Program-made: the position numbers and the translations under genes | Source of the DNA: Candidatus Azobacteroides sp. | GTDB lineage: Bacteria > Bacteroidota > Bacteroidia > Bacteroidales > WRGA01 | Direction: 5' to 3' | Length of the DNA stretch: 64,000 nucleotides | Assembly (NCBI GenBank): GCA_021201815.1 | Contig: JAJQEC010000135.1 | Location: 937 to 64,936, forward strand | The notes under the pieces: model-generated | What the model was told of the DNA's origin: nothing | The model's input: the letters and a program-made list of their open reading frames with translations, nothing else | Database searches by the model: none | Shown here: positions 1-64,000 of the stretch, piece by piece | How the letters are laid out: every line of letters begins with the position of its first letter | Position numbering within the stretch: the first letter of the stretch is position 1

Positions 1-19
1 TCTTTCTATTGATTAGGAA

Positions 20-50
20 AAGGGATTGTCTGCAAAGGCAATCCCTTTTG
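20..50 (+). terminator. Hairpin plus T-rich tract, probably the terminator of a gene ending left of the window
   Basis: 9-bp perfect inverted repeat AAGGGATTG (20-28) / CAATCCCTT (39-47), followed by TTTGAATTTTTAT. Confidence 0.4.
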
Positions 51-186
51 AATTTTTATCCTTCTATTAACCCCTGCACTTAACACAAAAGAAGCGGGGG
101 TTGTTTCCATTATTTCTTATACTTATTTAAATATGTCATTCCGATGCAAAGTATGTTCTTTTAACTCTTTTGTTATCTTGTTTTTA

Positions 187-200
187 TGCAAACGTTTGCA
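187..200. promoter_or_regulatory. Perfect 14-bp palindrome TGCAAACGTTTGCA, LacI/CcpA-type operator-like, copy 1
   Basis: The sequence is its own reverse complement with a central CG. It lies about 55 bp upstream of a -7-like box (TAAGTTTA, 255-262). An identical copy lies upstream of the paralogous gene at 1319-1332. Confidence 0.45.
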
Positions 201-300
201 CAAAAAATAAGGAAGGTTTTAAGGAAGGCGTTCATGAAAAAAATATGTAATCGTTAAGTTTATATTGAATAAATTTATGAACCTTTTTAACATTTATGTC

Positions 301-956
301 ATGAGAAAATTAACTACGCTCTTTTTATCATTGCTTATTAGTGGTAGTGCGGTTTTTGCTGCTGTACAAAAAGAAACGGCTGATCCTATCACCATTACGG
401 TGGATATTTCAGAAACAGATTGGACTCAGGTTGCTTACTGGATCGGCACTGATTATCTAAATGGATATTTTGTCGTTCCTTCTTTAGTAGGAGAAGGAGA
501 ATATACTTATACTTTTACGGATCTGGTCTGGATGGAATAGATAATCTTATTTTTGTATATAGTGACGGTACGGATTGGCCTAACGAGGTCGACTATTTTA
601 CACGTGTAAGCCAGCAATCCATGGATTTAACAGATCTCGTAGCAGGAGAATATTGTTATGTGGTAGGAGAACCACGCACTGTGATGGATATAAACTATGC
701 AAAACGAGAATTGGAGAGTGTAGAGTGTTCTACTCCTACATCAGCTCCGGAAGTATTATTTACCGAAACAACCTTTCTGAATACAGACCAAAAAATTGAA
801 GTAAGTTTTGCTGGTTCTGCAAATGTGGAAATATATACTGTTAGTGGTATCTTGGTGGTATCGGAAGTTGCTGATAGTTATTTCAGTTGTCCGTTACAGG
901 CTGGTGTATATCTTGTTCGTATCAATGGGCAGATATCTAAAGTGTTGGTGAAATAA
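301..956 (+). pseudogene. Frameshifted paralogue of the 1436..3265 secreted protein, with a CBM-like module and a T9SS C-terminal sorting domain
   Basis: ORFs 265..540 and 621..956 both align by eye to the last repeat plus CTD of the 609-aa protein. Example: DPITITVDISETDWTQVAYW versus EPITVTVNILNTDWTQVAFW, and C-terminal GVYLVRINGQISKVLVK versus GIYIVRVNGKSYKVVVK. The frame changes at a TCTGG TCTGG tandem duplication (522-531); removing one copy gives a continuous ...YTYTFTDLDGIDNLIFVYSDG.... The likely true start is ATG 301 (MRKLTTLFLSLLISGSAVFA signal peptide). Confidence 0.7.
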
Positions 957-992
957 AGAATTTAATTCAATTTTGTTAAGTAGAAGTTTTAG

Positions 993-1026
993 CGGCAGGT
1001 ATCTGTGAAGGTACCTGCTGTTTTTA
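993..1026 (+). terminator. Rho-independent-type terminator after the pseudogene
   Basis: GCAGGTA (995-1001) pairs with TACCTGC (1012-1018), followed by TGTTTTTA. Confidence 0.5.
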
Positions 1027-1318
1027 TAAGGAATGATATGGGAAAGGAAACATACAGCCTGTTGGAAAATAAAAGGATAGGTAATTACCTGAGCATATTT
1101 CAAAAATTAAAAATATTTTTCATAACTAACGGCTCTTTCTATTTCTTTTTTTACATTTTCTTTCACACTTTCCAGGTTCTGAACAGGTTGTCTTTCAATG
1201 AATAATTTCCCTTTTTCTTGTTGTAGTTATTCTGTTTGTTTATTTTATATTTTAACAATGAATACTATTTGTGTTTTTATTTAAAACTTTGTCCGTTAGG
1301 TTATTGTGTTTATTTTCA

Positions 1319-1332
1319 TGCAAACGTTTGCA
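1319..1332. promoter_or_regulatory. Perfect 14-bp palindrome TGCAAACGTTTGCA, copy 2
   Basis: Identical to 187-200 and at the same spacing (about 55 bp) from the -7 box at 1388-1395. Confidence 0.45.
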
Positions 1333-1387
1333 CAGAAAAAAAGTGTGATTTTCCTCTATTTAAAAGTTAAAAAGGTACTATAGTTAT

Positions 1388-1395
1388 TAAGTTTG
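1388..1395 (+). promoter_or_regulatory. Bacteroidota-type -7 promoter box TAAGTTTG
   Basis: Matches the TAnnTTTG consensus, 41 nt upstream of ATG 1436. It is followed by a 29-nt leader (1400-1428) identical to 267-295. Confidence 0.45.
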
Positions 1396-1435
1396 TGCAG
1401 AATAAATTTATGAACCTTTTTAACATTTTATCATC

Positions 1436-3265
1436 ATGAAGAAACTTATTATCTTGTATTTAATGGTATTTTTAAGTATAAATGCCATTTTTGCCGTCAA
1501 TATCCCGGGAGGGACAAAACTATTTTTTACTCCTAGTAGCGGATGGAAAACAGATAATGCCCGTTTTGCCGCTTATTTCTTTGGCGCTGCGGGCGATGCA
1601 TGGGTGAGTATGAGTCTGATTGATGAAGAGGCTGATGTGTACTTAGCTGTTGCTCCGGTAGGCACCTGGACAAATGTAATTTTCTGCCGAATGACTCCTT
1701 CTAATACTACAAATAGCTGGGATAACAAATGGAACCAGACTGACGACCTGGTGTATGATGGAGAAAATAACCATTACACAAGAGCAGAAGATGTATGGGA
1801 TGGTGCAGGAGGTTCCTGGTCATTTTATGATGATTCCTCCGCAGAACCGGAATTATATCTGACAGCTCCTTCAAAGGTATTTATCGATGAAACCATCACT
1901 GTTTCTGCTATTTCATTAAATGTGATAAGTCCTGTGTATACGTATTCGATAAAAACTCCTTCTTCGATCGATTTTGTCAGTACAACCATTCCTTATTCAC
2001 CTACAGAAACCGGAGTGCATACTTTTAAAGTAACTGTGGCCGAATCAGCGGCTCCAACGATTATCTTAGCAGAGGCTGAAGTGGAAGTAACCGTAAGCGA
2101 GATACCGGAAGATATTACTGTAAAGGTTGATGTATCCGAAGCCGGCTGGACCGAAGTTTCTTTTTATTACTGGGCGGATGGAGTTACCGGAGGGTTTGTA
2201 AGTCCTACGTTGACAGACGACGGAATGTACGCATATACTTTCAGCAGATTGGAAGCTGTAAATATAGTATTTGTTAATAGCAACGGTACATGGCCTTCTG
2301 GTAGTGATGAAGAAAGGTTAGGTAAACAGACGGTAGATGTAGCAGGTATTACCACCAGCAGTTGCTTCCTTGTCGGGGATGCTACTTTTGTAGATGGAGA
2401 TCCGGACTGGGGAAAACGTACGGTAACAACTATCAGTTGCGGTGTTCCGGAAGTTATTATTTCTGCTCCTTCTTATGTATATGAAGATGAAACGATAACG
2501 CTTAGTGCTATTGCCGTAAATGTAACCAGTCCTGTTTATACTTTTTATGTAACAGCTCCGGGTGCAGTAGAAGCTGTTGTAACAGTTATGCCTTATGTTC
2601 CGGCTGCAGGTTTAGGAACGTATACATTCAGAGTAGGTGTAGCGGAAGCTGCTTTACCTTTCATCCAATTAGCAGAAGATGTAACAGAAGTAGAAGTAAA
2701 GGCTATTCCGGAACCAATTACCGTAACAGTAAACATCCTGAATACAGATTGGACACAAGTTGCTTTCTGGAACTGGGGAAGTGGTGTGGACGGTAATTTC
2801 GTTGTACCGAAAATGGATGAAGAAGGTATATACAGTTATACTTTTGAAAGAATGGAAGGCCTTGGTATTATCTTTGTAGAAAGTGATGGTATTACATGGC
2901 CGGAAGATGAAGATTATGATACCCGTTTAGGAAAACAAACCGTAAATGTAGAAGGTATTACAGGGGACGCTTGTTTTGTAGTTGCAGCACAGGAATTCCC
3001 TGATGGAGATAATTATGCAAAGCGGGTGGTAGAATATTGTTTATTGACCGATGTGCCAGAAATTACAGCAGATAATCCATGGATCCTGAATACAACAGGT
3101 AAAGTAAATGTTCTTTTCAATGGAGAAGCACAAATCGACTTATATACAATTGCCGGACAATTGCTGACATCTGAGATTGCTTACGGGCAATTCGAATATG
3201 CTGTAAATACCGGAATCTATATTGTACGTGTGAATGGAAAATCTTATAAGGTGGTAGTTAAATAA
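1436..3265 (+). CDS. Secreted T9SS cargo protein with an N-terminal aromatic-rich module, two tandem ~200-aa repeats (Ig-like plus CBM-like) and a CTD
   Basis: Signal peptide MKKLIILYLMVFLSINAIFA. Internal duplication visible by eye. Trp/Tyr-rich W..V.FYYW...G.Y.YTF segments resemble starch-binding-type CBMs. C-terminal ...QIDLYTIAGQLL...GIYIVRVNGKSYKVVVK is typical of type A T9SS sorting domains. Confidence 0.85.
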   Translation: MKKLIILYLMVFLSINAIFAVNIPGGTKLFFTPSSGWKTDNARFAAYFFGAAGDAWVSMSLIDEEADVYLAVAPVGTWTNVIFCRMTPSNTTNSWDNKWNQTDDLVYDGENNHYTRAEDVWDGAGGSWSFYDDSSAEPELYLTAPSKVFIDETITVSAISLNVISPVYTYSIKTPSSIDFVSTTIPYSPTETGVHTFKVTVAESAAPTIILAEAEVEVTVSEIPEDITVKVDVSEAGWTEVSFYYWADGVTGGFVSPTLTDDGMYAYTFSRLEAVNIVFVNSNGTWPSGSDEERLGKQTVDVAGITTSSCFLVGDATFVDGDPDWGKRTVTTISCGVPEVIISAPSYVYEDETITLSAIAVNVTSPVYTFYVTAPGAVEAVVTVMPYVPAAGLGTYTFRVGVAEAALPFIQLAEDVTEVEVKAIPEPITVTVNILNTDWTQVAFWNWGSGVDGNFVVPKMDEEGIYSYTFERMEGLGIIFVESDGITWPEDEDYDTRLGKQTVNVEGITGDACFVVAAQEFPDGDNYAKRVVEYCLLTDVPEITADNPWILNTTGKVNVLFNGEAQIDLYTIAGQLLTSEIAYGQFEYAVNTGIYIVRVNGKSYKVVVK

Positions 3266-3289
3266 AAAACTAGTAGATTTTGGGTTAGG

Positions 3290-3315
3290 AAAGGGGACGT
3301 TTGTCCCCTTTTTTA
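3290..3315 (+). terminator. Rho-independent terminator
   Basis: AGGGGAC (3292-3298), loop GTTT, GTCCCCT (3303-3309), then TTTTT. Confidence 0.6.
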
Positions 3316-3521
3316 TGATAGATACTGATGGACAAAATGGAGCGCAATTCGCAAGAAGCGTGATGAAATTATATGTTATTCCTGAATTTTTACGGAAGAT
3401 TTCCCAGGGAAAATCATAAAAATAATAAAAACAAATCAGCTTATCTGTTGTACCCTTTCCCCATGAAAACACGCTAGCTTTTTTGAAAAGCGCTCCTTAT
3501 GCTCCTGTCATCTTTTAAGTA

Positions 3522-5807
3522 TTAAGTAGTTATTTTTAAAGATAAAAAAGCAGTACGGGGAAGAGAAGGACCATAAATATAACCAGCATCCCTGTTGGCT
3601 CCTTTATCGAAATCTTTCTGATAACTATTAAAAATATTTTTTACTCCTCCGCTTACCTGCAGGTTCATGGATTTCAGGCGAAGGTCATAAGACGCTTTTA
3701 AACCCAGATCGAAGAACTGTGGTGTCCTTTCCAGTCTTGTTTCATCAATATATCCTTCGAAATGCGGGACAAGCATTTTTCCGGTATAAGTTCCGGTTGT
3801 TGAGACGGTAAATTGTTTGAAAGGGCCTGCGGTAAAAGTAAAATACCCGTATTGTTCAGGAGTACGCAGCATTTTCTTTTCAGGAGCAACCGATTCATCA
3901 TCCGTCCATTGACGGGCTTCACTATACCTGCTTTGCTGGAAAGTAAATCCGAACTGCAATTGAATAGCAGGAGAAGGTGCAACTTTTCCTTCCAGATTGA
4001 TTCCTGCCACATTTGCATGGTGACCGTTCCGGCGTTCATTGACAGGATTTCCTTCGTTATCTTCGGTCTGTACCAGGATAAATACATCATTCAAACGCGT
4101 ATAAAACCCTTCAGCCAGTAAATTAGCCTGTGTATTTCCTACATTAAAATAATAATCAAAAGAAGTACTGAAACTATGAGAATACTCCGGCTTCAGGTCT
4201 TTCGCATTCCGCGTTACCACCCCTTCATTATTCAGAAAGGAAACATGCAGGTCTTCATCAAACGTCTGGGGAGCCCGGAAACCCGAAGAGTAAGAAGCCC
4301 TCCACGAAAGATTCTGTATGATATCATATTTGATGTTAATCCTTGGGCTGAAAACAGGATCATCCAATAAGTTATGTTTGTCCAGCCGGGCACCCAGCAG
4401 AAATCCCCATTTGTTATTTTTCCATTCATTCTGGAAAAAGAATCCGGCTACCTTTGTCTTTTGTTTGAGTGTTCCCTCCCGGTAAGCAGGCAGGTCATCT
4501 TCCAGGTCATCATACTGATATTCCCCTCCGAATGTCATTTCTGCAGGCATAAATAATAACTCATCAAAGATATGCGTAAACTGGGCACCGGTTACAAAAG
4601 TCAGGTTCGTTGTCCGTCCGTACGCATCCGGATCTTTATCTGTTCCATAATAGCTTTTACGTAAAATATGCTGCAGGGAAGAATACGCATTCAGTTTATT
4701 TCTGCCATCCGGCGAAAACCAGTTGTAAGCAAGACTACCTCCGTTTGTATCATGATCCAGTTGTTCCGCAATATCTGCCTCATGGGGCGGACGTTCGAAG
4801 TTATTTCCTCCCCGGCGGTACTCATGCAGATTATGATATTCTAACGTTAATTTACTTTGGTTATTCAGCCGGTAATAAGAACGAAGTCCGATCGCATTAT
4901 TCACTATTTCCGGCAGTTCCGAGAAGCCGTCCCCATCATGGTCGTAATGAGACCGGTTCCGGTACGTACCATACAGGTACATTCCTGCTTTGTTGTCATC
5001 TGTTACGATCGAAGTATTCACGTTTACGGAATTATCCGGAGCTTTTCCCCCGATTAACTCGTAATTATATTCGGCAGAAAAAGAATTGCTCAGGGCTTCC
5101 TTCGTAATAATATTGATTGTTCCGGCGATAGCATTTGCTCCGTAGAGAGCAGAGCCTCCTCCGCGCACCACTTCCACCCGCTCGATCATATTCACAGGAA
5201 TCTGTTCCAGTCCGTAGACACCACTTAATGCACTGAAAACCGGACGGCTGTCGATAAGGATTTGAGAATAGGGTCCTTCAAGGCCATTAATCCGTACCTG
5301 TGTAAACCCGCAGTTCTGGCAATCGCTTTCTACCCGTACTCCCGGCTGAAAATTTAATCCTTGTGCCAGGCATACGGAATTGGTGGCGATAAATATTTTA
5401 GGATTTATCACACCTACCACGATGGAAGCCTCCTTCCGGTTGGTTTCGTTCCGGTTGGCACTCACCACCAGTTCATTCAGGGAAAATGCTTCTTCTTCTA
5501 CCAGAAAGTTAAGTTCCAGCGTTTGTCCTGCCTGAATCTCTACTTCCTGTTCTATCGTCTTATAACCCAGCCCGCTGACCTGTAACGTAATTTTTCCGGT
5601 TGGCAGGTTTTTCAGGAAGTAATGGCCGGTTCCATCTGTGGTAGTACCGACTACCGAGTTCTTTACCGCGATGGTAATATAAGAAATATGTTCGCCGGTT
5701 TGCATATCTTTTACGTCTCCTACGATGTTCGCATCGCTTTTATTACTTTGTGCAATTCCGGAAAATGAAATAAGGAATAATAAGACAGGGAATATATAGT
5801 GTTTCAT
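3522..5807 (-). CDS. TonB-dependent receptor with an N-terminal carboxypeptidase-regulatory-like domain
   Basis: Signal peptide. CarboxypepD_reg-like IVGDVKDMQTGEHISYITIAVKN...GHYFLKNLPTGKITLQVSGLGYK. Plug motif RVEVVRGGGSALYGANAIAGTINIITK. Long beta-barrel region. Confidence 0.9.
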   Translation of the reverse strand: MKHYIFPVLLFLISFSGIAQSNKSDANIVGDVKDMQTGEHISYITIAVKNSVVGTTTDGTGHYFLKNLPTGKITLQVSGLGYKTIEQEVEIQAGQTLELNFLVEEEAFSLNELVVSANRNETNRKEASIVVGVINPKIFIATNSVCLAQGLNFQPGVRVESDCQNCGFTQVRINGLEGPYSQILIDSRPVFSALSGVYGLEQIPVNMIERVEVVRGGGSALYGANAIAGTINIITKEALSNSFSAEYNYELIGGKAPDNSVNVNTSIVTDDNKAGMYLYGTYRNRSHYDHDGDGFSELPEIVNNAIGLRSYYRLNNQSKLTLEYHNLHEYRRGGNNFERPPHEADIAEQLDHDTNGGSLAYNWFSPDGRNKLNAYSSLQHILRKSYYGTDKDPDAYGRTTNLTFVTGAQFTHIFDELLFMPAEMTFGGEYQYDDLEDDLPAYREGTLKQKTKVAGFFFQNEWKNNKWGFLLGARLDKHNLLDDPVFSPRINIKYDIIQNLSWRASYSSGFRAPQTFDEDLHVSFLNNEGVVTRNAKDLKPEYSHSFSTSFDYYFNVGNTQANLLAEGFYTRLNDVFILVQTEDNEGNPVNERRNGHHANVAGINLEGKVAPSPAIQLQFGFTFQQSRYSEARQWTDDESVAPEKKMLRTPEQYGYFTFTAGPFKQFTVSTTGTYTGKMLVPHFEGYIDETRLERTPQFFDLGLKASYDLRLKSMNLQVSGGVKNIFNSYQKDFDKGANRDAGYIYGPSLPRTAFLSLKITT

Positions 5808-6017
5808 TGTTGCTGATTTTATTATTAAATAGGGAGAATAAGATAATCGGTAAACACAGACATGTAGAAAGTATAAAATACCCTATTTTTACTTTTTACC
5901 CGTTACCTTTTACTTACTCATATTATGTAAGTGAGTAAACAACATGGTTTCCCAGCTATCCGGATCTCAGGATGCTGAAAATAATGGTTATTTACCTGAA
6001 AAGAAAATAAAATAAAA

Positions 6018-6383
6018 TCAGCAAGCCGGAGGAGCACGTGGATTTGTGTGCAGGCAGTTTTTTACCTGTGCCTCTTCAAGCAGAAGAATATTCTCTATCC
6101 GGTAAGCACAAACGACTGGTTCCGAAACTACCGGAACAAGCAGGTCATTATCAATTACCGTTTTATTATAAGTGTCGATAAGTACATATTCCAGAGAAGT
6201 ATGAGAATGCGATTGAACCGGAATATCATTTCTGAAATCTTTGAACCAGTGAGAGTGGAAGATTAACGTCCCGTTTACCCGGTGACTATGGTAAAAGAAA
6301 GTAATATTGCTGTAGTAACCAACAAACAGCAGCAGCAAAAAAATGCGAAGAAAAGATAATATGTTCTTTTTCATTTTATACAT
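6018..6383 (-). CDS. Small membrane-anchored His-rich protein of unknown function, upstream of the TonB-dependent receptor
   Basis: N-terminal TM helix (ILSFLRIFLLLLFVGYY), then FYHSH...FHSHWF...QSHSHTS His clusters. A -7 box TATCTTTG on the minus strand (6404-6411) lies just upstream. Same strand as the receptor. Confidence 0.5.
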   Translation of the reverse strand: MYKMKKNILSFLRIFLLLLFVGYYSNITFFYHSHRVNGTLIFHSHWFKDFRNDIPVQSHSHTSLEYVLIDTYNKTVIDNDLLVPVVSEPVVCAYRIENILLLEEAQVKNCLHTNPRAPPAC

Positions 6384-6580
6384 GCTGTTTCTTTTTTCCG
6401 GTACAAAGATAACATTTTAACGTTATGTGTTAAATACCCTATAGTAGTGATAAATATTTTTTTGATTAAATTTTCCGTTATGGATCATACATACAAATTT
6501 TTCCCCTTATTTATCAGTTCGTTAGAATATCCTTAATTGAAAAAGACAGATATTTTCCCATCAATTAAAAAGATATCGGC

Positions 6581-6588
6581 TATCTTTG
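6581..6588 (+). promoter_or_regulatory. -7 promoter box TATCTTTG for the riboswitch-btuB transcript
   Basis: TAnnTTTG match about 15-20 nt upstream of the first riboswitch helix. Confidence 0.45.
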
Positions 6589-6604
6589 CGGTCGGTTTTG
6601 TGTC

Positions 6605-6800
6605 GTATTTTCTGTTTCTTCAGAAAAACGATGAAAAGGGAATCAGGTGGAAATCCTGAACAGACCCGTTGCTGTAAGCTCTATTCAATAACTATTAAAT
6701 AAGTTTCCGGACAATACTCAATCCACTGTTCTTTAAAAAGAATGGGAAGGAAGTTCCGGAACGGAGTAAGTTAGAAGACCTGCCAGAACTTTATCGTTAA
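6605..6800 (+). promoter_or_regulatory. Cobalamin (B12) riboswitch
   Basis: Conserved core AAAAGGGAAUCAGGUGGAAAUCCUGAACAGACCCGUUGCUGUAA (about 6634-6678). CCACUG...UGGGAAGG (about 6723-6750). B12 box AGUUAGAAGACCUGCC (6769-6784). It lies upstream of a TonB-dependent receptor. Confidence 0.85.
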
Positions 6801-6990
6801 AAGCTTTTGGGGAGATAGAGCTTGAGACAAACACCGCAGGTGGACAGATGATGGTCTACCCTGGCGTTTATCCCAACATTATTTTTTTGGAATGTCTTTT
6901 ATTTTGTATCTCTTAAAAGATACGGAATAGAAAACCGTTTCATGATTTCCTGTATGAAAGCTGTTTTGAAAAAACCGTAAAATAGCTCGC

Positions 6991-9036
6991 ATGTCTTTTG
7001 TAAGAACATATTGTATCCTTTTCATACTTAGCTGCTGGCAGTGGGTCTTTCCCCAAAGTCCACAGGATACCATCTATCAGTTGCCGGATGTGGAAGTGGT
7101 GGCTAACCGGTATAAAGAAGTCATTCCTTCCCAAAAACTTACAGGAAAAGAACTGGAATTGCTTAGCAGTCATTCCGTAGCGGATGCAGTGCGTTATTTC
7201 TCCGGGGTTCAAATTAAGGATTACGGAGGGGTAGGAGGATTGAAAACAGTAGATATCCGGAGCATGGGTACTAACCATATGGGCGTTTTTTATGATGGGA
7301 TCCAATTGGGAAATGCACAAAACGGACAGATTGATCTGGGGAAATTTTCGCTGGATAACCTGGAAGAAATTTCCCTTTATAATGGTCAGAAAAGTGAAAT
7401 ATTTCAACCTGCAAAAGATTTTGGTTCGGCAGGAACCATTTACCTGCGGACAAGAAAGCCCTCTTTTAAAGAAAACAAAAAAACAAACATGCGGGGTTTT
7501 TTCCGGACAGGTTCTTTCGATTTGGTGAACCCTTCTGTCCTATGGGAACAGAAACTCAGTGAAAGTGTGAGCCTCTCTTTGAATGCCGAATATATTTATT
7601 CTTCCGGTAAATATAAGTTCCGCTACCGGAAAGTATTTCAGGATGGAAGTGTGGCATGGGATACGACAGCTACCCGTCATAACGGTGATATAAAAGCATT
7701 GCGCCTGGAAAGTGGCTTGAATGGATTTATCCGGGACGGAAGCTGGAACCTCAAAGCTTATTATTATGACTCGGAACGGGGCATTCCGGGAGCTATTGTA
7801 AACAATGTCTGGCAGCGCTCACAACGCCAGTGGGACAGAAATTTCTTTACTCAGGGAAGTTTCCGGAAACAACTTTTGCCGCAATATGATATTCAGGTAA
7901 ATATGAAATATGCCCGGGATTATATGCATTATCTTAATCCCGATACTACCCTGATGTATATTGATAATGTCTTTATTCAACAGGAAATATATGCTTCCGT
8001 AGCAAATAAATATGCGGTGTTCTCTACCTGGGATGTCGCGCTTTCTGTCGATTATCAGTGGAATACGCTGGATGCGGATTTGCAGGATTTTGTTTATCCG
8101 GAACGGAATACTTTACTAGTAGCACTTGCCACGGCTTTTGAATGGAAACGTTTTAAAGGACAAGCAAGTATATTGGGAACTTATGTTTTTGAAGACGTTT
8201 CCCGGAAAGACTACGGCCAAGAGGCTTCCTCTTCATCCGGAAAACCGGAAAATAAGCAGGAATATACCCCTGCTGTCTTTCTCTCTTACCAGCCTTTCAG
8301 TCAATATAATTTAAATCTGCGGGCCTTTTATAAGAATATTTTCCGGATGCCTACTTTTAATGATCTATATTATACGGATATCGGAAATGTGGCTTTACGC
8401 CCCGAATATACCCGACAATATAACCTCGGATTTCAATATGTCACTTCGTTTCATCGTCGTTTCTTTAAAGGAATAAACTTTAGTGCAGATGCCTATTACA
8501 ATGAAGTAACAGATAAGATTATTGCCGTTCCCAAAGGCAATGGGCAGTATCGCTGGATGATGATGAATCTCGGATATGTAGAGATCCGGGGCATTGATGT
8601 GACCGGACGCATGCATGGTACCCTCCCTTATGATATTGGCTGGCAGGTAAGCGTAAGCTATACTTACCAGAAAGCCCAGGACTTTTCCGATCCTTCGGAC
8701 AATGATCCGGAAGCAGGTACATACGGAGGTCAGATTGCTTACATTCCATGGCATAGTGGTTCGGTGATTGCACGCTTCATGTATAAAAAGTGGGATCTGA
8801 ACTATAGTTTTATTTATGTGGGAGAACGGTATCACAATTCCTCCAACATCCTGCAAAACCATGAACAACCCTGGTACACACACGACCTGACAATAGGACG
8901 GAGCTTTGTATGGAACAAGACTGCGGGCAGGTTATCCGCAGAAGTCAATAATATATTTGACCAACAATATGATGTGGTATTGAATTATCCGATGCCCGGA
9001 AGAAATTATAAGCTGATTCTGAAAGTTGAACTGTAA
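6991..9036 (+). CDS. btuB: TonB-dependent corrinoid receptor (BtuB-like)
   Basis: First gene after the cobalamin riboswitch. TonB-box-like LPDVEVVANR. Plug region ADAVRYFSGVQIKDYGGVGGLKTVDIRSMGTNHMGVFYDGIQLGNAQNGQIDL. C-terminal barrel strands ...NYPMPGRNYKLILKVEL. Confidence 0.85.
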   Translation: MSFVRTYCILFILSCWQWVFPQSPQDTIYQLPDVEVVANRYKEVIPSQKLTGKELELLSSHSVADAVRYFSGVQIKDYGGVGGLKTVDIRSMGTNHMGVFYDGIQLGNAQNGQIDLGKFSLDNLEEISLYNGQKSEIFQPAKDFGSAGTIYLRTRKPSFKENKKTNMRGFFRTGSFDLVNPSVLWEQKLSESVSLSLNAEYIYSSGKYKFRYRKVFQDGSVAWDTTATRHNGDIKALRLESGLNGFIRDGSWNLKAYYYDSERGIPGAIVNNVWQRSQRQWDRNFFTQGSFRKQLLPQYDIQVNMKYARDYMHYLNPDTTLMYIDNVFIQQEIYASVANKYAVFSTWDVALSVDYQWNTLDADLQDFVYPERNTLLVALATAFEWKRFKGQASILGTYVFEDVSRKDYGQEASSSSGKPENKQEYTPAVFLSYQPFSQYNLNLRAFYKNIFRMPTFNDLYYTDIGNVALRPEYTRQYNLGFQYVTSFHRRFFKGINFSADAYYNEVTDKIIAVPKGNGQYRWMMMNLGYVEIRGIDVTGRMHGTLPYDIGWQVSVSYTYQKAQDFSDPSDNDPEAGTYGGQIAYIPWHSGSVIARFMYKKWDLNYSFIYVGERYHNSSNILQNHEQPWYTHDLTIGRSFVWNKTAGRLSAEVNNIFDQQYDVVLNYPMPGRNYKLILKVEL

Positions 9037-9048
9037 TCTGTTTAGTTA

Positions 9049-10200
9049 ATGAAAAGAAAAAAAATAGATCTGTTGCTATATGTCGTTTTTATTCTTTCCC
9101 TGTTTTCCTGCCGGGAAGATATCATCGTCTTTATCCCGGAACAGGTAGAAGTATCTATTCCCGAATATACTTCTATTCAGGGTTTTTACCTCCTGAACGA
9201 AGGAAATATGGGAAGTAATAAATCAACCCTAGATTATTATGATTATACCACCGGAGTGTATAGTCGGAATATTTTCGGAGCAGCAAATCCTACTGTCCCT
9301 AAAGAAATGGGAGACGTGGGAAATGACATTAAAATTTACGGAAGTAAACTATACGCAGTCATTAATTGCTCCGATAAAGTAGAAGTAATGGATGCTTCCA
9401 CGGCTGTCCGGCTCGGACAGATTGATATCCCCAACTGCAGGTATATCCGTTTCCATAAAGGATATGCGTATGTCACTTCTTATGCAGGTCCTGTCCGGCT
9501 TAATCCGGAGTATGAACAACTGGGATACGTGGCAAAAGTTGATACCACTACATTTGAAGTACTGGAAGAATGCCTGGTCGGTTTTCAGCCGGATGAACTG
9601 GAAATTGTCAATAATAAGATTTACGTGGCAAATTCCGGTGGATATATGTTTCCCAATTATGAAAATACCGTATCTGTGATTGATATAGACAGTTTCCGGG
9701 AAATCAGGCGAATTGAAGTTGCCATTAACCTCCACAGGCTTCGGGCGGACCGATACGGAAACCTCTGGGTAAGTTCCCGGGGAAATTATTATAGAATCCC
9801 TTCCCGGTTGTATCAGATAGATACAAAAGAAGACCGGCTGGTAGATTCCCTGGATATTGCCGTTTCCAATTTTCATCTGGATGGAGATTCTCTCTATATA
9901 TATAGTACGGAATGGAGTTATATCAGTATGTCCAATGAAATTACATACGGTATTGTAGATGTGGCTAAAAAGGAAGTCGTAACCCGTAATTTTATTACGG
10001 ATGGAACAGACCGGAATATCCGGATTCCTTATGGGATCATGGTAAATCCTATTACAAAAGATATTTATGTAACGGATGCCAAAAATTACGTGTCTCCGGG
10101 TACCCTGTATTGCTTTGATAAGGAAGGAAAACAAAAATGGAATGTGAGGACCGGAGATATACCTGCCCATTTCGTTTTCCTGGGAGAACTAAAAGAATAA
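9049..10200 (+). CDS. Surface lipoprotein, YncE-like beta-propeller; BtuG-like candidate
   Basis: Lipobox LSLFSC. Repeated blade-like segments (FYLLNEGNMGSNKSTLDYYD, KLYAVINCSDKVEVMD, KIYVANSGG, NLWVSSRGN, DIYVTDAKNY). Position immediately after btuB matches gut Bacteroides btuB-btuG loci. The BtuG equivalence is inference. Confidence 0.7.
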   Translation: MKRKKIDLLLYVVFILSLFSCREDIIVFIPEQVEVSIPEYTSIQGFYLLNEGNMGSNKSTLDYYDYTTGVYSRNIFGAANPTVPKEMGDVGNDIKIYGSKLYAVINCSDKVEVMDASTAVRLGQIDIPNCRYIRFHKGYAYVTSYAGPVRLNPEYEQLGYVAKVDTTTFEVLEECLVGFQPDELEIVNNKIYVANSGGYMFPNYENTVSVIDIDSFREIRRIEVAINLHRLRADRYGNLWVSSRGNYYRIPSRLYQIDTKEDRLVDSLDIAVSNFHLDGDSLYIYSTEWSYISMSNEITYGIVDVAKKEVVTRNFITDGTDRNIRIPYGIMVNPITKDIYVTDAKNYVSPGTLYCFDKEGKQKWNVRTGDIPAHFVFLGELKE

Positions 10201-10221
10201 AAACGTAATACCATAGTAAAT

Positions 10222-11418
10222 ATGAAAAAAAGAATCGTACTTAACATCGGATTATTCCTTTTCCTTTTGCCGGGAATAGAGGCACAGGAAAATTCTCCTT
10301 ACATCAGTAAAGTATATGATTTTATGCCTGCTCCCGGGCAATTTGTCAATGACTTACCTTTCTATGAGGAAGGAGATACGAAAGAGAATATGATCCTTAA
10401 AGTAGAAGAATGTATTACCGGAGATGAAAAAATACTTGTCTCTCTGGGTGCATACGGCGGGTATATTGTTTTCGGATTCGATCATCCTGTAGTAAATGTT
10501 CCCGGAGTAAATGATTTTAAAATATGGGGAAATGCTTTTTATGCCAGTGAAAATCCCAATCCCAATGCGCCGGCCGAAGGGGGTAGTTGTGAACCTGGTA
10601 TCGTCATGGTTTCTTATGATGCCAATGGAAACGGGATTCCGGACGATGAATGGTATGAACTGGCCGGAAGTGAATACAACAGTCCTGCGACAATCCATAA
10701 TTATTCCATCACTTATTATAAACCGGATCCGGAAAAGGAACCGGTACCCGATACGGACTACCCTTATTTAAATGACCTGACTTATATCAGGTGGACAGAC
10801 AACCAGGGAGAAACCGGATATGTTGCCGGAAATGTGTTTCATGAACAATCTTACTGGCCGGAATGGTATGACGGAGAGACACTTACTTTTACCGGTGCCC
10901 GGTTGGCTGACAATTACATAGACGAAAGCGGTGATGGTTCTTATTATGTACAGTATGCCTATGGGTGGGGATATGCCGACAATCACCCCAATACGGATGA
11001 ACGTGCTGACTTTAATATCGAATGGGCAGTGGATAAAGATGGGAATGCTGTTTATTTGCCGGAAATCCATTTTATAAAAGTTTATACAGCCGTCAACCAA
11101 TATTGCGGATGGCTGGGTGAAACTTCCACAGAAGTAATGGGTGCGGTGGACCTGCATGCGGATGCGACTTCTTCCGTCCGGTATGGAAAAGAAGAGCAGC
11201 TGAGCAAGATATGGTTTAACACATGGACCCGTCAATTATATGTGCATACGGAAAAGCAGCAGGATATTTTTATCCATTCGGTAACAGGAAAGATGGTAAG
11301 TAATTGGGTACTGGCTCCGGGGGAAAATGAAATAAGCCTTTCCGATCTCTCTTCCGGAGTTTATTTAGTCAAGGTGGGAAATACAACTGCAAAAATAATT
11401 ATCACAGATTTATATTAA
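10222..11418 (+). CDS. Secreted protein of unrecognised family with a T9SS C-terminal sorting domain
   Basis: Signal peptide ...LLPGIEAQ. C-terminus IFIHSVTGKMVSNWVLAPGENEISLSDLSSGVYLVKVGNTTAKIIITDLY is CTD-like. I recognise no catalytic motif. Confidence 0.7.
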   Translation: MKKRIVLNIGLFLFLLPGIEAQENSPYISKVYDFMPAPGQFVNDLPFYEEGDTKENMILKVEECITGDEKILVSLGAYGGYIVFGFDHPVVNVPGVNDFKIWGNAFYASENPNPNAPAEGGSCEPGIVMVSYDANGNGIPDDEWYELAGSEYNSPATIHNYSITYYKPDPEKEPVPDTDYPYLNDLTYIRWTDNQGETGYVAGNVFHEQSYWPEWYDGETLTFTGARLADNYIDESGDGSYYVQYAYGWGYADNHPNTDERADFNIEWAVDKDGNAVYLPEIHFIKVYTAVNQYCGWLGETSTEVMGAVDLHADATSSVRYGKEEQLSKIWFNTWTRQLYVHTEKQQDIFIHSVTGKMVSNWVLAPGENEISLSDLSSGVYLVKVGNTTAKIIITDLY

Positions 11419-11441
11419 TACATCCTCTAATATATTATTCA

Positions 11442-13106
11442 ATGAAAAAAAGAAATACACTGATTTGTTTTCTTCTTCTTTGTTATTTGTCCGCAAATGC
11501 CGGTCTGAATGTAGATTATACAAAAGGCATTTTCTTTCTGAATGAAGACTGGTTCGGACATACAAATAGTTCGCTGAATTTTATGACAGCAGAAGGAGAG
11601 TTTCTTTATAGAGTTTATACGGAAGCAAATCCCGGAGAAGCTTTTGGCTGTACCGCTCAGTTTGCTGCTATTTACGGAGATAAATTATATGTGATTTCCA
11701 AGCAGAAAGCCGAAGCAGGGGATACGGATTATATTCCCGGTGGAAGGATTGTTGTGGCAGATGCCATCACCCTGAAAAAAATAAAAGGAATTGACAACAT
11801 CGGAGGGAGTGATGGCCGTTCTTTTTTAGGAGTAGATAAAAAAACAGCATACATCGGCACTTCCAATGGAATCTTTCTGTTTGACCTGGAAGAACTTGCG
11901 GTTGGCGATCTGATCGAAGGGACCGATGGAGCTTCCGGTTTGTACTCCTCACAGACCGGAATGATGGTTCGTGCAGGGAGATATGTTTTCGCCGCAAAGC
12001 AGGGGGAAGGAGTGCTGGTTATTGATGCAACTACCCATCGAATCCATACGGTAATTGCGGAAGCAGATATTGTGACCCTTACCCGGAGTAAGGACGGAAG
12101 GGTATGGGCTGCACGCAACGATGCATTCGTGAAAATTAATCCGTATACCCTGGAGACGGAAACCATTGCATTTCCGGAGGGTGTTACGATCGTGGCTTCA
12201 TGGCCGGCCTGGAACGCCGGAAGTTTATGTGCCGGTGTCCGGGAAAATGTCTTGTATTTTACCAATCAGGGGAATTTCGGTTTCAACGGAGAAACCGTAC
12301 GGAAATATTACATTGATTCCGGAGAGTTTGATCCGTCCTTTTTCATATTACCGGACCAGACAGATGAAGAAGGCAAAATCCTGAGATACCGCCAGACTTT
12401 TTACGGGGCCGGCGTAAGAGTAGATCCGGCTTCTGAAAATCTCATCATTACAACTACTGAAACAGGGGGTAGCTCTCATTATCAGAAGAACTGGGTTCAT
12501 ATTGTAAGTGGAAACAGCGGAGAACTGATTGATACGAAAGAACTGGATGCATACTATTGGTTTCCGGCAATGCCCTTTTTCCCGAATAATACTCTTCCGG
12601 AAACAATAGACCTGACAGAATGGAATCCGGAAGAGGGAGAATCTTATTCTCTTTGGCTGGGAGGAGTCGTAGTAAACAAGGAAAATCCTGATTTGGGTAC
12701 TGTAGAGTCCGTATTATCTAATTCGGATGAATCTCTTGTATCCGCCATACTGGAAGATGACATGCTTCTCCTGACGCCTTTATCAGGAGAAGCCGGAACA
12801 GCTACTATCATCCTTCAATTTAATTCCAACGGACAACTTATTCCACATGCTATAGAAGTAAAAATCGGAATGGTTTCCGGTTTAAAGGGTGGATTACAGT
12901 CCGGTTCTTATTACAGAATGTCCGGGAAAACATTGTTTGTTTATGCCGGTTCCGGAGAAAAAGTAATTCTTTCGGACCTTCAGGGACGGATTCTTTATTC
13001 GATGGTTGCCACAGAAAAAGAACTGGTTATTCCTTCGAATACTTTGCCTGAAGGCATCTACCTTTTACATATCGGAGGAATAAATCATAAGATTATTATT
13101 AAATAA
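11442..13106 (+). CDS. Secreted YncE-like beta-propeller plus Ig-like domain plus T9SS CTD; divergent paralogue of 9049..10200
   Basis: Signal peptide. N-terminus GIFFLNEDWFGHTNSSLNF parallels GFYLLNEGNMGSNKSTLDY of the lipoprotein. KLYVISKQ blade motif. C-terminus KVILSDLQGRILYS...GIYLLHIGGINHKIIIK. Confidence 0.75.
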   Translation: MKKRNTLICFLLLCYLSANAGLNVDYTKGIFFLNEDWFGHTNSSLNFMTAEGEFLYRVYTEANPGEAFGCTAQFAAIYGDKLYVISKQKAEAGDTDYIPGGRIVVADAITLKKIKGIDNIGGSDGRSFLGVDKKTAYIGTSNGIFLFDLEELAVGDLIEGTDGASGLYSSQTGMMVRAGRYVFAAKQGEGVLVIDATTHRIHTVIAEADIVTLTRSKDGRVWAARNDAFVKINPYTLETETIAFPEGVTIVASWPAWNAGSLCAGVRENVLYFTNQGNFGFNGETVRKYYIDSGEFDPSFFILPDQTDEEGKILRYRQTFYGAGVRVDPASENLIITTTETGGSSHYQKNWVHIVSGNSGELIDTKELDAYYWFPAMPFFPNNTLPETIDLTEWNPEEGESYSLWLGGVVVNKENPDLGTVESVLSNSDESLVSAILEDDMLLLTPLSGEAGTATIILQFNSNGQLIPHAIEVKIGMVSGLKGGLQSGSYYRMSGKTLFVYAGSGEKVILSDLQGRILYSMVATEKELVIPSNTLPEGIYLLHIGGINHKIIIK

Positions 13107-13270
13107 AGATAGGTGTACTATCTGTTTTTACCAAGAATGATTTTATTCCCGTGCTTAAAAAGCAGTACTGTTAACCCGGGTCTTGGAAAACCTCACCTTG
13201 CCAGTACGCTAGTAGGAGTGCCAGAGGTAATCCCAGGATTTTCCACCTACCTTGCCATCAATGCTTTACA

Positions 13271-13318
13271 ACCACGGAGTGGCGACATATTATTAGCCGT
13301 GCTGCCTCAGCACACGGT
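13271..13318 (+). repeat. REP-like double-hairpin repeat, copy a
   Basis: CCACGGAGTGG hairpin, then ATATTATTA, then GCCGTGCTGCCTCAGCACACGG hairpin. Related copies lie at 15922-15970, 27184-27233 (inverted) and 27385-27433. Confidence 0.6.
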
Positions 13319-13419
13319 ATTTATTTAAAAGAAAAGATAGCTATATAAACAAAAGACTATTTTAATATCGTTCAAAAAATTAATTACCGGTTTATAAGCC
13401 AATTTAAAATTAAAAACAA

Positions 13420-15741
13420 ATGAAGAAAATTTTCTCTTTTTTATTCCTGTTTACAGTAGTTTGTGGAAGCAGTATGTTTGCACAACAAAAGAGTTATTCC
13501 GAAAGAAATTTCTCTTTTAATAACTTCCGGTCTTTAAACGAAAAATCGGAGTCGGAACAAAAAATCAAAACCCTCACCCGTTCCACAACTGCAGAAGCAC
13601 TGGGGCACGTGGTTTTTGCTATTGAAAAGTTTACGCTGGGACAGGGATATTTTGTAGAACCCATTCTTGTTCCTTTTTATGAGGGAGAATCCTGTGCGCA
13701 TATTTTGCTGAATGTCGTAGGAGAAGAAAATTGTGATTACTCGCCTTTTCCGAATTTTTACCTTTCAGCTATTAAAGATGCGGACTCCGGAGTTCTCAAT
13801 ATTCCGCAGTATATATATGACCAGTGCGGATTTGACGATGATTACCTGGATTCGGATATCAATGACGATGAATGGTTGGGAGAATTCGATTACACCTTTA
13901 TGTCCGGATGGATGTATTTTGTAAATAATGTCGCAGCTCCTGTAGGCATGGGAGCCTATAATCCGCAGGACGGAGATGTAATACGCGTTCAGTTCACCCT
14001 TCAGGGGTACGGAATGGATCTGGGTTCTGACTTTATGGGTTCCGGAGGAGTTGCTGTCGTAGCCAATAAAGATGAACTGACCCGAATGGTCGCAACCATC
14101 AATAGTGCGGAAAATAAAACGGAGTTACTAGCGGATGCAGCTATAAAAACAGCTTACGAAAATGCCTATGCCATTTTAGAAGATATGACAAGTTCGCAGG
14201 CGCTGACGAACGAAGCGGCAGGTAAGCTGAAGAATGCACTGGAAGCATTTGAAGCCGGAAATAATCCCGGTTTGCCTGACTATCAGAGCTACTGGCCGTC
14301 TTTCCGCAGAGATGATAATAACCAGGCGATTGTAAATACCCCATTGGCAGTTCGGGAAAGGGATATTCAGGAACTATGGAAAAGACAGATCGGTTCCGGA
14401 TGGTCTTCCAATGGAGCTCCTATTATTGTGAATGACAATGTGTATATTACCATTGGTAATAAAATTATGATCATCGATCCGGAAACAGGAACAATTGTAC
14501 GGGAAAGTACCCTTGCCGGTAGCGTCGGATTCTTTTCGACAATTGCTTATGGCGACGGAATGATCTTTGTACCTGTCGGAAACGGAGTTATTCAGGCAAT
14601 CAATGCCGAAACACTGGAATCCCTGTGGAAAACGGAAACGATAAGCAGTCACCAGACATTGTGCCAGATCACATATAAAGATGGTCTCTTATATACCGGA
14701 ACGGTGAAAATGGGAAATCCGAATACCGGTTATTTTTTCTGTATTGATGTAACGGACGAAGATCCTTCCCGACCGGATGAAATTAAAGAATGGAAATGGC
14801 AGTCGGATGATACCGGCGGGTACTACTGGAGTGGTGCTGTGGTGGTAGGAGATGCGGTTATCTTCGGTGGCGACAGTGGTGTTCTTTATTCCTGTAACCG
14901 GTTGACAGGGGAGAGGATCGATTCTTATGATATTCATGGTGAAAATGATCAGAGTACGAAAACGATCCGTTGTACTGTTTCTTATGATGAAGACACTCAA
15001 AGTGTATATTTTACAGGAAAAGAAACACAGATGGCTTATAAAGTCCCGATGAATGCCGATGGCAGCTTTGACAAGGATAATATCCTTACCTGTGAGCTGG
15101 CAGGACAGGCGACTACTGCCCTTGTGGTTTATAACGGCCGTGCGTATGTAACTTCCGGGACCATGACAAGTGATGGCGGGATGGATATAATCGATGTGAA
15201 CACCATGTCGTTAATCAGCAATGTAAATATCGGTGGTATTTCCCAGGCTTCTCCATTATTAACTACCGCGTATGCTACGGCTGAAAACAATTATAAGGTG
15301 TATCTTTATATTACCCTGAATAATGCAGCGGGAAGTATTGTCTGCATTGAAGATTACGAAGGAAATAACCAGCCTTTTGTAAAGTTTACTTATCAGCCTT
15401 CTACTGCACAATATGCTACCCATAGCCTGATTGCAGATGAAAAGGGTACTTTGTATTATAAGAATGATTCCGGTTATTTGTTTGCATTGGCTTCCGGGGG
15501 CACACCAACCGGTACCGACCAGATGACAGAGGAACGTTTCTCTGTATATCCGAATCCGTTTACGGACTACATTGTGGTTTCAACCGCAGCAGAAGAAACG
15601 GTTGCTGTTTATGATTTATCCGGAAAATGTGTGTTCAGTACTCTTTCAAAAGGAAATAGCACATGGATAGATACTTCTTCTTTCCCGAAAGGAGTTTACA
15701 TGGTTAAATGTGGATCGGAAGCAATGAAAATAGTAAAGTAA
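13420..15741 (+). CDS. Secreted protein: transcobalamin-like (DUF4430-type) domain, helical linker, PQQ/BamB-like beta-propeller, T9SS CTD
   Basis: Residues ~60-200 (GHVVFAIEKFTLGQGYFVEP...ESCAHILLNVVG...FMSGWMYFVNNVAAPVGMGAYNPQDGDVIRVQFT) fit my recollection of the DUF4430 signature (GW.Y.VN...y.l.dGD.i...). PQQ-like repeats are visible (NVYITIGNKIMIIDPETGTIVRE; GMIFVPVGNGVIQAINAETLESLWK). C-terminus FSVYPNPFTDYIVV...VAVYDLSGKCVF...GVYMVKCGSEAMKIVK. Confidence 0.75.
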   Translation: MKKIFSFLFLFTVVCGSSMFAQQKSYSERNFSFNNFRSLNEKSESEQKIKTLTRSTTAEALGHVVFAIEKFTLGQGYFVEPILVPFYEGESCAHILLNVVGEENCDYSPFPNFYLSAIKDADSGVLNIPQYIYDQCGFDDDYLDSDINDDEWLGEFDYTFMSGWMYFVNNVAAPVGMGAYNPQDGDVIRVQFTLQGYGMDLGSDFMGSGGVAVVANKDELTRMVATINSAENKTELLADAAIKTAYENAYAILEDMTSSQALTNEAAGKLKNALEAFEAGNNPGLPDYQSYWPSFRRDDNNQAIVNTPLAVRERDIQELWKRQIGSGWSSNGAPIIVNDNVYITIGNKIMIIDPETGTIVRESTLAGSVGFFSTIAYGDGMIFVPVGNGVIQAINAETLESLWKTETISSHQTLCQITYKDGLLYTGTVKMGNPNTGYFFCIDVTDEDPSRPDEIKEWKWQSDDTGGYYWSGAVVVGDAVIFGGDSGVLYSCNRLTGERIDSYDIHGENDQSTKTIRCTVSYDEDTQSVYFTGKETQMAYKVPMNADGSFDKDNILTCELAGQATTALVVYNGRAYVTSGTMTSDGGMDIIDVNTMSLISNVNIGGISQASPLLTTAYATAENNYKVYLYITLNNAAGSIVCIEDYEGNNQPFVKFTYQPSTAQYATHSLIADEKGTLYYKNDSGYLFALASGGTPTGTDQMTEERFSVYPNPFTDYIVVSTAAEETVAVYDLSGKCVFSTLSKGNSTWIDTSSFPKGVYMVKCGSEAMKIVK

Positions 15742-15784
15742 AAAAATAAACGGGTTCTTCGGAATTTCAGTTTAGTTTGGGTTT

Positions 15785-15822
15785 CCCCTCTGTGAATCTT
15801 TGATTTTCAGAGGGGATTTTTT
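15785..15822 (+). terminator. Rho-independent terminator closing the B12 locus
   Basis: CCCCTCTG (15785-15792) pairs with CAGAGGGG (15808-15815), followed by ATTTTTT. Confidence 0.7.
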
Positions 15823-15870
15823 AATGTGTCAATGTGCTAATGTGCCAATGTTTCAATATGTTAATGTGCT
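15823..15870. repeat. Six tandem 8-mers (AATGTGNN family)
   Basis: AATGTGTC AATGTGCT AATGTGCC AATGTTTC AATATGTT AATGTGCT, strict period 8. Confidence 0.8.
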
Positions 15871-15921
15871 ACTAAGAAAATATGGGCATCTCCTTTTATG
15901 TGTATCTCTATTCTACCAACA

Positions 15922-15970
15922 AGCCACGTAGTGGCGTTATATTATTAGCCGTGCGGCCTCAGCCCACGGG
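15922..15970 (+). repeat. REP-like double-hairpin repeat, copy b
   Basis: GCCACGTAGTGGC hairpin, TTATATTATTA, then GCCGTGCGGCCTCAGCCCACGG hairpin. Confidence 0.6.
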
Positions 15971-15973
15971 CCT

Positions 15974-16021
15974 AATGTGCCGATGTGCTAATATGCCAAT
16001 ATACTAATGTGATAATGGGGA
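15974..16021. repeat. Second array of six tandem 8-mers
   Basis: AATGTGCC GATGTGCT AATATGCC AATATACT AATGTGAT AATGGGGA. Same family and period as 15823-15870. The two arrays bracket REP-like copy b. Confidence 0.75.
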
Positions 16022-16113
16022 AATAACCTCTTATATATAGCCACAATTCTTAAGTTATTTTAAGTTAAATGTATTGAGAATTCAAGCAATCACATTATAA
16101 AAACAAAAACAGT

Positions 16114-16240
16114 CAAAAGTGCATCCGGATTTTTCAAAAGCGGATGCGGATTTTTCAAAAGCGCATCCGCTTTTATGTCAATTTTCACTCCGCTTTTGAA
16201 AAAAGCAGATGCACTTTTTGTAAAAGTGGATGCGCTTTTT
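16114..16240. repeat. Five ~21-bp A-tract/T-tract units with a GCATCC or GGATGC core
   Basis: CAAAAGTGCATCCGGATTTTT, CAAAAGCGGATGCGGATTTTT, CAAAAGCGCATCCGCTTTT, (24-nt gap), AAAAAAGCAGATGCACTTTTT, GTAAAAGTGGATGCGCTTTTT. Core orientation is GCATCC in units 1 and 3 and G/A-GATGC in units 2, 4 and 5. Confidence 0.7.
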
Positions 16241-16803
16241 AAGAAAAATATAAGGAAAATGCGGGGTAAAAACAGGAACGGGATATGCCTACACAAAGCT
16301 AAAAAAGGGTATGACGCAGGAAAAGAAAGAAATAAAAACGGTGTTTTTCTTTCCGGAGGGCGCCTGATTCCCATATACAGAGGAATGAAAGGAGAGAGAT
16401 GATTCGGAAGAAAAATCGTTTTGTAAAGTTTTATACGAAATTTCCGGGTGATTCCGGTCGGATAAAACAGCCTCCTTTTTTCGTAAAAACAGAAGATTTC
16501 TTTCCCTTTTTCCTTCCCGGAAGAATAAAAAGAAAGAACTCCCTGCAAGAAGCAAAAGGATAGGAGTGCATAATATGTATAAAATGTCCGGCATCTTATT
16601 ATTTTATCTTTCGTAATCTTTTCAAAGATACAACATAAAAAAGCAAAAGTCAAGTCCCGGAAGAAAAAACAGACTAGTTTGTTTTATACTCATGCCTCAA
16701 TCAACAGGTAAATGATACCTTTTTCCTGCCTCTGTTACGTACTCCGATTGGTTTTGAGATAAAAAAATATCCACTTTACTCTATAAGTTGCGGGTTTTTA
16801 GTT

Positions 16804-17934
16804 TTATGGCATGGTAATCGGGATATATACTTCCGTGAGCAGCTCTTCTTCCGGAACTTCTGATGAAGTATTCAGGTATTTCTCAAAGTGAAGGGTATCT
16901 CTTAATTGGTAGGGACTGTTTGGTATCCAGTACCGGTATATATTACAATACAGGTTTTTCATTTCTTTGTAGGGACCTTTGTGAGTAAAAACCGCGTACA
17001 TCCCTCCTTCCAGGGCTTGTCTCCCGAACTTGCCGGCAGGCCTTACTTTTTCAGGCATATTGACACATGCATATATCCGGCAGTATTCTGGCCTGGTTAA
17101 CGTAGAAATGTCACAGCTTATGCACAGGTATTCGTGGTTTTTATCCGGAACACCGGAAAGAGAAAGAAAATCCGTTAATTTGTTCCATGCCTCTAAAAAA
17201 GCGTTCTTTTGGATATAGGGATTAACGACTTGTGTGCAGATAATGGTTTTCGGAGAAATCATTCTTATTTCGGGAGATAATTCATGATAAGGGACAGGTT
17301 CTTTTATAGGAATAGTTAAATCGGCAGGTTTTTTCCTGAATTCCGAAGGGGTCATGCCCATTTTTTTCTTAAAAGCTCTGGATAAAGCATAGAGGCTTTT
17401 ATAACCGGTTTGATCTGCAATTTCTGCCAGGGGCAGATCGGTGGTCTGTAATTTAAAGGCGGCTTTTTCCAGGCGGAGGCGCTGGATATATTCCCCGGGA
17501 CTTTCATTCATGATGGCTTTGAATATCCGGTGAAAGTGAAATTCCGAAATAGTTGCGATGGAAGCCAGATCGGATAAATTTATGGTGGAAGTCAAATGGG
17601 TATTGATAAAGTCAAGTACTTGATTGACTGATTTATAATATTCCTGATGGGTGGAACAATGGGACTTCCACCTTTTAAGTTCCTGTAATTGTACGGTGGC
17701 TCTAAGCATTTGTTCTTCTTCTGTTAAATAATGCTCTCCGGAAGCAGCTATGGGATTCGGGTAACTTTTAACCATATCCGTAATAAAATCCGTGAAAGAG
17801 AAATTATCCGTGAATACCCCCTCTTTAAAACAAAAACAGCAATAATCCGTATTAATAGACTGATCCTTATTTTTACCGAAATGTTCTGTTGCTGCCATGG
17901 GCATGCCACAACTCTGACATATTTTTTCTTCCAT
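16804..17934 (-). CDS. AraC-family transcription factor with an N-terminal zinc ribbon and a C-terminal GyrI-like effector-binding domain
   Basis: CQSCGMPM...DYCCFC Cys4 motif. AraC HTH region (LSDLASIATISEFHFHRIFK...IAEIADQTGYKSLYALSRAFKKKMGMTPSEFR). GyrI-like C-terminus (GGMYAVFTHKGPYKEM...). Confidence 0.85.
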   Translation of the reverse strand: MEEKICQSCGMPMAATEHFGKNKDQSINTDYCCFCFKEGVFTDNFSFTDFITDMVKSYPNPIAASGEHYLTEEEQMLRATVQLQELKRWKSHCSTHQEYYKSVNQVLDFINTHLTSTINLSDLASIATISEFHFHRIFKAIMNESPGEYIQRLRLEKAAFKLQTTDLPLAEIADQTGYKSLYALSRAFKKKMGMTPSEFRKKPADLTIPIKEPVPYHELSPEIRMISPKTIICTQVVNPYIQKNAFLEAWNKLTDFLSLSGVPDKNHEYLCISCDISTLTRPEYCRIYACVNMPEKVRPAGKFGRQALEGGMYAVFTHKGPYKEMKNLYCNIYRYWIPNSPYQLRDTLHFEKYLNTSSEVPEEELLTEVYIPITMP

Positions 17935-17935
17935 A

Positions 17936-18619
17936 TTATTCGTTCGTATTGGTTTTTTCTGTGCCGAATGTATAAGGACAAACCTTACGGCAGTTCCAGC
18001 ATCTGAGTTCCAGTTTCCCTTTTATTGTTTTATAACATGTATGATAACAGCCTTTTTGCCCGAATAATGTTTCGTCCTGTAAAGCACCGGGCGGACATTT
18101 TTGTACACATATATTGCAATGGTCGCAAACCGTGTATTCTGCTAGAGGATCCGATTCCAGTTCCATAGAGGTAAGGATAGCGGAAAGCCATATCATATTT
18201 CCTGTTTTGTCGTTTGTCAGGAGATAATTACGGGCAATCTTTCCGATCCCGGCCAGTTCTCCTGCATGTTTCAAAGACAGATACCCCATAAAGCGTCCTT
18301 TTTCCCATGCCCCTCCGACAGAACCGACCGGCTTTACATCCACATTGTCTTTCTTTATCGTTTTAGCTATCTTTCTGGCTATGTCATTCATTTTCTTTAT
18401 CATCCTATTCCGGATGTCCGTATAGGTAAGAGTATCTTTGTAAAGGATATCAGGCGGCAGCGCACCGGCAAGAACAATTACAGAATGGCAGGAGGGTAGT
18501 AAATCTGTCGGATGATGTCCTTCCGGAGCACGGTCGAATCTATCTGTAGCGGCTATTCCTACAAGTGTTGCCCCTTCATTTATACAACGTTCTTTTATAC
18601 TCTCTTTGGAAAATTCCAT
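17936..18619 (-). CDS. QueG-like 4Fe-4S protein (epoxyqueuosine-reductase/reductive-dehalogenase-like fold)
   Basis: CDHCNICVQKCPPGAL ferredoxin-type motif plus a second Cys cluster (CWNCRKVCP). Its stop lies 1 nt from the AraC start, suggesting an operon. Confidence 0.7.
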   Translation of the reverse strand: MEFSKESIKERCINEGATLVGIAATDRFDRAPEGHHPTDLLPSCHSVIVLAGALPPDILYKDTLTYTDIRNRMIKKMNDIARKIAKTIKKDNVDVKPVGSVGGAWEKGRFMGYLSLKHAGELAGIGKIARNYLLTNDKTGNMIWLSAILTSMELESDPLAEYTVCDHCNICVQKCPPGALQDETLFGQKGCYHTCYKTIKGKLELRCWNCRKVCPYTFGTEKTNTNE

Positions 18620-18800
18620 GCCTTTTTATTGGCAAAAATAAAGGAAATAAAAACAGGTATATTTATCCATTCTTGCGAAAGTTATTTCAAATATAAAATT
18701 TTAAGGTTATAAAACTGCAAAACACGGAAAGACACAATTTATTATGTTGCTTCTTTCCGTGTCCTGCGGTTTTGATATATTATTTCTCTGTGTTTCCCGG

Positions 18801-19805
18801 CTAATCAAAAACAAACACAATGCTTTGTTCGACCGGCGCCCAGTCATAGACAAATTTGGCATGTGACGTTGCATTCCTGACGCACATGTGGGAGCGGGGA
18901 GTAGTCCCCAATGTCGGACTGAATTCTACTGTTTTTGTGCGTGGAGCATTTATCGGTACACCATGGATATAAGCACCATTGGTAAAACGGCTGGCATAAG
19001 GTGCATAGCCCCCTGTTGCTTTGCTTCCGTCTTTTAAATAAATCATTTTAGGCTTCCTTTCCTGTATAATAAACATTCCTACCGGTGTCTCCTGGGCATA
19101 AGGAGGATTATGAACTCCTGTTGTTGCCGGATTCATGCTTCGGACAAGCCATTTGCTTCCTTCTTTTTCAAGAGTAGCAATATTCTGATTGCTTACATCT
19201 ACCATAATGGCATGTCTGAAAGAAACGGTATCGCCGATTTGTTTTACATATTTCTTCGGGACAAGCCATTCTCCGGGGTAGTCAAGTGTTCGGACTTTTA
19301 TATAATTCCCCGTTTCTCCCAGGAATTTGACTAACGTGCCGTCTCTCCCATATCGTACGCCGGTGGTGGTATCATTGGATAAGAACAAAGGAACTGACTG
19401 ATACCTTTCTACGCCTAATGTATCTGCAACACGTTTGTATTCATTCCTTTTATAATTTTTAATGAGAGGGGCTTCTCCGTTTTTGTTTTTATAATTTTGA
19501 AGAATCGCCCATTTGGAAGGTTCTGTTTGTATGGAATCCAGTAAAAACAACCGTTTTTTTATTTTTTCCCATTGAAATGTCCGTGTCGTGTCTTTATAGG
19601 GGTAAGTGTCTTCCAGCGTATGCTGGTCGTAAAGAAATTGTTTTTCTATCACTATTTCTTTTACCGGAACAGGTTCCGGTTTCTTTTCTTCTGTTTGTAA
19701 CGAATCTTTTACCGGGATATTTTCCTGAGGAGTGCTTTCTGTCTTTCCGGTACATGCATTTAGTAACAGAAAACAACATCCCAGATATATAAAGACTTTA
19801 TTCAT
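18801..19805 (-). CDS. L,D-transpeptidase (YkuD) family lipoprotein
   Basis: Lipobox LLLNAC. Catalytic-type motif YIHGV...LGTTPRSHMCVRN (variant of H..SHGC.R). Confidence 0.8.
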   Translation of the reverse strand: MNKVFIYLGCCFLLLNACTGKTESTPQENIPVKDSLQTEEKKPEPVPVKEIVIEKQFLYDQHTLEDTYPYKDTTRTFQWEKIKKRLFLLDSIQTEPSKWAILQNYKNKNGEAPLIKNYKRNEYKRVADTLGVERYQSVPLFLSNDTTTGVRYGRDGTLVKFLGETGNYIKVRTLDYPGEWLVPKKYVKQIGDTVSFRHAIMVDVSNQNIATLEKEGSKWLVRSMNPATTGVHNPPYAQETPVGMFIIQERKPKMIYLKDGSKATGGYAPYASRFTNGAYIHGVPINAPRTKTVEFSPTLGTTPRSHMCVRNATSHAKFVYDWAPVEQSIVFVFD

Positions 19806-20013
19806 GGAGGTAATCAGGGTATTTATTTAAAACCGAACGGTCTCTCTTTTCTTAAAATAAGAACAGGAGATGGCGACAGTTGCTTTTTTATTAAATATAT
19901 AAGTTAAAAAGCAAACAAAGAAGAAGAAAGATTTGTTCAAAAAGCCGTTCCGCCAGAACGGCTTTTTGAATTTTAAGGTCACAGGAGAAGTGTTTTAATA
20001 AAATATCAATTGT

Positions 20014-21028
20014 TTACTGTTCCAGTATGTTCAATTGAGCAATAATTTGTTCTCTGGTGACAGGATACGGTTTGTTATTTCTGATGCTTTGATATACTTC
20101 CTCAAAAAGAGTGAGGTAAGAGGATTTTTCCGCTTTTATTTTTTTACGGATTTTTTGGTTCTTATTATCATAATAAGTAAGCAGCCCTTCCATTCCTTCT
20201 TTCTCTATTCCATACAGAGGGTTGTCGGGGGACATTTCTTTATCCAGTTGTTCTTCCTGTACATCCGCCCGTTTTTTTTATAAAGGACCCTTTTGTTCCA
20301 TGTAAAATAAAAGCCGGTTGCGGATCTGGTACCAATACACTGGCGGTAGCAAAAGCCTGCATTTCATCCGGATAAGATAAATGAAAATGAGCGTAATCAT
20401 CCACCTGTGTGTTTTCCCGGAAATGTCCCAGCGATTTCGTCCATGCAGAAGGTATGCCGAACAGGCTGATAAGGCCGTCTAATAAATGAGACCCCAGATC
20501 ATAAGAAAATCCACTGCCGGGAAGAGGGGTTTCTTTTCCTTTCTTCGGACCTATTGCGGTTGCATACCGGTCAAAACGAAAGTGTGCCTCTGTTATCTTT
20601 CCCAATATTCCAGATTCCACAATTTGTTTTACAGAAATGAAATCGCTGTCATACCTGCGATTATGATAAGGAAGGACACATACATTGTTTTTTTCTCCTT
20701 CCGTAAATAATTGTTCCGCCTGGGAAGAAGTGATCGCAAAAGGTTTTTCAATCAGCACATGTTTCCCTGCCTGAATTCCCTGCCGGGCAAATTCAAAATG
20801 AGTGAAGTTGGGTGTATTTACTACAATTAATTCTATTACATCATCATTCAGCATTTCCTCAACGGAAGAATAACTTTTGATCTGTGGATAGAATCGGGAA
20901 GCGTTTTTGTGCGTCCTTTCAACGATAGCCGTTAATTCAAATCCCTCATGTACATTTAAAAAAGGGGCATGAAAGATTCTTCCGGACATTCCGAAAGCTA
21001 ATAATCCTGTTTTTATGGGTTGATACAT
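20014..21028 (-). pseudogene. Gfo/Idh/MocA-family oxidoreductase (YdgJ-like) split by a frameshift in an A8 run
   Basis: ORFs 20240..21028 (N-terminal Rossmann fold, GLLAFGMSGRIFHAPFL) and 20014..20235 are consecutive parts of one protein. Deleting one A from the coding-strand A8 (plus-strand T8 at 20272-20279) gives ...GSFIKKRADVQEEQLDKEMSPDNPLYG.... Confidence 0.75.
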
Positions 21029-21043
21029 ATCTGTTCGTTACAC

Positions 21044-21682
21044 TTATTTAAGGAATCCGACCGGTTGCACCAGGGTAATAATCTGTTCGGAAGAAATTTC
21101 CATAATACGGGCAAGTTCCTCATGGTTGAAAGAACCACGTGCTACGGTTCCCAGATTCATGGAAGCTGCAAACAGGTAGATGTTTTGTGAAATGTACCCT
21201 GTATCCGTGAAAGCCGCATCCCGGGAAGAAGCCCTGTCGAGGTTAGCAACGAAAATAAAGGATAAAGCCGCATTCATAGTGATGTCAGCCTGGTTCAGGG
21301 CTGCCCGGAAATCACCTTTTTTTATATTCTTGAGTACATTTAGCTTTGCATCATAAAAATAAATTCCATCATCGAACATTACATATACATCTATTTCCTG
21401 ACGGTTTTGTGAAGATGGTACGGTTCTCCTGTCTTCCCTGTTAAAACCATACGCTGTCCAAAGAAGGTCCGAAAGCATTTGCTGTGGCATTTCCTTTTTT
21501 ACATACGTACGTTCCGAACGCCGTTCATTCAATGTTTCCATCAATGGCTTCCCGGAAGTTTTCGATGGTGTGGGTAACTGGATATCCTGTGCGTGCAGGG
21601 TGAAAATAAAAGTTATTACTCCCAATAATGTTAAACCTCTTTTCATATCAATTTTATTTAAGTGAATAATCTTTTTTGACAA
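21044..21682 (-). CDS. Nitroreductase/SagB-type family protein with a signal peptide
   Basis: Likely start at the second Met (MKRGLTLLGVITFIFTLHAQD). Nitroreductase-like core (LSDLLWTAYGFNR...TVPSSQNRQEIDVYV...GYISQNIYLFAAS). Confidence 0.75.
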   Translation of the reverse strand: MSKKIIHLNKIDMKRGLTLLGVITFIFTLHAQDIQLPTPSKTSGKPLMETLNERRSERTYVKKEMPQQMLSDLLWTAYGFNREDRRTVPSSQNRQEIDVYVMFDDGIYFYDAKLNVLKNIKKGDFRAALNQADITMNAALSFIFVANLDRASSRDAAFTDTGYISQNIYLFAASMNLGTVARGSFNHEELARIMEISSEQIITLVQPVGFLK

Positions 21683-21867
21683 AAATACTAACTTCTTTGT
21701 TCTGTTTTCTTTTATTCAAAAAATAGAAGCACTTTTTTCTTTTTTTATAAATTTCTTATAATAAGTAGTATATACTGAAAGTATATATCCGCCTTTGCAG
21801 TCAGAAGTTTTACGGAGCGTTTTTAGTTGTTCCTATAAAAGTTGTCTTTATAAATAGAACAATATAG

Positions 21868-22848
21868 TTACATTTTCCCCATTATCTTATCGATAACCCG
21901 AGAGGTTCTTGCGCCACTCACCCCGGTAGAAGGGCATTTCCCGTTTCCTCTTAATTCTTCGATAATCGATTGAATGAGGGGCTGCTGGATATGTTGCGGA
22001 TGTTCTGTGGTATAGAATTCCCTGCCTCTATGAGTAGCTAATTCAATAGGTTTAAAAGCGAAGGTATTAAAACGGATATATCCTTTTTCTCCGTTGATTT
22101 CTACTATATCTTTTTCCTCGCCTTCGGCTCCTGCATAATTCCATTGCCCTGTTCCCTGGATACCGGACTGAAATCTGAAAATAGCAGAAACCGTATCTTC
22201 AACCGGATACAGGTTTCCAAGGTTTGCGGAGAATCCTTTCGCTTCTGTGATTTCCCCCAATAGAAAGTCGAGGATATCCAGTGTGTGGGGAGCCATGTCA
22301 TAAAAATATCCCCCTCCGGCAATTTCTTTTTTTACTCTCCAGGAATGGCTTTCGACGTTTTTATCCGATGGCAAAGGTGCTCTGCTGTATTGTATGGTTA
22401 CGGTTTGAAGTTTACCTAATTCATTATTATCCAGTAATTCTTTTACTTTTAAAAAATAAGGAAGCGTCCGTCTGTAATAAGCCACAAAGAGCTTCCGGTT
22501 TGTCTCTTCCGCTACTTTCAGCATTTCCAGGCATTCCGGATAATTCATCGCCATGGGTTTTTCTACGTATACGGTTTTTCCGGCACGCATGGCTTTAATG
22601 GCATATTCTTTATGGCTTTCCGGGGGAGTAGCGATGTAAACAGCATCTATATCCGGATTTAGGATGATTTTGTCTGCTTCTGAATAATAAGAAGGTACTC
22701 CATGCCTTAACGCAAAGTCTTTTGCTTTCTGGTTATCTCTCCGCATGACAGCCACCAGAGAGGAATGTTCCGATTTATAAAATGCCGGTCCGCTTTTTAC
22801 TTTACAGACATCTCCACAGCCGATTATTCCCCAGCGTATTTTATCCAT
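21868..22848 (-). CDS. Gfo/Idh/MocA-family oxidoreductase
   Basis: N-terminus IRWGIIGCGDV; conserved EKPMA motif (VYVEKPMAMN). Confidence 0.85.
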   Translation of the reverse strand: MDKIRWGIIGCGDVCKVKSGPAFYKSEHSSLVAVMRRDNQKAKDFALRHGVPSYYSEADKIILNPDIDAVYIATPPESHKEYAIKAMRAGKTVYVEKPMAMNYPECLEMLKVAEETNRKLFVAYYRRTLPYFLKVKELLDNNELGKLQTVTIQYSRAPLPSDKNVESHSWRVKKEIAGGGYFYDMAPHTLDILDFLLGEITEAKGFSANLGNLYPVEDTVSAIFRFQSGIQGTGQWNYAGAEGEEKDIVEINGEKGYIRFNTFAFKPIELATHRGREFYTTEHPQHIQQPLIQSIIEELRGNGKCPSTGVSGARTSRVIDKIMGKM

Positions 22849-22863
22849 AGATAATTAATGTGT

Positions 22864-23904
22864 TTATTTTCCCTCCCATACTAATGCACTGGCTCCTAAT
22901 ACTGCCGCATCCGCATGGTCATTGAGGGCTGAAATTTCAATTCTGGTTTTCCCCTGATAGATATTTAATAAAGACTGATTCATATATTTTCTTACCGGAT
23001 TTAATAATAAGTCACCGGATTTTACTAATCCGCCAAAGAGCACAATCATTTCCGGGTCGGAGAAAGCAATATAGTCTGCCATGGCTTCACCCAGGACTTT
23101 TCCTGTATATTCGAATATTTCATGCGCCAGCAGATCTCCTTTTTCCGCATATTCTGCTACATCTTTGGAGCATATAAGGAGGTCTTCTTTGTATCCTTCC
23201 TGTTGTAATGCAAGCAGCCCTTTCTTTTTTCTGGCATCATAAATTTGTTTCAGGTTGCTGGGGTTATCTTTTTTACTTACTTCCAGAAATTCAATTGCTG
23301 TACGCGCAAGTCCTTTTGCTGAGACGTATGTTTCCGCACACCCGTATCTTCCACATCCGCATCGTCTGCCTCCGTTTCTTCTTACGATGATATGTCCCAG
23401 TTCTCCGGCCAGGCCATTATGTCCTCTTATTAGTTTTCCTTCGGCAATGATACCGCTTCCTAATCCGGTGCCCAAAGTAATCATAATAAAATTCGCTACC
23501 CCTTTTCCTTTTCCGTATTTCCATTCTCCTAAGGCAGCAACGTTCGCATCATTATCAAGGGAAGTAGGAAGATTGATTTTTTCTTCCATCATTTTTACGA
23601 TTTCGATTTTCTCATCGCTCCAGGGAAGGTTCGGGTTCTTTTCAATCGTTCCGGAGCGATAACTGGCTGTAGGGGCTCCGATTCCGATTCCTTCTATCTT
23701 ATTTAAAGTAAGAATTTCTTTTTTTTCTTCGATCAGATCTTCTATATTATTACATAAGGCAAGGATAAAATCTTTTACGTTTTTATGTTGATGAGTACGT
23801 ACCGGATTTTCCCGGTTGGATACGATGATTTCTCCGTTTTTATCAACAATTCCGATTGTTGCACTTCCTCCTCCGATATCAATTCCAACAGCGTAATCTC
23901 TCAT
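22864..23904 (-). CDS. ROK-family sugar kinase (glucokinase-like)
   Basis: AVGIDIGGGSATIG ATP-binding motif. ROK Zn motif GHIIVRRNGGRRCGCGRYGCAETY. Confidence 0.85.
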   Translation of the reverse strand: MRDYAVGIDIGGGSATIGIVDKNGEIIVSNRENPVRTHQHKNVKDFILALCNNIEDLIEEKKEILTLNKIEGIGIGAPTASYRSGTIEKNPNLPWSDEKIEIVKMMEEKINLPTSLDNDANVAALGEWKYGKGKGVANFIMITLGTGLGSGIIAEGKLIRGHNGLAGELGHIIVRRNGGRRCGCGRYGCAETYVSAKGLARTAIEFLEVSKKDNPSNLKQIYDARKKKGLLALQQEGYKEDLLICSKDVAEYAEKGDLLAHEIFEYTGKVLGEAMADYIAFSDPEMIVLFGGLVKSGDLLLNPVRKYMNQSLLNIYQGKTRIEISALNDHADAAVLGASALVWEGK

Positions 23905-23937
23905 AAAGGTGCTAGTTAATAAATTTAATAAATAAAA

Positions 23938-25251
23938 TTAAAATTCTATTTTTACTTTAGGTTTCAGGTTATCTTCCATTGTCCAGAAGTAAGCTTCTCC
24001 ATGGGGAATATAAAATAATACTAATTCTTCACTATCGGCAGTCATTCCGAATTCTTTTAAAAAAGGTCGGTCTTCCAACGCTTTTTCTTTATATTTTCTT
24101 TCATTCAGGAATTCGGTTTTACCGGCAATTCTCAGCATAGTTCCTAATCCTTGTTCCGGTTTGTAAAAACAAACTTCCACGTTCGGGTTTTGTTGGAGTT
24201 GCGCCGGGATTTCCTTCACGGAAGCGGTTTGGAAATAAAACCCTGTTTCGTCTGCAAACCAGAATCCCAGTGCCCTTACCCGGGGCCGGTCATTTTCTAT
24301 GGTTGCCAGGTAACAAACCGGATTTGCATTGGTGAATTGAATGCAATCTTGAATTGTCTTCATATTATTTGTTTTTTTATATGGTTTTTCTAATAATTCA
24401 TGTATTTTCTGAGCTACATCTTCCATAAGCCACTTGGGAGTAGAAGTTGCGCCACTGATGCCAATGGAAGAAATATTTTTAAGATCGTCTTTCCGGATAT
24501 CACTGGGTCCTGAAATTCTTATGGAATTAGGATTTGCGTCTTTACATTCTTCATAGAGTATTTTTCCATTGGAACTTTTTTCTCCACTTACAAAAAAAAC
24601 AAGATCATAGGCTGAAGCGAATTTCCTGATATTGGGTATCCGGTTTGCTACCTGCCGGCATATCGTATCGAAATATTCGAAATCAACATCTCCGTTAATT
24701 CTTTCTTTTATTTCTTTGATAATTTCCGAAAATCCTTCCAGGGATTTAGTGGTCTGTGAGAATAATTTTATCGGCCGGGTAAAATCAATACGGGAAAGAT
24801 CTTCCGGATTCTCGATTACAATTGCCTGATTCTGTGTTTGTCCGACCAGGCCATTTACTTCGGCATGTCCGGCTTTCCCATAAATTACAATTTGTGTATC
24901 CTTAGGATTTCTGTTATCATACGTCTTTTTTATTTTCCGTTGCAATTGTAAAACCACCGGGCATGTAGCATCAATAATACGGATGTCATTTTCTTTTGCG
25001 ATGTGGTAGGTGGAGGGAGGCTCTCCATGTGCTCTTAAAAGCACTTTCGCATGTTTCAGCTTGCTGAGCCGGGCATGATTAATACTGACCAGTCCGATGG
25101 ATTTCAGGCGCTCTACTTCATAACTATTATGCACAATATCTCCGAGGCAATATAAAATTTCATTATTCTTCAATTCATTTTCAGCCTGATGAATTGCATT
25201 TACTACTCCGAAACAAAAGCCGGAACCCTTTTCTATCTCGATTTTTACCAT
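23938..25251 (-). CDS. ispH: 4-hydroxy-3-methylbut-2-enyl diphosphate reductase (IspH) fused to a C-terminal PNPOx-like FMN-binding split-barrel domain
   Basis: IspH Cys motifs GFCFGV, ATCPVV, DTICRQV and the IspH C-terminal signature GATSTPKWL. The reading frame then continues without a stop into about 141 aa (coded 24363 down to 23938): MKTIQDCIQFTNANPVCYLATIENDRPRVRALGFWF.... Confidence 0.85.
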   Translation of the reverse strand: MVKIEIEKGSGFCFGVVNAIHQAENELKNNEILYCLGDIVHNSYEVERLKSIGLVSINHARLSKLKHAKVLLRAHGEPPSTYHIAKENDIRIIDATCPVVLQLQRKIKKTYDNRNPKDTQIVIYGKAGHAEVNGLVGQTQNQAIVIENPEDLSRIDFTRPIKLFSQTTKSLEGFSEIIKEIKERINGDVDFEYFDTICRQVANRIPNIRKFASAYDLVFFVSGEKSSNGKILYEECKDANPNSIRISGPSDIRKDDLKNISSIGISGATSTPKWLMEDVAQKIHELLEKPYKKTNNMKTIQDCIQFTNANPVCYLATIENDRPRVRALGFWFADETGFYFQTASVKEIPAQLQQNPNVEVCFYKPEQGLGTMLRIAGKTEFLNERKYKEKALEDRPFLKEFGMTADSEELVLFYIPHGEAYFWTMEDNLKPKVKIEF

Positions 25252-25633
25252 TTTAGTTGATTCGTTCTACAAATGTACAAATTATCTCCTCTGTTGTTTT
25301 CATTTAATGGAAAAGATAAAAAAATAAATTTTTATAATGGATTTTATACTAAAACTATTACTTTTGGCGTTTATATTCTGAAACCTGTGAAAAAATAACC
25401 CATTTGCCCACTTACGATACCAGCATGAAACAAGTTTCAATTTTTACAGTTATTATTTATTACTCTTTTTTAATTGTTTCCTTAATCTATGCTTTTACTT
25501 TTTTATTGTTTTATATTCCTTGCAGAGCAATAAATAAAATAAGAGAAAAGACAGTTGCAATGAAGTCAGATGCTCCAAAGGTATTTAATCATGGCTTGCC
25601 GGATTTTCTGAGTATTAAGCAGAAGAATATGGA

Positions 25634-25969
25634 TTAATTTCCTGTTTTCTTTTTTAAGTAATAAACAAAAGAATAGGGTTTTCGATGAATCAAATAATCG
25701 GAATTCCTGTCATTCTCATATGCTTCTCTTTCAAAGCTTATCTGGAAATAAGCTTCTTTCCCATATAATACTAATTTATAGATCCATTCAAAAAGGTACC
25801 ATACGTAAAACAGAAGGTAAAATAGTTCTTTCATTTGCGCTGAATGAATGGCTTCGTGATTCAGGATGGTTTTTGTAATTATTATCCCTTTCCTGACGAA
25901 TAGGATTCCAAATAAGTTTATGGCAGCAAAATCTTTGGTTGGAATAATATTGTTATATATTAATTTCAT
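25634..25969 (-). CDS. Small HExxH-motif protein (putative mini-metallopeptidase), family not identified
   Basis: LNHEAIHSAQ motif followed by a hydrophobic helix and FEREAYEN (possible third ligand Glu). Confidence 0.5.
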   Translation of the reverse strand: MKLIYNNIIPTKDFAAINLFGILFVRKGIIITKTILNHEAIHSAQMKELFYLLFYVWYLFEWIYKLVLYGKEAYFQISFEREAYENDRNSDYLIHRKPYSFVYYLKKKTGN

Positions 25970-26149
25970 CTTGTGTTTTTTATGTAAACGAAAAGAGGAA
26001 GTATTTGTTTATTTTCCTGATTTTACGGGAGGTATATACTGCATGTTGTTTATTTGAGTAAGTAATAATAAGTGTTTTATTAAAAAATAATAAAATGACG
26101 AGTTTTCATAAGGCCTTATAGGGGTATTCTTTCTGATTCTATTACCTGC

Positions 26150-26515
26150 AATTTTGCGGCTATGAAGCCCCTTCCATTCAACCCGCTTTGGGGTTGAACC
26201 ACCCTGACAGGACTTTCCTTTCCCCCGTTTCACCGAGAAGCATGCGCATTCATCCCTCACGGGATTTTTCCTCAGGGACTGTTTAAAAGAGAATGCACAT
26301 TGGAAATATAAAGCCCGAAGCCCGGCCCGCAGAAAGAAAGACCCTTTGGATATAAACAGGGGCTGAAATGCAACCAGTCTATAGAAGAAGCAAAATTACC
26401 CCGCTGCCCGCAAAACCGCAGGGTTAAATATTTATAACCCCCGGTGAAGCGTAGCGACCGGGAAATGGAAGGTCCTTACACCCATGCAACCCTGAAGCGG
26501 GTTGAATGATAAAAA
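26150..26515. repeat. GC-rich island of inverted hairpin repeats
   Basis: CATTCAACCCGCTT (26174-26187) and AAGCGGGTTGAATG (26497-26510) are a 14-bp inverted repeat. The adjoining ~70 nt are also similar in inverted orientation. Local hairpins CAACCC-n5/6-GGGTTG. Confidence 0.55.
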
Positions 26516-26568
26516 GGTTGTCTCTTTAGATAAAGAGGTGAGATAATAAGTTTACTTTTTGGTTTATA

Positions 26569-27105
26569 TTAATCCATTTTGAAAACAATAGGCAATGTAT
26601 AATGTACATTTACAGCTTCTCCGTTTTCTTTACCTGGAATCCATGCAGGCATTCTTTTTACAATCCGTAATGCTTCCTTATCACAGGAAGGATCAATTCC
26701 TCTTACAATTTTAATGTCGTCAATGGTTCCGTCTTTTTTTACGACAAAACTGACCACAACTTTTCCCTGTATTTTGTTTTCGACGGCAATTGCCGGATAG
26801 ATCAGATTATGAGAGAGGTATTTTAATAAAGAATCTTTTCCCCCTGGAAATTCGGGTGTTGAGGTTACTTCCTCAAAGGGCATTGCTTGTTCCTTTGATT
26901 CGCTTTTTATCGTCCGGGAAATAACATTATCCGGTTCTTTTATTTCGTCTTCCGGCTGGTACCCTTGTTGTGCATGGGAAAATGTGCCTCCGAGAATAAA
27001 GAGAGTGAAAGAAAATAAACACCATTTTCTTTTTAAAATTTTCGTCATAGGATCAAATATGTGGTACAATCTAATTTTCATTTGAGTAAGACAAAGATAA
27101 GCCAA
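26569..27105 (-). CDS. TonB-family energy-transducer C-terminal-domain protein
   Basis: C-terminal TonB fold motifs (PEFPGG...YPAIAVENKIQGKVVVSFVVKKDGTIDDIKIVRG...PAWIPGKENGEAVNV). The probable real start is ATG at 27048 (MTKILKRKW..., TM helix). Confidence 0.8.
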   Translation of the reverse strand: MAYLCLTQMKIRLYHIFDPMTKILKRKWCLFSFTLFILGGTFSHAQQGYQPEDEIKEPDNVISRTIKSESKEQAMPFEEVTSTPEFPGGKDSLLKYLSHNLIYPAIAVENKIQGKVVVSFVVKKDGTIDDIKIVRGIDPSCDKEALRIVKRMPAWIPGKENGEAVNVHYTLPIVFKMD

Positions 27106-27183
27106 ATGAATATATAACGTCTATCATAAAGTGATTAATTAAAAAAGAGCGTTTTATTGATATACTTCATTGCGGTGTTTACT

Positions 27184-27233
27184 AGCCGTGTGCTGAGGCA
27201 GCACGGCTAATGACATGGCGCCACTCTGTGGCT
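27184..27233 (-). repeat. REP-like double-hairpin repeat, copy c (inverted)
   Basis: AGCCGTGTGCTGAGGCAGCACGGCTAAT...GCCACTCTGTGGC is the reverse complement of the pattern at 13271-13318. Confidence 0.6.
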
Positions 27234-27384
27234 TGTCGGTGAGATAGTTGTACCTGTAATTCTAATCCTTTCCTGCCCTGAGAGATAGCAAAATAGTAAA
27301 ATCTGAAAAATCAGAAGTAAAACAGTTACGGAAAACGGATCGGAGAAAAGCAAGGCATCCTTATAGTGACAACATTGCCTTTAA

Positions 27385-27433
27385 AGCCGCGTAGCGGTGA
27401 CAGATAAATAGCCGTGATGCCTCAACACACGGT
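27385..27433 (+). repeat. REP-like double-hairpin repeat, copy d
   Basis: AGCCGCGTAGCGGTGACAGATAAATAGCCGTGATGCCTCAACACACGG. Confidence 0.55.
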
Positions 27434-27445
27434 TCGCTTGGTAGC

Positions 27446-27515
27446 AAAAAAAATGGTTGTCTCCCGACAACCAATCTTTTTATTAACCTTAAAATCTAAT
27501 ACTATGAAAAAATCA
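27446..27515 (-). ncRNA. Candidate ~70-nt sRNA, copy 1
   Basis: On the minus strand: TTTG (27551-27548), 19 bp, TATATTTG (27528-27521), about 55 nt, GGTTGTC-GGGA-GACAACC hairpin (27472-27455), then A + U8. A near-identical unit lies at 29568-29635. Confidence 0.35.
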
Positions 27516-27900
27516 CAATGCAAATATATTGTTGATTTTATTTCTTCCAAAATAAATTTTATCAAATATTGTTAAAGAGAAAGGGGTAAATCGTTAAAGA
27601 TGGTTTATTGCTGTTTAGTGAATGGATGAATATATTAGGAGAGTTAGCCAACAAAAGAGTTTCTCTTTTATCATTTTCTTTTATGGTTTTGTTTTTTTGG
27701 AAATTGAAGAAAGGTATTTTTATTAAAGATGATATGTAAATTTTTTTCTCTAATGGTTTTATTCTTTTTTATAAAAATAAATTATCTACCTAATTGAATA
27801 AAAATACCCTTATAAGCAAAAAAGAATAAAAAATATTTTTGTCGGCTAATTTTTCCACTTATAATGTCAATTTTTACACATCTTTAATAGAAAATACTTT

Positions 27901-27908
27901 TATCTTTG
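27901..27908 (+). promoter_or_regulatory. -7 promoter box TATCTTTG upstream of the first DUF4861 gene
   Basis: TAnnTTTG match about 125 nt upstream of ATG 28033. Confidence 0.35.
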
Positions 27909-28032
27909 CTCTTACTATTAATCTGATAGATTATATATTGCAGAGGTTAGCACAATTCAGTTATATCCGAGATTCGCATTAAACATTATAAGTCTGATTT
28001 TATTTATCTTCATAATAATATAATAATAAACA

Positions 28033-29220
28033 ATGAAAAAAATACTTTATTTTATTTTATCTTCTTTTCTTTTGTTTGCGTGCGGGAATGATGAAAAGTC
28101 GGTAAAAATATCAGTTACCAATGATTCTCCTTTAGAAAGGATAAATGAGATCATTGAAATATCGTGGGCAGATATTAAAGAAAAGTTAGGACTGACAGAT
28201 TCTTCTGTTATTGTAGTTTTAAATGATCAGCAAATTCCTTATCAGTTGATTACAGAAGGAAATAATGAGCCGGAGAAGTTAATATTTCCGGTAAATGTTC
28301 AGGCCGGCGAAACTGTTATCTATACGGTTAAAAGCGGAGATCCCGAAGATTTTACAGTAAAAACATACGGTCGTTTTGTCCCGGAACGGAAAGATGACTT
28401 TGCATGGGAAAATAATAAAATAGCTTTCCGTATGTACGGTCCGGCTCTCTTGCCTATTGATGGCCCGAGTAATGGGATAGATGCCTGGGTAAAAAGAACG
28501 GAAGAAATGATCATTGATAAATGGTATAAAAATGATTTGGCAGGTGTTGCTTCTTATCATATAGATCATGGGGAAGGACTTGATGGGTATAAAGTAGGAC
28601 GTACGCTGGGTGCCGGAGGAATGGCTCCTTTTGTAAATGATACTTTATGGCTTGCAGAAAATTACGTTACTCAGGAATTATTAGATCAGGGGCCGTTAAG
28701 AACATCTTTCAGACTTACTTATAAACCCTTTAATGTAAATGGGGATAGTTCTGTGGTAGAAACTAAGATAATTAGTCTTGATGCCGATTCTTATTTTAAT
28801 AAAGTAATAGAAAAATATCAGGGAATTAAAGCGGCTATTCCTGTAGCAGCAGGTATTGTTTTGAAAACAAATGAAGCGAAACCTGTGGATAAAACAGAAG
28901 ATGCTGATCCTGCTTACAAAGCTGTTTTACAACCGGAAAAAGGATATGTTATCTATGCGGAAACAGCGGATAAAGCTGCTCCTGAACACGATAACGGAAT
29001 TATTTATACGGCCGTTATATTTCCAACTCCTCTTAAAGAAGCTAAATTGGCAGAAAAACATGCTTTGGCTATTGTGGACTATCAACCGGAAGAAAGTCTG
29101 GTATATTACAATGGGGTAGGTTGGAGCAAAGCTGGTTTTAATTCGGAAGAAGAATGGGTAACGTATGTAGATCAATTTGCTGAAAAACTAAGAAGTCCGT
29201 TAAAAGTAAGTTTAAAATAA
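28033..29220 (+). CDS. DUF4861-family lipoprotein
   Basis: Lipobox LLFACG. Signature YGRFVPERKDDFAWENNKIAFRMYGPAL...GIDAWVKR as I recall it for DUF4861. Confidence 0.8.
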   Translation: MKKILYFILSSFLLFACGNDEKSVKISVTNDSPLERINEIIEISWADIKEKLGLTDSSVIVVLNDQQIPYQLITEGNNEPEKLIFPVNVQAGETVIYTVKSGDPEDFTVKTYGRFVPERKDDFAWENNKIAFRMYGPALLPIDGPSNGIDAWVKRTEEMIIDKWYKNDLAGVASYHIDHGEGLDGYKVGRTLGAGGMAPFVNDTLWLAENYVTQELLDQGPLRTSFRLTYKPFNVNGDSSVVETKIISLDADSYFNKVIEKYQGIKAAIPVAAGIVLKTNEAKPVDKTEDADPAYKAVLQPEKGYVIYAETADKAAPEHDNGIIYTAVIFPTPLKEAKLAEKHALAIVDYQPEESLVYYNGVGWSKAGFNSEEEWVTYVDQFAEKLRSPLKVSLK

Positions 29221-29567
29221 AAATTATTTCTTGCTTAAGGATATAGGATCAGTAAAACAAAATAATGAATGTATAAGATATTAGTGGGATTCAATTCACT
29301 AATATCTTTTTTTATACCTGTTTAGCAACTTTCCGGAAAACTCCTGCTTTAATAATATCTCATTTATTCTTTCTACAATGACTGGATGTATGGGATATAG
29401 ATTTTGATTATCAGGTTCCATTAGAAAAAATAAGGATTCATCCCGATTATTTTTACATTCAATGTTGAATTGGAGTTTTCGTTGCTTCCGAAGGTAGATT
29501 TTGTACGGTGAGTTAATTAATTAAAATCTATCTTTTCAGGGATGATATCTACTTTTATGTAATATAT

Positions 29568-29635
29568 AAAAAAAGGTTGTCTCCCAACAACCAATCTTTC
29601 ATTAACCTTAAAATCTAATACTATGAAAAAAATCA
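29568..29635 (-). ncRNA. Candidate ~70-nt sRNA, copy 2
   Basis: On the minus strand: TATATTTG (29648-29641), conserved body, GGTTGTT-GGGA-GACAACC hairpin, then U7. The C-to-T change in the stem keeps pairing as a G-U wobble. Confidence 0.35.
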
Positions 29636-29772
29636 CAGTACAAATATATACATATATTCATATTCCGACAAGGTGAAATTCTCAAATCATGTTAAAGAAA
29701 TAGCGCAAAAATGATAAAAAATATTAATTTTTTTTATTCTACGTATTGTTTGGAAAATATCTTATCAATAAA

Positions 29773-29821
29773 GAAACATAAATCCCGGAAAAGTCTTTCA
29801 CTTTTCCGGGATTTATGTTTC
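29773..29821 (-). terminator. 22-bp perfect-stem hairpin downstream of the second DUF4861 gene
   Basis: GAAACATAAATCCCGGAAAAGT (29773-29794) and ACTTTTCCGGGATTTATGTTTC (29800-29821) with a 5-nt loop. Lies 52 nt past the stop of 29874..31130; a T-rich tract follows on the minus strand. Confidence 0.5.
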
Positions 29822-29873
29822 TTCGTGGCATTCAAGTATATTGTTTATATCGTTTTCCGTAGGCTTTTTTCTA

Positions 29874-31130
29874 TTAATCCCGAAGCATTCTTATTTTAAC
29901 AGGGTTGAGAATATCTTCTTTCCATGCTTCCAGGTATTTAAAAAAGTCTTCCGGGTTTTTATATCCGAATTCTTCTTTTTCTGCAGCAGCCGTAATATAG
30001 TAACTGATCTGGAAATCTTCATTATTATTTAATAGGAAAAGATGATTTACATTATCTTCTACATTTTTTTCACTGATATATTCTTTTGGAACAAATACAC
30101 CTAATCCTACTGTTTCCTTTGCGTATTTTATGGTGTCGTTTACCGGCCAGTCTGTTCCCCATATTCCCAATAATCCGTCGTTGTCTGTGAATAACTCCGA
30201 ATCAGGCAGTTTTTGCACCCCTGTAGCAAATAATATATCTTTTGGAAGCATTTTTACTTCGTCTTCTTCTTTTTGGAACAGAATATTCATCACCTCTACA
30301 TCTCTATGGCCTGCATACATAATATAGCGGCTTACCATAGTGAATTTTTCACCCATATACTCCCAACCGTGAGAAGTCATATCCACAATTGTTCTTACAG
30401 GACCGTTGGAAATTATCCTTGCATCCCTGTTATCTACCGGAGAAATATGGATTGCTTTTTTACCGTTCCAGCCTTTTAGTGTACCTACTCCTACACTTCC
30501 ACTCACCCGGAGGATATCATCCCCGTATTTTTTTTCCAGTTGTTCATCTGTCGGATACCAGTTTGTTTCCTGTAATTCGAGCCTTTTTATTTTTTTTCCG
30601 TATAGATCAACTGTTTGTTTTTGATCAAAGTAAATTCTATAAGCCATTAATTCGGACTCGAAAGCAGGGCCATGGTGATGAAAGGCGTTATAAAGATCTC
30701 CTGTTTCAGATGCTGCGGTAATTACAGGTTTAAAAGATTTTTCAGAGTCTTTTTCCAGTAACTGAGCATGGACTTTATTGGGATATCGTCCGGCCACAGA
30801 TTCTTCTACCGACAATTCAATTTTAAGTTTTTTTGCTTCGAGGGGCTTCATGTTAATTACAAATGCCAATTCATCGAATGTTCCATTCGCATCCAAATCA
30901 TCCAGTTGGGAAGGTATTTCCTGCCTTTTATCCCATACTGTTGCTGATTTTATTATTACATCCGAAAGTTTTAAAACAACGGGGGCATTTTCTTTTGGTG
31001 TATTTGAAAGATTTGTAACAACTATTTCAAAGTTTTTTTTCCCGGCTTCAATGATAAACTGGGCATGTGTAGAAAAGCAAACCAAAAAAGAGAAAATAAG
31101 AAGAAAAGTAATTTTTGTAGTTGATTTCAT
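29874..31130 (-). CDS. DUF4861-family secreted protein, divergent paralogue
   Basis: Signal peptide. N-terminal beta-sandwich-like NFEIVVTNLSNTPKENAPVVLKLSD parallels ISVTNDSPLERINEIIEISWAD of 28033..29220. Core FESELMAYRIYFDQKQTVDLYGKK. Confidence 0.7.
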   Translation of the reverse strand: MKSTTKITFLLIFSFLVCFSTHAQFIIEAGKKNFEIVVTNLSNTPKENAPVVLKLSDVIIKSATVWDKRQEIPSQLDDLDANGTFDELAFVINMKPLEAKKLKIELSVEESVAGRYPNKVHAQLLEKDSEKSFKPVITAASETGDLYNAFHHHGPAFESELMAYRIYFDQKQTVDLYGKKIKRLELQETNWYPTDEQLEKKYGDDILRVSGSVGVGTLKGWNGKKAIHISPVDNRDARIISNGPVRTIVDMTSHGWEYMGEKFTMVSRYIMYAGHRDVEVMNILFQKEEDEVKMLPKDILFATGVQKLPDSELFTDNDGLLGIWGTDWPVNDTIKYAKETVGLGVFVPKEYISEKNVEDNVNHLFLLNNNEDFQISYYITAAAEKEEFGYKNPEDFFKYLEAWKEDILNPVKIRMLRD

Positions 31131-31444
31131 ATGATAGTTGTTTAAAATTTGCTGTAAAAATACGATAAATTATCCTATTCATTTTGTTAAAAGGATAAAA
31201 GAATATTTATAATGAAATGAAAATATTGTTAATAGGATATCTTCATATAAAATATAGTACATACATTTTTTCTAACGGCAAACTTTCCTAATTAATTGCA
31301 AATAAGAGGTTTTGTTAATTTCTGTAATAAAATTCTGAAAGGCAGCCATCTGAATAAGGTATTGAAGAGGAAAATGATTAATTTTGTGCGCTCTTTTGAA
31401 ATAATAAACAGATAGATAAATAAAGGAACAATAAAAACTTTAAA

Positions 31445-32074
31445 TTGTTTAATGGTTTTAGGAGTGGTGTGCTTTCAAAAAAAAGAATCGTGAAATTAAA
31501 AAAGGTATGTATATATTGCTCTTCGAGTTCACAAATAGAAAGTGTTTATTTTAAAGATGCGGTGCGTCTGGGGCATCTACTGGCAAAAAATAAACTGGAA
31601 GGTATTTGTGGGGGTGGGGTACAGGGACTAATGAGAGCTGTATCCGATGCTGTAATCGAAAAGGGCGGTAAGATGACAGGAATAATTCCTCGTTTCATGT
31701 ATGAGGAAGGCTGGGGAAATGCTACTCTGAGTGAAGTCATAATCACCACTTCTATGCATGAGCGCAAAGAGAAGATGGCCAAAGTAGCAGATGCCATTAT
31801 TGCTTTGCCCGGAGGTTGCGGTACGTTGGAAGAACTCCTGGAAATTATCACCTGGAAACAGTTGGGCATTTTTAGCGGGCCTATTGTTATTTTAAATACA
31901 AATAAATATTTTGACCCGTTACTTGAAATGCTATCGAGAGCTATTAAAGAAAATTTTATGAGAGAAAATCAGGCAGCTATATGGTCTGTTGCAGAAACTC
32001 CGGAAATAGCAATTGAAAAAATCTTATATGCAGAAAACTGGCTAGAAAATCCCAGGCAATTTGCATTAATTTAA
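31445..32074 (+). CDS. LOG-family (TIGR00730) nucleotide phosphoribohydrolase
   Basis: PGGCGTLEELLEIITWKQLG motif. The real start is probably the in-frame GTG at 31490 (VKLKKVCIYCSSS). A -7 box TAATTTTG lies at 31379-31386. Confidence 0.85.
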   Translation: MFNGFRSGVLSKKRIVKLKKVCIYCSSSSQIESVYFKDAVRLGHLLAKNKLEGICGGGVQGLMRAVSDAVIEKGGKMTGIIPRFMYEEGWGNATLSEVIITTSMHERKEKMAKVADAIIALPGGCGTLEELLEIITWKQLGIFSGPIVILNTNKYFDPLLEMLSRAIKENFMRENQAAIWSVAETPEIAIEKILYAENWLENPRQFALI

Positions 32075-32086
32075 TTACTAATTTTT

Positions 32087-33022
32087 ATGCCAGATAGTTT
32101 ACACTTTTCTTACCCTTTTTTACAGAGTTTCCGGAATAAGAAAGTTCTTTCAGAAGATAAACAGGATAATCTTATATTGCAAAATGATTCTTCTTCTGTT
32201 TCATCTTCCTCTCTTCCGCCTATTTTTTCTTTTTCCAATGATGAGGACATAAATTATCTGGAAAAGCCGGAAAATTTCTTTTTTTCTTTTACAAAACCTT
32301 TTAATACTGAAAAAAGATTGGAGTATGAAGGAATATTAAGACCATATTCTTTTAAAATGTCCAGCGGAATTACTTTTTTGATGCTTATTTGTTTCTTCCT
32401 TTTTGTTATTATTTATAAGAAAGGAGGAGATTATATAGTACAGATGACCCAAAATTTGTTTGGCCAGACAGAGAGAGATAGTATTTTTGTTGATAGTACG
32501 ACCAGTAGTGAATATCAAATTAAGTTTTTTTTGCTTCTGCAGTCTACTATTTGTCTGGCTGTGTTTTTCTTTATATTTATAAAATCATCGGCTGGAAGTA
32601 ATGTCTTTTTGCCGGATAAGTATATAATTATTAACTTATTGTTAGGAATTGGAGTCATTCTTATATTCTGGTGCCTGAAATGGTTAATGAATAAGTTTAT
32701 CGGTTATATATTTTTTGATAATCAGCTTACGGAAAATTGGCAAAGTAATTATTTTTTCGCAATTGGCTTACTTGGAACTTTATTTTTCCCCGTTTTACTA
32801 TTTATAATAAATGCTCAGAATGAGGTATTAATCCATCTTTCAACAAATCTCTTTTTTCTTTTGTTCGGTTTAGGTTTTTTAATTTTTGCGTTTAAAGGAA
32901 TTAGGGTTTTTTTAGTAAAACCGTATGGTTTTTTCTATTTTATGTTGTACTTTTGTGCTCTCGAAATAATACCCTACATTGGGCTTTATATGGGGTTAAT
33001 TTATATAACTAACTTCGTTTAA
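32087..33022 (+). CDS. Multi-pass membrane protein, DUF4271-like
   Basis: Six or more hydrophobic helices. Its position directly upstream of hemD matches the conserved Bacteroidota arrangement as I recall it. Confidence 0.7.
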   Translation: MPDSLHFSYPFLQSFRNKKVLSEDKQDNLILQNDSSSVSSSSLPPIFSFSNDEDINYLEKPENFFFSFTKPFNTEKRLEYEGILRPYSFKMSSGITFLMLICFFLFVIIYKKGGDYIVQMTQNLFGQTERDSIFVDSTTSSEYQIKFFLLLQSTICLAVFFFIFIKSSAGSNVFLPDKYIIINLLLGIGVILIFWCLKWLMNKFIGYIFFDNQLTENWQSNYFFAIGLLGTLFFPVLLFIINAQNEVLIHLSTNLFFLLFGLGFLIFAFKGIRVFLVKPYGFFYFMLYFCALEIIPYIGLYMGLIYITNFV

Positions 33023-33035
33023 ATTACTACATTTT

Positions 33036-33800
33036 ATGGCCGTAAAAATAAAGAAACTTCTCGTATCTCAGCCAAAACCGTCATCTGAAAAATCTCCGTA
33101 TTTTGATATTGCAGAAAAATATGGCATTTCTATTGACTTTCGACCTTTTATTAAAGTAGAAGGGGTAAGTGGAAAAGATTTTCGTCAGCAAAGAGTTTCG
33201 ATTTTGGATCATACTGCGGTAATATTTACTGCACGCACGGGAGTTGATCATTTCTTTCGTTTGTGTGAAGAGCTACGTGTAACTGTTCCGGAAACGATGA
33301 GATATTTCTGTGTTACAGAATCTATTGCTTTGTATTTGCAAAAATATATTGTATACAGGAAACGTAAAATATCTTTTAGTAGCACTGGTAAGCTGGAGGG
33401 ATTAATGCCTTCTATTATGAAATATTCTTCGGAAAAATTTTTGTTACCTCTTTCTGATGCACATCAGGATGATTTGACGAATTTGTTGGATAGTAAGAAA
33501 ATTAATTATACCAAAGCTATTATGTATAAAACCGTAAGTAATGATTTTTCTCCTGAAGAAAAATTTGATTATGATATGGTTTTGTTTTTTAGTCCTTCAG
33601 GTATTGCTTCCTTGCTGAAAAATTTTCCGGATTTTGAACAAAACGATTTAAGAATCGGATGTTTTGGAAAAACAACCGCAAAAGCTGTGAAAGATGCAGG
33701 ATTGCAATTGGATTTAGAAGCTCCGACTCCTGCAGCTCCATCGATGACTTCTGCATTAGAATTATTCATTAAGGAAAATATTAAAAACGGAAAGAAGTAA
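33036..33800 (+). CDS. hemD: Uroporphyrinogen-III synthase
   Basis: Size, and HemD-like two-lobed pattern (ILVSQPKP...FTARTGVDHFF...LFFSPSGIASLLKNFP...IGCFGKTTAKAV). Confidence 0.8.
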   Translation: MAVKIKKLLVSQPKPSSEKSPYFDIAEKYGISIDFRPFIKVEGVSGKDFRQQRVSILDHTAVIFTARTGVDHFFRLCEELRVTVPETMRYFCVTESIALYLQKYIVYRKRKISFSSTGKLEGLMPSIMKYSSEKFLLPLSDAHQDDLTNLLDSKKINYTKAIMYKTVSNDFSPEEKFDYDMVLFFSPSGIASLLKNFPDFEQNDLRIGCFGKTTAKAVKDAGLQLDLEAPTPAAPSMTSALELFIKENIKNGKK

Positions 33801-33881
33801 TTTGTAATTAACTTTTTTGATTAAAAAGATAAAAATTCCCGAAAGAATAGTTTTTTTAAACTACTTTTGGGAATTATTTTT

Positions 33882-34280
33882 ATGGAAAAACATCAGAAAT
33901 ATACTTTTAAAAAAACAGAAAGATTATCAAATGAAAAATTGATTGGTAATTTATTTACTAAAGGAAAATCTTTTGTTGTTTATCCGATACGTGTGGTGTA
34001 TTTAATTGAGCAAGACTCGGTTCATACAGGACAAAATGTAAAAGTCCTGGTTAGTGTTTCAAAAAAAAAGTTTAAATCTGCTGTTAAGAGAAATCGGATT
34101 AAAAGGCTGATAAGAGAAGCATATCGTTTAAATAAACCCGCTTTTAATTCTACACTGGCAGCCAAAAATAAAGGATTGTCAATTGCTTTTATTTATCTGG
34201 ATAGTGAAATAAAGGACTATTATCTGATAGAAAAGAAAATGATTGAAATATTTCAAAAGTTGACCAAAGAGATAAAATGA
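33882..34280 (+). CDS. rnpA: Ribonuclease P protein component
   Basis: Basic RNR-type motif [16 protein letters not shown]. The ORF-track TTG start (33867) overlaps a -7 box TACTTTTG (33862-33869), so ATG 33882 is preferred. Confidence 0.85.
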
Positions 34281-34498
34281 AAAAAATAATCTCCTACTTT
34301 TTTCTTTTGCCTGTTTATTTTTATCGGTATGCTATTTCTCCTTTGAAACCTGCGACTTGTCGTTTTGTTCCCACTTGCTCTCAATATGCAGTTGAGGCAA
34401 TAAAAAAGCATGGTCCTTTAAAAGGAAGCTGGTTAGCTATGAGACGTTTGATACGCTGTCATCCATGGGGTGGTAGTGGATATGATCCTGTTCCTTAA
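34277..34498 (+). CDS. yidD: Membrane protein insertion efficiency factor YidD
   Basis: [11 protein letters not shown]...[14 protein letters not shown] signature. ATGA overlap with the rnpA stop. Confidence 0.9.
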
Positions 34499-35126
34499 GC
34501 TCATTATCTTCATCTTCTTCATCCTCATCTTCTTTTATAAGAGGTTTTTGAGGTCCTTCTTTTCTTAGCATTAATGCTGTTAAAAGTCCACTGATTGCAC
34601 CGGATAAATGTCCTTCCCAGGAAAGATTGGGTTTAATTATTTCAGCGAAAGGGAAAATACCCCAGGTTGTACTGCCGTATAAAAATACTACTACTAAAGA
34701 AACAGCCATTAAAGGGGCATATCTTCTTAATATACCACTGAAGATAAGAAAGAAAGTTAATCCATATATTAATCCGCTTGCCCCCATATGTATTCCTGGT
34801 CTGCCAATAAACCATAAAAGGACTCCGGTTGTTATCATTATGCTTAATATTGCACGCCATGCTATTTGATTATAAAAATAAAAAAGTAGCCAACCCAGAG
34901 TGAGGATAGGGAGTGTGTTATTCCAGAGGTGTGACATGTCTGAATGTACAAAGAAATGAAATGGAATACCAATAAGTCCTTTTAAAGACAACGGTAAAAT
35001 ACCCAGAAATGAAAGATTCCACTCCATTCCTGCTTTCAATATTTCAATTAACCAGAGCATAAAGATGAAAAGGAAAGGGTAAATGGCGGAATATATTATT
35101 CTTTTTTTTTCAAATGATAGTTTCAT
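34437..35126 (-). CDS. Rhomboid-family intramembrane serine protease with an acidic C-terminal tail
   Basis: Six TM helices. GASGLIYG catalytic Ser motif and a downstream His ([10 protein letters not shown]). The tail [16 protein letters not shown]... overlaps the yidD 3' end by 62 nt. Confidence 0.8.
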
Positions 35127-35384
35127 TATTTTACATATTAGATAATATGAACAAAATTATCGAAAATATTTAGGATTATAGGTGTTTTATTAAATTATAA
35201 ATTTTAAGACAGGAAAGTGCATATTATTTTATAAGTTAGTAACTTTGTTTTTATTTTATGGAATATAGTGTGTATAATATTTAACGTGTTATATTTTTTT
35301 GCAAATTTTTCAATAGAAATTTGATAAAGTTTAAAAAAGTATTAACTTTAATTTTTAATTATTGCTCTTTCCCTAAATAAGAAA

Positions 35385-35705
35385 ATGAAAAAAGGTAGGT
35401 ATATAGTAGTGTCGACATTAAAGGGAATTCTATCGACGGGAAGAATAAAATTATTATTTAAACCGAATTTTATTTTGTTTGATTTACAACAAAAGAATTT
35501 AGTTATAAATAACACTAAGAATTCTCCTATTCCAATTCGGAAAGTACTTGGAATAGATCTTATTTATCATAGTTATTGTGCTGATTTGGACATAGAAACA
35601 ACCGGAGGTATTATTTCGGTAAAATCTCTGGATATCGGACGGGCTCAACATATGAGAGATATATTAAATATACATATATGGAAAGCTCTACATGGAAATA
35701 GTTGA
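35385..35705 (+). CDS. Hypothetical protein
   Basis: Isolated 106-aa ORF in an otherwise empty interval. No recognisable motif. Confidence 0.3.
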   Translation: MKKGRYIVVSTLKGILSTGRIKLLFKPNFILFDLQQKNLVINNTKNSPIPIRKVLGIDLIYHSYCADLDIETTGGIISVKSLDIGRAQHMRDILNIHIWKALHGNS

Positions 35706-35819
35706 TATTCTTTTATAAAAAAAGATCCTTTTATTAAACTTTTCCTTTTGTAAAGCGTTTTATTATATATAATATATAAATATAAGGTTTACTCTTAACT
35801 CTTAAAAACATTAGTAATT

Positions 35820-36065
35820 ATGAAAACAAACGCTTTATTTGCTTTTTTAGCCGGAGCTGCGGCTGGAGCTGTTTTTGCTTTATTATATGCACCTGATAAA
35901 GGTGAGAAAACGCGTCAGAAACTGGCAGATAAGATTAAAGAAGGTGCCGATTACGGAAGTGAAAGCGTAAATGAGATGATCGGTAAAATTCAGGAAAAAG
36001 CAAAAGAAGGAATTGAGAAAGTAAAAGAGAGTATTGACAAAGTTTCTCAGGAAGCAGCAAAATAA
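35820..36065 (+). CDS. YtxH-domain protein
   Basis: N-terminal helix FLAGAAAGAVFALLYAPDKGEKTRQKL followed by a charged helical segment. Confidence 0.75.
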   Translation: MKTNALFAFLAGAAAGAVFALLYAPDKGEKTRQKLADKIKEGADYGSESVNEMIGKIQEKAKEGIEKVKESIDKVSQEAAK

Positions 36066-36201
36066 GTTAAATAAAAAGCTTCTTTTAACTTTTTGGTTTT
36101 GTTCATAAGTAGTTATAGAACGAACAGGGATTTCTATGTCAATAAATTATTACTAAAGGAAGGTGTATAATTCTGTTAGTTATTAACAAGGAGAATTTTT
36201 T

Positions 36202-36603
36202 ATGGAGAAAGAAGGAAAATTTACAAAGTCTTTTCAGGATTTAAAAGAGTATGCAAAAATGTATAGCGATGTATTTCGTTTAACTTTGGTGGAAAAATCT
36301 TCAAAACTTTTATCCCTGATAATAATCATTTTTGTTGTTTTACTCTTGACGGTAATCACCTTATTTTTCTGTTCTCTTGCATTAATGTATAAATTAGCAG
36401 ACATTTGGCATAGTCAGGCTTTAGGTGCTTTAGGAATGGCTGGTATTTATTTGATTCTTATAGGAGTAATCTATATATTCAGAGAGAAAATATTTATTAA
36501 TCCATTAATAAGGCAGTTTAGTCAGATTTTATTTGATGTAGATGAACCTGAGGAAGAAGAAATTAAAGAAGATTTAACTAACCCATGTGAATATGATTCC
36601 TAA
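36202..36603 (+). CDS. Two-TM membrane protein, holin-X (Phage_holin_3_6)-like
   Basis: Two central TM helices and an acidic C-terminus. Follows the YtxH gene, as in the conserved Bacteroidota trio I recall. Confidence 0.5.
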   Translation: MEKEGKFTKSFQDLKEYAKMYSDVFRLTLVEKSSKLLSLIIIIFVVLLLTVITLFFCSLALMYKLADIWHSQALGALGMAGIYLILIGVIYIFREKIFINPLIRQFSQILFDVDEPEEEEIKEDLTNPCEYDS

Positions 36604-36853
36604 TAATACATATTATCGTGATTTGAAGGACCTGGATGCCCTGAAATCAGAAAAAAAACTTCTTAAGAAAAAAATAAAAAGGCAGGAAGAAGTTTTACAG
36701 GAGAATTGGCTGGAAATCAAAAAACCTTTTCGTTTGGCTAATGTGGCTTTATCGGTAGCAAGCTTTGCTATTCCGACAAAGAAAGCCAAATGGTTGCCTA
36801 TGTTTTTATCAGGAGTTCAATTTGCTACTTCTTTGATGAAAAAGCGTAAGTAA
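36587..36853 (+). CDS. Small coiled-coil/TM protein, third member of the YtxH trio
   Basis: 17-nt overlap with the preceding gene. Charged KKLLKKKIKRQEE segment, then a hydrophobic helix. Confidence 0.45.
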   Translation: MNMIPNNTYYRDLKDLDALKSEKKLLKKKIKRQEEVLQENWLEIKKPFRLANVALSVASFAIPTKKAKWLPMFLSGVQFATSLMKKRK

Positions 36854-36940
36854 ATTTTTAAAAAGGGAAAAGAAAATAAATTTTACGAGGCTTTATTGAT
36901 AGGCTTGTATTTCTCTACTGATATAAAAATACAAATATGT

Positions 36941-36977
36941 AAAAGGGGATTGTCCGAATTAAGACAATCCCCTTTTT
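36941..36977. terminator. Bidirectional terminator between the convergent YtxH trio and purL
   Basis: AAAA, GGGGATTGTC (36945-36954), 8-nt loop, GACAATCCCC (36963-36972), TTTTT. Confidence 0.7.
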
Positions 36978-36982
36978 ATATA

Positions 36983-39900
36983 TTACTTTTTTTGATCAAT
37001 AATCCAATTTTTAGCATTGATAAATCCTTCTATCCAAGGGCTTATTTCATCTTTGTTTTTTCGATTATAAGGATAGTACGCCCACTGCCAGGGGAAAATT
37101 GCTCGTTCTATATGTGGCATCATTGCTAAATGACGTCCATTTGAAGAACATATTCCGGCAATTGCATCCGGAGAACCATTCGGATTTGCCGGATAGGCAT
37201 TGTAAGAATAATTGGCTATTACATTATAATGATTGATATTTTCCGGTAGAGAAAATTTTCCTTCTCCATGTGCAATCCATATACCGAGCTTACTACCGGC
37301 AAGAGAACCAAACATCACGGAATTGTTATCAGGAATTGTAACCCCCACGAATTGAGATTCAAATTTATGAGAATCATTATGCAGCATTTTGGGATGTTTT
37401 TTATCTTCCGGACAAATTAATTCTAATTCCATCATTAACTGGCAGCCGTTACATATTCCTAAACTTAATGTATCAGGTCGGGAATAAAAGTTCTCTAATG
37501 TCTTTTTAGCCTGTTCATTAAATAAAAATCCACCGGCCCAGCCTTTTGCAGATCCTAATACATCAGAATTTGAGAAGCCTCCGCAATATACAATCATATT
37601 TATGTCTTCAAGCGTTTCTCTTCCGGAAATTAAATCTGTCATATGGACATCTTTTACATCAAAGCCGGCAAGATATAATGCATAAGCCATTTCCCGGTCT
37701 CCGTTTACACCTTTTTCCCGGATAATTGCTGCTTTTATTCCGGAGTTTTCTTTTCTGTTAAGTGATAGATTAAAAGATGATAATTTTCCAGTGAAGTGGA
37801 CGGGAAAAGTAAATTGTAAAGATTGATTTTTGTAATTTTTAAATCTTGCTTCTGCACATTCTTTTCCACTTTGCTGAATATCTAATAAATAAGAAGAAGA
37901 AAACCACACATCTCTCAATGCATCAATGTCAAACTTAAATAATTGATTATCTTTTTGAACAGAAATAATTCTTGAATCTGCCAGATTTCCTATTAAAATG
38001 GCATTTATTCCTTTTTCGGAAAATATTTTTTCTACTACGGTTTTCTCTTTTACCTGAATAATGATTCCCGGATTCTCGCTGAATAGGATTTTAATAATAT
38101 CTTTTTCTGGTAAATCATTTAAATTTATCTGTAGTCCTCCCGCCGTATTAGCAAAACACATTTCTAAAAGAGCAGTGATCATTCCCCCTGCAGAAATATC
38201 ATGGCCTGCCAAAATTATTTCTTTTTCAATTAATTCCTGAATAGTGTTAAATGCACGAATGAAATAATCTGCATTTTTAACCGTTGGAACATCAGTTCCT
38301 ATTTTATTTAAAGATTGGGCAAAAGCAGAGCCTCCAAGTTGAAATTCATCAAAAGAAAAATCAACATAGTAAAGGACAGTATCTATATCATTGGTGATTA
38401 CCGGAGAAACAGTTTTCTTTATATCTGCAACTTCAGCGCCAGCGGATACGATTACAGTGCCCGGAGACAATACTTTATTATCTCCGTATTTCTGTGTCAT
38501 TGATAAACTATCTTTTCCTGTCGGAACATTTATTCCTAGCCGGCAGCAAAAATCACTAAGCGCTTCTACAGCTTTGTATAATCTTGCATCTTCTCCTTTA
38601 TTCCTGCAAGGCCACATCCAGTTTGCGGATAAGGAAACCGATTTAATATCACTATTCTTTAAAGATGCAAACACAATATTTGTAAGTGCTTCTGCTACGG
38701 CTAAAACAGAACCTTTTTCCGAGTCGGCTAAAGCTGCCTGAGGGGCATGTCCGATGGAAGTTGCGATTCCGGTTTTCCCTTTATAATCCAGACTTACTAC
38801 TCCACAATCACTTAATGGTAATTGGATTTCACCCTGGCATTGTTGATGGGCAACCTTTCCGGTAACAGAACGGTCTACTTTATTTGTTAACCAGTCTTTA
38901 CATGCTACCGCTTCCAATTGTAATATATTTTCAAGATAAGACTGAAGCTCATCCTGCTGATAGGATGGATTTTCGTATTTTTCATTTATTGTCTCATCCT
39001 CCATAATAGTACGGGGAGGTTTTCCGAACATATATTCCAGTTTAAGGTCAATGGGTTTTTCTCCATCTTCCTGTTCAAATACGAATTCCATATCTCCGGT
39101 GGTTTCTCCAACTACATACATCGGAGCTCGTTCTCTTTCAGCAATTTTCCTGATTTTATCCAGGTCTTTTTCCTTTACCAGTAATCCCATCCGCTCCTGA
39201 CTTTCGTTTCCGATAATTTCTTTTGCGGAAAGAGTCGGATCACCTATCGGTAACTTACTCATTTCAATCTTACCACCTGTTGATTCAATAAGTTCTGAAA
39301 GGCAGTTCAGGTGTCCTCCGGCACCATGGTCATGAATAGAAATAATGGGGTTTTCTTCATTTTCTGCTAAAGCACGTATAACATTTGATACCCGTTTTTG
39401 CATTTCCGGGTTAGCCCTTTGTACAGCGTTCAATTCTATTGCATTCTGATATTCTCCCGTATCTACAGAAGAGACAGCGCCACCACCCATACCAATTCTA
39501 TAATTGTCACCACCCATGACAACAACTTTTTCCCCTATGGATGGTTCTCCTTTTAAACTGTCTTTTATATTGCCATAACCAACACCCCCGGCAAGCATGA
39601 TAACTTTATCATAAGCAACGTTTTTATAATTTTCTGAGTGTTCGAAGGTAAGAACAGAACCACAAATAAGAGGTTGTCCGAACTTATTACCAAAATCGGA
39701 AGCTCCATTAGAAGCTTTTATTAATATTTGTTCTGGAGTCTGGTATAACCATTTACGTGGAGAAAGGGATTTTTCCCATCCTCTGTTAGCTTTAGTTCTG
39801 GGATAGGAAGTCATATAAACCGCTGTTCCTGCGATCGGAAGACTGGCTTTTCCTCCTCCCAGACGGTCTCTGATTTCTCCGCCGGTACCTGTCGAGGCCC

Positions 39901-40678
39901 CATTGAACGGTTCAACTGTGGTAGGGAAATTATGAGTTTCCGCTTTCAGAGAAATAACAGTCTGGATATCTTTTGTTTCAAAGAAATCAGACTTATCATT
40001 GCTAATAGGGGCAAATTGTTCAGCGATCGGACCTTTATTAAAAGCCACATTATCTTTATAGGCAGAAACAAGATCATTCGGATTTTCTATAGACGTTTTT
40101 TTAATTAACATAAAAAGAGAACTTTCTTTTTCTTCTCCGTCTATAATAAAGGTTCCATTAAAAATTTTATGCCTGCAATGTTCTGAGTTCACCTGCGAAA
40201 AACCGAACACTTCACTGTCGGTTAAAGGGCGATTTATTTTTTTGCTTACTTCATTTAAATAGTCTATTTCTTCCTGACTTAAAGCTAAGCCTTCTTTTAT
40301 GTTGTAAGCAGAAATGTCTTCTATATAATATATTGGGTCTGGTTTTTTATTAATGGTGAAAATTGATTGGTCAAGATTGTGGTATATTCTTTGCAACATC
40401 GGATCATGGGATGCATTTTCATCTATTACAGGAAAATATTCTTCAATCCTTTTTATTCCATTAATTCCCATATTCTGGGTAATTTCTACTGCATTTGTAG
40501 ACCAGGGAGTGATCATTTCTTTTCTTGGCCCGATAAACCACCCGGTAACTTCTTTATCATTAAGAAAGGAAGCTTCACTGAAAAGCCATATAAGTTTATG
40601 AATATCTTTTTGATCCAGAGGTTGATTAATTTCTACAGCAATGATATTTTGTTGGAGGGTCTTAAAAAAAGCAATCAT
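36983..40678 (-). CDS. purL: Phosphoribosylformylglycinamidine synthase, single-chain large form
   Basis: 1231 aa with N-terminal, AIR-synthase-like duplicated core and a C-terminal glutaminase domain (GICNGCQ nucleophile Cys, AMMPHIER). Confidence 0.95.
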   Translation of the reverse strand: MIAFFKTLQQNIIAVEINQPLDQKDIHKLIWLFSEASFLNDKEVTGWFIGPRKEMITPWSTNAVEITQNMGINGIKRIEEYFPVIDENASHDPMLQRIYHNLDQSIFTINKKPDPIYYIEDISAYNIKEGLALSQEEIDYLNEVSKKINRPLTDSEVFGFSQVNSEHCRHKIFNGTFIIDGEEKESSLFMLIKKTSIENPNDLVSAYKDNVAFNKGPIAEQFAPISNDKSDFFETKDIQTVISLKAETHNFPTTVEPFNGASTGTGGEIRDRLGGGKASLPIAGTAVYMTSYPRTKANRGWEKSLSPRKWLYQTPEQILIKASNGASDFGNKFGQPLICGSVLTFEHSENYKNVAYDKVIMLAGGVGYGNIKDSLKGEPSIGEKVVVMGGDNYRIGMGGGAVSSVDTGEYQNAIELNAVQRANPEMQKRVSNVIRALAENEENPIISIHDHGAGGHLNCLSELIESTGGKIEMSKLPIGDPTLSAKEIIGNESQERMGLLVKEKDLDKIRKIAERERAPMYVVGETTGDMEFVFEQEDGEKPIDLKLEYMFGKPPRTIMEDETINEKYENPSYQQDELQSYLENILQLEAVACKDWLTNKVDRSVTGKVAHQQCQGEIQLPLSDCGVVSLDYKGKTGIATSIGHAPQAALADSEKGSVLAVAEALTNIVFASLKNSDIKSVSLSANWMWPCRNKGEDARLYKAVEALSDFCCRLGINVPTGKDSLSMTQKYGDNKVLSPGTVIVSAGAEVADIKKTVSPVITNDIDTVLYYVDFSFDEFQLGGSAFAQSLNKIGTDVPTVKNADYFIRAFNTIQELIEKEIILAGHDISAGGMITALLEMCFANTAGGLQINLNDLPEKDIIKILFSENPGIIIQVKEKTVVEKIFSEKGINAILIGNLADSRIISVQKDNQLFKFDIDALRDVWFSSSYLLDIQQSGKECAEARFKNYKNQSLQFTFPVHFTGKLSSFNLSLNRKENSGIKAAIIREKGVNGDREMAYALYLAGFDVKDVHMTDLISGRETLEDINMIVYCGGFSNSDVLGSAKGWAGGFLFNEQAKKTLENFYSRPDTLSLGICNGCQLMMELELICPEDKKHPKMLHNDSHKFESQFVGVTIPDNNSVMFGSLAGSKLGIWIAHGEGKFSLPENINHYNVIANYSYNAYPANPNGSPDAIAGICSSNGRHLAMMPHIERAIFPWQWAYYPYNRKNKDEISPWIEGFINAKNWIIDQKK

Positions 40679-40788
40679 TTTATTGAATTAAAAATTGATG
40701 ATTATTTTAGTGTGCAAAGATATTGAGAAAATACGAGATGAGCGTGTTTTATTATCATAAACTTTGAGGATTATAAATTATTTTATTA

Positions 40789-41437
40789 TCAATAAACATA
40801 TGTAAGCCATGTTGTATTAACAATATTATTTTTAGTCTTTATTTTTATCCATTTGTTTAATTCGTAACATACAAATGCCGACCCAGCTTCTAATAACGCT
40901 CCGGCAATGACATCGGACGGATAGTGAACACCTTTCTGAATTCTGGAAAAGCCTACAGAGGTCGCCCAGAAATAGGAAGGGGTAATAATATACCACTTCG
41001 GATATTTTAAAGTCAATGCAGTTGCCAGTGCAAATGCCACTGAACTGTGGGAAGATGGAAAAGAATAAGAATCTTCTTCCTCATCATTCTTTATTAATAC
41101 AGGATGAGATTTATAAGGCCTGTTTCTATCAAAAATATCTTTTAATATCCAGGAAGAAAGAAAGCTTATGGAAACACTTGCCCCAATATAAATAGACTCT
41201 TCTTTAAGGGATTGGTTTTTTTTCAATCAGAGAATAGAGAAACATTCCAACCGGTAGACCGATGGAAATTACAGGTGCACTTAGAGAAGAGAAATCACAA
41301 TATCCGTTTATAAAGGGGCTGTCTAAATTATGTATAGACTCTAATATATCTCTATCAATAGTACGAATACTTTGTGCCTGTACTATGAAAGGTAATAAAA
41401 TTAAAAATAAAGACCCGAAAAGATGTTTCTTTATCAT
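40789..41437 (-). pseudogene. PAP2-family phosphatase split by a frameshift in an A8 run
   Basis: ORF 41204..41437 carries the signal/TM N-terminus. ORF 40789..41226 carries the PAP2 motifs (SFPSSHSSVAFA, SRIQKGVHYPSDV). Deleting one A in the coding-strand A8 (plus-strand T8 at 41216-41223) gives ...LIEKNQSLKEES.... Confidence 0.75.
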
Positions 41438-41625
41438 ATGCCTTTTTTTAAATTAATTTGCCACAAAAATATCATTTATTATTGAAAATACTTGGTTGAG
41501 TTTTATTTAAATAATCACATAAGGTATAGAAATAAAAATCCTATAGATAAAATCCAAAATGGTTATTTTTGATTTTATCTATAGGATATTATATGGTAAT
41601 TTTTTAATCTGACAGAATATATTTA

Positions 41626-42033
41626 TTATTGATTTTCTTCTTGTTTCTTCTCCGGATTTTCTCCTTCGGTTTTTTCTGTAGAATTTTGAATGATCTGAAC
41701 TGTTTTAGCCAAATCTTTTAATACTTTATTTAATTCTGTCGTTACACTGTTTATGCGTTTTTGTATTTTTCCTTTAATATAAAATGGCACAGTTTCGTCT
41801 ATATGTGGATCATGAATACTGGAAAAGACTTTTCCATCTTTCTCTAAATCATCGAACCAATAAGAGATGGGAACAGCCAATACTTCCGAAACACGTTCTA
41901 ATACTTCCACTTTCATAGACCTGTTTCGAATCATTTGGTGCAAACCTTGCTCGGTAATATTAATTCTTCTGCAAAAATCTTTTATAACGATTCCTCTTTT
42001 TTCTAATTCTGGTTTTATTTTGTCGTAATTCAT
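41626..42033 (-). CDS. XRE-family helix-turn-helix regulator
   Basis: N-terminal HTH (IKDFCRRINITEQGLHQMIRNRSMKVEVLERVSEVLAVPISYWF). The C-terminal half is unassigned. Confidence 0.7.
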   Translation of the reverse strand: MNYDKIKPELEKRGIVIKDFCRRINITEQGLHQMIRNRSMKVEVLERVSEVLAVPISYWFDDLEKDGKVFSSIHDPHIDETVPFYIKGKIQKRINSVTTELNKVLKDLAKTVQIIQNSTEKTEGENPEKKQEENQ

Positions 42034-42858
42034 AATGAAAAAATTAATAATATATGACGGTTAAATAGAAGTTTTCTAACATTATAAAATAACAGCATAT
42101 TTCTATTCATATCTTTTTTAAGTACTAAAAAGTTTTACTTATTTTTTATCTGGAATAACCTTCAATAGTTTAAATTAATTTTATGTCAAAGTATGATGAA
42201 GATACACAATTTAATTGTTTAATAACCTTAATCCATTTAACTCACAGTTAAAATATTTGGAAATGAAAATAAAATATGGTTTTATTACCTCGTATCTACA
42301 AAATGATGCAATTAGATCATTTACTTTGCAATACAAAATTGCTGTTTATTTATTTTTTCTCAAAATTATAATAGTTTTTTTACTAATAAATTATGATAAT
42401 TTAACTAATTGTAGATTATTTTAGTATAAATGTTTGTTTTTATTCTTTTTTCCCATTATTAAGAATAGATAATAAAAGAAAAAATAGAACTGAACTTTCC
42501 TTCAAGATGGCGGAATAATTTTTATGAAAATAATTTTATTTTTTTCTTCCCCTGAAAATTATAGAAAAGAAAAAATATTTTATTATTCATTTATTATTTA
42601 GTTTGATAGGTTTTTTCATGTAAAAGTTTAATTATTAAAATATATTTTGCAAAAGTTATTGTTTGCTAAATTTTATTAAGACAGTATGATAAATTATTAG
42701 ATAATGGGAGATAGAAAACATTCCTTTTCTTAATGCCTTTCATGTAGGTTAAAATCATTTTGAACTAATAACATAAAAGGATAAAATTTGTCTATTATTA
42801 TCTAATAGGTAAACATATATATAAGTATTAAAAATTATTTTTAACTTTGCCCTCTACT

Positions 42859-43272
42859 ATGGGTAGGATTTTAGCAATAGATTATGGTCAGAAGAGAACA
42901 GGAATTGCTTCTACTGATCCATTACAAATTATAGCTAATGGATTAGGGACATTCCCTTCTGATAAAATAATGGATTTTCTTAAAGAATATATATTAAAAG
43001 AATCGGTTGAATTATTTATAGTAGGAATGCCCTATAAGATGAATAATGAACCTTCTGATAATATGCCATATGTATTATCTTTTGTTAAGAAACTTAAGAA
43101 AGTATTTCCTTCCATACCTGTAGAATATGTAGATGAAAGATTTACTTCTAAATTAGCTAAACAAGCAATTTTAAGTGGTGGGGTAAAAAAAATGAAGCGT
43201 CGGAACAAAGCATTAATAGATGAAATCAGTGCCGTCATCATTTTACAAACTTATTTAGAAAGTAGAAAATAA
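42859..43272 (+). CDS. ruvX: Holliday-junction-resolvase-like nuclease RuvX (YqgF)
   Basis: [16 protein letters not shown] motif. ATG 42859 is preferred because a -7 box TAACTTTG (42842-42849) overlaps the ORF-track start at 42847. Confidence 0.85.
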
Positions 43273-43294
43273 ATTAAAACACATTTTAAAGTTA

Positions 43295-43852
43295 ATGATT
43301 TTACCTGTTTATTTATATGGTAATCCGATTCTTCGGAAAGTTGCGGAAGATATTACAGCTGATTATCTGGAATTATCAAAGTTAGTTGAGAATATGTTCG
43401 AAACAATGTACAATGCCGAAGGCGTAGGATTAGCAGCTCCGCAGATAGGGTTAGGTATTCGTGTGGTTGTAATAGATCTGGATATAATTTCTGACGATAT
43501 TCCTGAATTGAAAGGATTTAAAAAGACTTTTATAAATCCACATATTCTTGAAAAAAGCGGAGAAGAAGTCAGTCAGGAAGAAGGATGTTTAAGTTTACCG
43601 GGAATTCATGAGTCAGTAAAACGTTCTTCCAGAATAAGATTACAATATATGGATGAAAATTTTATTCTGCATGATGAAGTTTTTGAAGGATATAAAGCGA
43701 GAGTAATTCAACATGAATTTGACCATCTGGATGGGAAGATGTTTATAGATCATACTTCCCCTATTCGGAAGCAGTTGATAAAGAGTAAACTCAATAATAT
43801 CGTATCAGGAAAAGTAAATTGCTCTTATAGAACAAAATCTGTAAGAAAATGA
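43295..43852 (+). CDS. def: Peptide deformylase
   Basis: Motifs [26 protein letters not shown]. Confidence 0.95.
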
Positions 43853-43943
43853 AATAATAAAGGTTGTCAGAAATTTTATTTTCCTGATAACCTTTGTTAT
43901 TTTTTCATATTAATGCATTTAAAGTAAATTAATACTAATTGAA

Positions 43944-45490
43944 ATGACTTCTTTAAAGAAAAATATTCTTGATTTAAGAGAAAAAAGGCAATTGTTCAAC
44001 AAGGAGGAGGAGAAGAAGCAATTGAAAAGCAGGTCGCTATGGGAAAGCTTACAGCTCGTCAGCGAATTCTTGAATTATTGGATAATGATTCTTTTCATGA
44101 ATATGACCTATTTGTTGAACACGGTGTCCATGATTTTGGGATGGACAAAAAAGTGTTGTATGGAGATGGAGTAATTACAGGAACAGGTACAATTTTCGGT
44201 GCACCTGTTTGTATATATGCTCAGGATTTTACGGTGGCCGGAGGGTCGCTAGGATTAATGCATGCTCGTAAGATCACCAAAATAATGGACCATGCATTGA
44301 AAATGAAAATGCCTATTATTGGTATTAATGATTCCGGAGGTGCCCGTATTCAGGAAGGTGTTGCTTCTTTGGCCGGTTATGGTGAAATTTTTTACAGAAA
44401 TACGATTGCCTCTGGTATTATACCCCAGTTGTCAGTGATACTTGGGCCATGTGCGGGAGGTGCTGTTTATTCTCCTGCGTTAACGGATTTTGTATTTGTA
44501 GTAGAAAATATTTCTAAAATGTTTATTACAGGTCCAAATGTAATCAAAACAGTGTTAGGGGAAGATATTTCAATGGAGGATCTGGGAGGAGCGAAAGTGC
44601 ATGCTGAAATAACCGGGAATGCTCACTTTTATGCACAAAGCGAAGCGGAATGTTTTGAACAAATAAAGAAACTAATTTCTTTTATACCCTGGAGTAATAA
44701 GCAGAAAGCTGAGAAAATTGAGCCAAAAGAACCTGCTTTTGATAAAAGAATAGAAGATATTATTCCATCTGATGCAAAAGAACCTTATGATGTAAGGGAT
44801 ATTATAAAATCGGTAGTAGATGATTCGGATTTCTTTGAAATACAGGAATTGTTTGCTGGAAATATTGTGATTGGTTTTGGAAGAATGAATGGAGAAACAG
44901 TAGGTTTTGTGGCGAATCAACCTATGGTATTAGCCGGAGTATTAGATTGCGACAGCTCGGATAAAGCTGCAAGGTTTATACGTTTTTGTGATTCTTTTAA
45001 TATCCCGATTATAACTTTTGAAGATATGCCGGGATATTTACCTGGTGTAGATCAGGAGCATGCCGGAGTAATAAGACACGGAGCGAAAGTATTGTATGCT
45101 TATTCTGAAGCTACTGTTCCTAAAATTACCGTAATTTTGCGAAAAGCCTATGGAGGAGGATATATTGCAATGAATTCCAGACATCTTGGTGCCGATTTTA
45201 TGTTTGCCTGGCCTTCAGCGGAAATTGCTGTAATGGGCCCGGAAGGAGCTGCGAATATTATTTTCAGAAAAGAAATAATGGAAGCAGAAGATCAGAATGC
45301 TATGAGGCAGGAGAAAGTAAAAGAATATATTGAAAAATTTGCAAATCCATATGTTGCTGCTTCAAAAGGTTATATTGATTCTGTAATTGAGCCGACAGAA
45401 ACAAGAACTTTATTATTACATGCCCTGGAAGTATCTAAAAATAAAGAGGAGATAAGACCGGAGAAAAAGCACGGACTTCCTCCGTTTTAA
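43944..45490 (+). CDS. Acyl-CoA carboxyltransferase (methylmalonyl-CoA decarboxylase alpha / propionyl-CoA carboxylase beta type), N-terminus displaced by a 1-nt indel in an A6 run
   Basis: ORF 44039..45490 holds the carboxyltransferase core. ORF 43944..44174 supplies MTSLKKNILDLREK. Adding one A to A6 (43981-43986) gives ...DLREKKAIVQQGGGEEAIEKQVAMGKLTARQRILELLD, a typical N-terminus for this family. Confidence 0.85.
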
Positions 45491-45554
45491 GAACTTTTGT
45501 ATAAAGATTGATTTGTATTAAATTAATTATAATACTCTTTATTTTAGAAAAATA

Positions 45555-45887
45555 ATGGATGAAAATAAGAATATAGAAGATTATAATCTGGTTGAATTTG
45601 TTGTAACAGCAAGGAAATATAAAACTACCCTTACAAAAAAATATCAACAAAGACAAAAGTGGGAAAAACCGGTAATAGGACAAATAAAGTCGTTTCTACC
45701 GGGAACTGTAATGTCCTTATGTGTAGAAAAAGGACAAAAAGTAAAAGAAGGTGAGCTGATATTGGAACAGGAAGCAATGAAAATGCTTAATCAGATTACT
45801 GCCCCGATTTCCGGAATTGTAACAGAGATATATGTAGAAGTCGGACAAAAAGTACCGAAGAATTTTCTGATGATCGAAATAAAATAA
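45555..45887 (+). CDS. Biotin carboxyl carrier (biotinyl-domain) protein
   Basis: EAMKM biotinylation motif (LEQEAMKMLNQITAP) within a lipoyl/biotinyl fold. Confidence 0.85.
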   Translation: MDENKNIEDYNLVEFVVTARKYKTTLTKKYQQRQKWEKPVIGQIKSFLPGTVMSLCVEKGQKVKEGELILEQEAMKMLNQITAPISGIVTEIYVEVGQKVPKNFLMIEIK

Positions 45888-45904
45888 AAATAAATTTATA
45901 ACCT

Positions 45905-47056
45905 ATGTCAAAAGTAGCTCTTATTACTGGAATAACAGGGCAGGATGGTGCCTATTTAACGGAGTATCTGTTAAAAAAAGGATATACGGTTCATGGTATC
46001 AAACGTCGTTCTTCTTTGTTCAATACAGATCGGATTGATCACTTATATCAGGATCCTCACGTAGTAAACAGAAATTTAATACTGCATTATGGGGATTTAA
46101 CGGATTCTATGAATATTACCCGTATTATTCAGGAAACACAACCTGATGAGATATATAATCTTGCGGCAATGAGTCATGTAAAAGTCAGTTTTGACTCGCC
46201 GGAATATACTGCAAATGCTGATGGTATCGGAACTTTGCGTATATTAGAAGCGGTTCGTTTGTTAGGATTGACTAATAAGACCCGAATATATCAGGCTTCT
46301 ACATCTGAATTATATGGGTTGGTACAGGAAGTCCCTCAAAAGGAAACTACACCCTTTTATCCCCGCAGTCCTTATGCGGTAGCTAAGTTATATGGTTACT
46401 GGATAACAGTTAATTATAGAGAGGCATATAATATGCATGCTAGTAATGGAATATTGTTTAATCATGAATCTCCGATTCGAGGGGAAACTTTTGTAACCCG
46501 GAAGATAACCAGGGCTGTAAGTCGTATCATGCTGGGAATGCAGGAGAAAGTTTATTTGGGAAATCTTTCTGCCCGTAGAGACTGGGGACATGCAAAAGAC
46601 TATGTGAAAGCTATGTATTTAATCCTTCAGCAGGATACAGCTTCTGATTATGTAATTGCCACCGGAATAACAACTGAAGTAAGGGAGTTTGTGAAAATGG
46701 CTTTTGCAGAAGGAGGGGTAGAAATAAATTTCAGGGGAGAAGGTGTCGATGAAAAAGGGTATATTGCATCTGTCGATGAAAAAGTATTCAAAGAAAAAGT
46801 AGGAGAGGAATATCTCCCTGTTATTTTATCTAAAAAAGATACAGTTGTGGTTGCTGTTGATCCTCAATATTTCCGCCCAACCGAAGTGGAACTTCTAATT
46901 GGAGATCCGACAAAATCGAAAACTACATTAGGTTGGGAGCCAAAGTATGATTTACCGGGGCTGGTTGCAGATATGATGGAAGGAGATATTAAGTTGATGA
47001 AAAAAGATTCTTACCTTAAGGATGGTGGCTACCGGATTATGAATTACTTTGAATAA
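45905..47056 (+). CDS. gmd: GDP-mannose 4,6-dehydratase
   Basis: [19 protein letters not shown]; [10 protein letters not shown] catalytic YxxxK. Confidence 0.95.
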
Positions 47057-47115
47057 ATAATTAAGAGGAAAGTTTACTATTTTAAATTTTGAAGTAGTAA
47101 AAATATAATTCAAAT

Positions 47116-48171
47116 ATGATAGATAAAAATGCCAAAATATATATAGCTGGTCATGCCGGGATGGTCGGATCTGCTATTTATCGTAATTTGCAGGGGAAAG
47201 GATATGCTAATATCATAACCCGTGATTATCCGGAACTGGATTTGATTAATCAGGCTGAAGTAGAAGCTTTTTTTGCAGGAGAAAAGCCAGAGTATGTCGT
47301 ATTAGCCGCAGCTAAAGTTGGTGGTATTGTAGCAAATAATACCTATCGGGCACAATTTATATATGAAAATCTGATGATTCAAAATAACATTATTCACGCT
47401 TCTTATAAAAATGGTGTGAAAAAACTGTTATTTCTTGGTTCTTCTTGTATTTATCCCCGTTTGGCCCCTCAACCAATTAAAGAAGAATATCTGCTGACAG
47501 GTGAACTGGAACCGACAAATGAACCTTATGCAATTGCAAAAATAGCCGGTATAAAAATGTGTGAAGCTTATCATTCTCAATATGGTTCTAACTTTATCTC
47601 GGTTATGCCGACAAATTTATATGGAAAAAATGATAATTATGACCTTGAAAAAAGTCATGTATTACCAGCTTTAATTCGTAAAATGTATTTGGCTAAATGC
47701 TTAATGGCTGATGACTGGGTAGCCATTTGCAAAGATCTGAATAAGCGTCCTGTTGAAGGAGTATCCGGAGGAAATTCGGATTCGGAAATTTTGTCTATTC
47801 TGTCTAAATATGGTATATCAGGTAAAAATGTTACTTTGTGGGGAACAGGGGCTCCTTTGAGAGAATTTTTAAATGTTGAAGATATGGCCGATGCCTGTGT
47901 TTTCATGTTGCAGAATTATAATGCTCCTGATACATTTCCGGCTCATGTAAATATCGGTTTTGGGGAAGACTTAAGTATAAAAGAGTTAGCTGAAATTGTT
48001 AAAAACATTGTCGGTTATGACGGTGAGATTATATGGGATCGTACAAAACCGGACGGAACTCCGCGCAAACTAATGGATAGTTCGAAATTATATTCTCTTG
48101 GATGGAAGCCTCAAATATCTTTACCAGAAGGAATATCAGACGTATTTAAAAATTATCTTGAATACAAGTAA
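47116..48171 (+). CDS. fcl: GDP-L-fucose synthase
   Basis: [14 protein letters not shown]; YAIAKIAG YxxxK; directly follows gmd. Confidence 0.9.
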
Positions 48172-48206
48172 GAAGATAATTTAAATAAAATCCTTATTTT
48201 AAAAAT

Positions 48207-48246
48207 AAAACACAAAGATTCTCTTTTGTATCTTTGTGTTTTTTAT
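48207..48246 (+). terminator. Terminator after fcl; its descending arm contains a -7 box TATCTTTG for lpxB
   Basis: ACACAAAGAT pairs with ATCTTTGTGT, followed by TTTTTTA. Confidence 0.55.
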
Positions 48247-48263
48247 TTTGAAATACAAATCAC

Positions 48264-49397
48264 ATGAAATATTACCTGATAGCAGGAGAAGCTTCCGGAG
48301 ATTTGCATGGTGCCAATCTTATGCAGGAAATAAAAGCATTGGATAAGAATGCAACGTTTCGTTTCTTTGGTGGGGATTTAATGGAATCTAAGGGAGGTTC
48401 TTTAGTAAAACATTACCGGGAAATGGCTTTTATGGGATTTATTCCTGTATTAATGAATTTGCGTACTATCATGTCAAATATGAGAGAGTGCAAAAACGAT
48501 ATTAAAGAGTTTGCTCCTGATGTTGTGATTCTTATAGACTATCCGGGATTTAATCTGAAGATTGCGAGATATGTTAAAAAAAAACTGGCATTACCTGTTT
48601 ATTATTATATATCTCCCAAAATATGGGCATGGAAGGAATATCGTATTCGTTCCATAAAAAGATATATTGATAAGGTATTCTCCATTCTACCTTTTGAAGT
48701 ACCTTTTTATGATAAATACAATTACAAAATAGATTATGTAGGTAACCCAAGTGTAGATTCTATTTACCAGAGAAGTTACCAAATGGAAACATTTGACGAA
48801 TTTACTTCTGTAAATAGTCTACCCGATAAACCTATTATTGCTCTTTTACCCGGAAGCAGAAAGCAGGAAATAAAATCAAATCTGAAAATTATGGTTGAAG
48901 TGGCTTCTGCTTTTGGTGAGTATCAGGTAGTTATTGCCGGAGCACCGGGGATAACAAAAGATTTTTATAATTCCCTTCCGTTTCTAAGAAATGTGCCGGT
49001 TGTTTTTGACCAAACTTACCGACTTTTACAACAGTCAGAAGCAGCACTGGTAACTTCCGGAACAGCTACCTTGGAAACGGCTCTGTTACGTGTTCCCCAA
49101 ATTGTTTGTTATAACCTTACCGGAGGATGGTTTACTTATAATTTCATTAAAGGCCTGTTACACATTCGTTACATTTCTTTAGTCAATTTAATTGCAGGGC
49201 GCGAAGTGGTAAAAGAATTAATCGGACATATGTTTTCAGTAAAGAGTATTCGTACAGAACTGGAACAAATACTTAGAAACCCCTCTTATTATGAGAATAT
49301 GTTAACCGGTTATAATGAAATAATTCATACATTAGGGAAGCCGGGAGCTTCTCGTAACACAGCAAAACTTATTGTCGATTCATTAATAAAAAAATAA
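48264..49397 (+). CDS. lpxB: Lipid-A-disaccharide synthase
   Basis: N-terminus YYLIAGEASGDLHGANLM; C-terminus VTSGTATLETALL. Confidence 0.95.
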   Translation: MKYYLIAGEASGDLHGANLMQEIKALDKNATFRFFGGDLMESKGGSLVKHYREMAFMGFIPVLMNLRTIMSNMRECKNDIKEFAPDVVILIDYPGFNLKIARYVKKKLALPVYYYISPKIWAWKEYRIRSIKRYIDKVFSILPFEVPFYDKYNYKIDYVGNPSVDSIYQRSYQMETFDEFTSVNSLPDKPIIALLPGSRKQEIKSNLKIMVEVASAFGEYQVVIAGAPGITKDFYNSLPFLRNVPVVFDQTYRLLQQSEAALVTSGTATLETALLRVPQIVCYNLTGGWFTYNFIKGLLHIRYISLVNLIAGREVVKELIGHMFSVKSIRTELEQILRNPSYYENMLTGYNEIIHTLGKPGASRNTAKLIVDSLIKK

Positions 49398-49573
49398 ATC
49401 ATATCGATTTTTTTACTAGAACATACGCTTTTTCCAAAAATGCCGTTATATAGATTATTGCTTTATTTTAAAAATAATAATTATTTGTGGGAAGGAATTC
49501 GTCGGAAAACAGGGGAATTAAAAAAACTTAATTAATTTTGTGCGTCAAATTTATTTAGTAAAAAGAATTTTCT

Positions 49574-50161
49574 GTGATAGAATATATTAAAGGGGAAATC
49601 GTAGAACTTACACCAGCAAGCACAGTATTGGAGAATAATAACATTGGTTATTTACTGCAAATTTCTCTTAATACATATGCTGCTATATCCGGTAAAAAAT
49701 CCTGCAAACTATATGTACATGAAGCTATCAGGGAAGATGCTTACAATTTATATGGATTTGCGGATAAAAATGAAAGAGATCTTTTTTTGCTGCTTATTAG
49801 CGTATCTGGAGTCGGTGCTAATACAGCTCGGATTATATTATCTTCTCTTTCCGTACCGGAGATAAAGTCTGCTATTGTATCAGATAATATCAATGCTTTG
49901 AAATCGGTAAAAGGTATTGGTGCAAAGACAGCTCAACGAATAATTGTTGATTTGAAAGATAAAGTAAAATTTACTGAAGGAGATGAAGCCTTAAATAAAC
50001 AGTTACCTCAACATAATCAGATAGCTGATGAAGCTGTTGCAGCACTGGTTATGCTTGGGTTTACGCAGGCAGCTTCACAAAAAGTGATATCAAAGATATC
50101 GAAAGAAAATCCTTTATTCACTGTAGAACAGATGATAAAGAATGCACTAAAAATGCTTTGA
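49574..50161 (+). CDS. ruvA: Holliday junction DNA helicase subunit RuvA (GTG start)
   Basis: MIEYIKGEI...; HhH motifs [14 protein letters not shown] and [14 protein letters not shown] -7 box TAATTTTG lies at 49533-49540. Confidence 0.95.
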
Positions 50162-50202
50162 TAACAAACAGTTTTTTTATTTTATTTTAAAAGACTTCTT
50201 TC

Positions 50203-53200
50203 TTGAAAAAACGGAACCGCGCGATAATAGGAACTATGCTTGGCATTTGTGGAGTTATTTATTCTGCATTTGCTATTCGTCCGGCTGAGACTGAGGTATT
50301 TTCTGTTTCTTCGGAAACAGAGGAAAAACAGCAGTCTCCCCAACAGGATACGTTGCAGACCCGCTATCCGGTTTCGAAACCTACTATTGATTCATATCAG
50401 GATTTAAATCAGACAAATCCTCTGGATTTGGAAGAACCGGAAAATATTCATCAGGAGATAGAATTTGACCCGATCACCAATACCTATATTTTACGGTCGA
50501 AAGTCGGTGATATGGAAATCGGGACTCCTTTTATTTTTACTCCGGAAGAATATCAAGAATATAATTTACGGGAATCTTTAAGAAAATATTGGCAAAGTCA
50601 GCATGAATCTCCGGATGGATCAGATAAGAAAAAAAGGTCTCCTTTTTCTTTGACGGATATGAATTTTGATCTTGGTCCGGCTGAAAAAATATTTGGTCCT
50701 GGAGGGGTACAGATAAAAACGCAGGGATATGCCGAGATAACTTTTGGTATCCAAAACCGGATTCTGGACAATCCTACTACTTCCCAGAAGAATCGAAATA
50801 AAACTACTTTCAAGTTTGATGAAACAGTACAAATGAATGTAACTGCCAGTGTGGGAGATAAGTTGAATTTCGGCATGAATTACAATACAGATGCTACTTT
50901 TGATTTTGACCAGCAGCAGATTAAATTGCAATATGAAGGAAAAGAAGATGAGATCATCAAATATCTGGAAGCCGGTAATATAAGTATGTATACTACCAAT
51001 TCTTTGATAAGAGGTGGTTCTTCCTTGTTTGGTATCCGGGCTGATATGCAATTCGGAAAATTGAAGGTCAGTGCACTGGCTTCACAACAACAATCCCAGA
51101 CACAATCTGTAAGTCTGGATAAAGGAGCCCAACTGACCAGCTATGAAATTACAGCGGATCAGTATGATGAAAACCGACATTTCTTTTTTACGCATCATTT
51201 CCGGGATAATTATGATAAATGGATTTCAAAACTACCTTATATTACTTCCGGAATTCTTGTGAAAAAAATAGAAGTCTGGGTAACAAACAAACGGGCAAAT
51301 TATGAAGATGCACGAAGTATTATTGCTTTTGCAGATTTAGGTGAAAATAAAACTATAAAGAACCCGGGGCTTTGGGGTAATGGGATCGGAACTTTACCTG
51401 CAAATGCAGCTAATAATCTATATAGCAGGATGACCACCGAATTTTCAGGTGCACGTGATATCAGTAAAGTGACAGAAGTATTAGGAAGCCTGGAGAGTTC
51501 CGGATTTTATCAGGGTGTAGATTATGAAAAGATTGAAAACGCACGGAAGCTATCCGAATCAGAATATACTTACCATACAGAATTGGGATATATTTCCTTG
51601 AATACGGCTTTACAGCCGGATGAAGTATTGGCTGTCGCGGTTCAGTATACTTATCAGGGAAAAGAGTATCAGATAGGTGAATTTTCATCTGATAATATTC
51701 CGGCAGCACAGGCATTATTCCTGAAATTGCTTAAAAATACGAATTTATCTCCTAATGCTCCTACCTGGAATCTTATGATGAAAAATATATATTCCCTTGG
51801 AGCTTATCAGGTACAAGCGGACAGGTTTGTTTTGAATGTTGCTTATCAAAGTGATACCGCAGGAGTTTATCTGAATTATATTCCCGAAACCATAGCGGGT
51901 AAAACTAATCAGACATGGCTGCGATTATTGAATCTGGATCGCTTGAATAGTACAAATAAACCTCAACCGGATGGCTTCTTCGATTTTGTAGAGGGATATA
52001 CCGTAAATGCTCAGAACGGAAGAATTATCTTCCCAATGGTAGAGCCTTTTGGTGAAGGATTAAGAGAAGCAATTGGAAATGATGAAATCGCTAATAAATA
52101 TATTTATCAGGAATTATATGATTCGACATTAACAGTCGCCCGGCAAATTGCAGAAAAGAATAAATTTATTCTCAGAGGGGAATATAAAGGAAATTCCAGT
52201 GATGTCATCCAGTTGAATGGAACGAATATACCCCGAGGATCGGTAACTGTGACGGCCGGAGGTGTTACTCTGGTAGAAGGTACTGACTATACGGTAAATT
52301 ACACTATGGGAGAGGTACGGATAATCAATCCGAGTATTTTAAGTGCCGGAAATTCTATTACAGCTTCTTATGAAAGTCAGTCCCTCTTCAATCTCCAACG
52401 TAAAACCTTGTTAGGGCTGAATGTGAGTTATGACTTTTCGGAGAATTTTAGTATTGGAGGTACTATTATGAATTTGACGGAGAAGCCCCTGACAACAAAA
52501 GTAAATGTCGGTGATGAATCTGTAAATAACACTTTATGGGGGTTAAATACTTCTTTCAGAACACAATCGCAGGTATTAACCAATTTGATAGATAAACTGC
52601 CATTTGTGGAAGCTACTGCGCCTTCCCAAATTTCTTTGAATGCGGAATTTGCCCAACTTATACCCGGACATGCCGGAGGGATCAGTTATTCTTATATTGA
52701 TGACTTTGAATCTACACAAACCGGATGGTCGTTGACAAGTCCTTATGAATGGTCTTTAGCATCTACTCCGAAAAAATTTCCCGAGGCAGATGCTTCAGGT
52801 AAAATTGAGTATGGGATGAATCGGTCTTTATTGGCCTGGTATATTATTGATGGAATGTTTACTAATCGTAATTCTTCTCTGACTCCCTCTCACATTAAAA
52901 ATGACCTGGATCAATTATCCGATCCCCGGGTGAGAGAAGTTTACCAGACTGAGTTATTCCCGGATAAGGAAACCTTATATAATGAAGCTTCTACTTTATC
53001 TATATTTAACCTTGCTTTTTATCCACAAGAAAGAGGTCCTTACAACTTGGATACAAAAGAGATAGATCCTGAAACAGGTTTTCTGACTAATCCAAAAAAA
53101 AGGTGGGGAGGGATAATGAGAAGAGTACATTCTTCTTATACGGATTTTGAAAAAAATAATTTCGAATATATTGAATTCTGGCTTATGGATCCTTTCCGTA

Positions 53201-56200
53201 CTTCTACAGGAAAAGCCGGCGGAGAGTTGTATTTTGATCTGGGAGATATTTCAGAAGATATCTTGAAAGACGGAAAGAAGTTTTATGAAAACGGAATAGT
53301 TGGAGATGGGGATATGTCGAAAGTTGAAGAGACAGTCTGGGGATATGTGCCTACCCGTCAGGCGTTGGTATATGCGTTCGATTCACAAGTAGATATCAGA
53401 AAACAGGATGTCGGATTAAATGGATTGTCTACAGAGCAGGAATTTGAATTCAGTACCTATAAAAATTACCTGGATGAGTTGCGTCGGACATTGACTCCTG
53501 CAGCTATTGCAAGGATGGAGCAAGATCAGTTTTCTCCGTTCAATGACCCGGCGGGGGATAATTACCACCATTTCCGGGGTGCCGATTATGATGAAAAACA
53601 GGCCAGTATTTTAGAACGTTATAAAAGATATAATGGTACGGAAGGTAATTCCGTGAATCTGAATGAAAATTCCGGTGGGTATACTACTGCTGCTAAGGTA
53701 GGACCGGATGTGGAAGATATCAATGAGGACTTTACCCTGAATGAGCTGGAACAATATTTCCAGTATAAAGTAGAAATTGATCCGGACAAAATGTATGTCG
53801 GACAAAATTTTATTACGGATGTAAAAACAAGGCGTGTACAACTAAGAAATGGAGAAACTGAAGATGTGAATTGGTATCAGTTTAAGATTCCTCTCCAGAA
53901 TTATACCAGTAAAGAAGGAAATATCAGCAATTTCAAATCTATCCGATTTATCCGTATGTTCCTTACTCAATTTGAAGATACAACGGTATTACGTTTCGGA
54001 ACACTACAATTAGTGCGGGGCGAATGGAGAAAATATGAGCAAGATTTGAATAATCCTAATTTGGAGCCTATTGATGATCGTACTTTACTGGAAGTTTATT
54101 CTGTAAATCTGGAAGAGAACGGATCCCGTAAGCCGGTGAATTATGTACTTCCTCCCGGGATTTCCCGAGTACTGGATCCAAGCCAGCCTCAGCTCAGACA
54201 GAATAATGAACAATCGTTATCTCTTCGTGTATCCCGGCTTTCACCCGGAGATGCCCGTGCAGTTTATAAAAGCTTCACGTACGATATGCGTCAGTATAAA
54301 CGATTACAGATGTTTGTACATGCGGAGAAATTTGTAGATGATACCGATCTTTCCGATGGGCAAATGGCCGTATTTATTCGTTTGGGCTCCGATTATAAAA
54401 ATAACTACTATGAATATGAAGTTCCTGTAAATTTGACTCCGGAAAGAAGCGATTATAATACTTATAATACATCTGATCAGCTTGCTGTATGGCCTTCTGA
54501 AAATATGATAGATCTTCTTTTTGAAAAGTTTACGGATCTAAAACTTGAACGGAATGAAGAAAAACGCAAAGATGGTTCAAATGTTACTTTTACAACAGCC
54601 TATTCGGTGTATGATTCGGATAAGCCCCGGAATAAAATAACGGTGATGGGTAATCCTTCTTTATCGGAAGTGAAAACAATTATGATCGGAGTTCGTAATA
54701 ATTCAAACACAACTAAATCTGTCGAAGTCTGGGTAAATGAACTCCGGCTTACGGATTTTAATGAAGATGGAGGATGGGCTGCCCGTGGTAACCTGAATAT
54801 CGGTCTTTCCGATATTGGTATGATTAATTTGGGAGCACATATCGAAACTGTCGGTTTCGGAGGAATTGAAGAAAGCGTCAGTCAGAGGAGATTGGATGAT
54901 TATTACCTGTATAATTTTACGGCTTCTTTGGAGTTAGGAAGATTTTTACCTAAAGCTGCAAAAATTACGGCTCCTTTTTATTATTCCTATTCCAAGCAGA
55001 TTAATAACCCTAAGTATAATCCTTTAGATGGTGATATTTTATTGAAATTATCTTTGGATGCCGCAAAAACAAAAGCAGAAAAAGATTCCATAAAAAATCT
55101 TGCCCAGGATAAAATAACGAATTCAAGTTTGAGTCTCTCCGGTTTCCGGGTAAATATACAAAGCAAGAATCCGATGCCTTATGATCCTGCTAACTTTTCC
55201 TTTTCTTATTCCCGGAATTCTTCCAGAAGTCAGGATGCTTCTACGGCATGGGAACTTACAAAAGATTTCCGTTTTGATATGTTATATTCCTATTCGCCTG
55301 CAATAAAACCCTGGGAACCATTTTCCGGAAATAAAAGTAAATCTCCTTTTATGAAACCGATACAGGCAATTAATCTGAATTATATCCCAAATAGTTTCAG
55401 CTTTAATTCCTCTTTGTACAGAAATTATTATGAAATCCAGTTACGGGATATGTCTGATCCTGGAAGTACAAATTATGAGAATGTTCCTATTTCCTATAAA
55501 ACTGAATTTTACTGGAACCGGGGTTTTGATGTCCGTTGGGATATTTCTCGTTCTTTGCAGGTTTCTTTTAATAATAATACAATGGCTGAAATTCTGGAGC
55601 CTAATGTTGTTGTAAATAAAGAATTATATCCGGATGAATATAAAATATGGAAAGATTCCGTATGGCAGAGTATCCGTAATTTCGGTGACCCTTTATCATA
55701 TGCGCAAACATTTAATGTAACTTATAATTTGCCCTTCGGAGTCATTCCGATTATGGATTGGGTAACTTCTACCGTAAAATATACAGCAACTTATACATGG
55801 GACAGAGGTTCGTATATTGAAGAAGATATTGATTTAGGAAATACGATTAATAGTAATCGAAGTTTCCAGATAGACGGAACTTTTAATCTGGAAAAATTAT
55901 ACAATAAATCTCCTTTCCTGAAAAAAGCAAATGATAAATTCAGTCAACGTTCAACACAAACTAGGCAGCAGCCTCGAAGACCTGCACCGAAAAAGTTTGA
56001 ACAACAGATAACACTATCAGTAGATTCAACCATTACTGTTACTCATAATCTTAAAACCAAAAATATCCGGGTAAGAGCATTAAGACCGGATAGTACTGTT
56101 TATCCTATTAAATATAAAAAAGTGGGTAATAATGCAATCAGGATACAAAATATGGATTCGCTTGCTTTGAATATAAGTATTGTAGAAGGCCCGGATCCGG

Positions 56201-57627
56201 GAGAATCTCTTTGGTATAAAATCGCTCAATACGGAGCTCGTGGACTGATGATGTTCCGAAGAGCTACTATTATGTATAATGAGACAAATACAGTTCAGTT
56301 ACCCGGCTTTATGCCTGGTATCGGTGATTTCTTTGGACAGGCAAACGGAGCACCGGGGTGGGATTTTGCTTTTGGTTTTATTGATGGGTACGACTATGTA
56401 ATGGACGCATATGATAAAGGTTGGCTGACAAATAATGAAAATGTAACAACTCCGGCGGTACTGAATTATAGTAAGGATTTTTCCGCTACTCTGGCTATTG
56501 AGCCGATAAAAGGACTGAAGATCGATCTGAACGGACGTTGGAATCATATCGATTATACTCAAGTTCAATATATGTATACCGATGACTATGGAAAGATGCC
56601 TGAAACAAGAGGTGGGAATTTTACGATGACCACTATTGCCCTGAAATCTGCTTTCCTTTCTTCTAATGGACATAGCTCCGAAGCATTTAACCGGTTTCTT
56701 GAGAATAGGGAAATAATAATAAACAGGATTACTAACATGTTTAACAGCGTAGAATATCCTGCTGGTATATTTGATGGGTATAATGGAGCGTATTCTGATA
56801 ATCCGACAGCAGTAGATCCGAATTCTCCGGAAGTAATGATTCCTGCATTTCTGGCTGCTTATACCACCGGAGATCCGAATTCCATAAAATTGACAGCCTT
56901 ACCTTCTTTGGCAAGTATGCTTCCTAACTGGAAGATATCCTATGATGGACTTTCTAATATTCCATGGATAAAGCAACGGTTTAAATCGGTTACATTAAAC
57001 CATAGTTATCGTTGTACCTATAATGTCGGTTCCTATACTACATACCAAAGCTGGGTGCCTGTGGATAGTCAGAATGAGCTCGGATTTCTTCCGGATGTGC
57101 AGGACCAGCGTCCGGTACCTTCTTTCCAGTATGATATTGCTTCGGTAAGTGTGACAGAATCTTTTGCTCCTTTAATTGGGGTAACAGTTACTTTCATAAA
57201 TAACATCAGTTGTACTGCGGAATATAAAAGAACAAGAACATTAAGTCTTAATATGTCTAACAGCCAGATTCTGGAAGCATTAGGGAATGAATTTGTCCTG
57301 GGACTGGGGTATAAGATTACTAATTTTAATAATGTATTAAAAATGAATCCTTCCAAAAATGTAAATCATGATTTAACTGTTAGGGCGGATGTATCTTATA
57401 ATCGAAATGAATCTATTGTTCGTAAAATAGAAGAAGAATATAGTGATCCGGTAAGTGGTACCCAAACTTGGGTAATTAAACTGGCTGCAGATTACAATTT
57501 CAGTAAAGCCCTTACGATAAGAGCTTATTTTGACAGGCAGATGAATACCCCATTGGTGTCCTCCACCTCATATCCGATAACGACTACCGACTTCGGTATT
57601 GCGATGAGGTTCTCATTAACCAGATAG
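50203..57627 (+). CDS. sprA: T9SS translocon / gliding-motility protein SprA
   Basis: 2474-aa outer-membrane giant with an N-terminal signal/TM. The size, the composition typical of SprA and the position after ruvA fit the common Bacteroidota arrangement I recall. TTG start. Confidence 0.9.
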   Translation: MKKRNRAIIGTMLGICGVIYSAFAIRPAETEVFSVSSETEEKQQSPQQDTLQTRYPVSKPTIDSYQDLNQTNPLDLEEPENIHQEIEFDPITNTYILRSKVGDMEIGTPFIFTPEEYQEYNLRESLRKYWQSQHESPDGSDKKKRSPFSLTDMNFDLGPAEKIFGPGGVQIKTQGYAEITFGIQNRILDNPTTSQKNRNKTTFKFDETVQMNVTASVGDKLNFGMNYNTDATFDFDQQQIKLQYEGKEDEIIKYLEAGNISMYTTNSLIRGGSSLFGIRADMQFGKLKVSALASQQQSQTQSVSLDKGAQLTSYEITADQYDENRHFFFTHHFRDNYDKWISKLPYITSGILVKKIEVWVTNKRANYEDARSIIAFADLGENKTIKNPGLWGNGIGTLPANAANNLYSRMTTEFSGARDISKVTEVLGSLESSGFYQGVDYEKIENARKLSESEYTYHTELGYISLNTALQPDEVLAVAVQYTYQGKEYQIGEFSSDNIPAAQALFLKLLKNTNLSPNAPTWNLMMKNIYSLGAYQVQADRFVLNVAYQSDTAGVYLNYIPETIAGKTNQTWLRLLNLDRLNSTNKPQPDGFFDFVEGYTVNAQNGRIIFPMVEPFGEGLREAIGNDEIANKYIYQELYDSTLTVARQIAEKNKFILRGEYKGNSSDVIQLNGTNIPRGSVTVTAGGVTLVEGTDYTVNYTMGEVRIINPSILSAGNSITASYESQSLFNLQRKTLLGLNVSYDFSENFSIGGTIMNLTEKPLTTKVNVGDESVNNTLWGLNTSFRTQSQVLTNLIDKLPFVEATAPSQISLNAEFAQLIPGHAGGISYSYIDDFESTQTGWSLTSPYEWSLASTPKKFPEADASGKIEYGMNRSLLAWYIIDGMFTNRNSSLTPSHIKNDLDQLSDPRVREVYQTELFPDKETLYNEASTLSIFNLAFYPQERGPYNLDTKEIDPETGFLTNPKKRWGGIMRRVHSSYTDFEKNNFEYIEFWLMDPFRTSTGKAGGELYFDLGDISEDILKDGKKFYENGIVGDGDMSKVEETVWGYVPTRQALVYAFDSQVDIRKQDVGLNGLSTEQEFEFSTYKNYLDELRRTLTPAAIARMEQDQFSPFNDPAGDNYHHFRGADYDEKQASILERYKRYNGTEGNSVNLNENSGGYTTAAKVGPDVEDINEDFTLNELEQYFQYKVEIDPDKMYVGQNFITDVKTRRVQLRNGETEDVNWYQFKIPLQNYTSKEGNISNFKSIRFIRMFLTQFEDTTVLRFGTLQLVRGEWRKYEQDLNNPNLEPIDDRTLLEVYSVNLEENGSRKPVNYVLPPGISRVLDPSQPQLRQNNEQSLSLRVSRLSPGDARAVYKSFTYDMRQYKRLQMFVHAEKFVDDTDLSDGQMAVFIRLGSDYKNNYYEYEVPVNLTPERSDYNTYNTSDQLAVWPSENMIDLLFEKFTDLKLERNEEKRKDGSNVTFTTAYSVYDSDKPRNKITVMGNPSLSEVKTIMIGVRNNSNTTKSVEVWVNELRLTDFNEDGGWAARGNLNIGLSDIGMINLGAHIETVGFGGIEESVSQRRLDDYYLYNFTASLELGRFLPKAAKITAPFYYSYSKQINNPKYNPLDGDILLKLSLDAAKTKAEKDSIKNLAQDKITNSSLSLSGFRVNIQSKNPMPYDPANFSFSYSRNSSRSQDASTAWELTKDFRFDMLYSYSPAIKPWEPFSGNKSKSPFMKPIQAINLNYIPNSFSFNSSLYRNYYEIQLRDMSDPGSTNYENVPISYKTEFYWNRGFDVRWDISRSLQVSFNNNTMAEILEPNVVVNKELYPDEYKIWKDSVWQSIRNFGDPLSYAQTFNVTYNLPFGVIPIMDWVTSTVKYTATYTWDRGSYIEEDIDLGNTINSNRSFQIDGTFNLEKLYNKSPFLKKANDKFSQRSTQTRQQPRRPAPKKFEQQITLSVDSTITVTHNLKTKNIRVRALRPDSTVYPIKYKKVGNNAIRIQNMDSLALNISIVEGPDPGESLWYKIAQYGARGLMMFRRATIMYNETNTVQLPGFMPGIGDFFGQANGAPGWDFAFGFIDGYDYVMDAYDKGWLTNNENVTTPAVLNYSKDFSATLAIEPIKGLKIDLNGRWNHIDYTQVQYMYTDDYGKMPETRGGNFTMTTIALKSAFLSSNGHSSEAFNRFLENREIIINRITNMFNSVEYPAGIFDGYNGAYSDNPTAVDPNSPEVMIPAFLAAYTTGDPNSIKLTALPSLASMLPNWKISYDGLSNIPWIKQRFKSVTLNHSYRCTYNVGSYTTYQSWVPVDSQNELGFLPDVQDQRPVPSFQYDIASVSVTESFAPLIGVTVTFINNISCTAEYKRTRTLSLNMSNSQILEALGNEFVLGLGYKITNFNNVLKMNPSKNVNHDLTVRADVSYNRNESIVRKIEEEYSDPVSGTQTWVIKLAADYNFSKALTIRAYFDRQMNTPLVSSTSYPITTTDFGIAMRFSLTR

Positions 57628-57857
57628 TAAATACTATTCGGGAAGTACTCTGCAATAAAGACGATGGATTTTGAGAATAGTGTAAAAAGATAAAATCAGG
57701 AAAGGGAAATAAAATCAAAAAAATAGTTAATAAAGAATTCCTGCAAGAAAGTCTTAATTCTTAATTGACTTTGTCAATTCTTTAACTCCTTAGTTCTTGA
57801 TTCTAAAAAATCTCCGATTTATTTAAAAGATTTTTTTGTATAAGATATAAAAATGTA

Positions 57858-57865
57858 TATCTTTG
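57858..57865 (+). promoter_or_regulatory. -7 promoter box TATCTTTG upstream of rpmB
   Basis: TAnnTTTG match 50 nt upstream of ATG 57915. Confidence 0.45.
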
Positions 57866-57914
57866 CACACCAATTTCAGAAAGTTAAGAATATAATATAA
57901 AAGTTCGCATAACA

Positions 57915-58154
57915 ATGTCTAAAATTTGTCAAATTACCGGAAAGAAAGCAATGGTTGGCAATAATGTTTCTCACTCGAAGAGAAGAACAAAGAGAAAATT
58001 CAATGTCAACTTATTCACCAAAAAATTCTACTGGGTAGAAGAAGATTGCTGGATCAGCCTCACTATCTCTGCTGCAGGCTTACGTACAATAAATAAAAAG
58101 GGGTTAAATGCTGCTATAAAAGATGCTGCCGAAAAAGGCTATCTTGGAGCATAA
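57915..58154 (+). CDS. rpmB: 50S ribosomal protein L28
   Basis: [29 protein letters not shown]. Confidence 0.95.
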
Positions 58155-58177
58155 ATAATTGATGGGAGATCAGAAAA

Positions 58178-58366
58178 ATGGCAAAAAAAGCAAAAGGAAA
58201 CAGAATTCAGGTAATAATGGAATGTACAGAGCATAAAGAAAGCGGTATGCCAGGTACTTCAAGATATATTACAACTAAAAACAGGAAAAATACAACTGAA
58301 CGTCTTGAATTAAGAAAATACAATCCTGTATTAAGAAAAGTAACAGTTCATAAAGAAATTAAATAA
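58178..58366 (+). CDS. rpmG: 50S ribosomal protein L33
   Basis: [19 protein letters not shown]...[21 protein letters not shown]. Confidence 0.95.
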
Positions 58367-58377
58367 GGAATTTAAAG

Positions 58378-58530
58378 ATGGCAAAGAAAGCAGTTGCAAC
58401 ATTGAGAACCGGTGATGGCCGTAACTTTTCAAAAGTGATTAAAATGGTCAAATCTCCGAAAACCGGTGCTTACACATTTCAGGAAGAAATTGTAATCAAG
58501 GATAATGTAAATGATTTTTTTAAATCATAA
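58378..58530 (+). CDS. DUF4295-type small basic protein; 50 aa, so absent from the ORF track
   Basis: My own translation: MAKKAVATLRTGDGRNFSKVIKMVKSPKTGAYTFQEEIVIKDNVNDFFKS. It starts 12 nt after the rpmG stop. The rpmB-rpmG-DUF4295-ftsY order is conserved in Bacteroidota as I recall it. Confidence 0.7.
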   Translation: MAKKAVATLRTGDGRNFSKVIKMVKSPKTGAYTFQEEIVIKDNVNDFFKS

Positions 58531-58552
58531 GTAAAATATTTCTTTTCAAAGG

Positions 58553-58597
58553 AACTTCCTATTGGACATTTTTGTTTAATAGGAAGTTTTTGTTTTT
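58553..58597 (+). terminator. Terminator of the rpmB-rpmG operon
   Basis: AACTTCCTATT (58553-58563) pairs with AATAGGAAGTT (58578-58588), followed by TTTTGTTTTT. Confidence 0.6.
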
Positions 58598-58656
58598 CTT
58601 ATAATTCCTTATCTTTGTAAGGCTACCAAAAATAGTAGTCAATAAATAGTTACAGT

Positions 58657-59622
58657 ATGGGTATTTTTAGTTTTTTTTCCAAAGAGAAAAAAGAAACATT
58701 AGATAAAGGCCTTGAAAAAACCAAAAGTAATGTTTTTTCAAAGCTTTCCCGTGCATTAGTGGGAAAATCCAAAGTAGATGATGATGTGCTGGATGAACTG
58801 GAAGAGATTCTGATTACATCCGATGTGGGAGTAGACACCACGCTTAAAATCATTGAACGAATAGAACAACGGGTAGCCAGAGATAAATATGTGAGTACCG
58901 AAGAACTCCATAAAGTGCTCCGGGAAGAAATTGCGGATCTTCTGACTGAAAATAATGCGATAGATGCTGAAGATTTTTCAGTACCGATCACATCCGGAGT
59001 ACCTTATGTAATTATGGTGGTCGGTGTAAATGGAGTTGGAAAGACAACTACTATTGGTAAACTGGCATATCAGTTTAAAAAAGCCGGAAAGTCCGTTTAT
59101 CTGGGTGCGGCTGATACATTCAGGGCTGCTGCAGTAGAACAATTGATTATCTGGGGTGAAAGGGTAGGAGTACCTGTTATTCACCAGCAAATGGGGTCAG
59201 ATCCGGCATCAGTTGCATTTGATACATTAAATTCTGCTAAAAATAATGAAGCAGATATAGTAATCATTGATACAGCAGGAAGATTACACAATAAAATCGG
59301 TTTAATGAATGAATTGACAAAAATTAAAAATGTTATGCAGAAAGTCATTCCTGATGCTCCCCATGAAATACTTTTGGTACTAGATGGTTCTACCGGACAA
59401 AATGCTTTTGAGCAGGCAAAACAGTTTACTGCTGCTACAGAAGTAAATGCGCTGGCTATCACCAAGCTTGACGGTACGGCAAAGGGAGGAGTTGTAATAG
59501 GTATTTCCGACCAGTTTAAAACTCCGGTGAAGTATATTGGATTAGGAGAAGGGATGGAAGACTTGCAAGTCTTTAACCGGCGGGAATTTGTCGATTCTCT
59601 TTTTGGTGAAGAAAAAAACTAG
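58657..59622 (+). CDS. ftsY: Signal recognition particle receptor FtsY
   Basis: GVNGVGKTTTIGKLA, DTAGRL, TKLDGTAKGG. A -7 box TATCTTTG lies at 58610-58617. Confidence 0.95.
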   Translation: MGIFSFFSKEKKETLDKGLEKTKSNVFSKLSRALVGKSKVDDDVLDELEEILITSDVGVDTTLKIIERIEQRVARDKYVSTEELHKVLREEIADLLTENNAIDAEDFSVPITSGVPYVIMVVGVNGVGKTTTIGKLAYQFKKAGKSVYLGAADTFRAAAVEQLIIWGERVGVPVIHQQMGSDPASVAFDTLNSAKNNEADIVIIDTAGRLHNKIGLMNELTKIKNVMQKVIPDAPHEILLVLDGSTGQNAFEQAKQFTAATEVNALAITKLDGTAKGGVVIGISDQFKTPVKYIGLGEGMEDLQVFNRREFVDSLFGEEKN

Positions 59623-59647
59623 TATATAATGTATATATTATAAGTAG

Positions 59648-59679
59648 AAAGTCTGAAAATATATTTTTCAGACTTTTTT
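59648..59679 (+). terminator. Terminator after ftsY
   Basis: AAAGTCTGAAAA (59648-59659) pairs with TTTTCAGACTTT (59665-59676), followed by TTT. Confidence 0.6.
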
Positions 59680-59753
59680 CTTCATTCGTTACTTTTGTAT
59701 CTTCATCTTTTTCAGTGTTAAATTTAAAAATTGTCCGGTAAGTTTTTATATTT

Positions 59754-62267
59754 TTGTACCTTAAATTCCCACTTATGGCTAAAAAGAAAACCTCAAAAAA
59801 AACTCCTAAAAATACAACTGACCAACCGTCTTTATTAATTAGGACTATTTCCTTCTTTAAAGATGAACGTACACTTTTTGTATTGGGACTTATCGTTCTT
59901 TTATTTTCCTTTTATTTATTTTTTGCATTTATATCTTTCTTTTTTACCGGAGCTGCTGACCAAAGCCGGCTGGATAATGTCGATATGGCTCAGCTTCGTT
60001 CTATAAAAAATGAAATTCAAAACTGGACCGGAGTGCAGGGTGCATATATTGCCAATCTATTTATTAATAAATGGTTTGGTATTTCTTCTTTTTCTATTTT
60101 TATTTTTTTAATAGCTTTGTCTTTCAAATTAATGAAAATAAAAGCCTTTTCATTGATAAAAGCCTTCTTTTATTCTACAATCATCCTGATATGGGGGTCT
60201 TTATTTTTCGGTTTCTTTTTTATCAACAGCTATACTGATACATTTTTATATCTGGGAGGAGCGCATGGTTATTATCTGAGTTTGTGGTTGAACGCCAATA
60301 TCGGTGCACCGGGAACTTTCCTTTTAATCCTTGCTATTTTACTTATTTTTTTGGTTTTTACAAATAAGAATACTATTGAGTTTATACGAAAGATACTTAA
60401 CATTAAATTAAATATTATTCCAAAGAAAAATTCTTCGAAAGAAGAGGAATTAGATATCGATGAATTTGAAGAAGATAAAAATAATATATTTTCTTCTGAA
60501 CACCCTCTTGTATATAATGATTTTGAACCACAGGAACAAAAAAATAATATTGTTACCCGAAAATTCCAGAATGAAGAACCTATCACGGAAGAAATGGTTT
60601 CGGTAGATAAAAACGATGATATACCTGCTGATAGCGAATTTGAAATAACAATTGCCAAAGACGAAGAATATCAACTAACGGACCAGGAAGCATTAACTCT
60701 CAGAACAAACAGAAAGAATGATGAAGAAAATGACGATTACGATGCTTCGGAACTAGGAGAATATGACCCGACACTGGACTTATCTAATTATCAGTCTCCC
60801 TCTCTTTCTTTGTTGAAAAGATATGATAATAATACAGTTACTCCGGAACAGATCAGGGAAGAACAGAATGCCAATAAAAAACGGATTATTGAAACGTTAG
60901 GACATTATGGCATCGGAATTACTTCTATCAAAGCTACCGTAGGTCCGACCATTACTCTGTATGAAATTATTCCTGAACCGGGAGTCCGTATTTCTAAAAT
61001 ACGGAATCTGGAAGATGATATTGCATTGAGTTTGTCTGCATTGGGAATTCGTATTATTGCGCCTATCCCCGGTAAAGGAACCATTGGGATTGAAGTACCT
61101 AATAAAGAGCCGCAGATTGTTTCTATGCAAAGTATTATTGCGTCTAAAAAATTTCAGGAAACATCTTATGATCTACCTATTGCATTGGGTAAAACTATTA
61201 CCAATGAGATTTTTATGGTAGATTTATGTAAAATGCCGCACGTATTGGTTGCCGGGGCAACAGGACAGGGAAAATCAGTAGGTCTGAATGCGATTATTAC
61301 TTCTTTACTTTATAAAAAGCATCCTTCCCAGCTTAAGTTTGTTCTTATTGATCCTAAAAAGGTTGAATTTAATATTTATTCAAGTATTGAAAAACATTTC
61401 CTTGCAAAGCTTCCGGATGGAGAAGAGGCTATTATTACGGATGTAACTAAAGTTGTACAAACATTAAATTCTCTTACACGGGAAATGGATGACAGGTACG
61501 ATCTGTTGAAAAAAGCGCATGTAAGGAATGCCAAAGAGTACAATAATAAATTTATAAACCGGAGGTTGAATCCTGAAAAAGGACATCGGTTCCTACCATA
61601 TATTGTAGTTATTATTGATGAGTTCGGAGATTTGATTATGACAGCCGGGAAAGAGGTAGAACTGCCGATTGCCCGTATTGCTCAGCTGGCACGTGCAATC
61701 GGTATTCACATGATTATTGCCACACAACGTCCTACTACAAATATTATCACAGGTACTATTAAAGCAAACTTTCCGGCACGGGTCGCTTTTCGGGTATCTT
61801 CCATGATTGACTCCAGAACGATTCTTGATTGTCCGGGTGCAAATCAGCTGATCGGGCGGGGAGATATGTTATTTTCCCAAGGCGGCGAATTGATCCGGGT
61901 ACAATGTGCTTTTGTCGATACACCGGAAGCTGAAGATATTGCCAGTTCTATCGGAGAACAACAGGCATATCCGACAGCATATTATCTTCCTGAATATGTC
62001 GGGGATGGGGAAGATGGCGGAGCATTAGACGTTGATATGACGAAATTGGATCCTCTTTTTGAAGAAGCCGCGCGTCTCATTGTTGCTCATCAGCAAGGTT
62101 CTACTTCACTTATTCAGCGTAAATTTTCAATCGGTTATAATAGGGCTGGCCGGATTGTTGACCAGTTGGAAGCTGCGAATATTATCGGACCTTTTGAAGG
62201 AAGTAAAGCAAGACAGGTATTGGTGGATAGTGAATATCACCTGGAGCAGATTCTTGCTAAAATGTAA
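59754..62267 (+). CDS. ftsK: DNA translocase FtsK/SpoIIIE
   Basis: N-terminal TM helices. Walker A GATGQGKSV. Gamma wHTH domain STSLIQRKFSIGYNRAGRIVDQLE. The probable real start is ATG 59775 (MAKKKTSKK). Confidence 0.95.
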   Translation: MYLKFPLMAKKKTSKKTPKNTTDQPSLLIRTISFFKDERTLFVLGLIVLLFSFYLFFAFISFFFTGAADQSRLDNVDMAQLRSIKNEIQNWTGVQGAYIANLFINKWFGISSFSIFIFLIALSFKLMKIKAFSLIKAFFYSTIILIWGSLFFGFFFINSYTDTFLYLGGAHGYYLSLWLNANIGAPGTFLLILAILLIFLVFTNKNTIEFIRKILNIKLNIIPKKNSSKEEELDIDEFEEDKNNIFSSEHPLVYNDFEPQEQKNNIVTRKFQNEEPITEEMVSVDKNDDIPADSEFEITIAKDEEYQLTDQEALTLRTNRKNDEENDDYDASELGEYDPTLDLSNYQSPSLSLLKRYDNNTVTPEQIREEQNANKKRIIETLGHYGIGITSIKATVGPTITLYEIIPEPGVRISKIRNLEDDIALSLSALGIRIIAPIPGKGTIGIEVPNKEPQIVSMQSIIASKKFQETSYDLPIALGKTITNEIFMVDLCKMPHVLVAGATGQGKSVGLNAIITSLLYKKHPSQLKFVLIDPKKVEFNIYSSIEKHFLAKLPDGEEAIITDVTKVVQTLNSLTREMDDRYDLLKKAHVRNAKEYNNKFINRRLNPEKGHRFLPYIVVIIDEFGDLIMTAGKEVELPIARIAQLARAIGIHMIIATQRPTTNIITGTIKANFPARVAFRVSSMIDSRTILDCPGANQLIGRGDMLFSQGGELIRVQCAFVDTPEAEDIASSIGEQQAYPTAYYLPEYVGDGEDGGALDVDMTKLDPLFEEAARLIVAHQQGSTSLIQRKFSIGYNRAGRIVDQLEAANIIGPFEGSKARQVLVDSEYHLEQILAKM

Positions 62268-62666
62268 ACAGGATATAATCTTTATAAACATAAAAAACAA
62301 AACTGTGAGAGAGTGATTTTTCTATCTTACAGTTTTATTCTTTATTTGCTTTCTATAAAAATATTTTATTAAAAGATGTATTCTTTTTAGTAAAGCGGGT
62401 TAAAAAGGATGTCTGAAAGGAACTCCTATTTTTCTTTTAGTATGAAAGAAAAGTGCAATGTGCATAATGGAGTAATGAATCGAGTAAAAGCTCTTTCTTT
62501 CGTCCCGTTTATAAGGTTACTCCGTAAAACATAAAATTTACTGGATGTCCCGACTTTTGTATACAAGGTTAACTCTCTTAAAATTCCGGAGCTAATGTAT
62601 TCAATTTCCTCGGGAATAAAATACCCTATATAATTCGTAGATTTTCAATTCTTTATCCACACTCTC

Positions 62667-62709
62667 GCCGTAATACGTATTACACGAGCACCGTGATACG
62701 TATTACGGC
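62667..62709. promoter_or_regulatory. 17-bp-stem inverted repeat built from two copies of the palindrome GTAATACGTATTAC
   Basis: GCCGTAATACGTATTAC (62667-62683), 9-nt spacer, GTGATACGTATTACGGC (62693-62709). One G-T position, all others complementary. No adjacent U-run on either strand. Confidence 0.4.
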
Positions 62710-63054
62710 AAAGTCCTGAAAATATTTCTTTTATATTATTGCAAATCAACCGTTTATTTCAATTTATTTCCATGCTGTAAAATAAGATGAAAACCTGGCC
62801 GTTTCCATTATGGGTATGTATATACATAGGAAAGACAGAGAGAAAAAAACATTGTAATGCATCAGTCCGGCTCTCGTACTTGAATGAAAAGGATTTTATT
62901 ATTGAATGGCCCGGGAATATCTACTTATACAATCCGGTCCGGAATTTTACATCAAATGCCCTTTTACATTAAATGTATATTTCTCCAATAATTTTTCTGT
63001 AAAACAATTAGATTTGGGAAAGCAGGCTTTTTGAATTTATTAGTGAGAGATAAG

Positions 63055-63738
63055 TTATTTTGATTTTTCTTCTTTTCCTGCAACAATAATTACTATTTCT
63101 CCTTTTGGCTTTTTTTCTCTGAAATGTCGGATTAGTTCTTCCAGCGTACCTCTGATGGTTTCCTCATATATTTTGGATATTTCTCTGGATACAGACGCCT
63201 TTCTTTCTGTACCGAAAAAGGAGGCAAACTGTTCCAGTGTTTTTAAAAGACGAAAAGGAGATTCATAAAATATCATAGTCCGGCTTTCCTCTGCCAGAAA
63301 TTGCATTCTTGTATTTCTTCCCTTTTTCTGCGGTAGGAAACCTTCAAAGCAAAAACGATCACTCGGTAAACCGGAATTTACCAAAGCCGGTACAAAAGCA
63401 GTTGCTCCAGGCAGACATTCTACCTCAATGCCTGCTTCTACACATTCCCGTACAAGAAAAAAGCCAGGATCTGAGATGCCCGGTGTTCCTGCATCAGAAA
63501 TCAATGCTATAATTTCTCCTCCTTTCAGCCTTTGAATAATACCCTCCGTTGTTTTGTGCTCATTGAACTTATGATGGGAAAACATTTTATTTTTTATATT
63601 AAAATGCTGTAACAAAATACCGGATGTCCGGGTATCTTCTGCAAGAATCAGGTCTGCTTCTTTTAGTATTCTGATAGCCCGTAAGGTCATATCTTCCAGG
63701 TTTCCAACAGGAGTTGGAACAATATATAATTTACCCAT
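63055..63738 (-). CDS. rsmI: 16S rRNA (cytidine1402-2'-O)-methyltransferase
   Basis: GKLYIVPTPVGNLEDMTLRAIRILKEADLILAEDTR and SDAGTPGISDPG motifs. Confidence 0.9.
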   Translation of the reverse strand: MGKLYIVPTPVGNLEDMTLRAIRILKEADLILAEDTRTSGILLQHFNIKNKMFSHHKFNEHKTTEGIIQRLKGGEIIALISDAGTPGISDPGFFLVRECVEAGIEVECLPGATAFVPALVNSGLPSDRFCFEGFLPQKKGRNTRMQFLAEESRTMIFYESPFRLLKTLEQFASFFGTERKASVSREISKIYEETIRGTLEELIRHFREKKPKGEIVIIVAGKEEKSK

Positions 63739-63741
63739 GTT

Positions 63742-64000
63742 TTATATAATAGTATTAGAAAAGCGTCTTTCCAGAAAATCCATAAACTTTATACTAACCT
63801 GGTTTTCCATATCCCATTTTAATTTATTTTCTAAATATGAAATACTTTCTTCATAAGTGGATAGTGTATTCAGCATACCGATTGTATCATTCATTTTTTT
63901 CGGATTATTTTCAAAGATTTCTCTTAAGAAATAAAATTTATCATTTAAACTGAAATACTTTTGTATATCCTGAAATGTTGTATCTAAAGCCGGATTGACA
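63742..64000 (-). CDS. 3' end of an unidentified gene running off the right edge of the window
   Basis: My own translation of the minus strand gives an open frame from the window edge to TAA at 63744-63742: ...LNDKFYFLREIFENNPKKMNDTIGMLNTLSTYEESISYLENKLKWDMENQVSIKFMDFLERRFSNTII. It ends 3 nt before the rsmI start. Confidence 0.45.
   Translation of the reverse strand, partial: VNPALDTTFQDIQKYFSLNDKFYFLREIFENNPKKMNDTIGMLNTLSTYEESISYLENKLKWDMENQVSIKFMDFLERRFSNTII

Follow-up and report, generated by a model that had tools for sequence, protein, structure and literature searches.

A cobalamin riboswitch heads five plus-strand genes in the window, by which we mean the whole 64,000-nucleotide stretch of DNA analysed. 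The genes encode a BtuB-like transporter, a BtuG-like propeller lipoprotein and three signal-peptide proteins with putative T9SS C-terminal sorting domains (CTDs).

6581..6801, +, cobalamin riboswitch aptamer (Rfam RF00174)
6581..6588, +, candidate Bacteroidota -7 promoter element TATCTTTG (TAnnTTTG; motif scan)
6802..6990, +, leader and expression platform, several hairpins (MFE fold of 6590-7000)
6991..9036, +, gene 1, BtuB1-like TonB-dependent corrinoid transporter, 681 aa (domain and structure-sequence match)
9049..10200, +, gene 2, 383 aa, BtuG-like surface lipoprotein, seven-bladed propeller (homology and N-terminus)
10222..11418, +, gene 3, 398 aa, predicted B12 binder of the BtuH type, SPI signal peptide, T9SS CTD
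10294-11160, +, BtuH domain of gene 3 (8blw_B and 7biz_A matches)
11236-11403, +, T9SS CTD of gene 3 (TIGR04183, PF18962)
11442..13106, +, gene 4, BtuK-like propeller with SPI signal peptide and diverged T9SS CTD, 554 aa
11523-12584, +, DUF5074 propeller of gene 4 (382 bits)
12927-13103, +, diverged CTD of gene 4 (own HMM, alignment)
13107..13130, +, weak A+T-rich hairpin and U run just past the gene 4 stop, possible partial terminator
13250..13320, +, copy of a ~70-bp intergenic repeat with two hairpins, in the gap between genes 4 and 5
13420..15741, +, gene 5, predicted three-module T9SS cargo, 773 aa
13588-14259, +, transcobalamin-beta-like DUF4430 module and three-helix bundle of gene 5
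14272-15519, +, eight-bladed BamB/YxaL-like propeller of gene 5
15544-15738, +, canonical CTD of gene 5
15784..15823, +, intrinsic terminator, end of the unit (inverted repeat, then T-run)
50203..57627, +, sprA/sov, T9SS outer-membrane translocon, outside the operon (TIGR04189)

The aptamer covers the complete RF00174 covariance model (positions 1-189) with a score of 76 bits (E 6e-17; gathering score 31.5), is co-oriented with the btuB-like gene and lies 190 nt 5' of its start codon. On its 5' edge sits the sole plus-strand copy of TAnnTTTG within the intergenic region 6384-6990; as this motif shows no enrichment in the window (87 observed versus 81 expected), it argues only weakly for a promoter element. 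The MFE fold of the leader (z -2.7) contains a hairpin at ~6838-6866 and a 15-bp hairpin ahead of the start codon. Gaps of 12, 21, 23 and 313 bp separate the five genes in turn, and the unit ends at an inverted repeat whose 15-nt arms (15784-15798 and 15802-15816, 87% complementary) enclose a 3-nt loop and precede TTTTTT. An earlier note on this DNA had described a riboswitch-headed run of five same-strand genes, among them a BtuB-like receptor and one propeller lipoprotein, that closes at a terminator near 15785 and is purely outer-membrane. This description holds, no btuFCD-like gene having turned up when ORFs of 150 aa or longer in the window were scanned; the accompanying statement that the gaps are short is right for the first three junctions and wrong for the last.

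Genes 1 to 4 and the B12-binder families

Gene 1 carries Plug (PF07715) and TonB barrel (PF00593) domains, and its residues 24-678 match B. thetaiotaomicron BtuB1 (PDB 8blw_A) over nearly the full length with E 2.3e-136; it is, to judge from its sequence, a BtuB of the Bacteroides type. The E. coli-type (proteobacterial) BtuB was rejected for this gene, which scores 100.9 bits with TIGR01779 (cut-off 599.7) and 75.5 bits with NF007926 (cut-off 836). Gene 2 starts 12 bp past gene 1, BtuG being encoded directly after btuB, and aligns with the BtuG1 propeller (8blw_B residues 31-362; E 1e-44) and with the BtuG structures 8blw_B, 8ptf and 8ptd (E ~1e-44 to 1e-45), in addition to scoring 67 bits with DUF5074. 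At its N-terminus, read directly, the lipobox LFSC leads into C-R-E-D, a sequence similar to lipoprotein export signals.

Gene 3 matches both the BtuH domain of BtuG1 (8blw_B residues 393-661; E 1.3e-77) and BtuH2 (7biz_A; E 3.5e-41). When the B12 and metal ligands of BtuH2, as listed in PMC13616437, are compared with gene 3, Q333, F334, N399, F401, E406, H476, Y510, D522, W577, S582 and E584 are identical, and the replacement of Y475 by F is the sole change, for a tally of 10 identical ligands among the 11 compared. The N-terminus of gene 3 reads directly as MKKRIVLNIGLFLFLLPGIEA before the predicted cleavage and QENSPYI after it; it holds no cysteine and hence no lipobox of the BtuH type.

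Like gene 2, gene 4 contains a DUF5074 propeller, and it matches BtuK1-CNCbl (PDB 9s6c) with E 3e-12. Its loop NEDWFGH aligns with NEGWFGH of BtuK1, so that E23, W25 and H28 of BtuK1 are kept, as are T60 and K76, and the pattern NEDW[FY]GH recurs in 40 of 50 gene-4-like ORFs from related loci. The signal is of the SPI type (LSANA before the predicted cleavage, G after it); the propeller begins at residue 28 and is followed by extra C-terminal domains and the CTD. Neither the lipid signal nor the N-terminal PKD domain of BtuK was found by direct reading and domain search.

Gene 5 and its place in the unit

The third CTD-bearing gene is built differently. DUF4430 (PF14478) scores 35.8 bits against a cut-off of 23.8, PQQ_2 scores 47.9 bits, and the CTD reaches 48 bits with TIGR04183 and 49.3 bits with PF18962 (cut-offs 23 and 27). 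In a Foldseek search of the PDB with the AF2 model of the N-module (pLDDT 82.7), each of the top 19 matches is either a transcobalamin, intrinsic factor or haptocorrin structure (as beta domain or as holo-protein) or the bacterial DUF4430 structure 3u7z, with a probability of ~1.0 but E values of only 2e-3 to 3e-2; residues ~62-193 of the predicted model align with the isolated beta domain at TM ~0.6. The transcobalamin-like domain previously noticed in one of the CTD proteins thus receives support from the family score and at the level of the fold. An alpha6-alpha6 barrel, which in transcobalamin-type binders encloses B12 together with the beta domain, was not found in gene 5, where a helical bundle and a propeller follow the beta-like module. 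In the AF2 model of the propeller (pLDDT 83.8) the best structural matches are BamB and YxaL, not BtuG or BtuK, an observation that we count against the overall reading favoured below and that also suits a gene 5 foreign to the unit.

It could be argued that the B12 unit comprises genes 1 to 4 only, with gene 5 as an adjacent gene of Firmicutes origin that encodes a surface or adhesin-like protein, is transcribed on its own and has no relation to the unit; we regard this as unlikely. The gap in front of gene 5 holds an inverted repeat (13100-13112 and 13118-13130, then GTTTTTA) and a copy of a ~70-bp repeat that occurs three times in the window (13288 +, 15940 +, 27186 -; 0 expected by chance). 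Since this repeat and the weak hairpin with its U run separate genes 4 and 5, co-regulation of gene 5 by the riboswitch is uncertain. No gap of this type exists in the related loci L004 and L007. On the other hand, the gap holds no TAnnTTTG motif. In Viscerimonas tarda the gene 5 homologue follows the same operon after 92 bp, and in the Muribaculaceae locus L007 the homologue of gene 4 and a relative with propeller and CTD overlap.

The distribution of the DUF4430 module bears on the same question. It was found in only three Bacteroidota proteins, that of the window and P0122 and P0193 of V. tarda, while its remaining relatives appear to be Gram-positive: where a source is named it is Firmicutes or Mycoplasmatota, and many carry SLH or LPXTG anchors. 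By this distribution, gene 5 looks to have been acquired from Firmicutes. The Firmicutes proteins with DUF4430, Ig-like domains and a PQQ propeller (e.g., Eubacterium callanderi, P0128) are 41-45% identical to gene 5 in the N-module and propeller; they differ from it in being Gram-positive and in having ~550 aa of Ig-like domains between these two modules. No riboswitch was detected within 10 kb of these homologues, which suits the view of gene 5 as an unrelated neighbour. They are, however, extracellular and encoded directly upstream of genes for ECF (vitamin-type) transporters and of another DUF4430 gene, an order consistent with a role in substrate capture. The transcobalamin beta-domain fold predicted for the N-module also speaks against an unrelated neighbour.

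Predicted sorting signals and their recurrence in Bacteroidales

The signal peptides were called by inspection, genes 3 and 5 showing a cleavage context of A followed by Q and gene 4 one of ANA followed by G. The CTD of gene 3 scores 31.4 bits with TIGR04183 (cut-off 23) and 28.7 bits with PF18962 (cut-off 27). The tail of gene 4 stays below both curated cut-offs (21.3 and 14.4 bits, respectively), which we also count against the favoured reading; it is nevertheless recognised by an independent HMM built from the tails of BtuH homologues (E 7e-9), can be aligned with canonical CTDs, and has a V. tarda orthologue that carries PF18962. The alignment displays the canonical VYPNP, IYDLSG, GIYLVK and KIIK motifs. 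The earlier note had assigned a T9SS CTD to all three signal-peptide proteins and had placed sprA in the same window. SprA is indeed present (TIGR04189, 2777 bits against a cut-off of 200) and is the only T9SS machinery visible within the window. The CTD assignment stands for genes 3 and 5, above both cut-offs, and is borderline for gene 4; profile searches of the four downstream proteins otherwise gave the domains foreseen, namely DUF5074 in genes 2 and 4 and DUF4430 and PQQ_2 in gene 5.

The arrangement recurs. Across 80 related Bacteroidales loci with 87 BtuH homologues, 51 homologues combine a signal peptide with a CTD, 24 are lipoproteins in the Bacteroides style and the remaining 12 end in a short tail of no assigned class. 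The order btuB-btuG-btuH is kept, and at least one CTD gene lies downstream of btuB in 53 of 65 loci. A riboswitch precedes btuB in 35 of 62 loci according to a crude regular expression, and Rfam finds one in seven of eight regex-negative loci tested; it therefore lies 5' of btuB in nearly all tested loci. In V. tarda the same unit stands behind a riboswitch, with BtuH and BtuK fused under a single CTD. The T9SS-tagged BtuH design, as defined by these sequence features, is thus widespread in Bacteroidales and not peculiar to the window.

Alternatively, the C-terminal beta-sandwich tails could be structural Ig-like domains (e.g., DUF6383-like) of proteins that are periplasmic or reach the surface by another route. 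The sub-threshold tail of gene 4 with its weak DUF6383 matches would suit this explanation, as would the 12 BtuH proteins whose short tail is recognised by no family. We consider it improbable, because TIGR04183 matches 43 of 52 BtuH-homologue CTD tails (the window's own and 51 from the loci), the scores of genes 3 and 5 exceed the cut-offs of both families, the tails lie at the extreme C-terminus with canonical motifs, and a SprA gene is at hand. In addition, tail and lipobox never occur in the same form, a mutual exclusion expected if the two are alternative surface-delivery signals. A locus of Bacteroides nordii (L069), whose genome may lack a T9SS, likewise encodes CTD-bearing proteins; this too suits the structural alternative and is counted against the favoured reading.

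A proposed T9SS-delivered outer tier and its relation to known systems

The reading that we favour, with a probability of roughly three in four, is that the locus is a riboswitch-repressed corrinoid scavenging operon of the BtuB-BtuG type whose outer binders are delivered by the T9SS rather than by a lipid anchor. Intracellular B12 would act on the leader riboswitch to switch the operon off. The BtuB1-like barrel would import the vitamin with TonB energy, as in B. thetaiotaomicron, and the BtuG-like lipoprotein would form a high-affinity lid on it, BtuG being characterised by B12 affinities in the femtomolar to picomolar range and by its stable complex with BtuB. The outer tier would consist of the BtuH-domain protein, the BtuK-like propeller protein and, if gene 5 is co-transcribed, the protein with the transcobalamin beta-like domain. 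Instead of an N-terminal lipid, all of these carry an ordinary signal peptide together with a type A sorting domain at the C-terminus. They would cross the inner membrane through Sec and the outer membrane through the SprA translocon, lose the CTD, and become either anchored to anionic LPS (A-LPS) on the cell and its vesicles or freed into the medium. There they would capture corrinoids and hand them over to BtuG-BtuB. That the unit imports another tetrapyrrole or metabolite and resembles B12 proteins merely by ancestry, to which the low proteobacterial BtuB equivalog score of gene 1 might point, is very improbable given the full-length cobalamin riboswitch, the B12-bound Bacteroides BtuB1G1, BtuH2 and BtuK1 as nearest solved structures and the conservation of B12 ligand residues in genes 3 and 4.

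A bolder and rather doubtful extension is that B12 competition depends on the T9SS in many Bacteroidales, with BtuH, BtuK and transcobalamin-like cargo, at least some of it acting as soluble or vesicle-borne "cobalaminophores" that bring corrinoids back to BtuG-BtuB in the manner of hemophores for haem, and with a transcobalamin-like module taken from Firmicutes and retagged for the T9SS. If many Bacteroidales route their binders in this way, the T9SS would help to decide which cells win vitamins in gut, oral and insect-gut communities, and binders that may be attached to A-LPS or vesicles, or drift freely in the medium, would alter the B12 reach of a cell. The same B12-binding domains would then bear interchangeable delivery signals (lipid, CTD or Gram-positive anchors), a clear example of modular evolution with transfer between phyla, and a putative function could be given to many proteins labelled merely "T9SS type A sorting domain-containing protein".

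Corrinoid scavenging in gut Bacteroidota is at present modelled as a "lipoprotein-assisted relay" on the basis of B. thetaiotaomicron, to our knowledge a T9SS-negative species, and T9SS cargo has so far consisted mostly of proteases, adhesins, glycosidases and haem-binding proteins. A full-text search of largely open-access literature, the Btu papers included, returned no link between the T9SS and B12 capture and no publication naming a corrinoid-binding T9SS cargo, in line with the earlier note, which knew of no T9SS-dependent B12 module. The replacement of lipid anchors by T9SS tags is thus common in genomes and absent from the B12 literature searched.

By homology, the accessory proteins of the window locus belong to characterised B12-binder families, and the identity of genes 3 (BtuH) and 4 (BtuK-like) means that the locus corresponds to B12 operon 1 of B. 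thetaiotaomicron. This operon, BT1486-BT1491, encodes BtuK1, BtuK2, BtuH1, BtuB1, BtuGH and BtuJ1. The two share a BtuB1-type barrel, a BtuG propeller lipoprotein, a BtuH domain and a BtuK DUF5074 propeller, with conserved B12 ligand residues. Both are outer-membrane-only and riboswitch-controlled (by prediction for the window; PMC13616437 and PMC12751083 for operon 1); the latter paper describes the B. thetaiotaomicron counterparts as lipoproteins whose induction in the absence of B12 is 12- to 1000-fold. The accessory proteins are all N-terminally lipidated in B. thetaiotaomicron, whereas BtuH and BtuK of the window bear SPI signals and a C-terminal CTD. BtuG and BtuH are fused in BT1490 and separate here; BtuK has an N-terminal PKD and a C-terminal propeller, while its relative in the window has an N-terminal propeller and no PKD. 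Unlike operon 1, the window locus lacks a BtuJ (DUF4465) gene and has the extra DUF4430-propeller-CTD gene. BtuH2 (BT1956, PDB 7BIZ) shares with gene 3 the globular B12-binding domain, with corrin and phosphate/metal ligands kept, but is made as a lipoprotein whose N-terminal part consists of three PKD domains and whose B12 domain lies at the C-terminus, whereas in gene 3 the B12 domain directly follows the signal peptide and the CTD occupies the C-terminus.

Residues ~62-193 of gene 5 are predicted to share their fold with the beta domain of transcobalamin, intrinsic factor and haptocorrin and with bacterial DUF4430 (5NP4, 3U7Z). Identity to the transcobalamin-type proteins is only 10-14%, and gene 5 differs from them in lacking the alpha6-alpha6 barrel, in an insertion in the beta-like domain and in its fusion to the helical bundle, the BamB-like propeller and the CTD. 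As in T9SS type A cargo systems (such as P. gingivalis gingipains and HBP35 or the secreted enzymes of F. johnsoniae), genes 3-5 have a Sec signal, and the locus combines a C-terminal beta-sandwich of ~70-80 aa matching TIGR04183/PF18962 with SprA/Sov in the genome.

Layout of the riboswitch-led unit

The B12 unit comprises a cobalamin riboswitch, five genes on the same strand and a strong terminator, in the arrangement described by the earlier note. The features of the window that are relevant to this unit are the following:

6581-6588 (+): Bacteroidota-type -7 element TATCTTTG (motif TAnnTTTG)
6581-6801 (+): full-length cobalamin riboswitch aptamer (Rfam, 76 bits versus a gathering score of 31.5, E 6e-17)
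6991-9036 (+): gene 1, BtuB1-like
9049-10200 (+): gene 2, BtuG-like
10222-11418 (+): gene 3, BtuH-type
11442-13106 (+): gene 4, BtuK-like
13420-15741 (+): gene 5, DUF4430-propeller protein
15784-15816 (+): terminator hairpin with 15-nt arms, followed by TTTTTT
13250-13320 (+), 15920-15970 (+) and 27186-27260 (-): copies of a ~70-bp intergenic repeat
50203-57627: sprA/sov (TIGR04189, 2777 bits)

Consecutive genes are separated by 12, 21, 23 and 313 bp, so that the short gaps claimed for the whole unit fail at the junction between genes 4 and 5. The terminator was confirmed by reading of the sequence together with an inverted-repeat search, and the automated terminator scan made no call at this position. 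The promoter call at 6581-6588 is weak, because the TAnnTTTG motif shows no enrichment across the window; the motif is absent from the 313-bp gap. A sigma-70 promoter scan was uninformative, as anticipated in Bacteroidota (39 sites versus 31.7 expected). In the leader that connects the aptamer to the start codon, several hairpins are predicted. As also noted earlier, sprA lies in the window, and no btuFCD-like gene is found among its scanned ORFs of at least 150 aa. Since the riboswitch, the ORFs, the terminator, sprA and the lack of btuFCD have all been verified, the original observation is right except for the short gaps, and its interpretation as a T9SS-routed B12-capture system is supported.

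Several other genes of the window were recorded. Divergent from the riboswitch are another TonB-dependent receptor, which has a CarboxypepD_reg domain (3522-5807, -), and a small His-rich ORF of 121 aa matching no family (6018-6383, -). A 609-aa protein (1436-3265, +) contains a DUF6383-like C-terminal domain (22 bits versus a cut-off of 23.7), and may represent another CTD-type surface protein. A tie to the B12 locus is not established for a TonB C-terminal-domain protein (26569-27105, -), a HemD-like uroporphyrinogen-III synthase (33036-33800, +) or a tetrapyrrole-methylase-family protein (63055-63738, -). In addition, two DUF4861 paralogues (28033-29220, +, and 29874-31130, -) are flanked by a pair of FopS-family sRNA genes (RF04319; 27443-27516, -, and 29565-29636, -; 76.8 and 70.5 bits).

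B12-uptake homologues and their sorting signals

The receptor and the propeller lipoprotein reported for the first two genes were both borne out. Gene 1 encodes Plug and TonB-barrel domains and matches BtuB1 of B. thetaiotaomicron (PDB 8blw_A) with an E value of 2.3e-136, scoring far under the cut-offs of the E. coli-type BtuB equivalogs. The product of gene 2 has the N-terminus of a lipoprotein (…LFSC|RED…) and aligns with the BtuG1 propeller (8blw_B residues 31-362, E 1e-44), further BtuG structures being matched as well. Pfam annotates only the C-terminal tail of gene 3. Over residues 25-313 this protein matches two domains: the one at the C-terminus of BtuG1 (E 1.3e-77) and the one by which BtuH2 (7biz_A, E 3.5e-41) binds B12. 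When the published list of BtuH2 ligands (PMC13616437) was mapped onto the alignment of both proteins, Q333, F334, N399, F401, E406, H476, Y510, D522, W577, S582 and E584 were found to be identical, the sole change being Y475 to F. Gene 4 matches the DUF5074 propeller family strongly (382 bits), and the solved structure that it matches best is 9s6c (E 3e-12), BtuK1 in complex with cyanocobalamin. The loop NEDWFGH of gene 4 aligns with NEGWFGH of BtuK1 (E23, W25, H28), and T60 and K76 are also retained. Genes 3 and 4 are thus recognisable homologues of BtuH and BtuK, and genes 2 and 4, with 22% identity, are distant paralogues.

It had been proposed that three signal-peptide proteins of the unit end in a T9SS sorting domain (CTD). 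This stands for genes 3 and 5, which exceed both the TIGR04183 and PF18962 curated cut-offs, and is borderline for gene 4, which falls just short of them (21.3 versus 23 bits). An HMM trained on the C-termini of other BtuH homologues matches the tail of gene 4 (E 7e-9), and this tail can be aligned with canonical CTDs bearing the VYPNP, IYDLSG, GIYLVK and KIIK motifs. Judged by inspection rather than by a predictor, the signal peptides of genes 3, 4 and 5 are cysteine-free or non-lipobox, and two of the three CTD proteins show an A|Q cleavage context. On these sequence grounds, accessory proteins of a B12 operon would be delivered by a route other than lipidation; they would be secreted, anchored and able to bind B12.

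Modules, probable origin and attachment of the fifth gene

Gene 5 is composed of three modules (residues ~57-280, ~285-700 and 709-773), the first of which contains the transcobalamin-like domain anticipated earlier. In the AlphaFold model of this module (pLDDT 82.7) a beta domain leads into a bundle of three helices, and the top 19 Foldseek matches from the PDB comprise only transcobalamin, intrinsic factor, haptocorrin and 3u7z, a bacterial DUF4430 structure (probability ~1, TM ~0.6 versus the isolated beta domain, E 2e-3 to 3e-2). The second module is an eight-bladed propeller (pLDDT 83.8) closest to BamB and YxaL, and the third is the sorting domain. A B12 propeller of the BtuG/BtuK type was considered for the second module and rejected, its best structural matches being BamB, YxaL and PQQ enzymes.

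Among cluster representatives, 1487 relatives of the DUF4430 module were found at E <= 0.001. Besides Viscerimonas tarda, the single other carrier that bears a CTD is the metagenomic protein P0193, whose gene directly follows a CTD-ending gene. The other relatives of this module and of the propeller are Gram-positive-looking, those with a named source being Firmicutes or Mycoplasmatota; identity is 41 to 48%, and several display SLH or LPXTG anchors. In Eubacterium callanderi and a metagenome (L005 and L006, 10001-22000), the gene 5 homologue overlaps with the 5' end of an ECF S-component gene, which is followed by a second DUF4430 gene and then by CbiQ and ABC ATPase genes. A B12 link was sought in the Firmicutes loci, in which neither a riboswitch within 10 kb nor relatives of BtuH, BtuK or BtuG were found, the adjacent ECF transporter genes and the second DUF4430 gene being the sole items that bear on it. 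The distribution of these relatives points to a transfer of gene 5 from Firmicutes, probably followed by its re-tagging with a CTD, and gene 5 is a transcobalamin-like newcomer to the B12 unit.

The gap that precedes gene 5 contains a weak hairpin with a U run and one copy of the ~70-bp repeat, of which three copies are present in the window versus none expected by chance. The repeat forms two small hairpins (GCCAC-GGA-GTGGC and CCGTGCTG-CCT-CAGCACACGG), and another copy lies just past the operon terminator. As relatives lack the gap, the copy within it looks like an insertion, which might interrupt read-through. Gene 5 may be co-regulated with the rest of the unit. A permissive Rfam scan of 13000-16800 detected neither a further riboswitch nor any known RNA in the gap, yielding only sub-threshold plant-miRNA-like matches on a repeat array. 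This array of ~21-nt units (AAAAGCGGATGCGGATTTTTC), direct and inverted (16103-16245), is located between the operon terminator and a divergent AraC/RobA-family regulator gene (16804-17934, -); it may function as an operator array.

Recurrence in Bacteroidales and comparison with known systems

A protein search with gene 3 retrieved 6903 relatives. Most of the best matches are ~395 aa long, and many carry PF18962 and are named at source as 'T9SS type A sorting domain-containing protein'; they come from Dysgonomonas, Azobacteroides, Muribaculaceae, Prevotellaceae, Tannerellaceae and Marinilabiliaceae. A genome scan with one genome per species gave 592 relatives, the best 80 loci of which were analysed. 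A btuB1-like gene is present in 65 of these 80 loci, nearly all with the order btuB-btuG-btuH, and at least one CTD gene lies downstream of btuB in 53 of the 65. A crude regex placed a riboswitch directly upstream of btuB in 35 of 62 loci; it undercounts, as Rfam recovered one in 7 of 8 regex-negative loci. The BtuH homologues adopt three forms:

51/87: signal peptide immediately ahead of the B12 domain, with a CTD
12/87: signal peptide with a short unclassified tail
24/87: lipoprotein lacking a CTD and carrying an additional domain at the N-terminus, Bacteroides nordii among them

A lipobox and a CTD never occur together on one BtuH protein, which is what alternative surface-delivery signals predict. 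TIGR04183 matches 43 of 52 CTD tails (that of the window and 51 from the loci). The 12 short tails, from Prevotellaceae, 'Bacteroidaceae' and Muribaculaceae MAGs, are left unclassified because no Pfam family matches them. BtuH homologues with a signal peptide and a short tail were noted in loci L014, L019, L022, L030, L032, L037, L042, L043, L048, L051, L053, L059 and L073; their tails span 50-60 aa, end in …GIYIEHS..RKVIVK and resemble only the last CTD strands. Among 50 gene-4-like ORFs, NEDW[FY]GH is retained in 40 and a CTD is present in 31. The putative CTD-type delivery route is common among Bacteroidales.

Some loci show further variations. In three of them, a second or third cobalamin riboswitch is found directly 3' of btuH (L035, 10211-10421; L041, 10229-10429 and 16691-16889; L033, ~10266-10335), giving the downstream CTD genes a B12 switch of their own. 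The B. nordii locus (L069, 9947-15962) encodes a lipoprotein-type BtuH together with a BtuK-like protein of 576 aa and a BtuH-domain protein of 1421 aa, the last two ending in CTD-like tails according to our own HMM.

The closest named relative, V. tarda (Dysgonomonadaceae; L004), has an equivalent B12 unit behind a riboswitch (97.8 bits). Here BtuH is joined to the BtuK-like propeller in an 853-aa fusion protein with a single CTD (7347-9908, +), which links both modules functionally, and a gene 5 homologue with 59% identity lies 92 bp downstream. Between btuB and btuG, the opposite strand carries an inserted ParE toxin-antitoxin pair (5578-6086, -).

The earlier statement that no T9SS-dependent B12 module had been described agrees with the literature found, in which no work ties T9SS to BtuG, BtuB, cobalamin or corrinoid capture, although subscription journals were thinly covered and this absence is not proof. 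Putnam 2022, Abellon-Ruiz 2023, Juodeikis 2025, the DUF4465 paper and a September 2026 review deal with lipoproteins only and lack the terms T9SS and type IX; Putnam et al. examined BtuH homologues for N-terminal accessory domains only. A Muribaculaceae genome paper reported T9SS genes together with 161 proteins bearing a CTD, most of them hypothetical; B12 transporters were reported there separately.

Compared with operon 1 of B. thetaiotaomicron (BtuB1, BtuGH, BtuH1, BtuK1/2), the locus of the window is a counterpart with one additional gene. While every accessory protein of B. thetaiotaomicron carries a lipidation signal, according to PMC12751083, genes 3 to 5 of the window carry none.

Follow-up and report, generated by a model that had tools for sequence, protein, structure and literature searches.

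The most probable product of the gene at positions 13420-15741 (+ strand) is a corrinoid-capturing protein of the cell surface, which would be made when vitamin B12 is scarce, as judged from sequence comparison and structural modeling. It lies in a 64,000-nucleotide stretch of a Candidatus Azobacteroides sp. contig (the window). The open reading frame is intact and specifies 773 residues, laid out from the N- to the C-terminus as a signal peptide, a DUF4430 head, a three-helix stalk, an eight-bladed BamB/YxaL-type β-propeller, and a type A C-terminal sorting domain (CTD) of the type IX secretion system (T9SS):

13420..13482, + strand: predicted signal peptide, residues 1-21 (read from the sequence and an alignment)
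13597..14034, + strand: transcobalamin-β-type SLBB/DUF4430 domain, residues ~60-205 (Pfam PF14478, AF2, Foldseek)
14062..14274, + strand: three-helix stalk, residues ~215-285 (AF2 helices, tblastn)
14302..15504, + strand: eight-bladed BamB/YxaL-type (PQQ_2) β-propeller, residues ~295-695 (Pfam, AF2, Foldseek)
15532..15738, + strand: T9SS type A C-terminal sorting domain, residues ~705-773 (PF18962, TIGR04183, PDB)

The original prediction, made from the sequence alone, had recognized a transcobalamin-like DUF4430 domain in the N-terminal pattern SGWMYFVNNVAAPVGMGAYNPQDGDVIRVQFT, which is present at residues 162-193, and had proposed a Pfam search and an AlphaFold comparison as checks. Both support the assignment. 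The DUF4430 profile (PF14478) matches residues 150-193 above its cut-off (35.8 bits versus 23.8, E = 1.1e-8), although it aligns over its C-terminal half alone (positions 32-71 of 72). The AlphaFold model of residues 45-290 (pLDDT 89.7) adopts the fold of the transcobalamin, intrinsic factor and haptocorrin β domains, and the top 19 PDB matches of the head in Foldseek all belong to these three proteins or to 3u7z (5np4, 2bb5, 2pmv, 4kki and 3u7z; probability 0.99-1.0). The last of these, from R. gnavus, is the sole bacterial DUF4430 structure among the confident matches.

Structurally, the head is a predicted β-grasp (SLBB) fold with a β-hairpin inserted after the helix (E62-69, E77-86, H92-100, hairpin E105-107/E115-119, E152-154, E163-168, E187-193; AF2). 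It shares this topology and the PF14478 family with the β domains in 5NP4, 2BB5, 2PMV and 4KKI (Foldseek probability 1.0, TM 0.63 over the 105-residue domain). However, pairwise sequence similarity to the animal β domain is undetectable, and an additional helix with an acidic loop, ~30 residues in all, occupies residues 120-150 of the head. Searches with the family profile against PDB sequences, with the conserved motif and with the full-length protein against the PDB gave no alignment to transcobalamin at the sequence level, the last returning only matches to the CTD and to BamB-like chains, so that the B12-contact residues cannot be mapped onto the head. The domain order also differs: here the head is N-terminal and a propeller follows, whereas the animal β domain lies C-terminal to an α/α toroid, and the bacterial protein ends in a T9SS CTD, unlike the animal proteins. 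The toroid is absent by both Pfam and the AF2 model, with the propeller standing in its place; the protein is thus not a full transcobalamin-type binder comprising toroid and β domain. The isolated transcobalamin β domain retains cobalamin and also binds cobinamide (PMC5599065), and B12 scavenging was predicted for the transcobalamin-like SLBB clade, described as a Gram-positive innovation, by Burroughs, Balaji, Iyer and Aravind (2007; PMC1796856). The searched literature yielded no bacterial DUF4430 protein with measured corrinoid binding.

The helical linker anticipated behind the head corresponds to three modeled helices within residues 218-280 (218-229, 233-254 and 260-280), a stalk that accompanies the head module in 65 of the 78 best related loci (tblastn). 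The propeller, likewise anticipated, matches PQQ_2 (47.9 bits, cut-off 27.6), and its model contains 31 strands over residues 317-691 (pLDDT ~90), consistent with about eight blades of four. The best fold matches of this ~400-residue domain are eight-bladed YxaL and BamB (TM 0.75-0.81; 0.79 for Bacillus velezensis YxaL, 7DXN), but sequence identity to these proteins is only 13-20%. To our knowledge, neither YxaL nor BamB has been linked to B12. A PQQ-dehydrogenase reading of the domain is disfavored, TM values to XoxF, PedH and similar enzymes (~0.44, normalized to the target) falling far below those to BamB/YxaL. Because the full-length model reaches a pTM of only 0.58, it does not fix the geometry between head and propeller.

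The C-terminal region matches Por_Secre_tail (PF18962, 49.3 bits, cut-off 27), TIGR04183 (T9SS type A sorting domain, 48 bits, cut-off 23) and the CTD of PDB 7pzj (E = 1.8e-4), in agreement with the sorting domain named in the original prediction. The N-terminus is hydrophobic, with a predicted cleavage site at A21/Q22, and both residues are kept in Viscerimonas tarda. By its CTD and N-terminal Sec signal, the protein classifies as a predicted T9SS type A cargo.

Genomic neighborhood analysis reveals the gene order riboswitch-btuB-btuG-btuH(CTD)-btuK-like(CTD)-target, in which the target is the fifth and last of the same-strand genes:

6581..6801, + strand: cobalamin riboswitch aptamer (Rfam RF00174, 76 bits, gathering score 31.5)
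6991..9036, + strand: btuB-like TonB-dependent receptor (Pfam Plug and TonB_dep_Rec_b-barrel)
9049..10200, + strand: btuG homologue, DUF5074 propeller with lipoprotein signal LFSC (Pfam DUF5074, PDB sequences)
10222..11418, + strand: BtuH-domain protein with T9SS CTD (PDB sequences, Por_Secre_tail above cut-off)
11442..13106, + strand: BtuK1-like DUF5074 propeller, C-terminal region T9SS-CTD-like (Pfam DUF5074, PDB 9s6c)
13107..13419, + strand: intergenic gap of 313 nt (repeat copy, hairpin)
15784..15822, + strand: intrinsic terminator, 14-bp hairpin and U6 (folding, inverted repeat)
15924..15969, + strand: copy 2 of a 46-nt repeat (89% identical to 13272-13317; zero matches expected by chance)

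A Bacteroidetes -7 promoter motif (TATCTTTG, motif scan) lies at the 5' edge of the riboswitch. The best NCBIfam match of the btuB-like gene is TonB-B12, below that model's cut-off. The btuG homologue matches 8ptf/8ptd (E = 7e-45) and 8blw_B (E = 1.1e-44), the BtuH-domain protein matches residues 393-661 of 8blw_B (E = 1.3e-77) and 7biz (BtuH2, E = 3.5e-41), and the BtuK1-like protein matches DUF5074 (382 bits, Pfam) and 9s6c (BtuK1-CNCbl, E = 3e-12), its C-terminus remaining below threshold for TIGR04183 (21.3 bits, cut-off 23) and Por_Secre_tail (14.4 bits, cut-off 27). Whereas these three upstream genes match such entries, a search of the target against PDB sequences returned no match to 8blw, 7biz, 9s6c or the BtuJ entries. 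The terminator behind the target is strong (ΔG -20.9 kcal/mol, z -4.6), and none of 200 shuffled sequences folds as well.

The operon type, a riboswitch and btuB followed by surface accessory proteins, is that of Bacteroides thetaiotaomicron, where BtuG, BtuH, BtuJ (DUF4465) and BtuK are accessory B12-binding lipoproteins. The target presumably shares with them a role in extracellular B12 relay (PMC8941943, PMC10404256, PMC12751083, PMC13616437). It differs from them in the fold of its head, in a propeller that is eight-bladed and BamB-like, not seven-bladed DUF5074, and in its predicted export by the T9SS, not as a lipoprotein.

The B12 link of the head module comes from comparative data, the family being overwhelmingly riboswitch-linked. 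A same-strand cobalamin riboswitch of at least 50 bits occurs in at least 54 of the 78 best head-module loci (custom covariance model); all 73 riboswitch hits at such loci are on the strand of the gene, mostly 200-1100 nt upstream, and Rfam detects the element in 7 of 9 diverse loci. A strong riboswitch is missing from the vicinity of Eubacterium loci and of a group of propeller proteins from the human gut. Neighbors among the 78 best loci include the α/α toroid (72), CbiQ (47) and an ECF ATPase (43), while the propeller is paired with the head in only four. Binding of another tetrapyrrole such as heme, instead of a corrinoid, by the SLBB head has a precedent of sorts in an ECF-like system of Lactobacillus sakei with transcobalamin-like α and β proteins, proposed to be a heme importer (preprint 10.1101/864751). 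The prevalence of cobalamin riboswitches at the module loci, the linkage to the BtuR adenosyltransferase and the position of the target after btuB/G/H/K genes nonetheless make a heme ligand highly improbable.

Relatives of the propeller without the head occur in operons containing a riboswitch, DUF4430, ECF components and BtuR, and also in other Bacteroidota riboswitch-btuB-btuG operons, where some are fused to a BtuG/K-type propeller. This distribution speaks against a neutral role for the propeller, which had been described as a scaffold at the outset. The propeller accompanies two unrelated transporter types, which points to the ligand or the SLBB domain, rather than a transporter, as its conserved partner. 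In sister Bacteroidota operons, the same propeller occupies the position of the target after the btu genes. The N-terminal domain of the sister proteins P0065 and P0066 was considered as an SLBB relative and rejected (hhalign probability 0.3); it is without a PDB or NCBIfam match.

The only other genome found with a T9SS-anchored head and propeller in a Bacteroidales BtuBG operon is that of V. tarda, which has the same gene order and riboswitch. The original prediction had placed the gene last in a B12-riboswitch operon: the riboswitch and the final place among five same-strand genes stand, but the 313-nt gap with a hairpin that precedes the target qualifies the operon itself. This hairpin (13296-13318), followed by an interrupted U-tract (UAUUUAUUU), is modest (ΔG -12.3, z -3.1). 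A 46-nt repeat brackets the gene, with copy 1 at 13272-13317 in the gap and copy 2 downstream. A motif scan of the gap found no Bacteroidetes -7 promoter motif (TAnnTTTG). This motif was used in place of a sigma-70 model, which is ill-suited to Bacteroidetes and whose 34 sites were close to the average for shuffled sequence (28.4, sd 4.0). Rfam gave only a chance-level match when the gap was searched for an overlooked RNA element. We can only infer co-transcription with the btu genes, because the gap with its weak hairpin intervenes. A search for public RNA or DNA sequencing runs that contain the gene found none. Riboswitch control of the gene is likewise presumptive, given the hairpin and interrupted U-tract that follow the BtuK1-like gene here and a strong hairpin at the corresponding place in V. 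tarda.

The terminator-like hairpin in the gap and the flanking repeat would also fit a separately transcribed adhesin or scaffold that merely neighbors the btu operon, with DUF4430 acting as a glycan or cell-surface tether and not as a B12 binder. BamB/YxaL-type propellers usually serve protein-protein contacts, and Burroughs et al. (PMC1796856) note that proteins of this kind may attach to polysaccharide through accessory domains. The adhesin or scaffold reading is very unlikely, however: in V. tarda the gene also follows the btu genes, across a gap of just 92 nt; sister operons place the propeller equivalently; head and propeller are each associated with riboswitches across their families; and the gap lacks a promoter motif.

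Among the closest known counterparts of the target are Gram-positive proteins of the transcobalamin-like clade, which share 40-55% identity in the head, 36-45% in the propeller, and the three-helix stalk. These are secreted, B12-regulon-associated, predicted B12 scavengers, but they are attached to the cell wall (SLH, LPXTG) and supply transporters of the ECF family (CbiQ/CbiO-type), whereas the target carries a T9SS CTD and stands behind btuB-btuG-btuH-btuK. A rather unlikely alternative is that the target is not anchored but released to the medium or to vesicles as a soluble 'corrinophore', with BtuG/BtuB recapturing the protein or its cargo. T9SS type A CTD cargo may be either anchored or released, which was counted in favor of release. 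Vesicle-borne BtuJ also provides an example, as an extracellular B12 reservoir in B. thetaiotaomicron (PMC12751083; preprint 10.1101/2025.07.01.662609). However, anchoring and release are not separable from the target sequence, and the long stalk and propeller resemble those of the wall-anchored Gram-positive relatives, which remain on the cell.

For the preferred reading, corrinoid capture at the cell surface, a plausible sequence of events begins with the signal peptide, which would carry the protein across the inner membrane, after which the type A CTD would route it through the T9SS. This system normally removes the CTD and links its cargo to the outer-membrane surface. There, the SLBB head would sit at the far end of the three-helix stalk, above the eight-bladed propeller, and would bind a corrinoid as the isolated transcobalamin β domain does. 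The propeller would be the functional partner of the head: it may cover the opposite side of the ligand, the role of the α domain in transcobalamin, or alternatively hold the ligand or hand it on. The cargo would then move to the BtuG-BtuB complex encoded upstream.

The gene most likely arose by transfer into the Bacteroidales followed by addition of the T9SS CTD, a history suggested by the many relatives of head and propeller in Firmicutes B12-riboswitch/ECF-transporter operons. Recent horizontal transfer judged by composition was rejected, as the GC content (0.427) and GC3 (0.399) of the target fall inside the range of the neighboring genes. The architecture itself, which the original prediction had called unusual, also occurs elsewhere: of 143 newly listed cluster representatives (50% identity), ~37 have the head fused to the propeller, and a Clostridium SLBB-β-propeller fusion has been on record since 2007 (Burroughs et al., PMC1796856). 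The novelty lies in the context: a module of Gram-positive type, carried on a T9SS anchor, within a BtuBG operon of the Bacteroidales. A tentative extension is that T9SS-bearing Bacteroidales extended the BtuB-BtuG relay with a Gram-positive transcobalamin-type head and the propeller that partners it, creating a further class of surface B12 binder distinct from BtuG/H/J/K, and that the BamB-like propeller is itself a new, α-domain-like corrinoid-handling domain. Such a role would account for the recurrence of the propeller in B12-riboswitch operons beside two unrelated transporter types.

Competition for B12 is a shaping force in the gut and in other anaerobic communities, and the Bacteroides surface relay of BtuG/H/J/K is under active study; the present locus suggests that the parts list of this relay is still open. 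It flags an uncharacterized propeller family within the B12 regulon of two phyla, and residues ~55-290 offer a compact construct for the question of corrinoid binding by bacterial DUF4430 domains. A transcobalamin-fold head that is widespread in Gram-positive bacteria would here have become part of a Gram-negative BtuB system, with export through the T9SS and not as a lipoprotein.

The gene at 13420-15741 (+), the target of this analysis, is a single intact ORF encoding a 773-aa protein with a hydrophobic signal sequence at its N-terminus. Judged against curated cut-offs, Pfam detects DUF4430 (PF14478) at residues 150-193 (35.8 bits, cut-off 23.8, spanning only profile positions 32-71 of 72), PQQ_2 (47.9 bits, cut-off 27.6) and Por_Secre_tail, the T9SS sorting domain (49.3 bits, cut-off 27), which NCBIfam also recognizes as type A (TIGR04183, 48 bits). 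This C-terminal domain (CTD) suggests that the protein is exported by the T9SS and anchored; a less likely rival reading makes it a released ‘corrinophore’. Ala21/Gln22 are kept in the sole close homologue, from Viscerimonas tarda. Just past the signal peptide, the stretch ERNFSFNNF (residues 28-36, window 13501-13527) is invariant between the two proteins and disordered in the AlphaFold prediction; a short motif for docking or processing is one possibility.

Residues 45-290 were aligned with 35 relatives for structure prediction (mean pLDDT 89.7, pTM 0.87). The head, the DUF4430-type domain, is predicted as a beta-grasp at residues ∼62-193 (two strands, helix, hairpin, three further strands) with an extra helix and acidic loop at 120-150, followed by a stalk of three helices at 218-280. 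Against the PDB, Foldseek ranks 1-19 are filled entirely by transcobalamin, intrinsic factor, haptocorrin, the transcobalamin beta domain in isolation and 3u7z, a DUF4430 protein of R. gnavus (probability 0.99-1.0 throughout; later matches ≤0.06). Neither outcome that would have refuted the original prediction, a missing DUF4430 match or a different predicted fold, therefore turned up. The isolated beta domain (5np4, 5no0) gives TM 0.63-0.64 over the 105-residue target. The relationship to transcobalamin is not visible with plain sequence search, which gave no one-to-one map of the B12-contact residues. Across the module family (head plus stalk), E69, G76, P81, Y114, L153, G163, W164, R189 and G198 (renumbered by +44 from the alignment) are invariant, lying mostly in or beside the hairpin and strands 3-5 as placed by position, not superposition.

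The full-length model (pLDDT 81, pTM 0.58) leaves the placement of head versus propeller uncertain, and the CTD is modeled poorly because few aligned sequences include it. The propeller itself (residues 317-691, pLDDT ∼90) has 31 predicted strands, which fits eight blades. Its nearest folds are YxaL from Bacillus velezensis, at TM 0.79-0.81, and numerous BamB entries, at 0.75-0.81; true PQQ dehydrogenases match much less well, at ∼0.44. The original prediction of a transcobalamin-like domain, an approximately eight-bladed PQQ/BamB-like propeller and a T9SS CTD is borne out in all three parts.

Sequence searches against solved structures supplied the btu gene names of the surrounding operon:

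6581-6801, cobalamin riboswitch (76 bits)
6991-9036, BtuB-like TonB-dependent receptor (Pfam and NCBIfam)
9049-10200, BtuG with a lipobox (8ptf, E 7e-45)
10222-11418, BtuH domain plus T9SS CTD (8blw_B residues 393-661, E 1.3e-77; 7biz, E 3.5e-41)
11442-13106, BtuK1-like DUF5074 propeller with a weak, sub-threshold CTD-like end (9s6c, E 3e-12)
13420-15741 (+), target, last in the gene series

A Bacteroidetes -7 motif lies at the 5' edge of the riboswitch, and a strong intrinsic terminator (15784-15822, dG -20.9, z -4.6) follows the target, with convergent, unrelated genes beyond. The proposed place of the target at the end of a B12-riboswitch operon holds for gene order, whereas co-transcription is only likely, because the 313-nt gap immediately upstream contains no TAnnTTTG promoter motif but does contain a hairpin with an interrupted U-run behind it (dG -12.3, z -3.1), part of a 46-nt repeat copy. 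No Rfam element was found in this gap. Unlike their B. thetaiotaomicron counterparts, which are lipoproteins, the BtuH-like protein (CTD above cut-off) and the BtuK-like protein (sub-threshold end) lack a canonical lipoprotein signal; if both CTDs are real, three of the operon's four accessory proteins would be T9SS cargo.

Several repeats and small RNAs occur nearby. The 46-nt direct repeat (13272-13317 and 15924-15969, 89% identical) lies on either side of the target, contains a hairpin (GCCGUGC...GCACACGG) and could be a REP-like element or the footprint of the gene's insertion. The base composition of the target shows no hint of a recent transfer. Runs of the 8-nt tandem repeat YAATGTGC (15822-15875 and 15965-16026) flank the second copy just past the terminator. 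A 21-nt unit, TCAAAAGYGSATSCGGATTTT, occurs four times in direct orientation at 16113-16245, with inverted copies of up to 90% complementarity, overlapped by a weak 187-aa minus-strand ORF with no Pfam match. Two FopS-family Bacteroidetes sRNAs, 27443-27516 (-) and 29565-29636 (-) (76.8 and 70.5 bits, gathering score 56), flank the ORF at 28033-29220, and downstream of a FopS sRNA, at a distance of ∼230 nt, comes a third, partial copy of the 46-nt repeat (27186-27215, -).

Only one full-length relative emerged when 5.8 billion clusters were searched by word index: the T9SS protein of V. tarda (Bacteroidales, Dysgonomonadaceae; 59% identity). Synteny extends to its locus, which runs from a riboswitch (97.8 bits) through TonB-dependent receptor, DUF5074 and DUF5074 plus CTD to the homologue, the last preceded by a gap of 92 nt with a strong hairpin. 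There, between the receptor and the btuG-like gene, the opposite strand encodes a ParE-like toxin and a small partner (L001 5578-6086). The remaining matches are large surface proteins, those with names from Firmicutes. When the query's regions are mapped onto these relatives, head and stalk stand out as a mobile module, its partners being prenyltransferase-like alpha/alpha toroids, SLH, Big_2, LPXTG, cohesin/dockerin or the propeller found in the target. GTDB species representatives, a set without the window's own genome, contained 286 head relatives; 77 of the 78 loci kept are from Firmicutes (Paenibacillus, Cohnella, Clostridium, Terrisporobacter, Eubacterium and others) and one from a Propionibacteriaceae MAG.

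Other, less likely readings would make the target an unrelated adhesin or, following what was proposed for L. sakei, give the head haem as its ligand. The genomic setting of the module bears on both. Of 9 diverse head-module loci compared with Rfam, 7 have a cobalamin riboswitch on the same strand, and a custom covariance model built from 12 riboswitches (threshold 50 bits) gave a match of at least 50 bits in 54/78, 47 of which had contributed no seed sequence. All 73 matches share the strand of the gene and usually precede it by 200-1100 nt. By tblastn, the 78 loci encode the toroid (72), CbiQ (47), ECF ATPase (43) and propeller (4). In Paenibacillus contaminans, the riboswitch precedes an SLH protein of 1738 aa, which combines an alpha/alpha toroid with two DUF4430 domains, and the genes for another DUF4430 protein, CbiQ and an ABC ATPase follow in that order.

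The propeller is linked to B12 independently of the head. Three Firmicute proteins that have the propeller alone are encoded in operons with DUF4430, CbiQ, ECF ATPase, ECF S-component and/or BtuR adenosyltransferase, and each of the three has an upstream riboswitch match; in a Firmicute MAG, a riboswitch stands directly 5' of a head-propeller protein, after which come a DUF4430 protein and an ECF transporter. Exhaustive HMMER searching of 1.84 billion representatives found 4401 relatives, including additional T9SS proteins sharing the propeller at 46-55% identity. Among the best 150, ∼37 of 143 newly listed carry both head and propeller, in varied order; the architecture once described as unusual is so only in its T9SS/Bacteroidales BtuBG setting, seen in two genomes. 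Neighborhoods were recovered for three T9SS propeller proteins: P0065 (L166 8001-10931) and P0067 (L165 5604-9704) end riboswitch-TBDR-DUF5074 operons, that of P0065 being a sister Bacteroidota riboswitch-btuB-btuG operon, and P0066 (L169 20-2743), on a short contig, adjoins a DUF5074 gene. P0065 and P0066 share 54-55% propeller identity with the target and carry an N-terminal ∼220-aa domain (FTFDDIxFWVGxG...WGFxW...) unrelated to the head, with no Pfam, NCBIfam or PDB match. P0067 and P0068 combine BamB-like and DUF5074 (BtuG/BtuK-type) propellers, Big_2 domains and a T9SS CTD in one polypeptide. In very common human-gut metagenome loci (L085-L160, e.g. L098 3577-10547), a 1295-aa propeller protein adjoins a DUF4430 protein, DUF58 and TgpA transglutaminase; these are an exception, with no strong cobalamin riboswitch within 8 kb, and so are the Eubacterium callanderi and E. 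aggregans loci, which likewise have DUF4430 neighbors and no strong riboswitch nearby. Locus L083 shares their DUF58/TgpA/MoxR neighborhood and adds BtuR, with DUF4430 unrecorded.

Because the propeller accompanies ECF-type and TonB-dependent uptake systems alike, the transporter is a less likely conserved partner for it than the ligand or the SLBB head, and frequent fusion or adjacency supports a functional head-propeller pair. On its own, the transcobalamin beta domain binds cobalamin and cobinamide, and its assembly with the alpha domain depends on Cbl (PMC5599065); on this basis the head would capture the corrinoid, and the propeller might complete the site or hand the ligand on towards BtuG-BtuB. 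Gram-positive transcobalamin-like SLBB proteins were proposed as B12 scavengers in 2007, when one Clostridium SLBB-beta-propeller fusion was also noted (PMC1796856); their B12 scavenging is known as a prediction only, and the literature searched yielded no paper measuring the binding of corrinoids to a DUF4430 protein from bacteria. Unlike the target head, none of the characterized Bacteroides accessory binders BtuG/H/J/K/L is DUF4430. The novelty therefore lies in the setting: a head and propeller of Gram-positive type, predicted to be T9SS-exported, within a Bacteroidales BtuBG operon, in two genomes so far.

What the first reader, a model, noticed from the sequence alone, without database searches (positions are those of the whole stretch)
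23938..25251. IspH fused in frame to a PNPOx-like FMN-binding split-barrel domain
The IspH part is complete: three Fe-S Cys motifs and the terminal GATSTPKWL...IHELLEK. After a short linker (PYKKTNN) a full ~141-aa PNPOx/general-stress-protein-26-like domain begins with its own Met (coded at 24363-24361), with no intervening stop. IspH needs an external electron donor, so a covalently attached flavin domain could be a built-in redox partner. Alternatively this is two genes merged by stop-codon loss or a sequencing error.
Basis: partly seen in the sequence, partly recalled or inferred. Interest (0 to 1): 0.6.

Follow-up and report, generated by a model that had tools for sequence, protein, structure and literature searches.

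The report
One-off IspH fused to flavin-type domain
In this uncultured Bacteroidales bacterium the only gene for the isoprenoid enzyme IspH runs without a stop into a small flavin-binding-type protein, but no other genome examined has this fusion, so it looks like a recent local accident rather than a proven built-in electron supply.

Summary
Window 23938-25251(-) is one 437-aa frame: a complete IspH (res 1-289), a 7-residue linker PYKKTNN, and a complete 141-aa PNPOx-like split-barrel domain starting at Met297.

The fusion was found only in this genome.
- All three congeners end IspH with a stop at about 289-293 aa.
- Among 401 genomes of the order, only this one matched over residues 1-437 (150 best matches shown).
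- None of 160 loci encoding close relatives of the tail is fused to ispH, and one has ispH within 3 kb.
- Word-indexed and full HMMER searches found no LytB+PNPOx protein.

The DNA is probably real. The exact 437-aa protein is also on record on 2 Logan contigs, and no junction word of 19 nt or more recurs in the genome. No reads could be obtained.

The join lies at a synteny breakpoint. NCBI calls only the 141-aa part. The genome keeps flavodoxin genes.

Best reading: a young, lineage-specific fusion with IspH still working. The redox-partner idea is unsupported but not excluded.

The scan has noted other IspH fusions on other DNA, none with this partner.

The parts
23938..25251 (-). Whole fused ORF, 437 aa plus TAA stop (23938-23940). 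It is the only LytB-family gene in the genome.
   Evidence: ORF and DNA; 1 LYTB match in G000; the exact protein is also on 2 Logan contigs.
24385..25251 (-). IspH (HMBPP reductase) part, residues 1-289. Full length, with all columns that are invariant in the family alignment kept.
   Evidence: LYTB 5-283, E 3.9e-80; NF002187, 366 bits against cut-off 276; all invariant columns of 12 aligned IspH kept, including C13, C97, C198, H41, H75, H129, E131, S226-S227-N228, S270; orthologues end at the same place.
24364..24384 (-). Linker PYKKTNN (residues 290-296), encoded by CCATATAAAAAAACAAATAAT. It is A/T-rich like the leaders upstream of stand-alone relatives and contains an A7 run. The A5 run lies in the two codons just upstream (GAA AAA, 24385-24390). 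Reading in either other frame meets a stop within 9 codons.
   Evidence: frames 0 and 1 give ...KKQII* and ...KTI*; leaders of relatives are unconserved and A/T-rich; the closest orthologue has its stop codon at the first linker codon.
23941..24363 (-). PNPOx-like split-barrel domain, residues 297-437 (141 aa), beginning with its ancestral ATG (24363-24361). NCBI annotates this part alone as a CDS.
   Evidence: PNPOx_N, 44.9 bits against cut-off 28.1; 52-75% identical to 19 relatives, all 29 invariant columns kept; AF2 pLDDT 92.6; 2ig6, TM 0.77-0.81; P0002, 141 aa, source NCBI nr, on a contig of 66548 nt, the length of C114.
25634..25969 (-). 111-aa gene with no Pfam family. It is a conserved neighbour of ispH in congeners but in the opposite relative orientation, which marks the rearrangement at ispH.
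   Evidence: in G001 and G002 this gene converges on the ispH 3' end; tblastn synteny; no Pfam match.
22864..23904 (-). ROK-family gene 33 nt downstream of the fused ORF on the same strand. It is the first gene of the poorly conserved flank that came with the PNPOx gene.
   Evidence: coordinates; ROK, E 8e-61; only 50% identity to the best congener hits; (the left flank has far fewer and weaker DNA matches to congeners than the right flank).

Best explanation
This is a real, evolutionarily young gene fusion confined to this species.

A local rearrangement flipped ispH relative to its conserved neighbour and placed a formerly stand-alone 141-aa PNPOx-like gene, with about 21 nt of its A/T-rich leader, where the ispH stop codon used to be. 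The frame therefore runs on.

The product is a normal HMBPP reductase (a [4Fe-4S] enzyme, the last step of the MEP pathway) carrying a C-terminal split-barrel domain on a 7-residue tether. IspH must still work, because it is the only copy in a genome scored 100% complete.

The tail is still a well-conserved, foldable domain. It may also be made separately from its own Met297, whose A-rich leader is intact. NCBI annotates it that way.

Functional coupling between the two halves is not shown. The most likely status is a tolerated passenger, like the single-species IspH fusions already in the literature.

Shown: the ORF, both domains intact, uniqueness among the genomes and proteins searched, the synteny break, and an independent record of the same protein.

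Inferred: the order of events, IspH activity, separate translation of the tail, and lack of coupling.
For: ORF and domains.

Congeners G001, G002 and G003 have IspH of 289, 291 and 293 aa ending in a stop. G001 has its stop exactly where this gene has Pro290.

G001 has the tail's orthologue (72% over 141 aa) on another contig, between genes whose G000 homologues lie on contigs C79 and C95.

Gene order is A(-), ispH(+), 111-aa gene(-) in G001. Here it is ispH(-), 111-aa gene(-), A(-). DNA of the ispH-side flank matches the congeners much better (22, 17 and 11 matches) than the PNPOx-side flank (6, 8 and 2).

Uniqueness:
- Only 1 of 41 and 1 of 401 genomes (G000 itself) match over 1-437.
- 0 of 160 PNPOx loci are fused.
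- No LytB+PNPOx protein turned up.

Reality of the DNA:
- The exact 437-aa protein is on 2 Logan contigs, the longest 9967 nt.
- 0 junction words of 19, 21 or 25 nt occur elsewhere in the genome.
- GC and GC3 are similar in the two halves: 0.385/0.343 and 0.402/0.376.

There is a single LYTB match in G000.

Precedent: Rao et al. 2015 list four IspH fusion types each known from one species (PMC4746011, passages read).
Against: No reads could be examined, so read support rests on the Logan record alone. The Logan contigs may come from the same sample as the MAG.

The join lies in A5 and A7 runs where one base more or less would separate the genes.

The fused tail differs at 5 of 69 near-invariant columns, against 0-4 in 18 orthologues. 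This could mean either relaxed or new constraint.

One search listed only the best 150 of 435 matches, and the flanks are at most 3 kb, so a distant fused form could have been missed. Fused proteins can also hide inside clusters whose representative is short, as this one does.
Confidence: 0.6

Rival explanations
1. Built-in redox module. The split-barrel domain binds FMN and passes electrons to the [4Fe-4S] cluster of IspH, replacing or assisting flavodoxin or ferredoxin. The fusion would be adaptive.
For: The tail has a confident PNPOx-like fold (pLDDT 92.6). Its nearest solved relatives include entries titled as FMN-, FAD- or flavin-nucleotide-binding proteins. It keeps all 29 invariant columns of its family.

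IspH needs an external reductant, flavodoxin or ferredoxin (PMC9745026 and PMC13001223, passages).

A reference list cites a module fusion of a flavin-reductase domain to a flavodiiron protein in Synechocystis (Vicente 2002, seen only as a citation in PMC12204192). That is a precedent for a fused electron-input domain of this superfamily.

This is the sole ispH copy, so the fused form is what the cell uses.
Against: The fusion is a singleton.

Unfused relatives of the tail do not sit next to ispH (1 of 160 loci, opposite strand, 2.7 kb away).

G000 keeps two Flavodoxin_1 matches.

The tail's subfamily is otherwise fused to LytTR DNA-binding domains: 3 of 13 long hits, and one. That points to ligand binding or sensing rather than electron delivery.

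The cofactor is unknown, because the same fold also includes heme binders.
Confidence: 0.12
2. Artefact. The two genes are separate in the cell and appear fused through a base-calling or assembly error (an indel in the A5 or A7 run, a missed stop, or a chimeric join of two genome regions).
For: The genome is a 151-contig draft.

The join lies in homopolymers, and both other frames stop within 9 codons.

The join coincides with a synteny and conservation boundary.

NCBI's annotation gives only the 141-aa protein on this contig.
Against: The exact 437-aa protein was called on 2 Logan contigs. I recall that Logan assembles each public run separately with its own assembler.

No junction word of 19 nt or more recurs in the genome.

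The PNPOx-side flank has typical composition for this genome, at the 49th-58th percentile of tetranucleotide distance.

Even with a stop restored, the ispH-PNPOx adjacency with a spacer of about 20 nt or less would still be unique.
Confidence: 0.12
3. Regulatory or protective appendage. The split-barrel domain binds a small molecule (flavin, heme or another ligand) and tunes or shields the oxygen-sensitive IspH cluster. Alternatively, slippage on the A7 run sets the ratio of free to fused IspH.
For: The subfamily recurs as the N-terminal domain of LytTR regulators.

The superfamily includes members reported to sequester FAD and non-enzymatic regulatory families (PMC12204192, passage).

The A7 run sits in the linker, and a -1 shift there would stop two codons later (my reading of the DNA).
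Against: There is no direct evidence. The fusion is a singleton. A7 is short for efficient slippage, which is recalled knowledge and was not tested.
Confidence: 0.08

Closest known systems
IspH-RPS1 and IspH-UbiA 'Rosetta stone' fusions, and the four single-species IspH fusions (CMP kinase, helicase in 'Bacteroidales bacterium CF', fructose bisphosphatase, UDP/PNP phosphorylase). Rao, O'Dowd, Li, Wang, Oldfield 2015, Chem Sci, PMC4746011 (passages read).
   Same: A complete IspH domain is joined in frame to an unrelated domain. As in IspH-RPS1, it is the organism's only ispH. As in the four single-species cases, it is known from one lineage only, one of them also a Bacteroidales.
   Different: The partner is a PNPOx-like split-barrel domain, which is not among the partners listed there. 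There is no recurrence (447 and 47 sequences for RPS1 and UbiA, against 1 here). The linker is only 7 residues and is derived from intergenic-looking DNA.
Stand-alone 140-145-aa PNPOx-like proteins of Bacteroidales, Methanobacteriaceae and other lineages (loci L017-L176). The closest solved structure is 2IG6, 'NimC/NimA family protein' CA_C2569 of Clostridium acetobutylicum.
   Same: The tail is 57-75% identical to these over its whole length. It has the same start Met and the same end, and 29 of 29 invariant columns. The fold matches 2IG6 at TM 0.77-0.81 with 27-28% identity.
   Different: All 160 relatives examined lack an IspH fusion. The fused copy has 5 changes at near-invariant columns: E17A, Q30R, D93E, P117E, R123Y in alignment numbering. 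No function is known for the subfamily. It is not the true PdxH oxidase (17.5 bits against cut-off 129).
Flavodoxin or ferredoxin as separate electron donors of IspH (E. coli flavodoxin/flavodoxin reductase; Plasmodium ferredoxin). Reviews PMC9745026 and PMC13001223 (passages).
   Same: If the tail binds flavin it could in principle do the same job of bringing reducing equivalents to the cluster.
   Different: The fold and family differ (split barrel, not flavodoxin-like), it is covalently attached, and it is unproven. The genome still encodes Flavodoxin_1 proteins.
Flavodiiron proteins with a fused flavin-reductase (split-barrel) module in Synechocystis. Vicente et al. 2002, seen only as a reference title in PMC12204192; the rest is recalled.
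   Same: A split-barrel flavin domain is fused C-terminally to a metallo-redox enzyme, condensing an electron-transfer chain into one polypeptide.
   Different: The branch of the superfamily differs (I recall it as the flavin-reductase type). Those fusions are conserved across cyanobacteria and shown biochemically. Here neither holds.

Membership tests
IspH/LytB, HMBPP reductase (Pfam PF02401; NCBIfam NF002187) | Profile score above the curated cut-offs over the full domain | tested here: met
   PF02401: 269.4 bits against 24.5, residues 5-283 on profile positions 2-266 of 267. NF002187 equivalog: 366 bits against 276, residues 2-286.
IspH/LytB, HMBPP reductase | Three cysteines that hold the [4Fe-4S] cluster (their role is recalled from E. 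coli C12, C96, C197) | tested here: met
   C13, C97 and C198 are in columns invariant across 12 aligned IspH sequences.
IspH/LytB, HMBPP reductase | Substrate-binding and catalytic residues (His, Glu, Thr and the Ser-Ser-Asn and Ser motifs; their roles are recalled) | tested here: met
   H41, H75, H129, E131, T167, T168, S226, S227, N228 and S270 are all in invariant columns and are kept. The only departures at columns conserved at 90% or more are D7E and C266S.
IspH/LytB, HMBPP reductase | Enzyme activity (HMBPP to IPP and DMAPP) | not testable with these tools
   Inferred from the intact residues and from being the only LYTB match in a genome scored 100% complete.
PNPOx-like FMN-binding split barrel (Pfam PF01243) | Profile score above the gathering cut-off | tested here: met
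   44.9 bits against 28.1, residues 305-392.
PNPOx-like FMN-binding split barrel | Split-barrel fold | tested here: met
   AF2 model of residues 297-437: pLDDT 92.6, pTM 0.86. Foldseek found 173 PDB matches at E <= 0.001. The best is 2ig6 (TM 0.77-0.81), then 2hhz, 2i02, 2fhq, 2hq7.
PNPOx-like FMN-binding split barrel | Binds FMN or FAD | not testable with these tools
   The cofactor is not predictable here. The same fold list also holds heme binders (3tgv HutZ, 3swj ChuZ, 5bnc).
True pyridoxal 5'-phosphate synthase PdxH (NCBIfam NF004231) | Score above the curated cut-off | tested here: not met
   17.5 bits against a cut-off of 129. The tail is not PdxH.
Nim 5-nitroimidazole reductase family | Sequence membership in a Nim model | tested here: inconclusive
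   The closest PDB entry is titled 'NimC/NimA family protein' (2ig6, E 6e-11, 27-28% identity). No Nim model appeared among the NCBIfam hits at E <= 0.01. 2fg9, titled a putative 5-nitroimidazole antibiotic resistance protein (BT_3078), ranks only 29th by fold.
'Rosetta stone' (functionally linked) fusion | The same fusion recurs in many species | tested here: not met
   Only G000 matches over 1-437 in 41 and in 401 genomes. 0 of 160 PNPOx loci are fused. None of 13 longer proteins, none of the 150 best representatives (the longest is 316 aa; 0 of 13 checked have LYTB), and none of 120 listed IspH relatives has both domains.
'Rosetta stone' (functionally linked) fusion | The unfused partners are conserved neighbours elsewhere | tested here: not met
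   1 of 160 loci has any IspH hit within the flanks of up to 3 kb, on the opposite strand 2.7 kb away. In G001 and G012 the two genes are on different contigs.

The most novel reading that the evidence does not exclude
This would be the first natural IspH with its own covalently attached cofactor domain. The split-barrel tail would bind flavin and either feed electrons to the [4Fe-4S] cluster or gate or protect it. The A7 run in the linker, or the retained internal start at Met297, would let the cell make free and fused forms from one message.
Probability: 0.1. Interest if true: 0.65.

Novelty: new variant of a known kind. Interest (0 to 1): 0.3.

Why it matters
IspH and IspG are the redox bottlenecks of the MEP pathway, and they limit engineered terpenoid production because they need matched electron donors (PMC13001223, passages). 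A natural IspH carrying its own flavin module would be a ready-made design and a hint about donors in anaerobes.

As it stands, the evidence says something more modest. IspH tolerates yet another C-terminal passenger, and such fusions arise sporadically at rearrangement breakpoints in Bacteroidales.

The case also shows how annotation handles such genes. NCBI keeps only the 141-aa tail, so the genome's only ispH probably has no protein record there.

Tried and rejected
Read support: the look-up of sequencing runs listed no run for window 23000-26000 (none was listed, no RNA holder listed). Read laying was therefore never used.

Binding of the two halves: complex prediction with IspH 1-289 (alignment A2), the tail (A1), 4Fe-4S and FMN gave 'no answer', score 0.00 in two runs, and the controls were not run. 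This is not evidence either way.

Full-length fold: the combined alignment A3 was misaligned by MAFFT. The PNPOx rows scored only 20-29% identity to the query, against 52-75% in A1. It was not folded.

Breakpoint mapping: leaders upstream of the tail's relatives are not conserved between species. A shared GAAAAAC between G000 and G001 cannot be called homology, so the exact breakpoint stays open.

Sigma-70 promoter and terminator scan of 22700-25800: 11 promoter-like sites against 9.1 expected, and 2 terminator-like sites against 2.9. It is uninformative, and the consensus probably does not suit Bacteroidota (recalled).

Composition as a chimera test: the PNPOx-side flank is typical for the genome. 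The ispH-side flank is the odd one (GC 0.328, 98th percentile), yet it is the side that is syntenic with congeners. The test does not discriminate.

The ROK gene as a marker of shared ancestry of the left flank: only 50% identity to congeners, so it is probably a paralogue.

ESM Atlas: only plain IspH clusters, at score 0.76.

Long open frames at ispH in G359, G251 and G105 turned out to be Arg/Pro/Gly-rich read-through upstream of the start and not domains. G179 is a normal 294-aa frame.

Full report
**What is there**

Window 23938-25251 on the minus strand is a single ATG-initiated frame of 437 codons with no internal stop.

Residues 5-283 match Pfam LYTB (E 3.9e-80). Residues 2-286 match the NCBIfam IspH equivalog NF002187 at 366 bits against a cut-off of 276.

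I aligned it with 11 IspH sequences from the same order, 55-80% identical. It keeps every invariant column, including C13, C97, C198, H41, H75, H129, E131, T167-T168, S226-S227-N228 and S270. The roles of these residues are recalled from E. coli IspH and were not tested. It departs at only two near-invariant columns, D7E and C266S.

The IspH part ends at ...HELLEK (residue 289). The closest orthologue, G001, is 289 aa and has its TAA at exactly the next codon.

Then come seven residues, PYKKTNN, encoded by CCATATAAAAAAACAAATAAT. After them, Met297 (24363-24361) opens a 141-aa PNPOx-like domain (PF01243, 44.9 bits against cut-off 28.1).

The tail aligns from first to last residue with 19 relatives (52-75% identity) and keeps all 29 invariant columns. 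An AlphaFold2 model of it is confident (pLDDT 92.6, pTM 0.86). The model is a split barrel closest to PDB 2IG6, a 'NimC/NimA family protein' (TM 0.77-0.81; sequence E 6e-11).

The tail is not the true PdxH oxidase (17.5 bits against a cut-off of 129).

**Is the fusion shared?**

No, not in anything I could search.

- In 41 genomes (G000 plus 40 relatives), 38 have an IspH match. Only G000 matches over 1-437.
- The three congeners stop after 289, 291 and 293 aa.
- In G001 and G012 the tail's close homologue (69%; 72% over 141 aa) lies on a different contig from ispH.
- In a sample of 401 genomes of the order, 373 have a match. Among the 150 best matches listed, only G000's goes past residue 332, and every match running past residue 300 contains stop codons. 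A further 285 weaker matches were not listed.

Searching from the tail's side, scans with residues 250-437 found 273 relatives in metagenome contigs and 250 in species-representative genomes. I kept the best 80 of each. My tblastn on these 160 loci found the PNPOx gene in 160 of 160. It found an IspH hit in 1 of 160 (L117, opposite strand, about 2.7 kb away) and a fusion in 0 of 160. Flanks were at most 3 kb, and shorter at contig ends.

Protein-level searches agree:
- No protein of 240-765 aa scored with the tail (231 candidates).
- A profile of the tail against proteins of 248-2000 aa gave 13 hits, none with PF02401.
- A full HMMER pass over 1.84 billion representatives gave 898 hits at E <= 0.001. 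Of the best 150 the longest is 316 aa, and 0 of the 13 long or N-extended ones carry LYTB.
- The 120 best IspH relatives listed are all 284-315 aa with PF02401 only, and the best is 81% identical.

One caveat applies. These collections show cluster representatives, and this very fusion is hidden in a cluster whose representative is the 141-aa tail. A rare fused form elsewhere could be hidden the same way.

**Is the DNA real?**

I could not inspect reads, because no sequencing run was listed. Three indirect points favour reality.

1. The exact 437-aa sequence is in the 15-billion-protein collection under the source Logan, on 2 contigs, the longest 9967 nt. I recall that Logan assembles each public run separately with its own assembler. 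If so, the open junction was reproduced independently of the MAG assembly, though possibly from the same sample.
2. No word of 19, 21 or 25 nt from 24301-24460 occurs elsewhere in the 4.22-Mb genome. There are 2 hits at 17 nt and 13 at 15 nt. No repeat is therefore present to mislead an assembler within this genome.
3. The two halves have similar GC and GC3 (0.385/0.343 and 0.402/0.376). The PNPOx-side flank has typical tetranucleotide composition for this genome, at the 49th-58th percentile.

Several points count against certainty. The A5 run (in the last two IspH codons) and the A7 run (in the linker) flank the join, and in both other frames a stop follows within nine codons (...KTI* and ...KKQII*, the latter overlapping the ATG as ATGA). 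One miscounted base would therefore separate the genes. The same cluster's NCBI member is the 141-aa tail alone, on a contig of 66548 nt, which is the length of this contig. NCBI's annotation thus does not treat the ORF as one protein.

**How it arose**

In G001 the order is A(-), ispH(+), 111-aa gene(-), followed after a further stretch by a block that matches window 42859-48156. Here the order is fused ispH(-), 111-aa gene(-), A(-) at 29874-31130, then the same block. ispH is therefore flipped relative to its conserved neighbour and now lies at the edge of the syntenic region.

The DNA on the ispH side has many matches to the three congeners (22, 17 and 11). The DNA on the PNPOx side (ROK, two GFO/IDH/MocA genes, a nitroreductase, an AraC/GyrI-like regulator) has few and weaker matches (6, 8 and 2).

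In G001 the tail's orthologue sits between two genes whose G000 homologues are on contigs C79 and C95. At least one rearrangement therefore brought the PNPOx gene, with a short leader, against the 3' end of ispH at or next to its stop codon. The exact breakpoint cannot be mapped, because leaders are not conserved between species.

**What it probably does**

The fused gene is the only LYTB match in a genome scored 100% complete. The IspH half must therefore be active if the organism uses the MEP pathway. This is an inference.

For the tail, comparison argues against a dedicated link to IspH:
- It is a singleton fusion.
- There is no conserved neighbourhood.
- The genome keeps two Flavodoxin_1 matches, on C56 and C71. 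Flavodoxin is a usual IspH donor (PMC9745026 and PMC13001223, passages).
- The tail's subfamily, when fused at all, is joined to LytTR DNA-binding domains: P0033, P0041 and P0057, and P0004. That suggests a ligand-binding or sensing role.

The cofactor is unknown. The fold list contains flavin proteins but also heme binders. The superfamily covers reductases, heme degradation, FAD sequestration and regulatory roles (PMC12204192, passages).

The fused copy has 5 changes at 69 near-invariant columns, against 0-4 in 18 orthologues and 13 in the genome's own paralogue on C99. This is slightly high but not an outlier.

The intact Met297 with an A-rich leader leaves room for separate translation of the tail. 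That Bacteroidota favour A-rich leaders over Shine-Dalgarno sites is recalled and was not tested.

**Comparison with the literature**

Rao et al. 2015 (PMC4746011, passages read) surveyed IspH architectures. They found IspH-RPS1 (447 sequences) and IspH-UbiA (47). [quoted passage not shown] They treated high recurrence as the sign of functional linkage.

No PNPOx or other flavin-domain partner is listed there. My two full-text searches found no report of one:
- terms IspH, fusion protein, flavodoxin, domain architecture.
- terms IspH, LytB, split barrel, FMN-binding, gene fusion.

Earlier notes of this scan list IspH fused to UbiA, a radical-SAM enzyme and a prenyl synthase on other DNA, but not this partner. 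A look-up with the tail sequence found nothing.

**Verdict**

The thing is best described as a new, single-lineage variant of the known phenomenon of IspH fusion proteins. It was created at a rearrangement breakpoint and is probably tolerated rather than selected. My confidences are:
- Young, tolerated fusion: 0.6.
- Built-in redox module: about 0.12.
- Sequencing or assembly artefact: about 0.12.
- Regulatory or protective role: about 0.08.

Interest is modest (0.3) unless biochemistry shows coupling.

Noticed in passing
L180:564-3359 (+), that is G319:C298, a genome of the same order: One open frame of 932 aa joins a complete DXP synthase (DXP_synthase_N, Transket_pyr, Transketolase_C; residues 13-623) in frame to a complete IspH (LYTB 639-918, E 7e-78), with no stop and no Met between them (...AGIVAKAKFETGITIDIDTGSGFCYG...). 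This is a candidate natural fusion of the first and last MEP enzymes, and it is not among the IspH fusions listed by Rao et al. 2015.
   Followed up: partly
L148, L152, L153, L156, L157, L161-L163, L173-L176 (genome-contig loci): The tail's PNPOx-like subfamily is 57-66% identical between Bacteroidales and Methanobacterium/Methanobacteriaceae, including an isolate, M. oryzae DSM 11106. It also appears in MAGs labelled Spirochaetes, Syntrophales and Cloacimonadota. This is unusually high conservation across domains for a 141-aa protein of unknown function, and it suggests transfer among anaerobes.
   Followed up: no
P0033, P0041, P0057 and P0004: Relatives of the same PNPOx-like subfamily occur as the N-terminal domain of 259-284-aa proteins with a C-terminal LytTR DNA-binding domain. 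This is a one-component regulator architecture in which the split barrel would be the sensor.
   Followed up: partly
window 23938-25251, as annotated elsewhere: The NCBI nr protein from this contig is only the 141-aa tail (P0002). No IspH of 90% identity or more appears among the representatives. The genome's sole ispH probably has no protein record there, which could make the MEP pathway look incomplete in automated reconstructions.
   Followed up: partly
window 28033-29220 (+) and 29874-31130 (-): Two DUF4861 paralogues (E 1e-88 and 3e-104) face each other near ispH. One is the conserved ispH neighbour 'A' of the congener G001.
   Followed up: no
G000:C99:11616-12035 (L016:6626-7021, minus strand): This is a second, stand-alone PNPOx-like paralogue in the same genome. 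It is 51-53% identical to the tail, with 13 changes at near-invariant columns of the subfamily.
   Followed up: no

Follow-up and report, generated by a model that had tools for sequence, protein, structure and literature searches.

Two ordinary copies of the FopS small RNA family in a Candidatus Azobacteroides genome

We found that two repeats in a stretch of Candidatus Azobacteroides DNA of 64,000 nucleotides (the window) are ordinary copies of FopS, an already described family of small RNAs (sRNAs) of the Bacteroidales. FopS was characterised in Bacteroides thetaiotaomicron as a 'family of paralogous sRNAs' (Rüttiger et al., Nat Commun 2025, PMC11697453). A preliminary description of the window had proposed two promoter-plus-terminator units on the minus strand, each a self-contained sRNA gene of about 70 nt, and had suggested a search for homologues in Rfam. 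Both units were seen in the sequence and by repeat search, and the Rfam search (Rfam 15) identified both copies as full-length members of a curated family. Copy 1 matched RF04319 (BTncRNA_FopS) at 27443-27516 with 76.8 bits (E 1.6e-09) and copy 2 at 29565-29636 with 70.5 bits (E 2.7e-08), each across model positions 1-71 of 71 and above the gathering score of 56. For copy 1, the predicted 5′ end rests on model position 1 together with the −7 box, which lies 5 nt upstream, and the predicted 3′ end on the U-run. The features are as follows.

27446 to 27516, minus strand: fopS copy 1, a predicted sRNA of about 71 nt beginning 5′ GUGAUUUUUUCAUAGUAUUAGAUUUUAAGGUUAAU... (Rfam match)
27494 to 27516, minus strand: copy 1 seed, equivalent to R1/R1' of B. 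thetaiotaomicron FopS and containing the anti-start codon CAU
27446 to 27473, minus strand: copy 1 intrinsic terminator, with the hairpin at 27455-27472 (8 pairs with the flanking U-A) and U8 at 27446-27453 (terminator scan)
27521 to 27528, minus strand: copy 1 −7 box TATATTTG, of the Bacteroidota sigma-ABfr type (read directly)
27548 to 27551, minus strand: copy 1 −33-like TTTG, 19 nt upstream of the −7 box (read directly)
27571 to 27576, minus strand: copy 1 TTTAAC half-site (GTTAAA on the plus strand), 42 nt upstream of the −7 box, a candidate regulator site
27593 to 27598: copy 1, second upstream half-site
29568 to 29636, minus strand: fopS copy 2, a predicted sRNA of about 69 nt (Rfam match)
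29613 to 29636, minus strand: copy 2 seed, with one extra U in the 5′ U-run
29568 to 29592, minus strand: copy 2 intrinsic terminator, with the hairpin at 29575-29592 and U7 at 29568-29574 (terminator scan)
29641 to 29648, minus strand: copy 2 −7 box TATATTTG (read directly)
29691 to 29696, minus strand: copy 2 TTTAAC half-site, 42 nt upstream of the −7 box

The copies are direct repeats of about 82 nt each on the minus strand (27448-27529 and 29568-29649). They are about 93% identical by repeat search and alignment, and the alignment places their length differences at 1 nt in the 5′ U-run and 1 nt in the linker. Each copy consists of a TAnnTTTG −7 box, a body of about 70 nt, a 7-bp GC-rich hairpin and a U7-8 tail. 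When the window was searched with the 24-nt core at up to three mismatches, only these two copies were found, compared with 0 expected from 100 shuffles; this count refers to the 64-kb window only. The perfect TAnnTTTG −7 boxes proposed earlier could be read in both copies, as could the TTTG 19 bp upstream of the box in copy 1. This TTTG is present in copy 1 only, the −33 position of copy 2 being occupied by a degenerate CTTG. In both copies the −7 box stands 5 nt from model position 1, and a TAnnTTTG box was present at the equivalent site in 112 of the 116 FopS family members among the matches listed.

The 3′ half of each unit has the anatomy of an intrinsic terminator, as had been claimed from the 7-bp GC-rich hairpin with its GGGA loop and U7-8 tail. 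The hairpin is GGUUGUC-GGGA-GACAACC followed by U8 in copy 1, and GGUUGUU-GGGA-GACAACC followed by U7 in copy 2. The single difference between the stems turns the loop-closing C-G into a U-G wobble, so pairing is kept, as the preliminary description had stated. In an alignment of 50 diverse FopS members among the matches listed, all seven of the predicted stem pairs (7/7) showed compensatory changes. Terminator-like sites exceed chance in this part of the window (9 in 27000-30000, compared with 1.3 expected). One might take the repeats for bidirectional terminators or REP-like intergenic sequences, dispersed and with no RNA product of their own, since an A-run and a T-rich stretch border the hairpin on opposite sides, terminators are also called on the plus strand (27454-27473 and 29575-29592), and other REP-like GC-rich hairpin repeats lie beside copy 1 (27184-27233 and 27385-27433). 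We regard this reading as very unlikely. Conservation peaks outside the hairpin, in an AT-rich 5′ stretch of 45 nt that is the same throughout the order, whereas changes in the stem are compensatory, and the promoters of the 112 members mentioned above are correctly spaced upstream. Moreover, AATCTTTCAT, the tail of copy 2 on the plus strand, makes a poor U-tract, and the DUF4861a gene terminates at a site of its own (29275-29308, terminator scan).

The conserved 5′ region of the FopS copies includes the seed, which corresponds to model positions 1-21 with an insertion of 2-3 nt after the GUG. A core at 27483-27507 was invariant in the 50 aligned FopS members among the matches listed. In the minimum free energy fold, the 5′ ~33 nt are mostly unpaired, apart from a weak 4-bp hairpin between nt 1-4 and 10-13 that takes in the CAU. 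The 5′ end in the window reads GUGAU6-7CAU, with 2-3 extra nt relative to the B. thetaiotaomicron consensus GUGUUUUUCAU, so the exact register of the seed could differ.

We give next to no credence to a small peptide as the product of the unit, whether from the plus-strand ATGAAAAA start or from a minus-strand small open reading frame (sORF). The plus-strand start does have a context that resembles the Bacteroidales consensus (AAUACUAUGAAAAAA) and open frames of about 17-23 codons, but these frames diverge between the copies after codon 3 owing to the variable A/U run. The mini-ORF is thus out of frame between the copies (ATGAAAAAATCAC versus ATGAAAAAAATCAC), and the earlier argument from this against a peptide holds. 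The downstream frame enters the non-conserved promoter region, the U-run varies in length from 5 to 7 across the FopS family, and the plus-strand ATG is the mirror image of the seed CAU. On the minus strand, the RNA offers only the frame GUG-AUU-UUU-UCA-UAG, and the authors of the FopS study excluded sORFs at the B. thetaiotaomicron loci (PMC11697453).

FopS extends well beyond the window. At least 120 stretches from genomes of the Bacteroidales carry an exact match to the 25-nt core TCATRGTATTAGATTTTAAGGTTAA, and its carriers among the matches listed include Muribaculaceae, Porphyromonas, Paludibacteraceae, Dysgonomonas, Tannerellaceae and Bacteroidaceae. All 17 representative loci, from at least seven family-level groups, passed the RF04319 gathering score at the core site. 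By exact core and Rfam matches, FopS therefore spans many Bacteroidales families, whereas the published account covers Bacteroidaceae only. Given this distribution, start-mimic repression of transporter mRNAs is probably an order-wide trait. The multicopy nature of FopS also fits the assembly graphs of two public runs. For the DUF4861a gene, Logan unitigs break off exactly within the two copies (27483-29630 and 27483-29627), as expected where a repeated 31-mer breaks the graph; the matched Logan contigs come from runs SRR15221351 and SRR15221322.

Could the copies instead be paired or solo ends of a mobile element that is longer and multicopy, or a phage-borne cassette that inserted here recently? 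FopS-like sequence occurs in four phage records, including Bacteroides phage BX-TP2, and the FopS study itself noted a phage copy and suggested phage-mediated spread (PMC11697453). In addition, the linker and stem sequences are identical in both copies and vary from taxon to taxon, a pattern consistent with recent duplication or homogenisation. Copy-to-copy similarity nevertheless stops within about 82 nt, except for a 22-nt block upstream of the promoter, and on this ground we rejected a mobile-element end, the outcome that the preliminary description had named as speaking against its proposal. No terminal inverted repeats or target-site duplications were seen by alignment or repeat search. 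The ten ORFs that flank the copies (21868-33800) gave no transposase or integrase family matches and are housekeeping in character (IspH, ROK, TonB_C, LOG and HemD). The copies are also direct repeats, whereas the nearby DUF4861 genes are convergent and unrelated in sequence. Taken together, this origin appears exceedingly improbable, and ordinary FopS genes remain our preferred reading.

As described previously, the copies flank a DUF4861 gene and a second, convergent gene lies next to it; both were assigned to DUF4861 by Pfam (E 1e-88 and 3e-104). The two genes share no significant pairwise similarity (blastp E 0.25). The functional tie to DUF4861 that had been suggested found no support. 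A tblastn search with the ten neighbouring proteins found DUF4861 beside FopS at none of the 120 related loci listed, and the two loci with TonB_C genes near FopS (L003 and L045) are about as many as chance would give. We therefore rejected a conserved gene association, and the position of FopS beside the DUF4861 genes appears incidental.

In target prediction within the window, the DUF4861a start, put forward earlier as a possible target, paired with the seed no better than other starts did. RNAduplex energies between the 45-nt 5′ region and all start regions in the window were flat, from −8 to −20 kcal/mol; a spread of this kind is typical of AU-rich sequence and uninformative. When a 26-nt seed was slid along the window, the only outliers were the antisense strands of the sRNA genes themselves, and the best non-self duplex (−16 kcal/mol) lay away from gene starts. 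Pairing registered on the start codon was highest, at 23/30 each, at position 1436, where a DUF6383 protein of 609 aa starts, and at 27048, the start of the TonB_C gene by copy 1; the DUF4861a start scored 21/30. These top scores are within the spread of the other gene starts (33 starts), and we rejected them as evidence for a local target. The 64-kb window holds no susC/susD polysaccharide utilisation locus (PUL), and a regular-expression search for the RNP1 motif found no RRM or RbpB-like gene in it.

The one element that is possibly new is the operator-like GTTAAA/TTAAC motif, which precedes the promoters at a constant distance. The spacing of the half-site is identical in copy 1, copy 2 and two metagenome relatives (L124 and L125), and the reverse half-site TTAAC stands exactly 42 nt upstream in all four members (4/4) of the subtype found in the window. 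The half-site is a candidate binding site for a regulator. It is conceivable, though we hold it doubtful, that Bacteroidales FopS genes, the two window copies among them, are co-regulated by one DNA-binding regulator whose operator is the (AT)GTTAAA or ATGYY-N4-RRCAT element that stands at fixed distances before the −7 box, and that the ancestral signal was a general envelope or nutrient cue, not bile salts. Bile-salt induction of FopS has been reported in B. thetaiotaomicron, and the more general cue is suggested by the presence of FopS in oral, rumen and uncultured metagenome-assembled Bacteroidales. Should the present host live in a termite gut, bile salts could not be its natural inducer. 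A motif placed this sharply offers a handle for tracing the FopS regulator, which the published study did not identify.

We consider it very likely that these are FopS genes with their own promoters and terminators. The sequences show the family membership, the layout of promoter and terminator, a seed conserved across the Bacteroidales and a covarying terminator stem; by analogy with the characterised family, the RNAs would act by start-codon repression subject to antagonism by RbpB. A search for public sequencing runs over 26000-31200, or over the DUF4861a gene by itself, listed none. Each unit would be transcribed independently in Candidatus Azobacteroides, on the minus strand and from its own Bacteroidota housekeeping-type promoter, and transcription would end at its own Rho-independent terminator to release RNAs of about 69-71 nt. 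Pairing of the seed at a start codon would occlude it, thereby repressing translation of the first gene of an operon, and an RRM-type protein (RbpB) probably antagonises this repression. The targets and any inducing signal in this host would likewise be expected to follow the family. The family and, in B. thetaiotaomicron, its mechanism are already known, any annotation based on Rfam would label both loci FopS, and the assignment carries little weight as a discovery. Its use is that both units can confidently be entered in annotations as sRNA genes and leave the list of unknowns.

The closest known relatives are the 14 FopS paralogues of B. thetaiotaomicron, which have their own sigma-ABfr promoters and appear on northern blots at about 65 and 70 nt (PMC11697453); Bacteroides species carry 12-15 FopS copies per genome. 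The seed, in their single-stranded 5′ region, base-pairs with susC-type PUL mRNAs at the start codon and thereby stops translation. For the susC gene BT_3983 this pairing was confirmed by in-line probing and compensatory mutations, and the block in in-vitro translation is relieved by the RRM protein RbpB (PMC11697453). A review agrees on this mechanism (PMC13750123). The window copies share with these sRNAs the conserved 5′ seed UUUUUCAURGUAUUAGAU, an arrangement with the single-stranded part at the 5′ side and the terminator hairpin after it, a length of about 70 nt (71 and 69 nt predicted to the terminator), a canonical TAnnTTTG promoter for each copy and the presence of more than one copy per genome, two of them within this 64-kb window. 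They differ in having GUGAU6-7 where B. thetaiotaomicron has GUGU5, and an extra U in GAUUUUAAGG. Their host is an uncultured, AT-rich member of the Bacteroidales (36.6% GC), whereas the family in the FopS paper is Bacteroidaceae. The upstream elements differ too, with TTAAC at −42 in the window and a GTTAAA tandem or an ATGYY-N4-RRCAT palindrome in most other carriers.

GibS (RF04182; Ryan et al. 2020), a longer relative with two seeds, has the same R1 seed at its 5′ end, and its model gives weak matches to the window at 27346-27514 and 29568-29633, the first of which includes a second downstream hairpin. The chance that the copies are GibS orthologues is nonetheless vanishingly small. Its model gives 37.6 and 29.4 bits, far short of the GibS gathering score of 115; together, the GibS and BTnc231 models reach just 25-38 bits on the copies, compared with thresholds of 80-115. 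The apparent second hairpin of copy 1 is a separate REP-like repeat. Unlike the window copies, which lack the R2 seed and have canonical promoters, GibS is about 142 nt long and possesses R2, extra hairpins and a non-canonical promoter, described with the PM2 motif (PMC11697453).

Two direct repeats of ~82 nt, which we refer to as copy 1 (27448-27529) and copy 2 (29568-29649), were identified by sequence reading and a repeat scan. Alignment showed that they are ~93% identical, with two 1-nt length differences, one within an A/T run and one within the linker. A preliminary description had proposed, from sequence alone, that each repeat is a self-contained ~70-nt sRNA gene, and direct reading confirmed the promoter, body, hairpin and U-tail of both units:

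Both copies, minus strand: -7 box TATATTTG, followed by 4 nt
Both copies, minus strand: 5' segment GUGAU(6-7)CAUAGUAUUAGAUUUUAAGGUUAAU
Both copies, minus strand: short A-rich linker between the 5' segment and the hairpin
Both copies, minus strand: hairpin GGUUGU(C/U)-GGGA-GACAACC
Minus strand: 3' tail, U8 in copy 1 and U7 in copy 2

The sole stem difference between the copies replaces a C-G pair with a U-G wobble, so that pairing is kept, and the TTTG reported 19 nt upstream of the -7 box of copy 1 is present and reads CTTG in copy 2. Allowing up to three mismatches, a 24-nt core matched only copy 1 and copy 2 in the window and was absent from 100 shuffles, and both hairpins were predicted as minus-strand terminators; the repeat units therefore far exceed chance expectation. 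The surrounding region contains 9 terminator-like sites against 1.3 expected. As had been noted, a plus-strand ATGAAAAA mini-ORF lies in different frames in the two copies. This frame shift and the variable length of the U-run contradict the idea that the unit encodes a peptide, and the mini-ORF does no more than mirror the seed, the CAU-containing 5' region of the RNA.

We searched Rfam 15 with the entire window, applying the gathering thresholds, and obtained three hits. Two of these were to RF04319 (BTncRNA_FopS, 'Bacteroidetes FopS, family of paralogous sRNAs'), each spanning the full model above the gathering score, which supports the reading of both units as ~70-nt sRNA genes:

27443-27516, minus strand: copy 1, 76.8 bits (gathering score 56), model positions 1-71 of 71
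29565-29636, minus strand: copy 2, 70.5 bits (gathering score 56), model positions 1-71 of 71

Membership of the GibS family fails on score, as the related families GibS and BTnc231 gave only 25-38 bits for the window copies against thresholds of 80-115. Both units thus belong to an sRNA family that is already described and curated in Rfam, and for this reason they are of low interest as a discovery. The third hit was a cobalamin riboswitch (RF00174; 6581-6801, 76 bits) upstream of a TonB-dependent receptor operon.

We then scanned a collection of species-representative genomes with a 25-nt core, TCATRGTATTAGATTTTAAGGTTAA, and recovered at least 120 stretches. The matches listed include Muribaculaceae (including Sangeribacter), Paludibacteraceae, Paludibacter, Dysgonomonas, Microbacter and Tannerellaceae; Porphyromonas gulae, P. 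loveana, P. gingivicanis and P. endodontalis; and Bacteroides, Phocaeicola, Mediterranea and Prevotella. RF04319 scored above threshold at the core site in 17 of 17 representative loci (59.6-78.6 bits), and 112 of 116 core-anchored copies among the matches listed carried a TAnnTTTG box at the expected spacing. When 50 diverse members were aligned, no position in the 5' 29 nt varied, whereas the linker and stem did; RNAalifold recovered the terminator stem, with compensatory double changes in 7 of 7 predicted pairs. The seed is thus under extreme purifying selection and the terminator shows structural covariation. These data contradict a reading of the units as no more than terminators or REP-like repeats, because the seed is better conserved than the stem and the promoter is also conserved. 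The window copies have the 5' variant GUGAUUUUUU, which also occurs in MAGs of Paludibacter (L025) and Microbacter (L074) and in two JGI metagenome contigs (L124, L125).

Tight tandems of 2-3 FopS genes 220-660 nt apart were seen at six other loci (L065, 1122-1657; L026, L047, L066, L091 and L113), one example being three copies in a Dysgonomonas MAG, which indicates that local clustering, as in the window, is common. A canonical FopS gene (66.3 bits; L120, 3883-3950) was found on a contig assigned to the Firmicute Bulleidia sp.; mis-binning of a Bacteroidales contig is the most likely explanation. Unannotated FopS-like sequence with 79-90% identity to a window copy was also present in four phage records (MT836368.1, PQ571285.1 (Bacteroides phage BX-TP2), MT836359.1 and MT837453.1), in agreement with a published mention of one phage-borne copy (PMC11697453); the same paper describes the family as highly conserved within Bacteroidaceae. 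Although these phage matches would fit the end of a mobile element, such an origin is contradicted on two counts: the similarity between the copies is short, and no flanking gene gave a transposase or integrase hit.

The two FopS copies flank one DUF4861 gene (DUF4861a), and copy 2 lies between it and a convergent neighbour (DUF4861b), as first described:

26569-27105, minus strand: TonB_C-domain gene, on one side of copy 1
28033-29220, plus strand: DUF4861a, between copy 1 and copy 2
29874-31130, minus strand: DUF4861b, convergent with DUF4861a

The further suggestion of a functional tie to DUF4861 found no support. The two DUF4861 proteins are not significantly similar to each other (blastp E 0.25), DUF4861 lay near FopS in 0 of 120 related loci among the matches listed, DUF4861a has its own terminator (29275-29308), and its start region offers the seed no better partner than other gene starts. 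The proximity of DUF4861 to FopS therefore looks incidental. The other neighbours are housekeeping genes (GFO oxidoreductase, ROK kinase, IspH-PNPOx fusion, LOG, DUF4271 and HemD), and no susC/susD pair was found in the window. In the fusion, IspH (LytB) and a PNPOx-like FMN-binding domain occupy one reading frame (23938-25251; Pfam). GC-rich, hairpin-rich non-coding islands at 27160-27445 and 26150-26515, separately flagged from sequence as REP-like or MITE-like, border copy 1 and the TonB_C gene; neither matched Rfam even at E ≤ 1, and in one of them an inverted repeat of 22 nt (26175-26196 and 26487-26508) spans 290 nt. Some 50 nt beyond the stop codon of DUF4861b lies a perfect inverted repeat of 24 bp with a loop of 5 nt (29771-29823), much longer than the neighbouring terminators. 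Two Logan unitigs carrying DUF4861a (L121 and L122; runs SRR15221351 and SRR15221322) are identical to window positions 27483-29630 and 27483-29627, indicating that the same organism is present in both runs. They terminate inside both sRNA genes at a common 31-mer, which fits a repeated sequence at which the assembly graph branches.

We also counted motifs in 109 non-redundant 120-nt regions upstream of FopS genes among the matches listed; these counts could be inflated by common descent of the copies, even though the sequence around them has diverged. GTTAAA occurred 83 times against ~3 expected, in 58 of the 109 regions, clustered 51-70 nt upstream of the -7 box. Tandem GTTAA-N5-7-GTTAA was found in 32 regions (0.3 expected) and the inverted repeat ATGYY-N4-RRCAT in 45 (1.2 expected), the latter mainly 31-40 nt upstream of the box. 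In the window subtype, all four members (both copies, L124 and L125) carry the reverse half-site TTAAC exactly 42 nt upstream of the -7 box; in L025 and L074 the distance is 32 nt. Operator-like elements in the window are as follows:

27571-27576: operator-like element, copy 1
27593-27598: operator-like element, copy 1
29691-29696: operator-like element, copy 2

The upstream element looks like an operator and is a candidate binding site for a FopS regulator. Such an element upstream of FopS promoters across Bacteroidales may be new.

FopS was described in B. thetaiotaomicron by Rüttiger et al. (Nat Commun 2025; PMC11697453), who reported 14 paralogues, each with a canonical sigma-ABfr promoter, northern bands of ~65 and ~70 nt, and induction by bile salts through a regulator that the authors state is not known. 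In that work, in-line probing, EMSA and compensatory mutations demonstrated that the seed pairs beside the start codons of susC (BT_3983) and of further genes that open PUL operons, and FopS-10 blocked in vitro translation, an effect relieved by the RRM protein RbpB. A 2026 review gives the same picture (PMC13750123). By homology, copy 1 and copy 2 would be made as ~70-nt primary transcripts whose CAU-containing seed may pair with start regions of the AUGAAAAA type in certain envelope or transporter mRNAs encoded elsewhere in the genome and stop their translation initiation, a block that an RRM protein might modulate; no gene for RbpB was found in the window. Compared with the RF04319 consensus, the window copies have 2-3 additional nt after the initial GUG and one additional U in GAUUUUAAGG.
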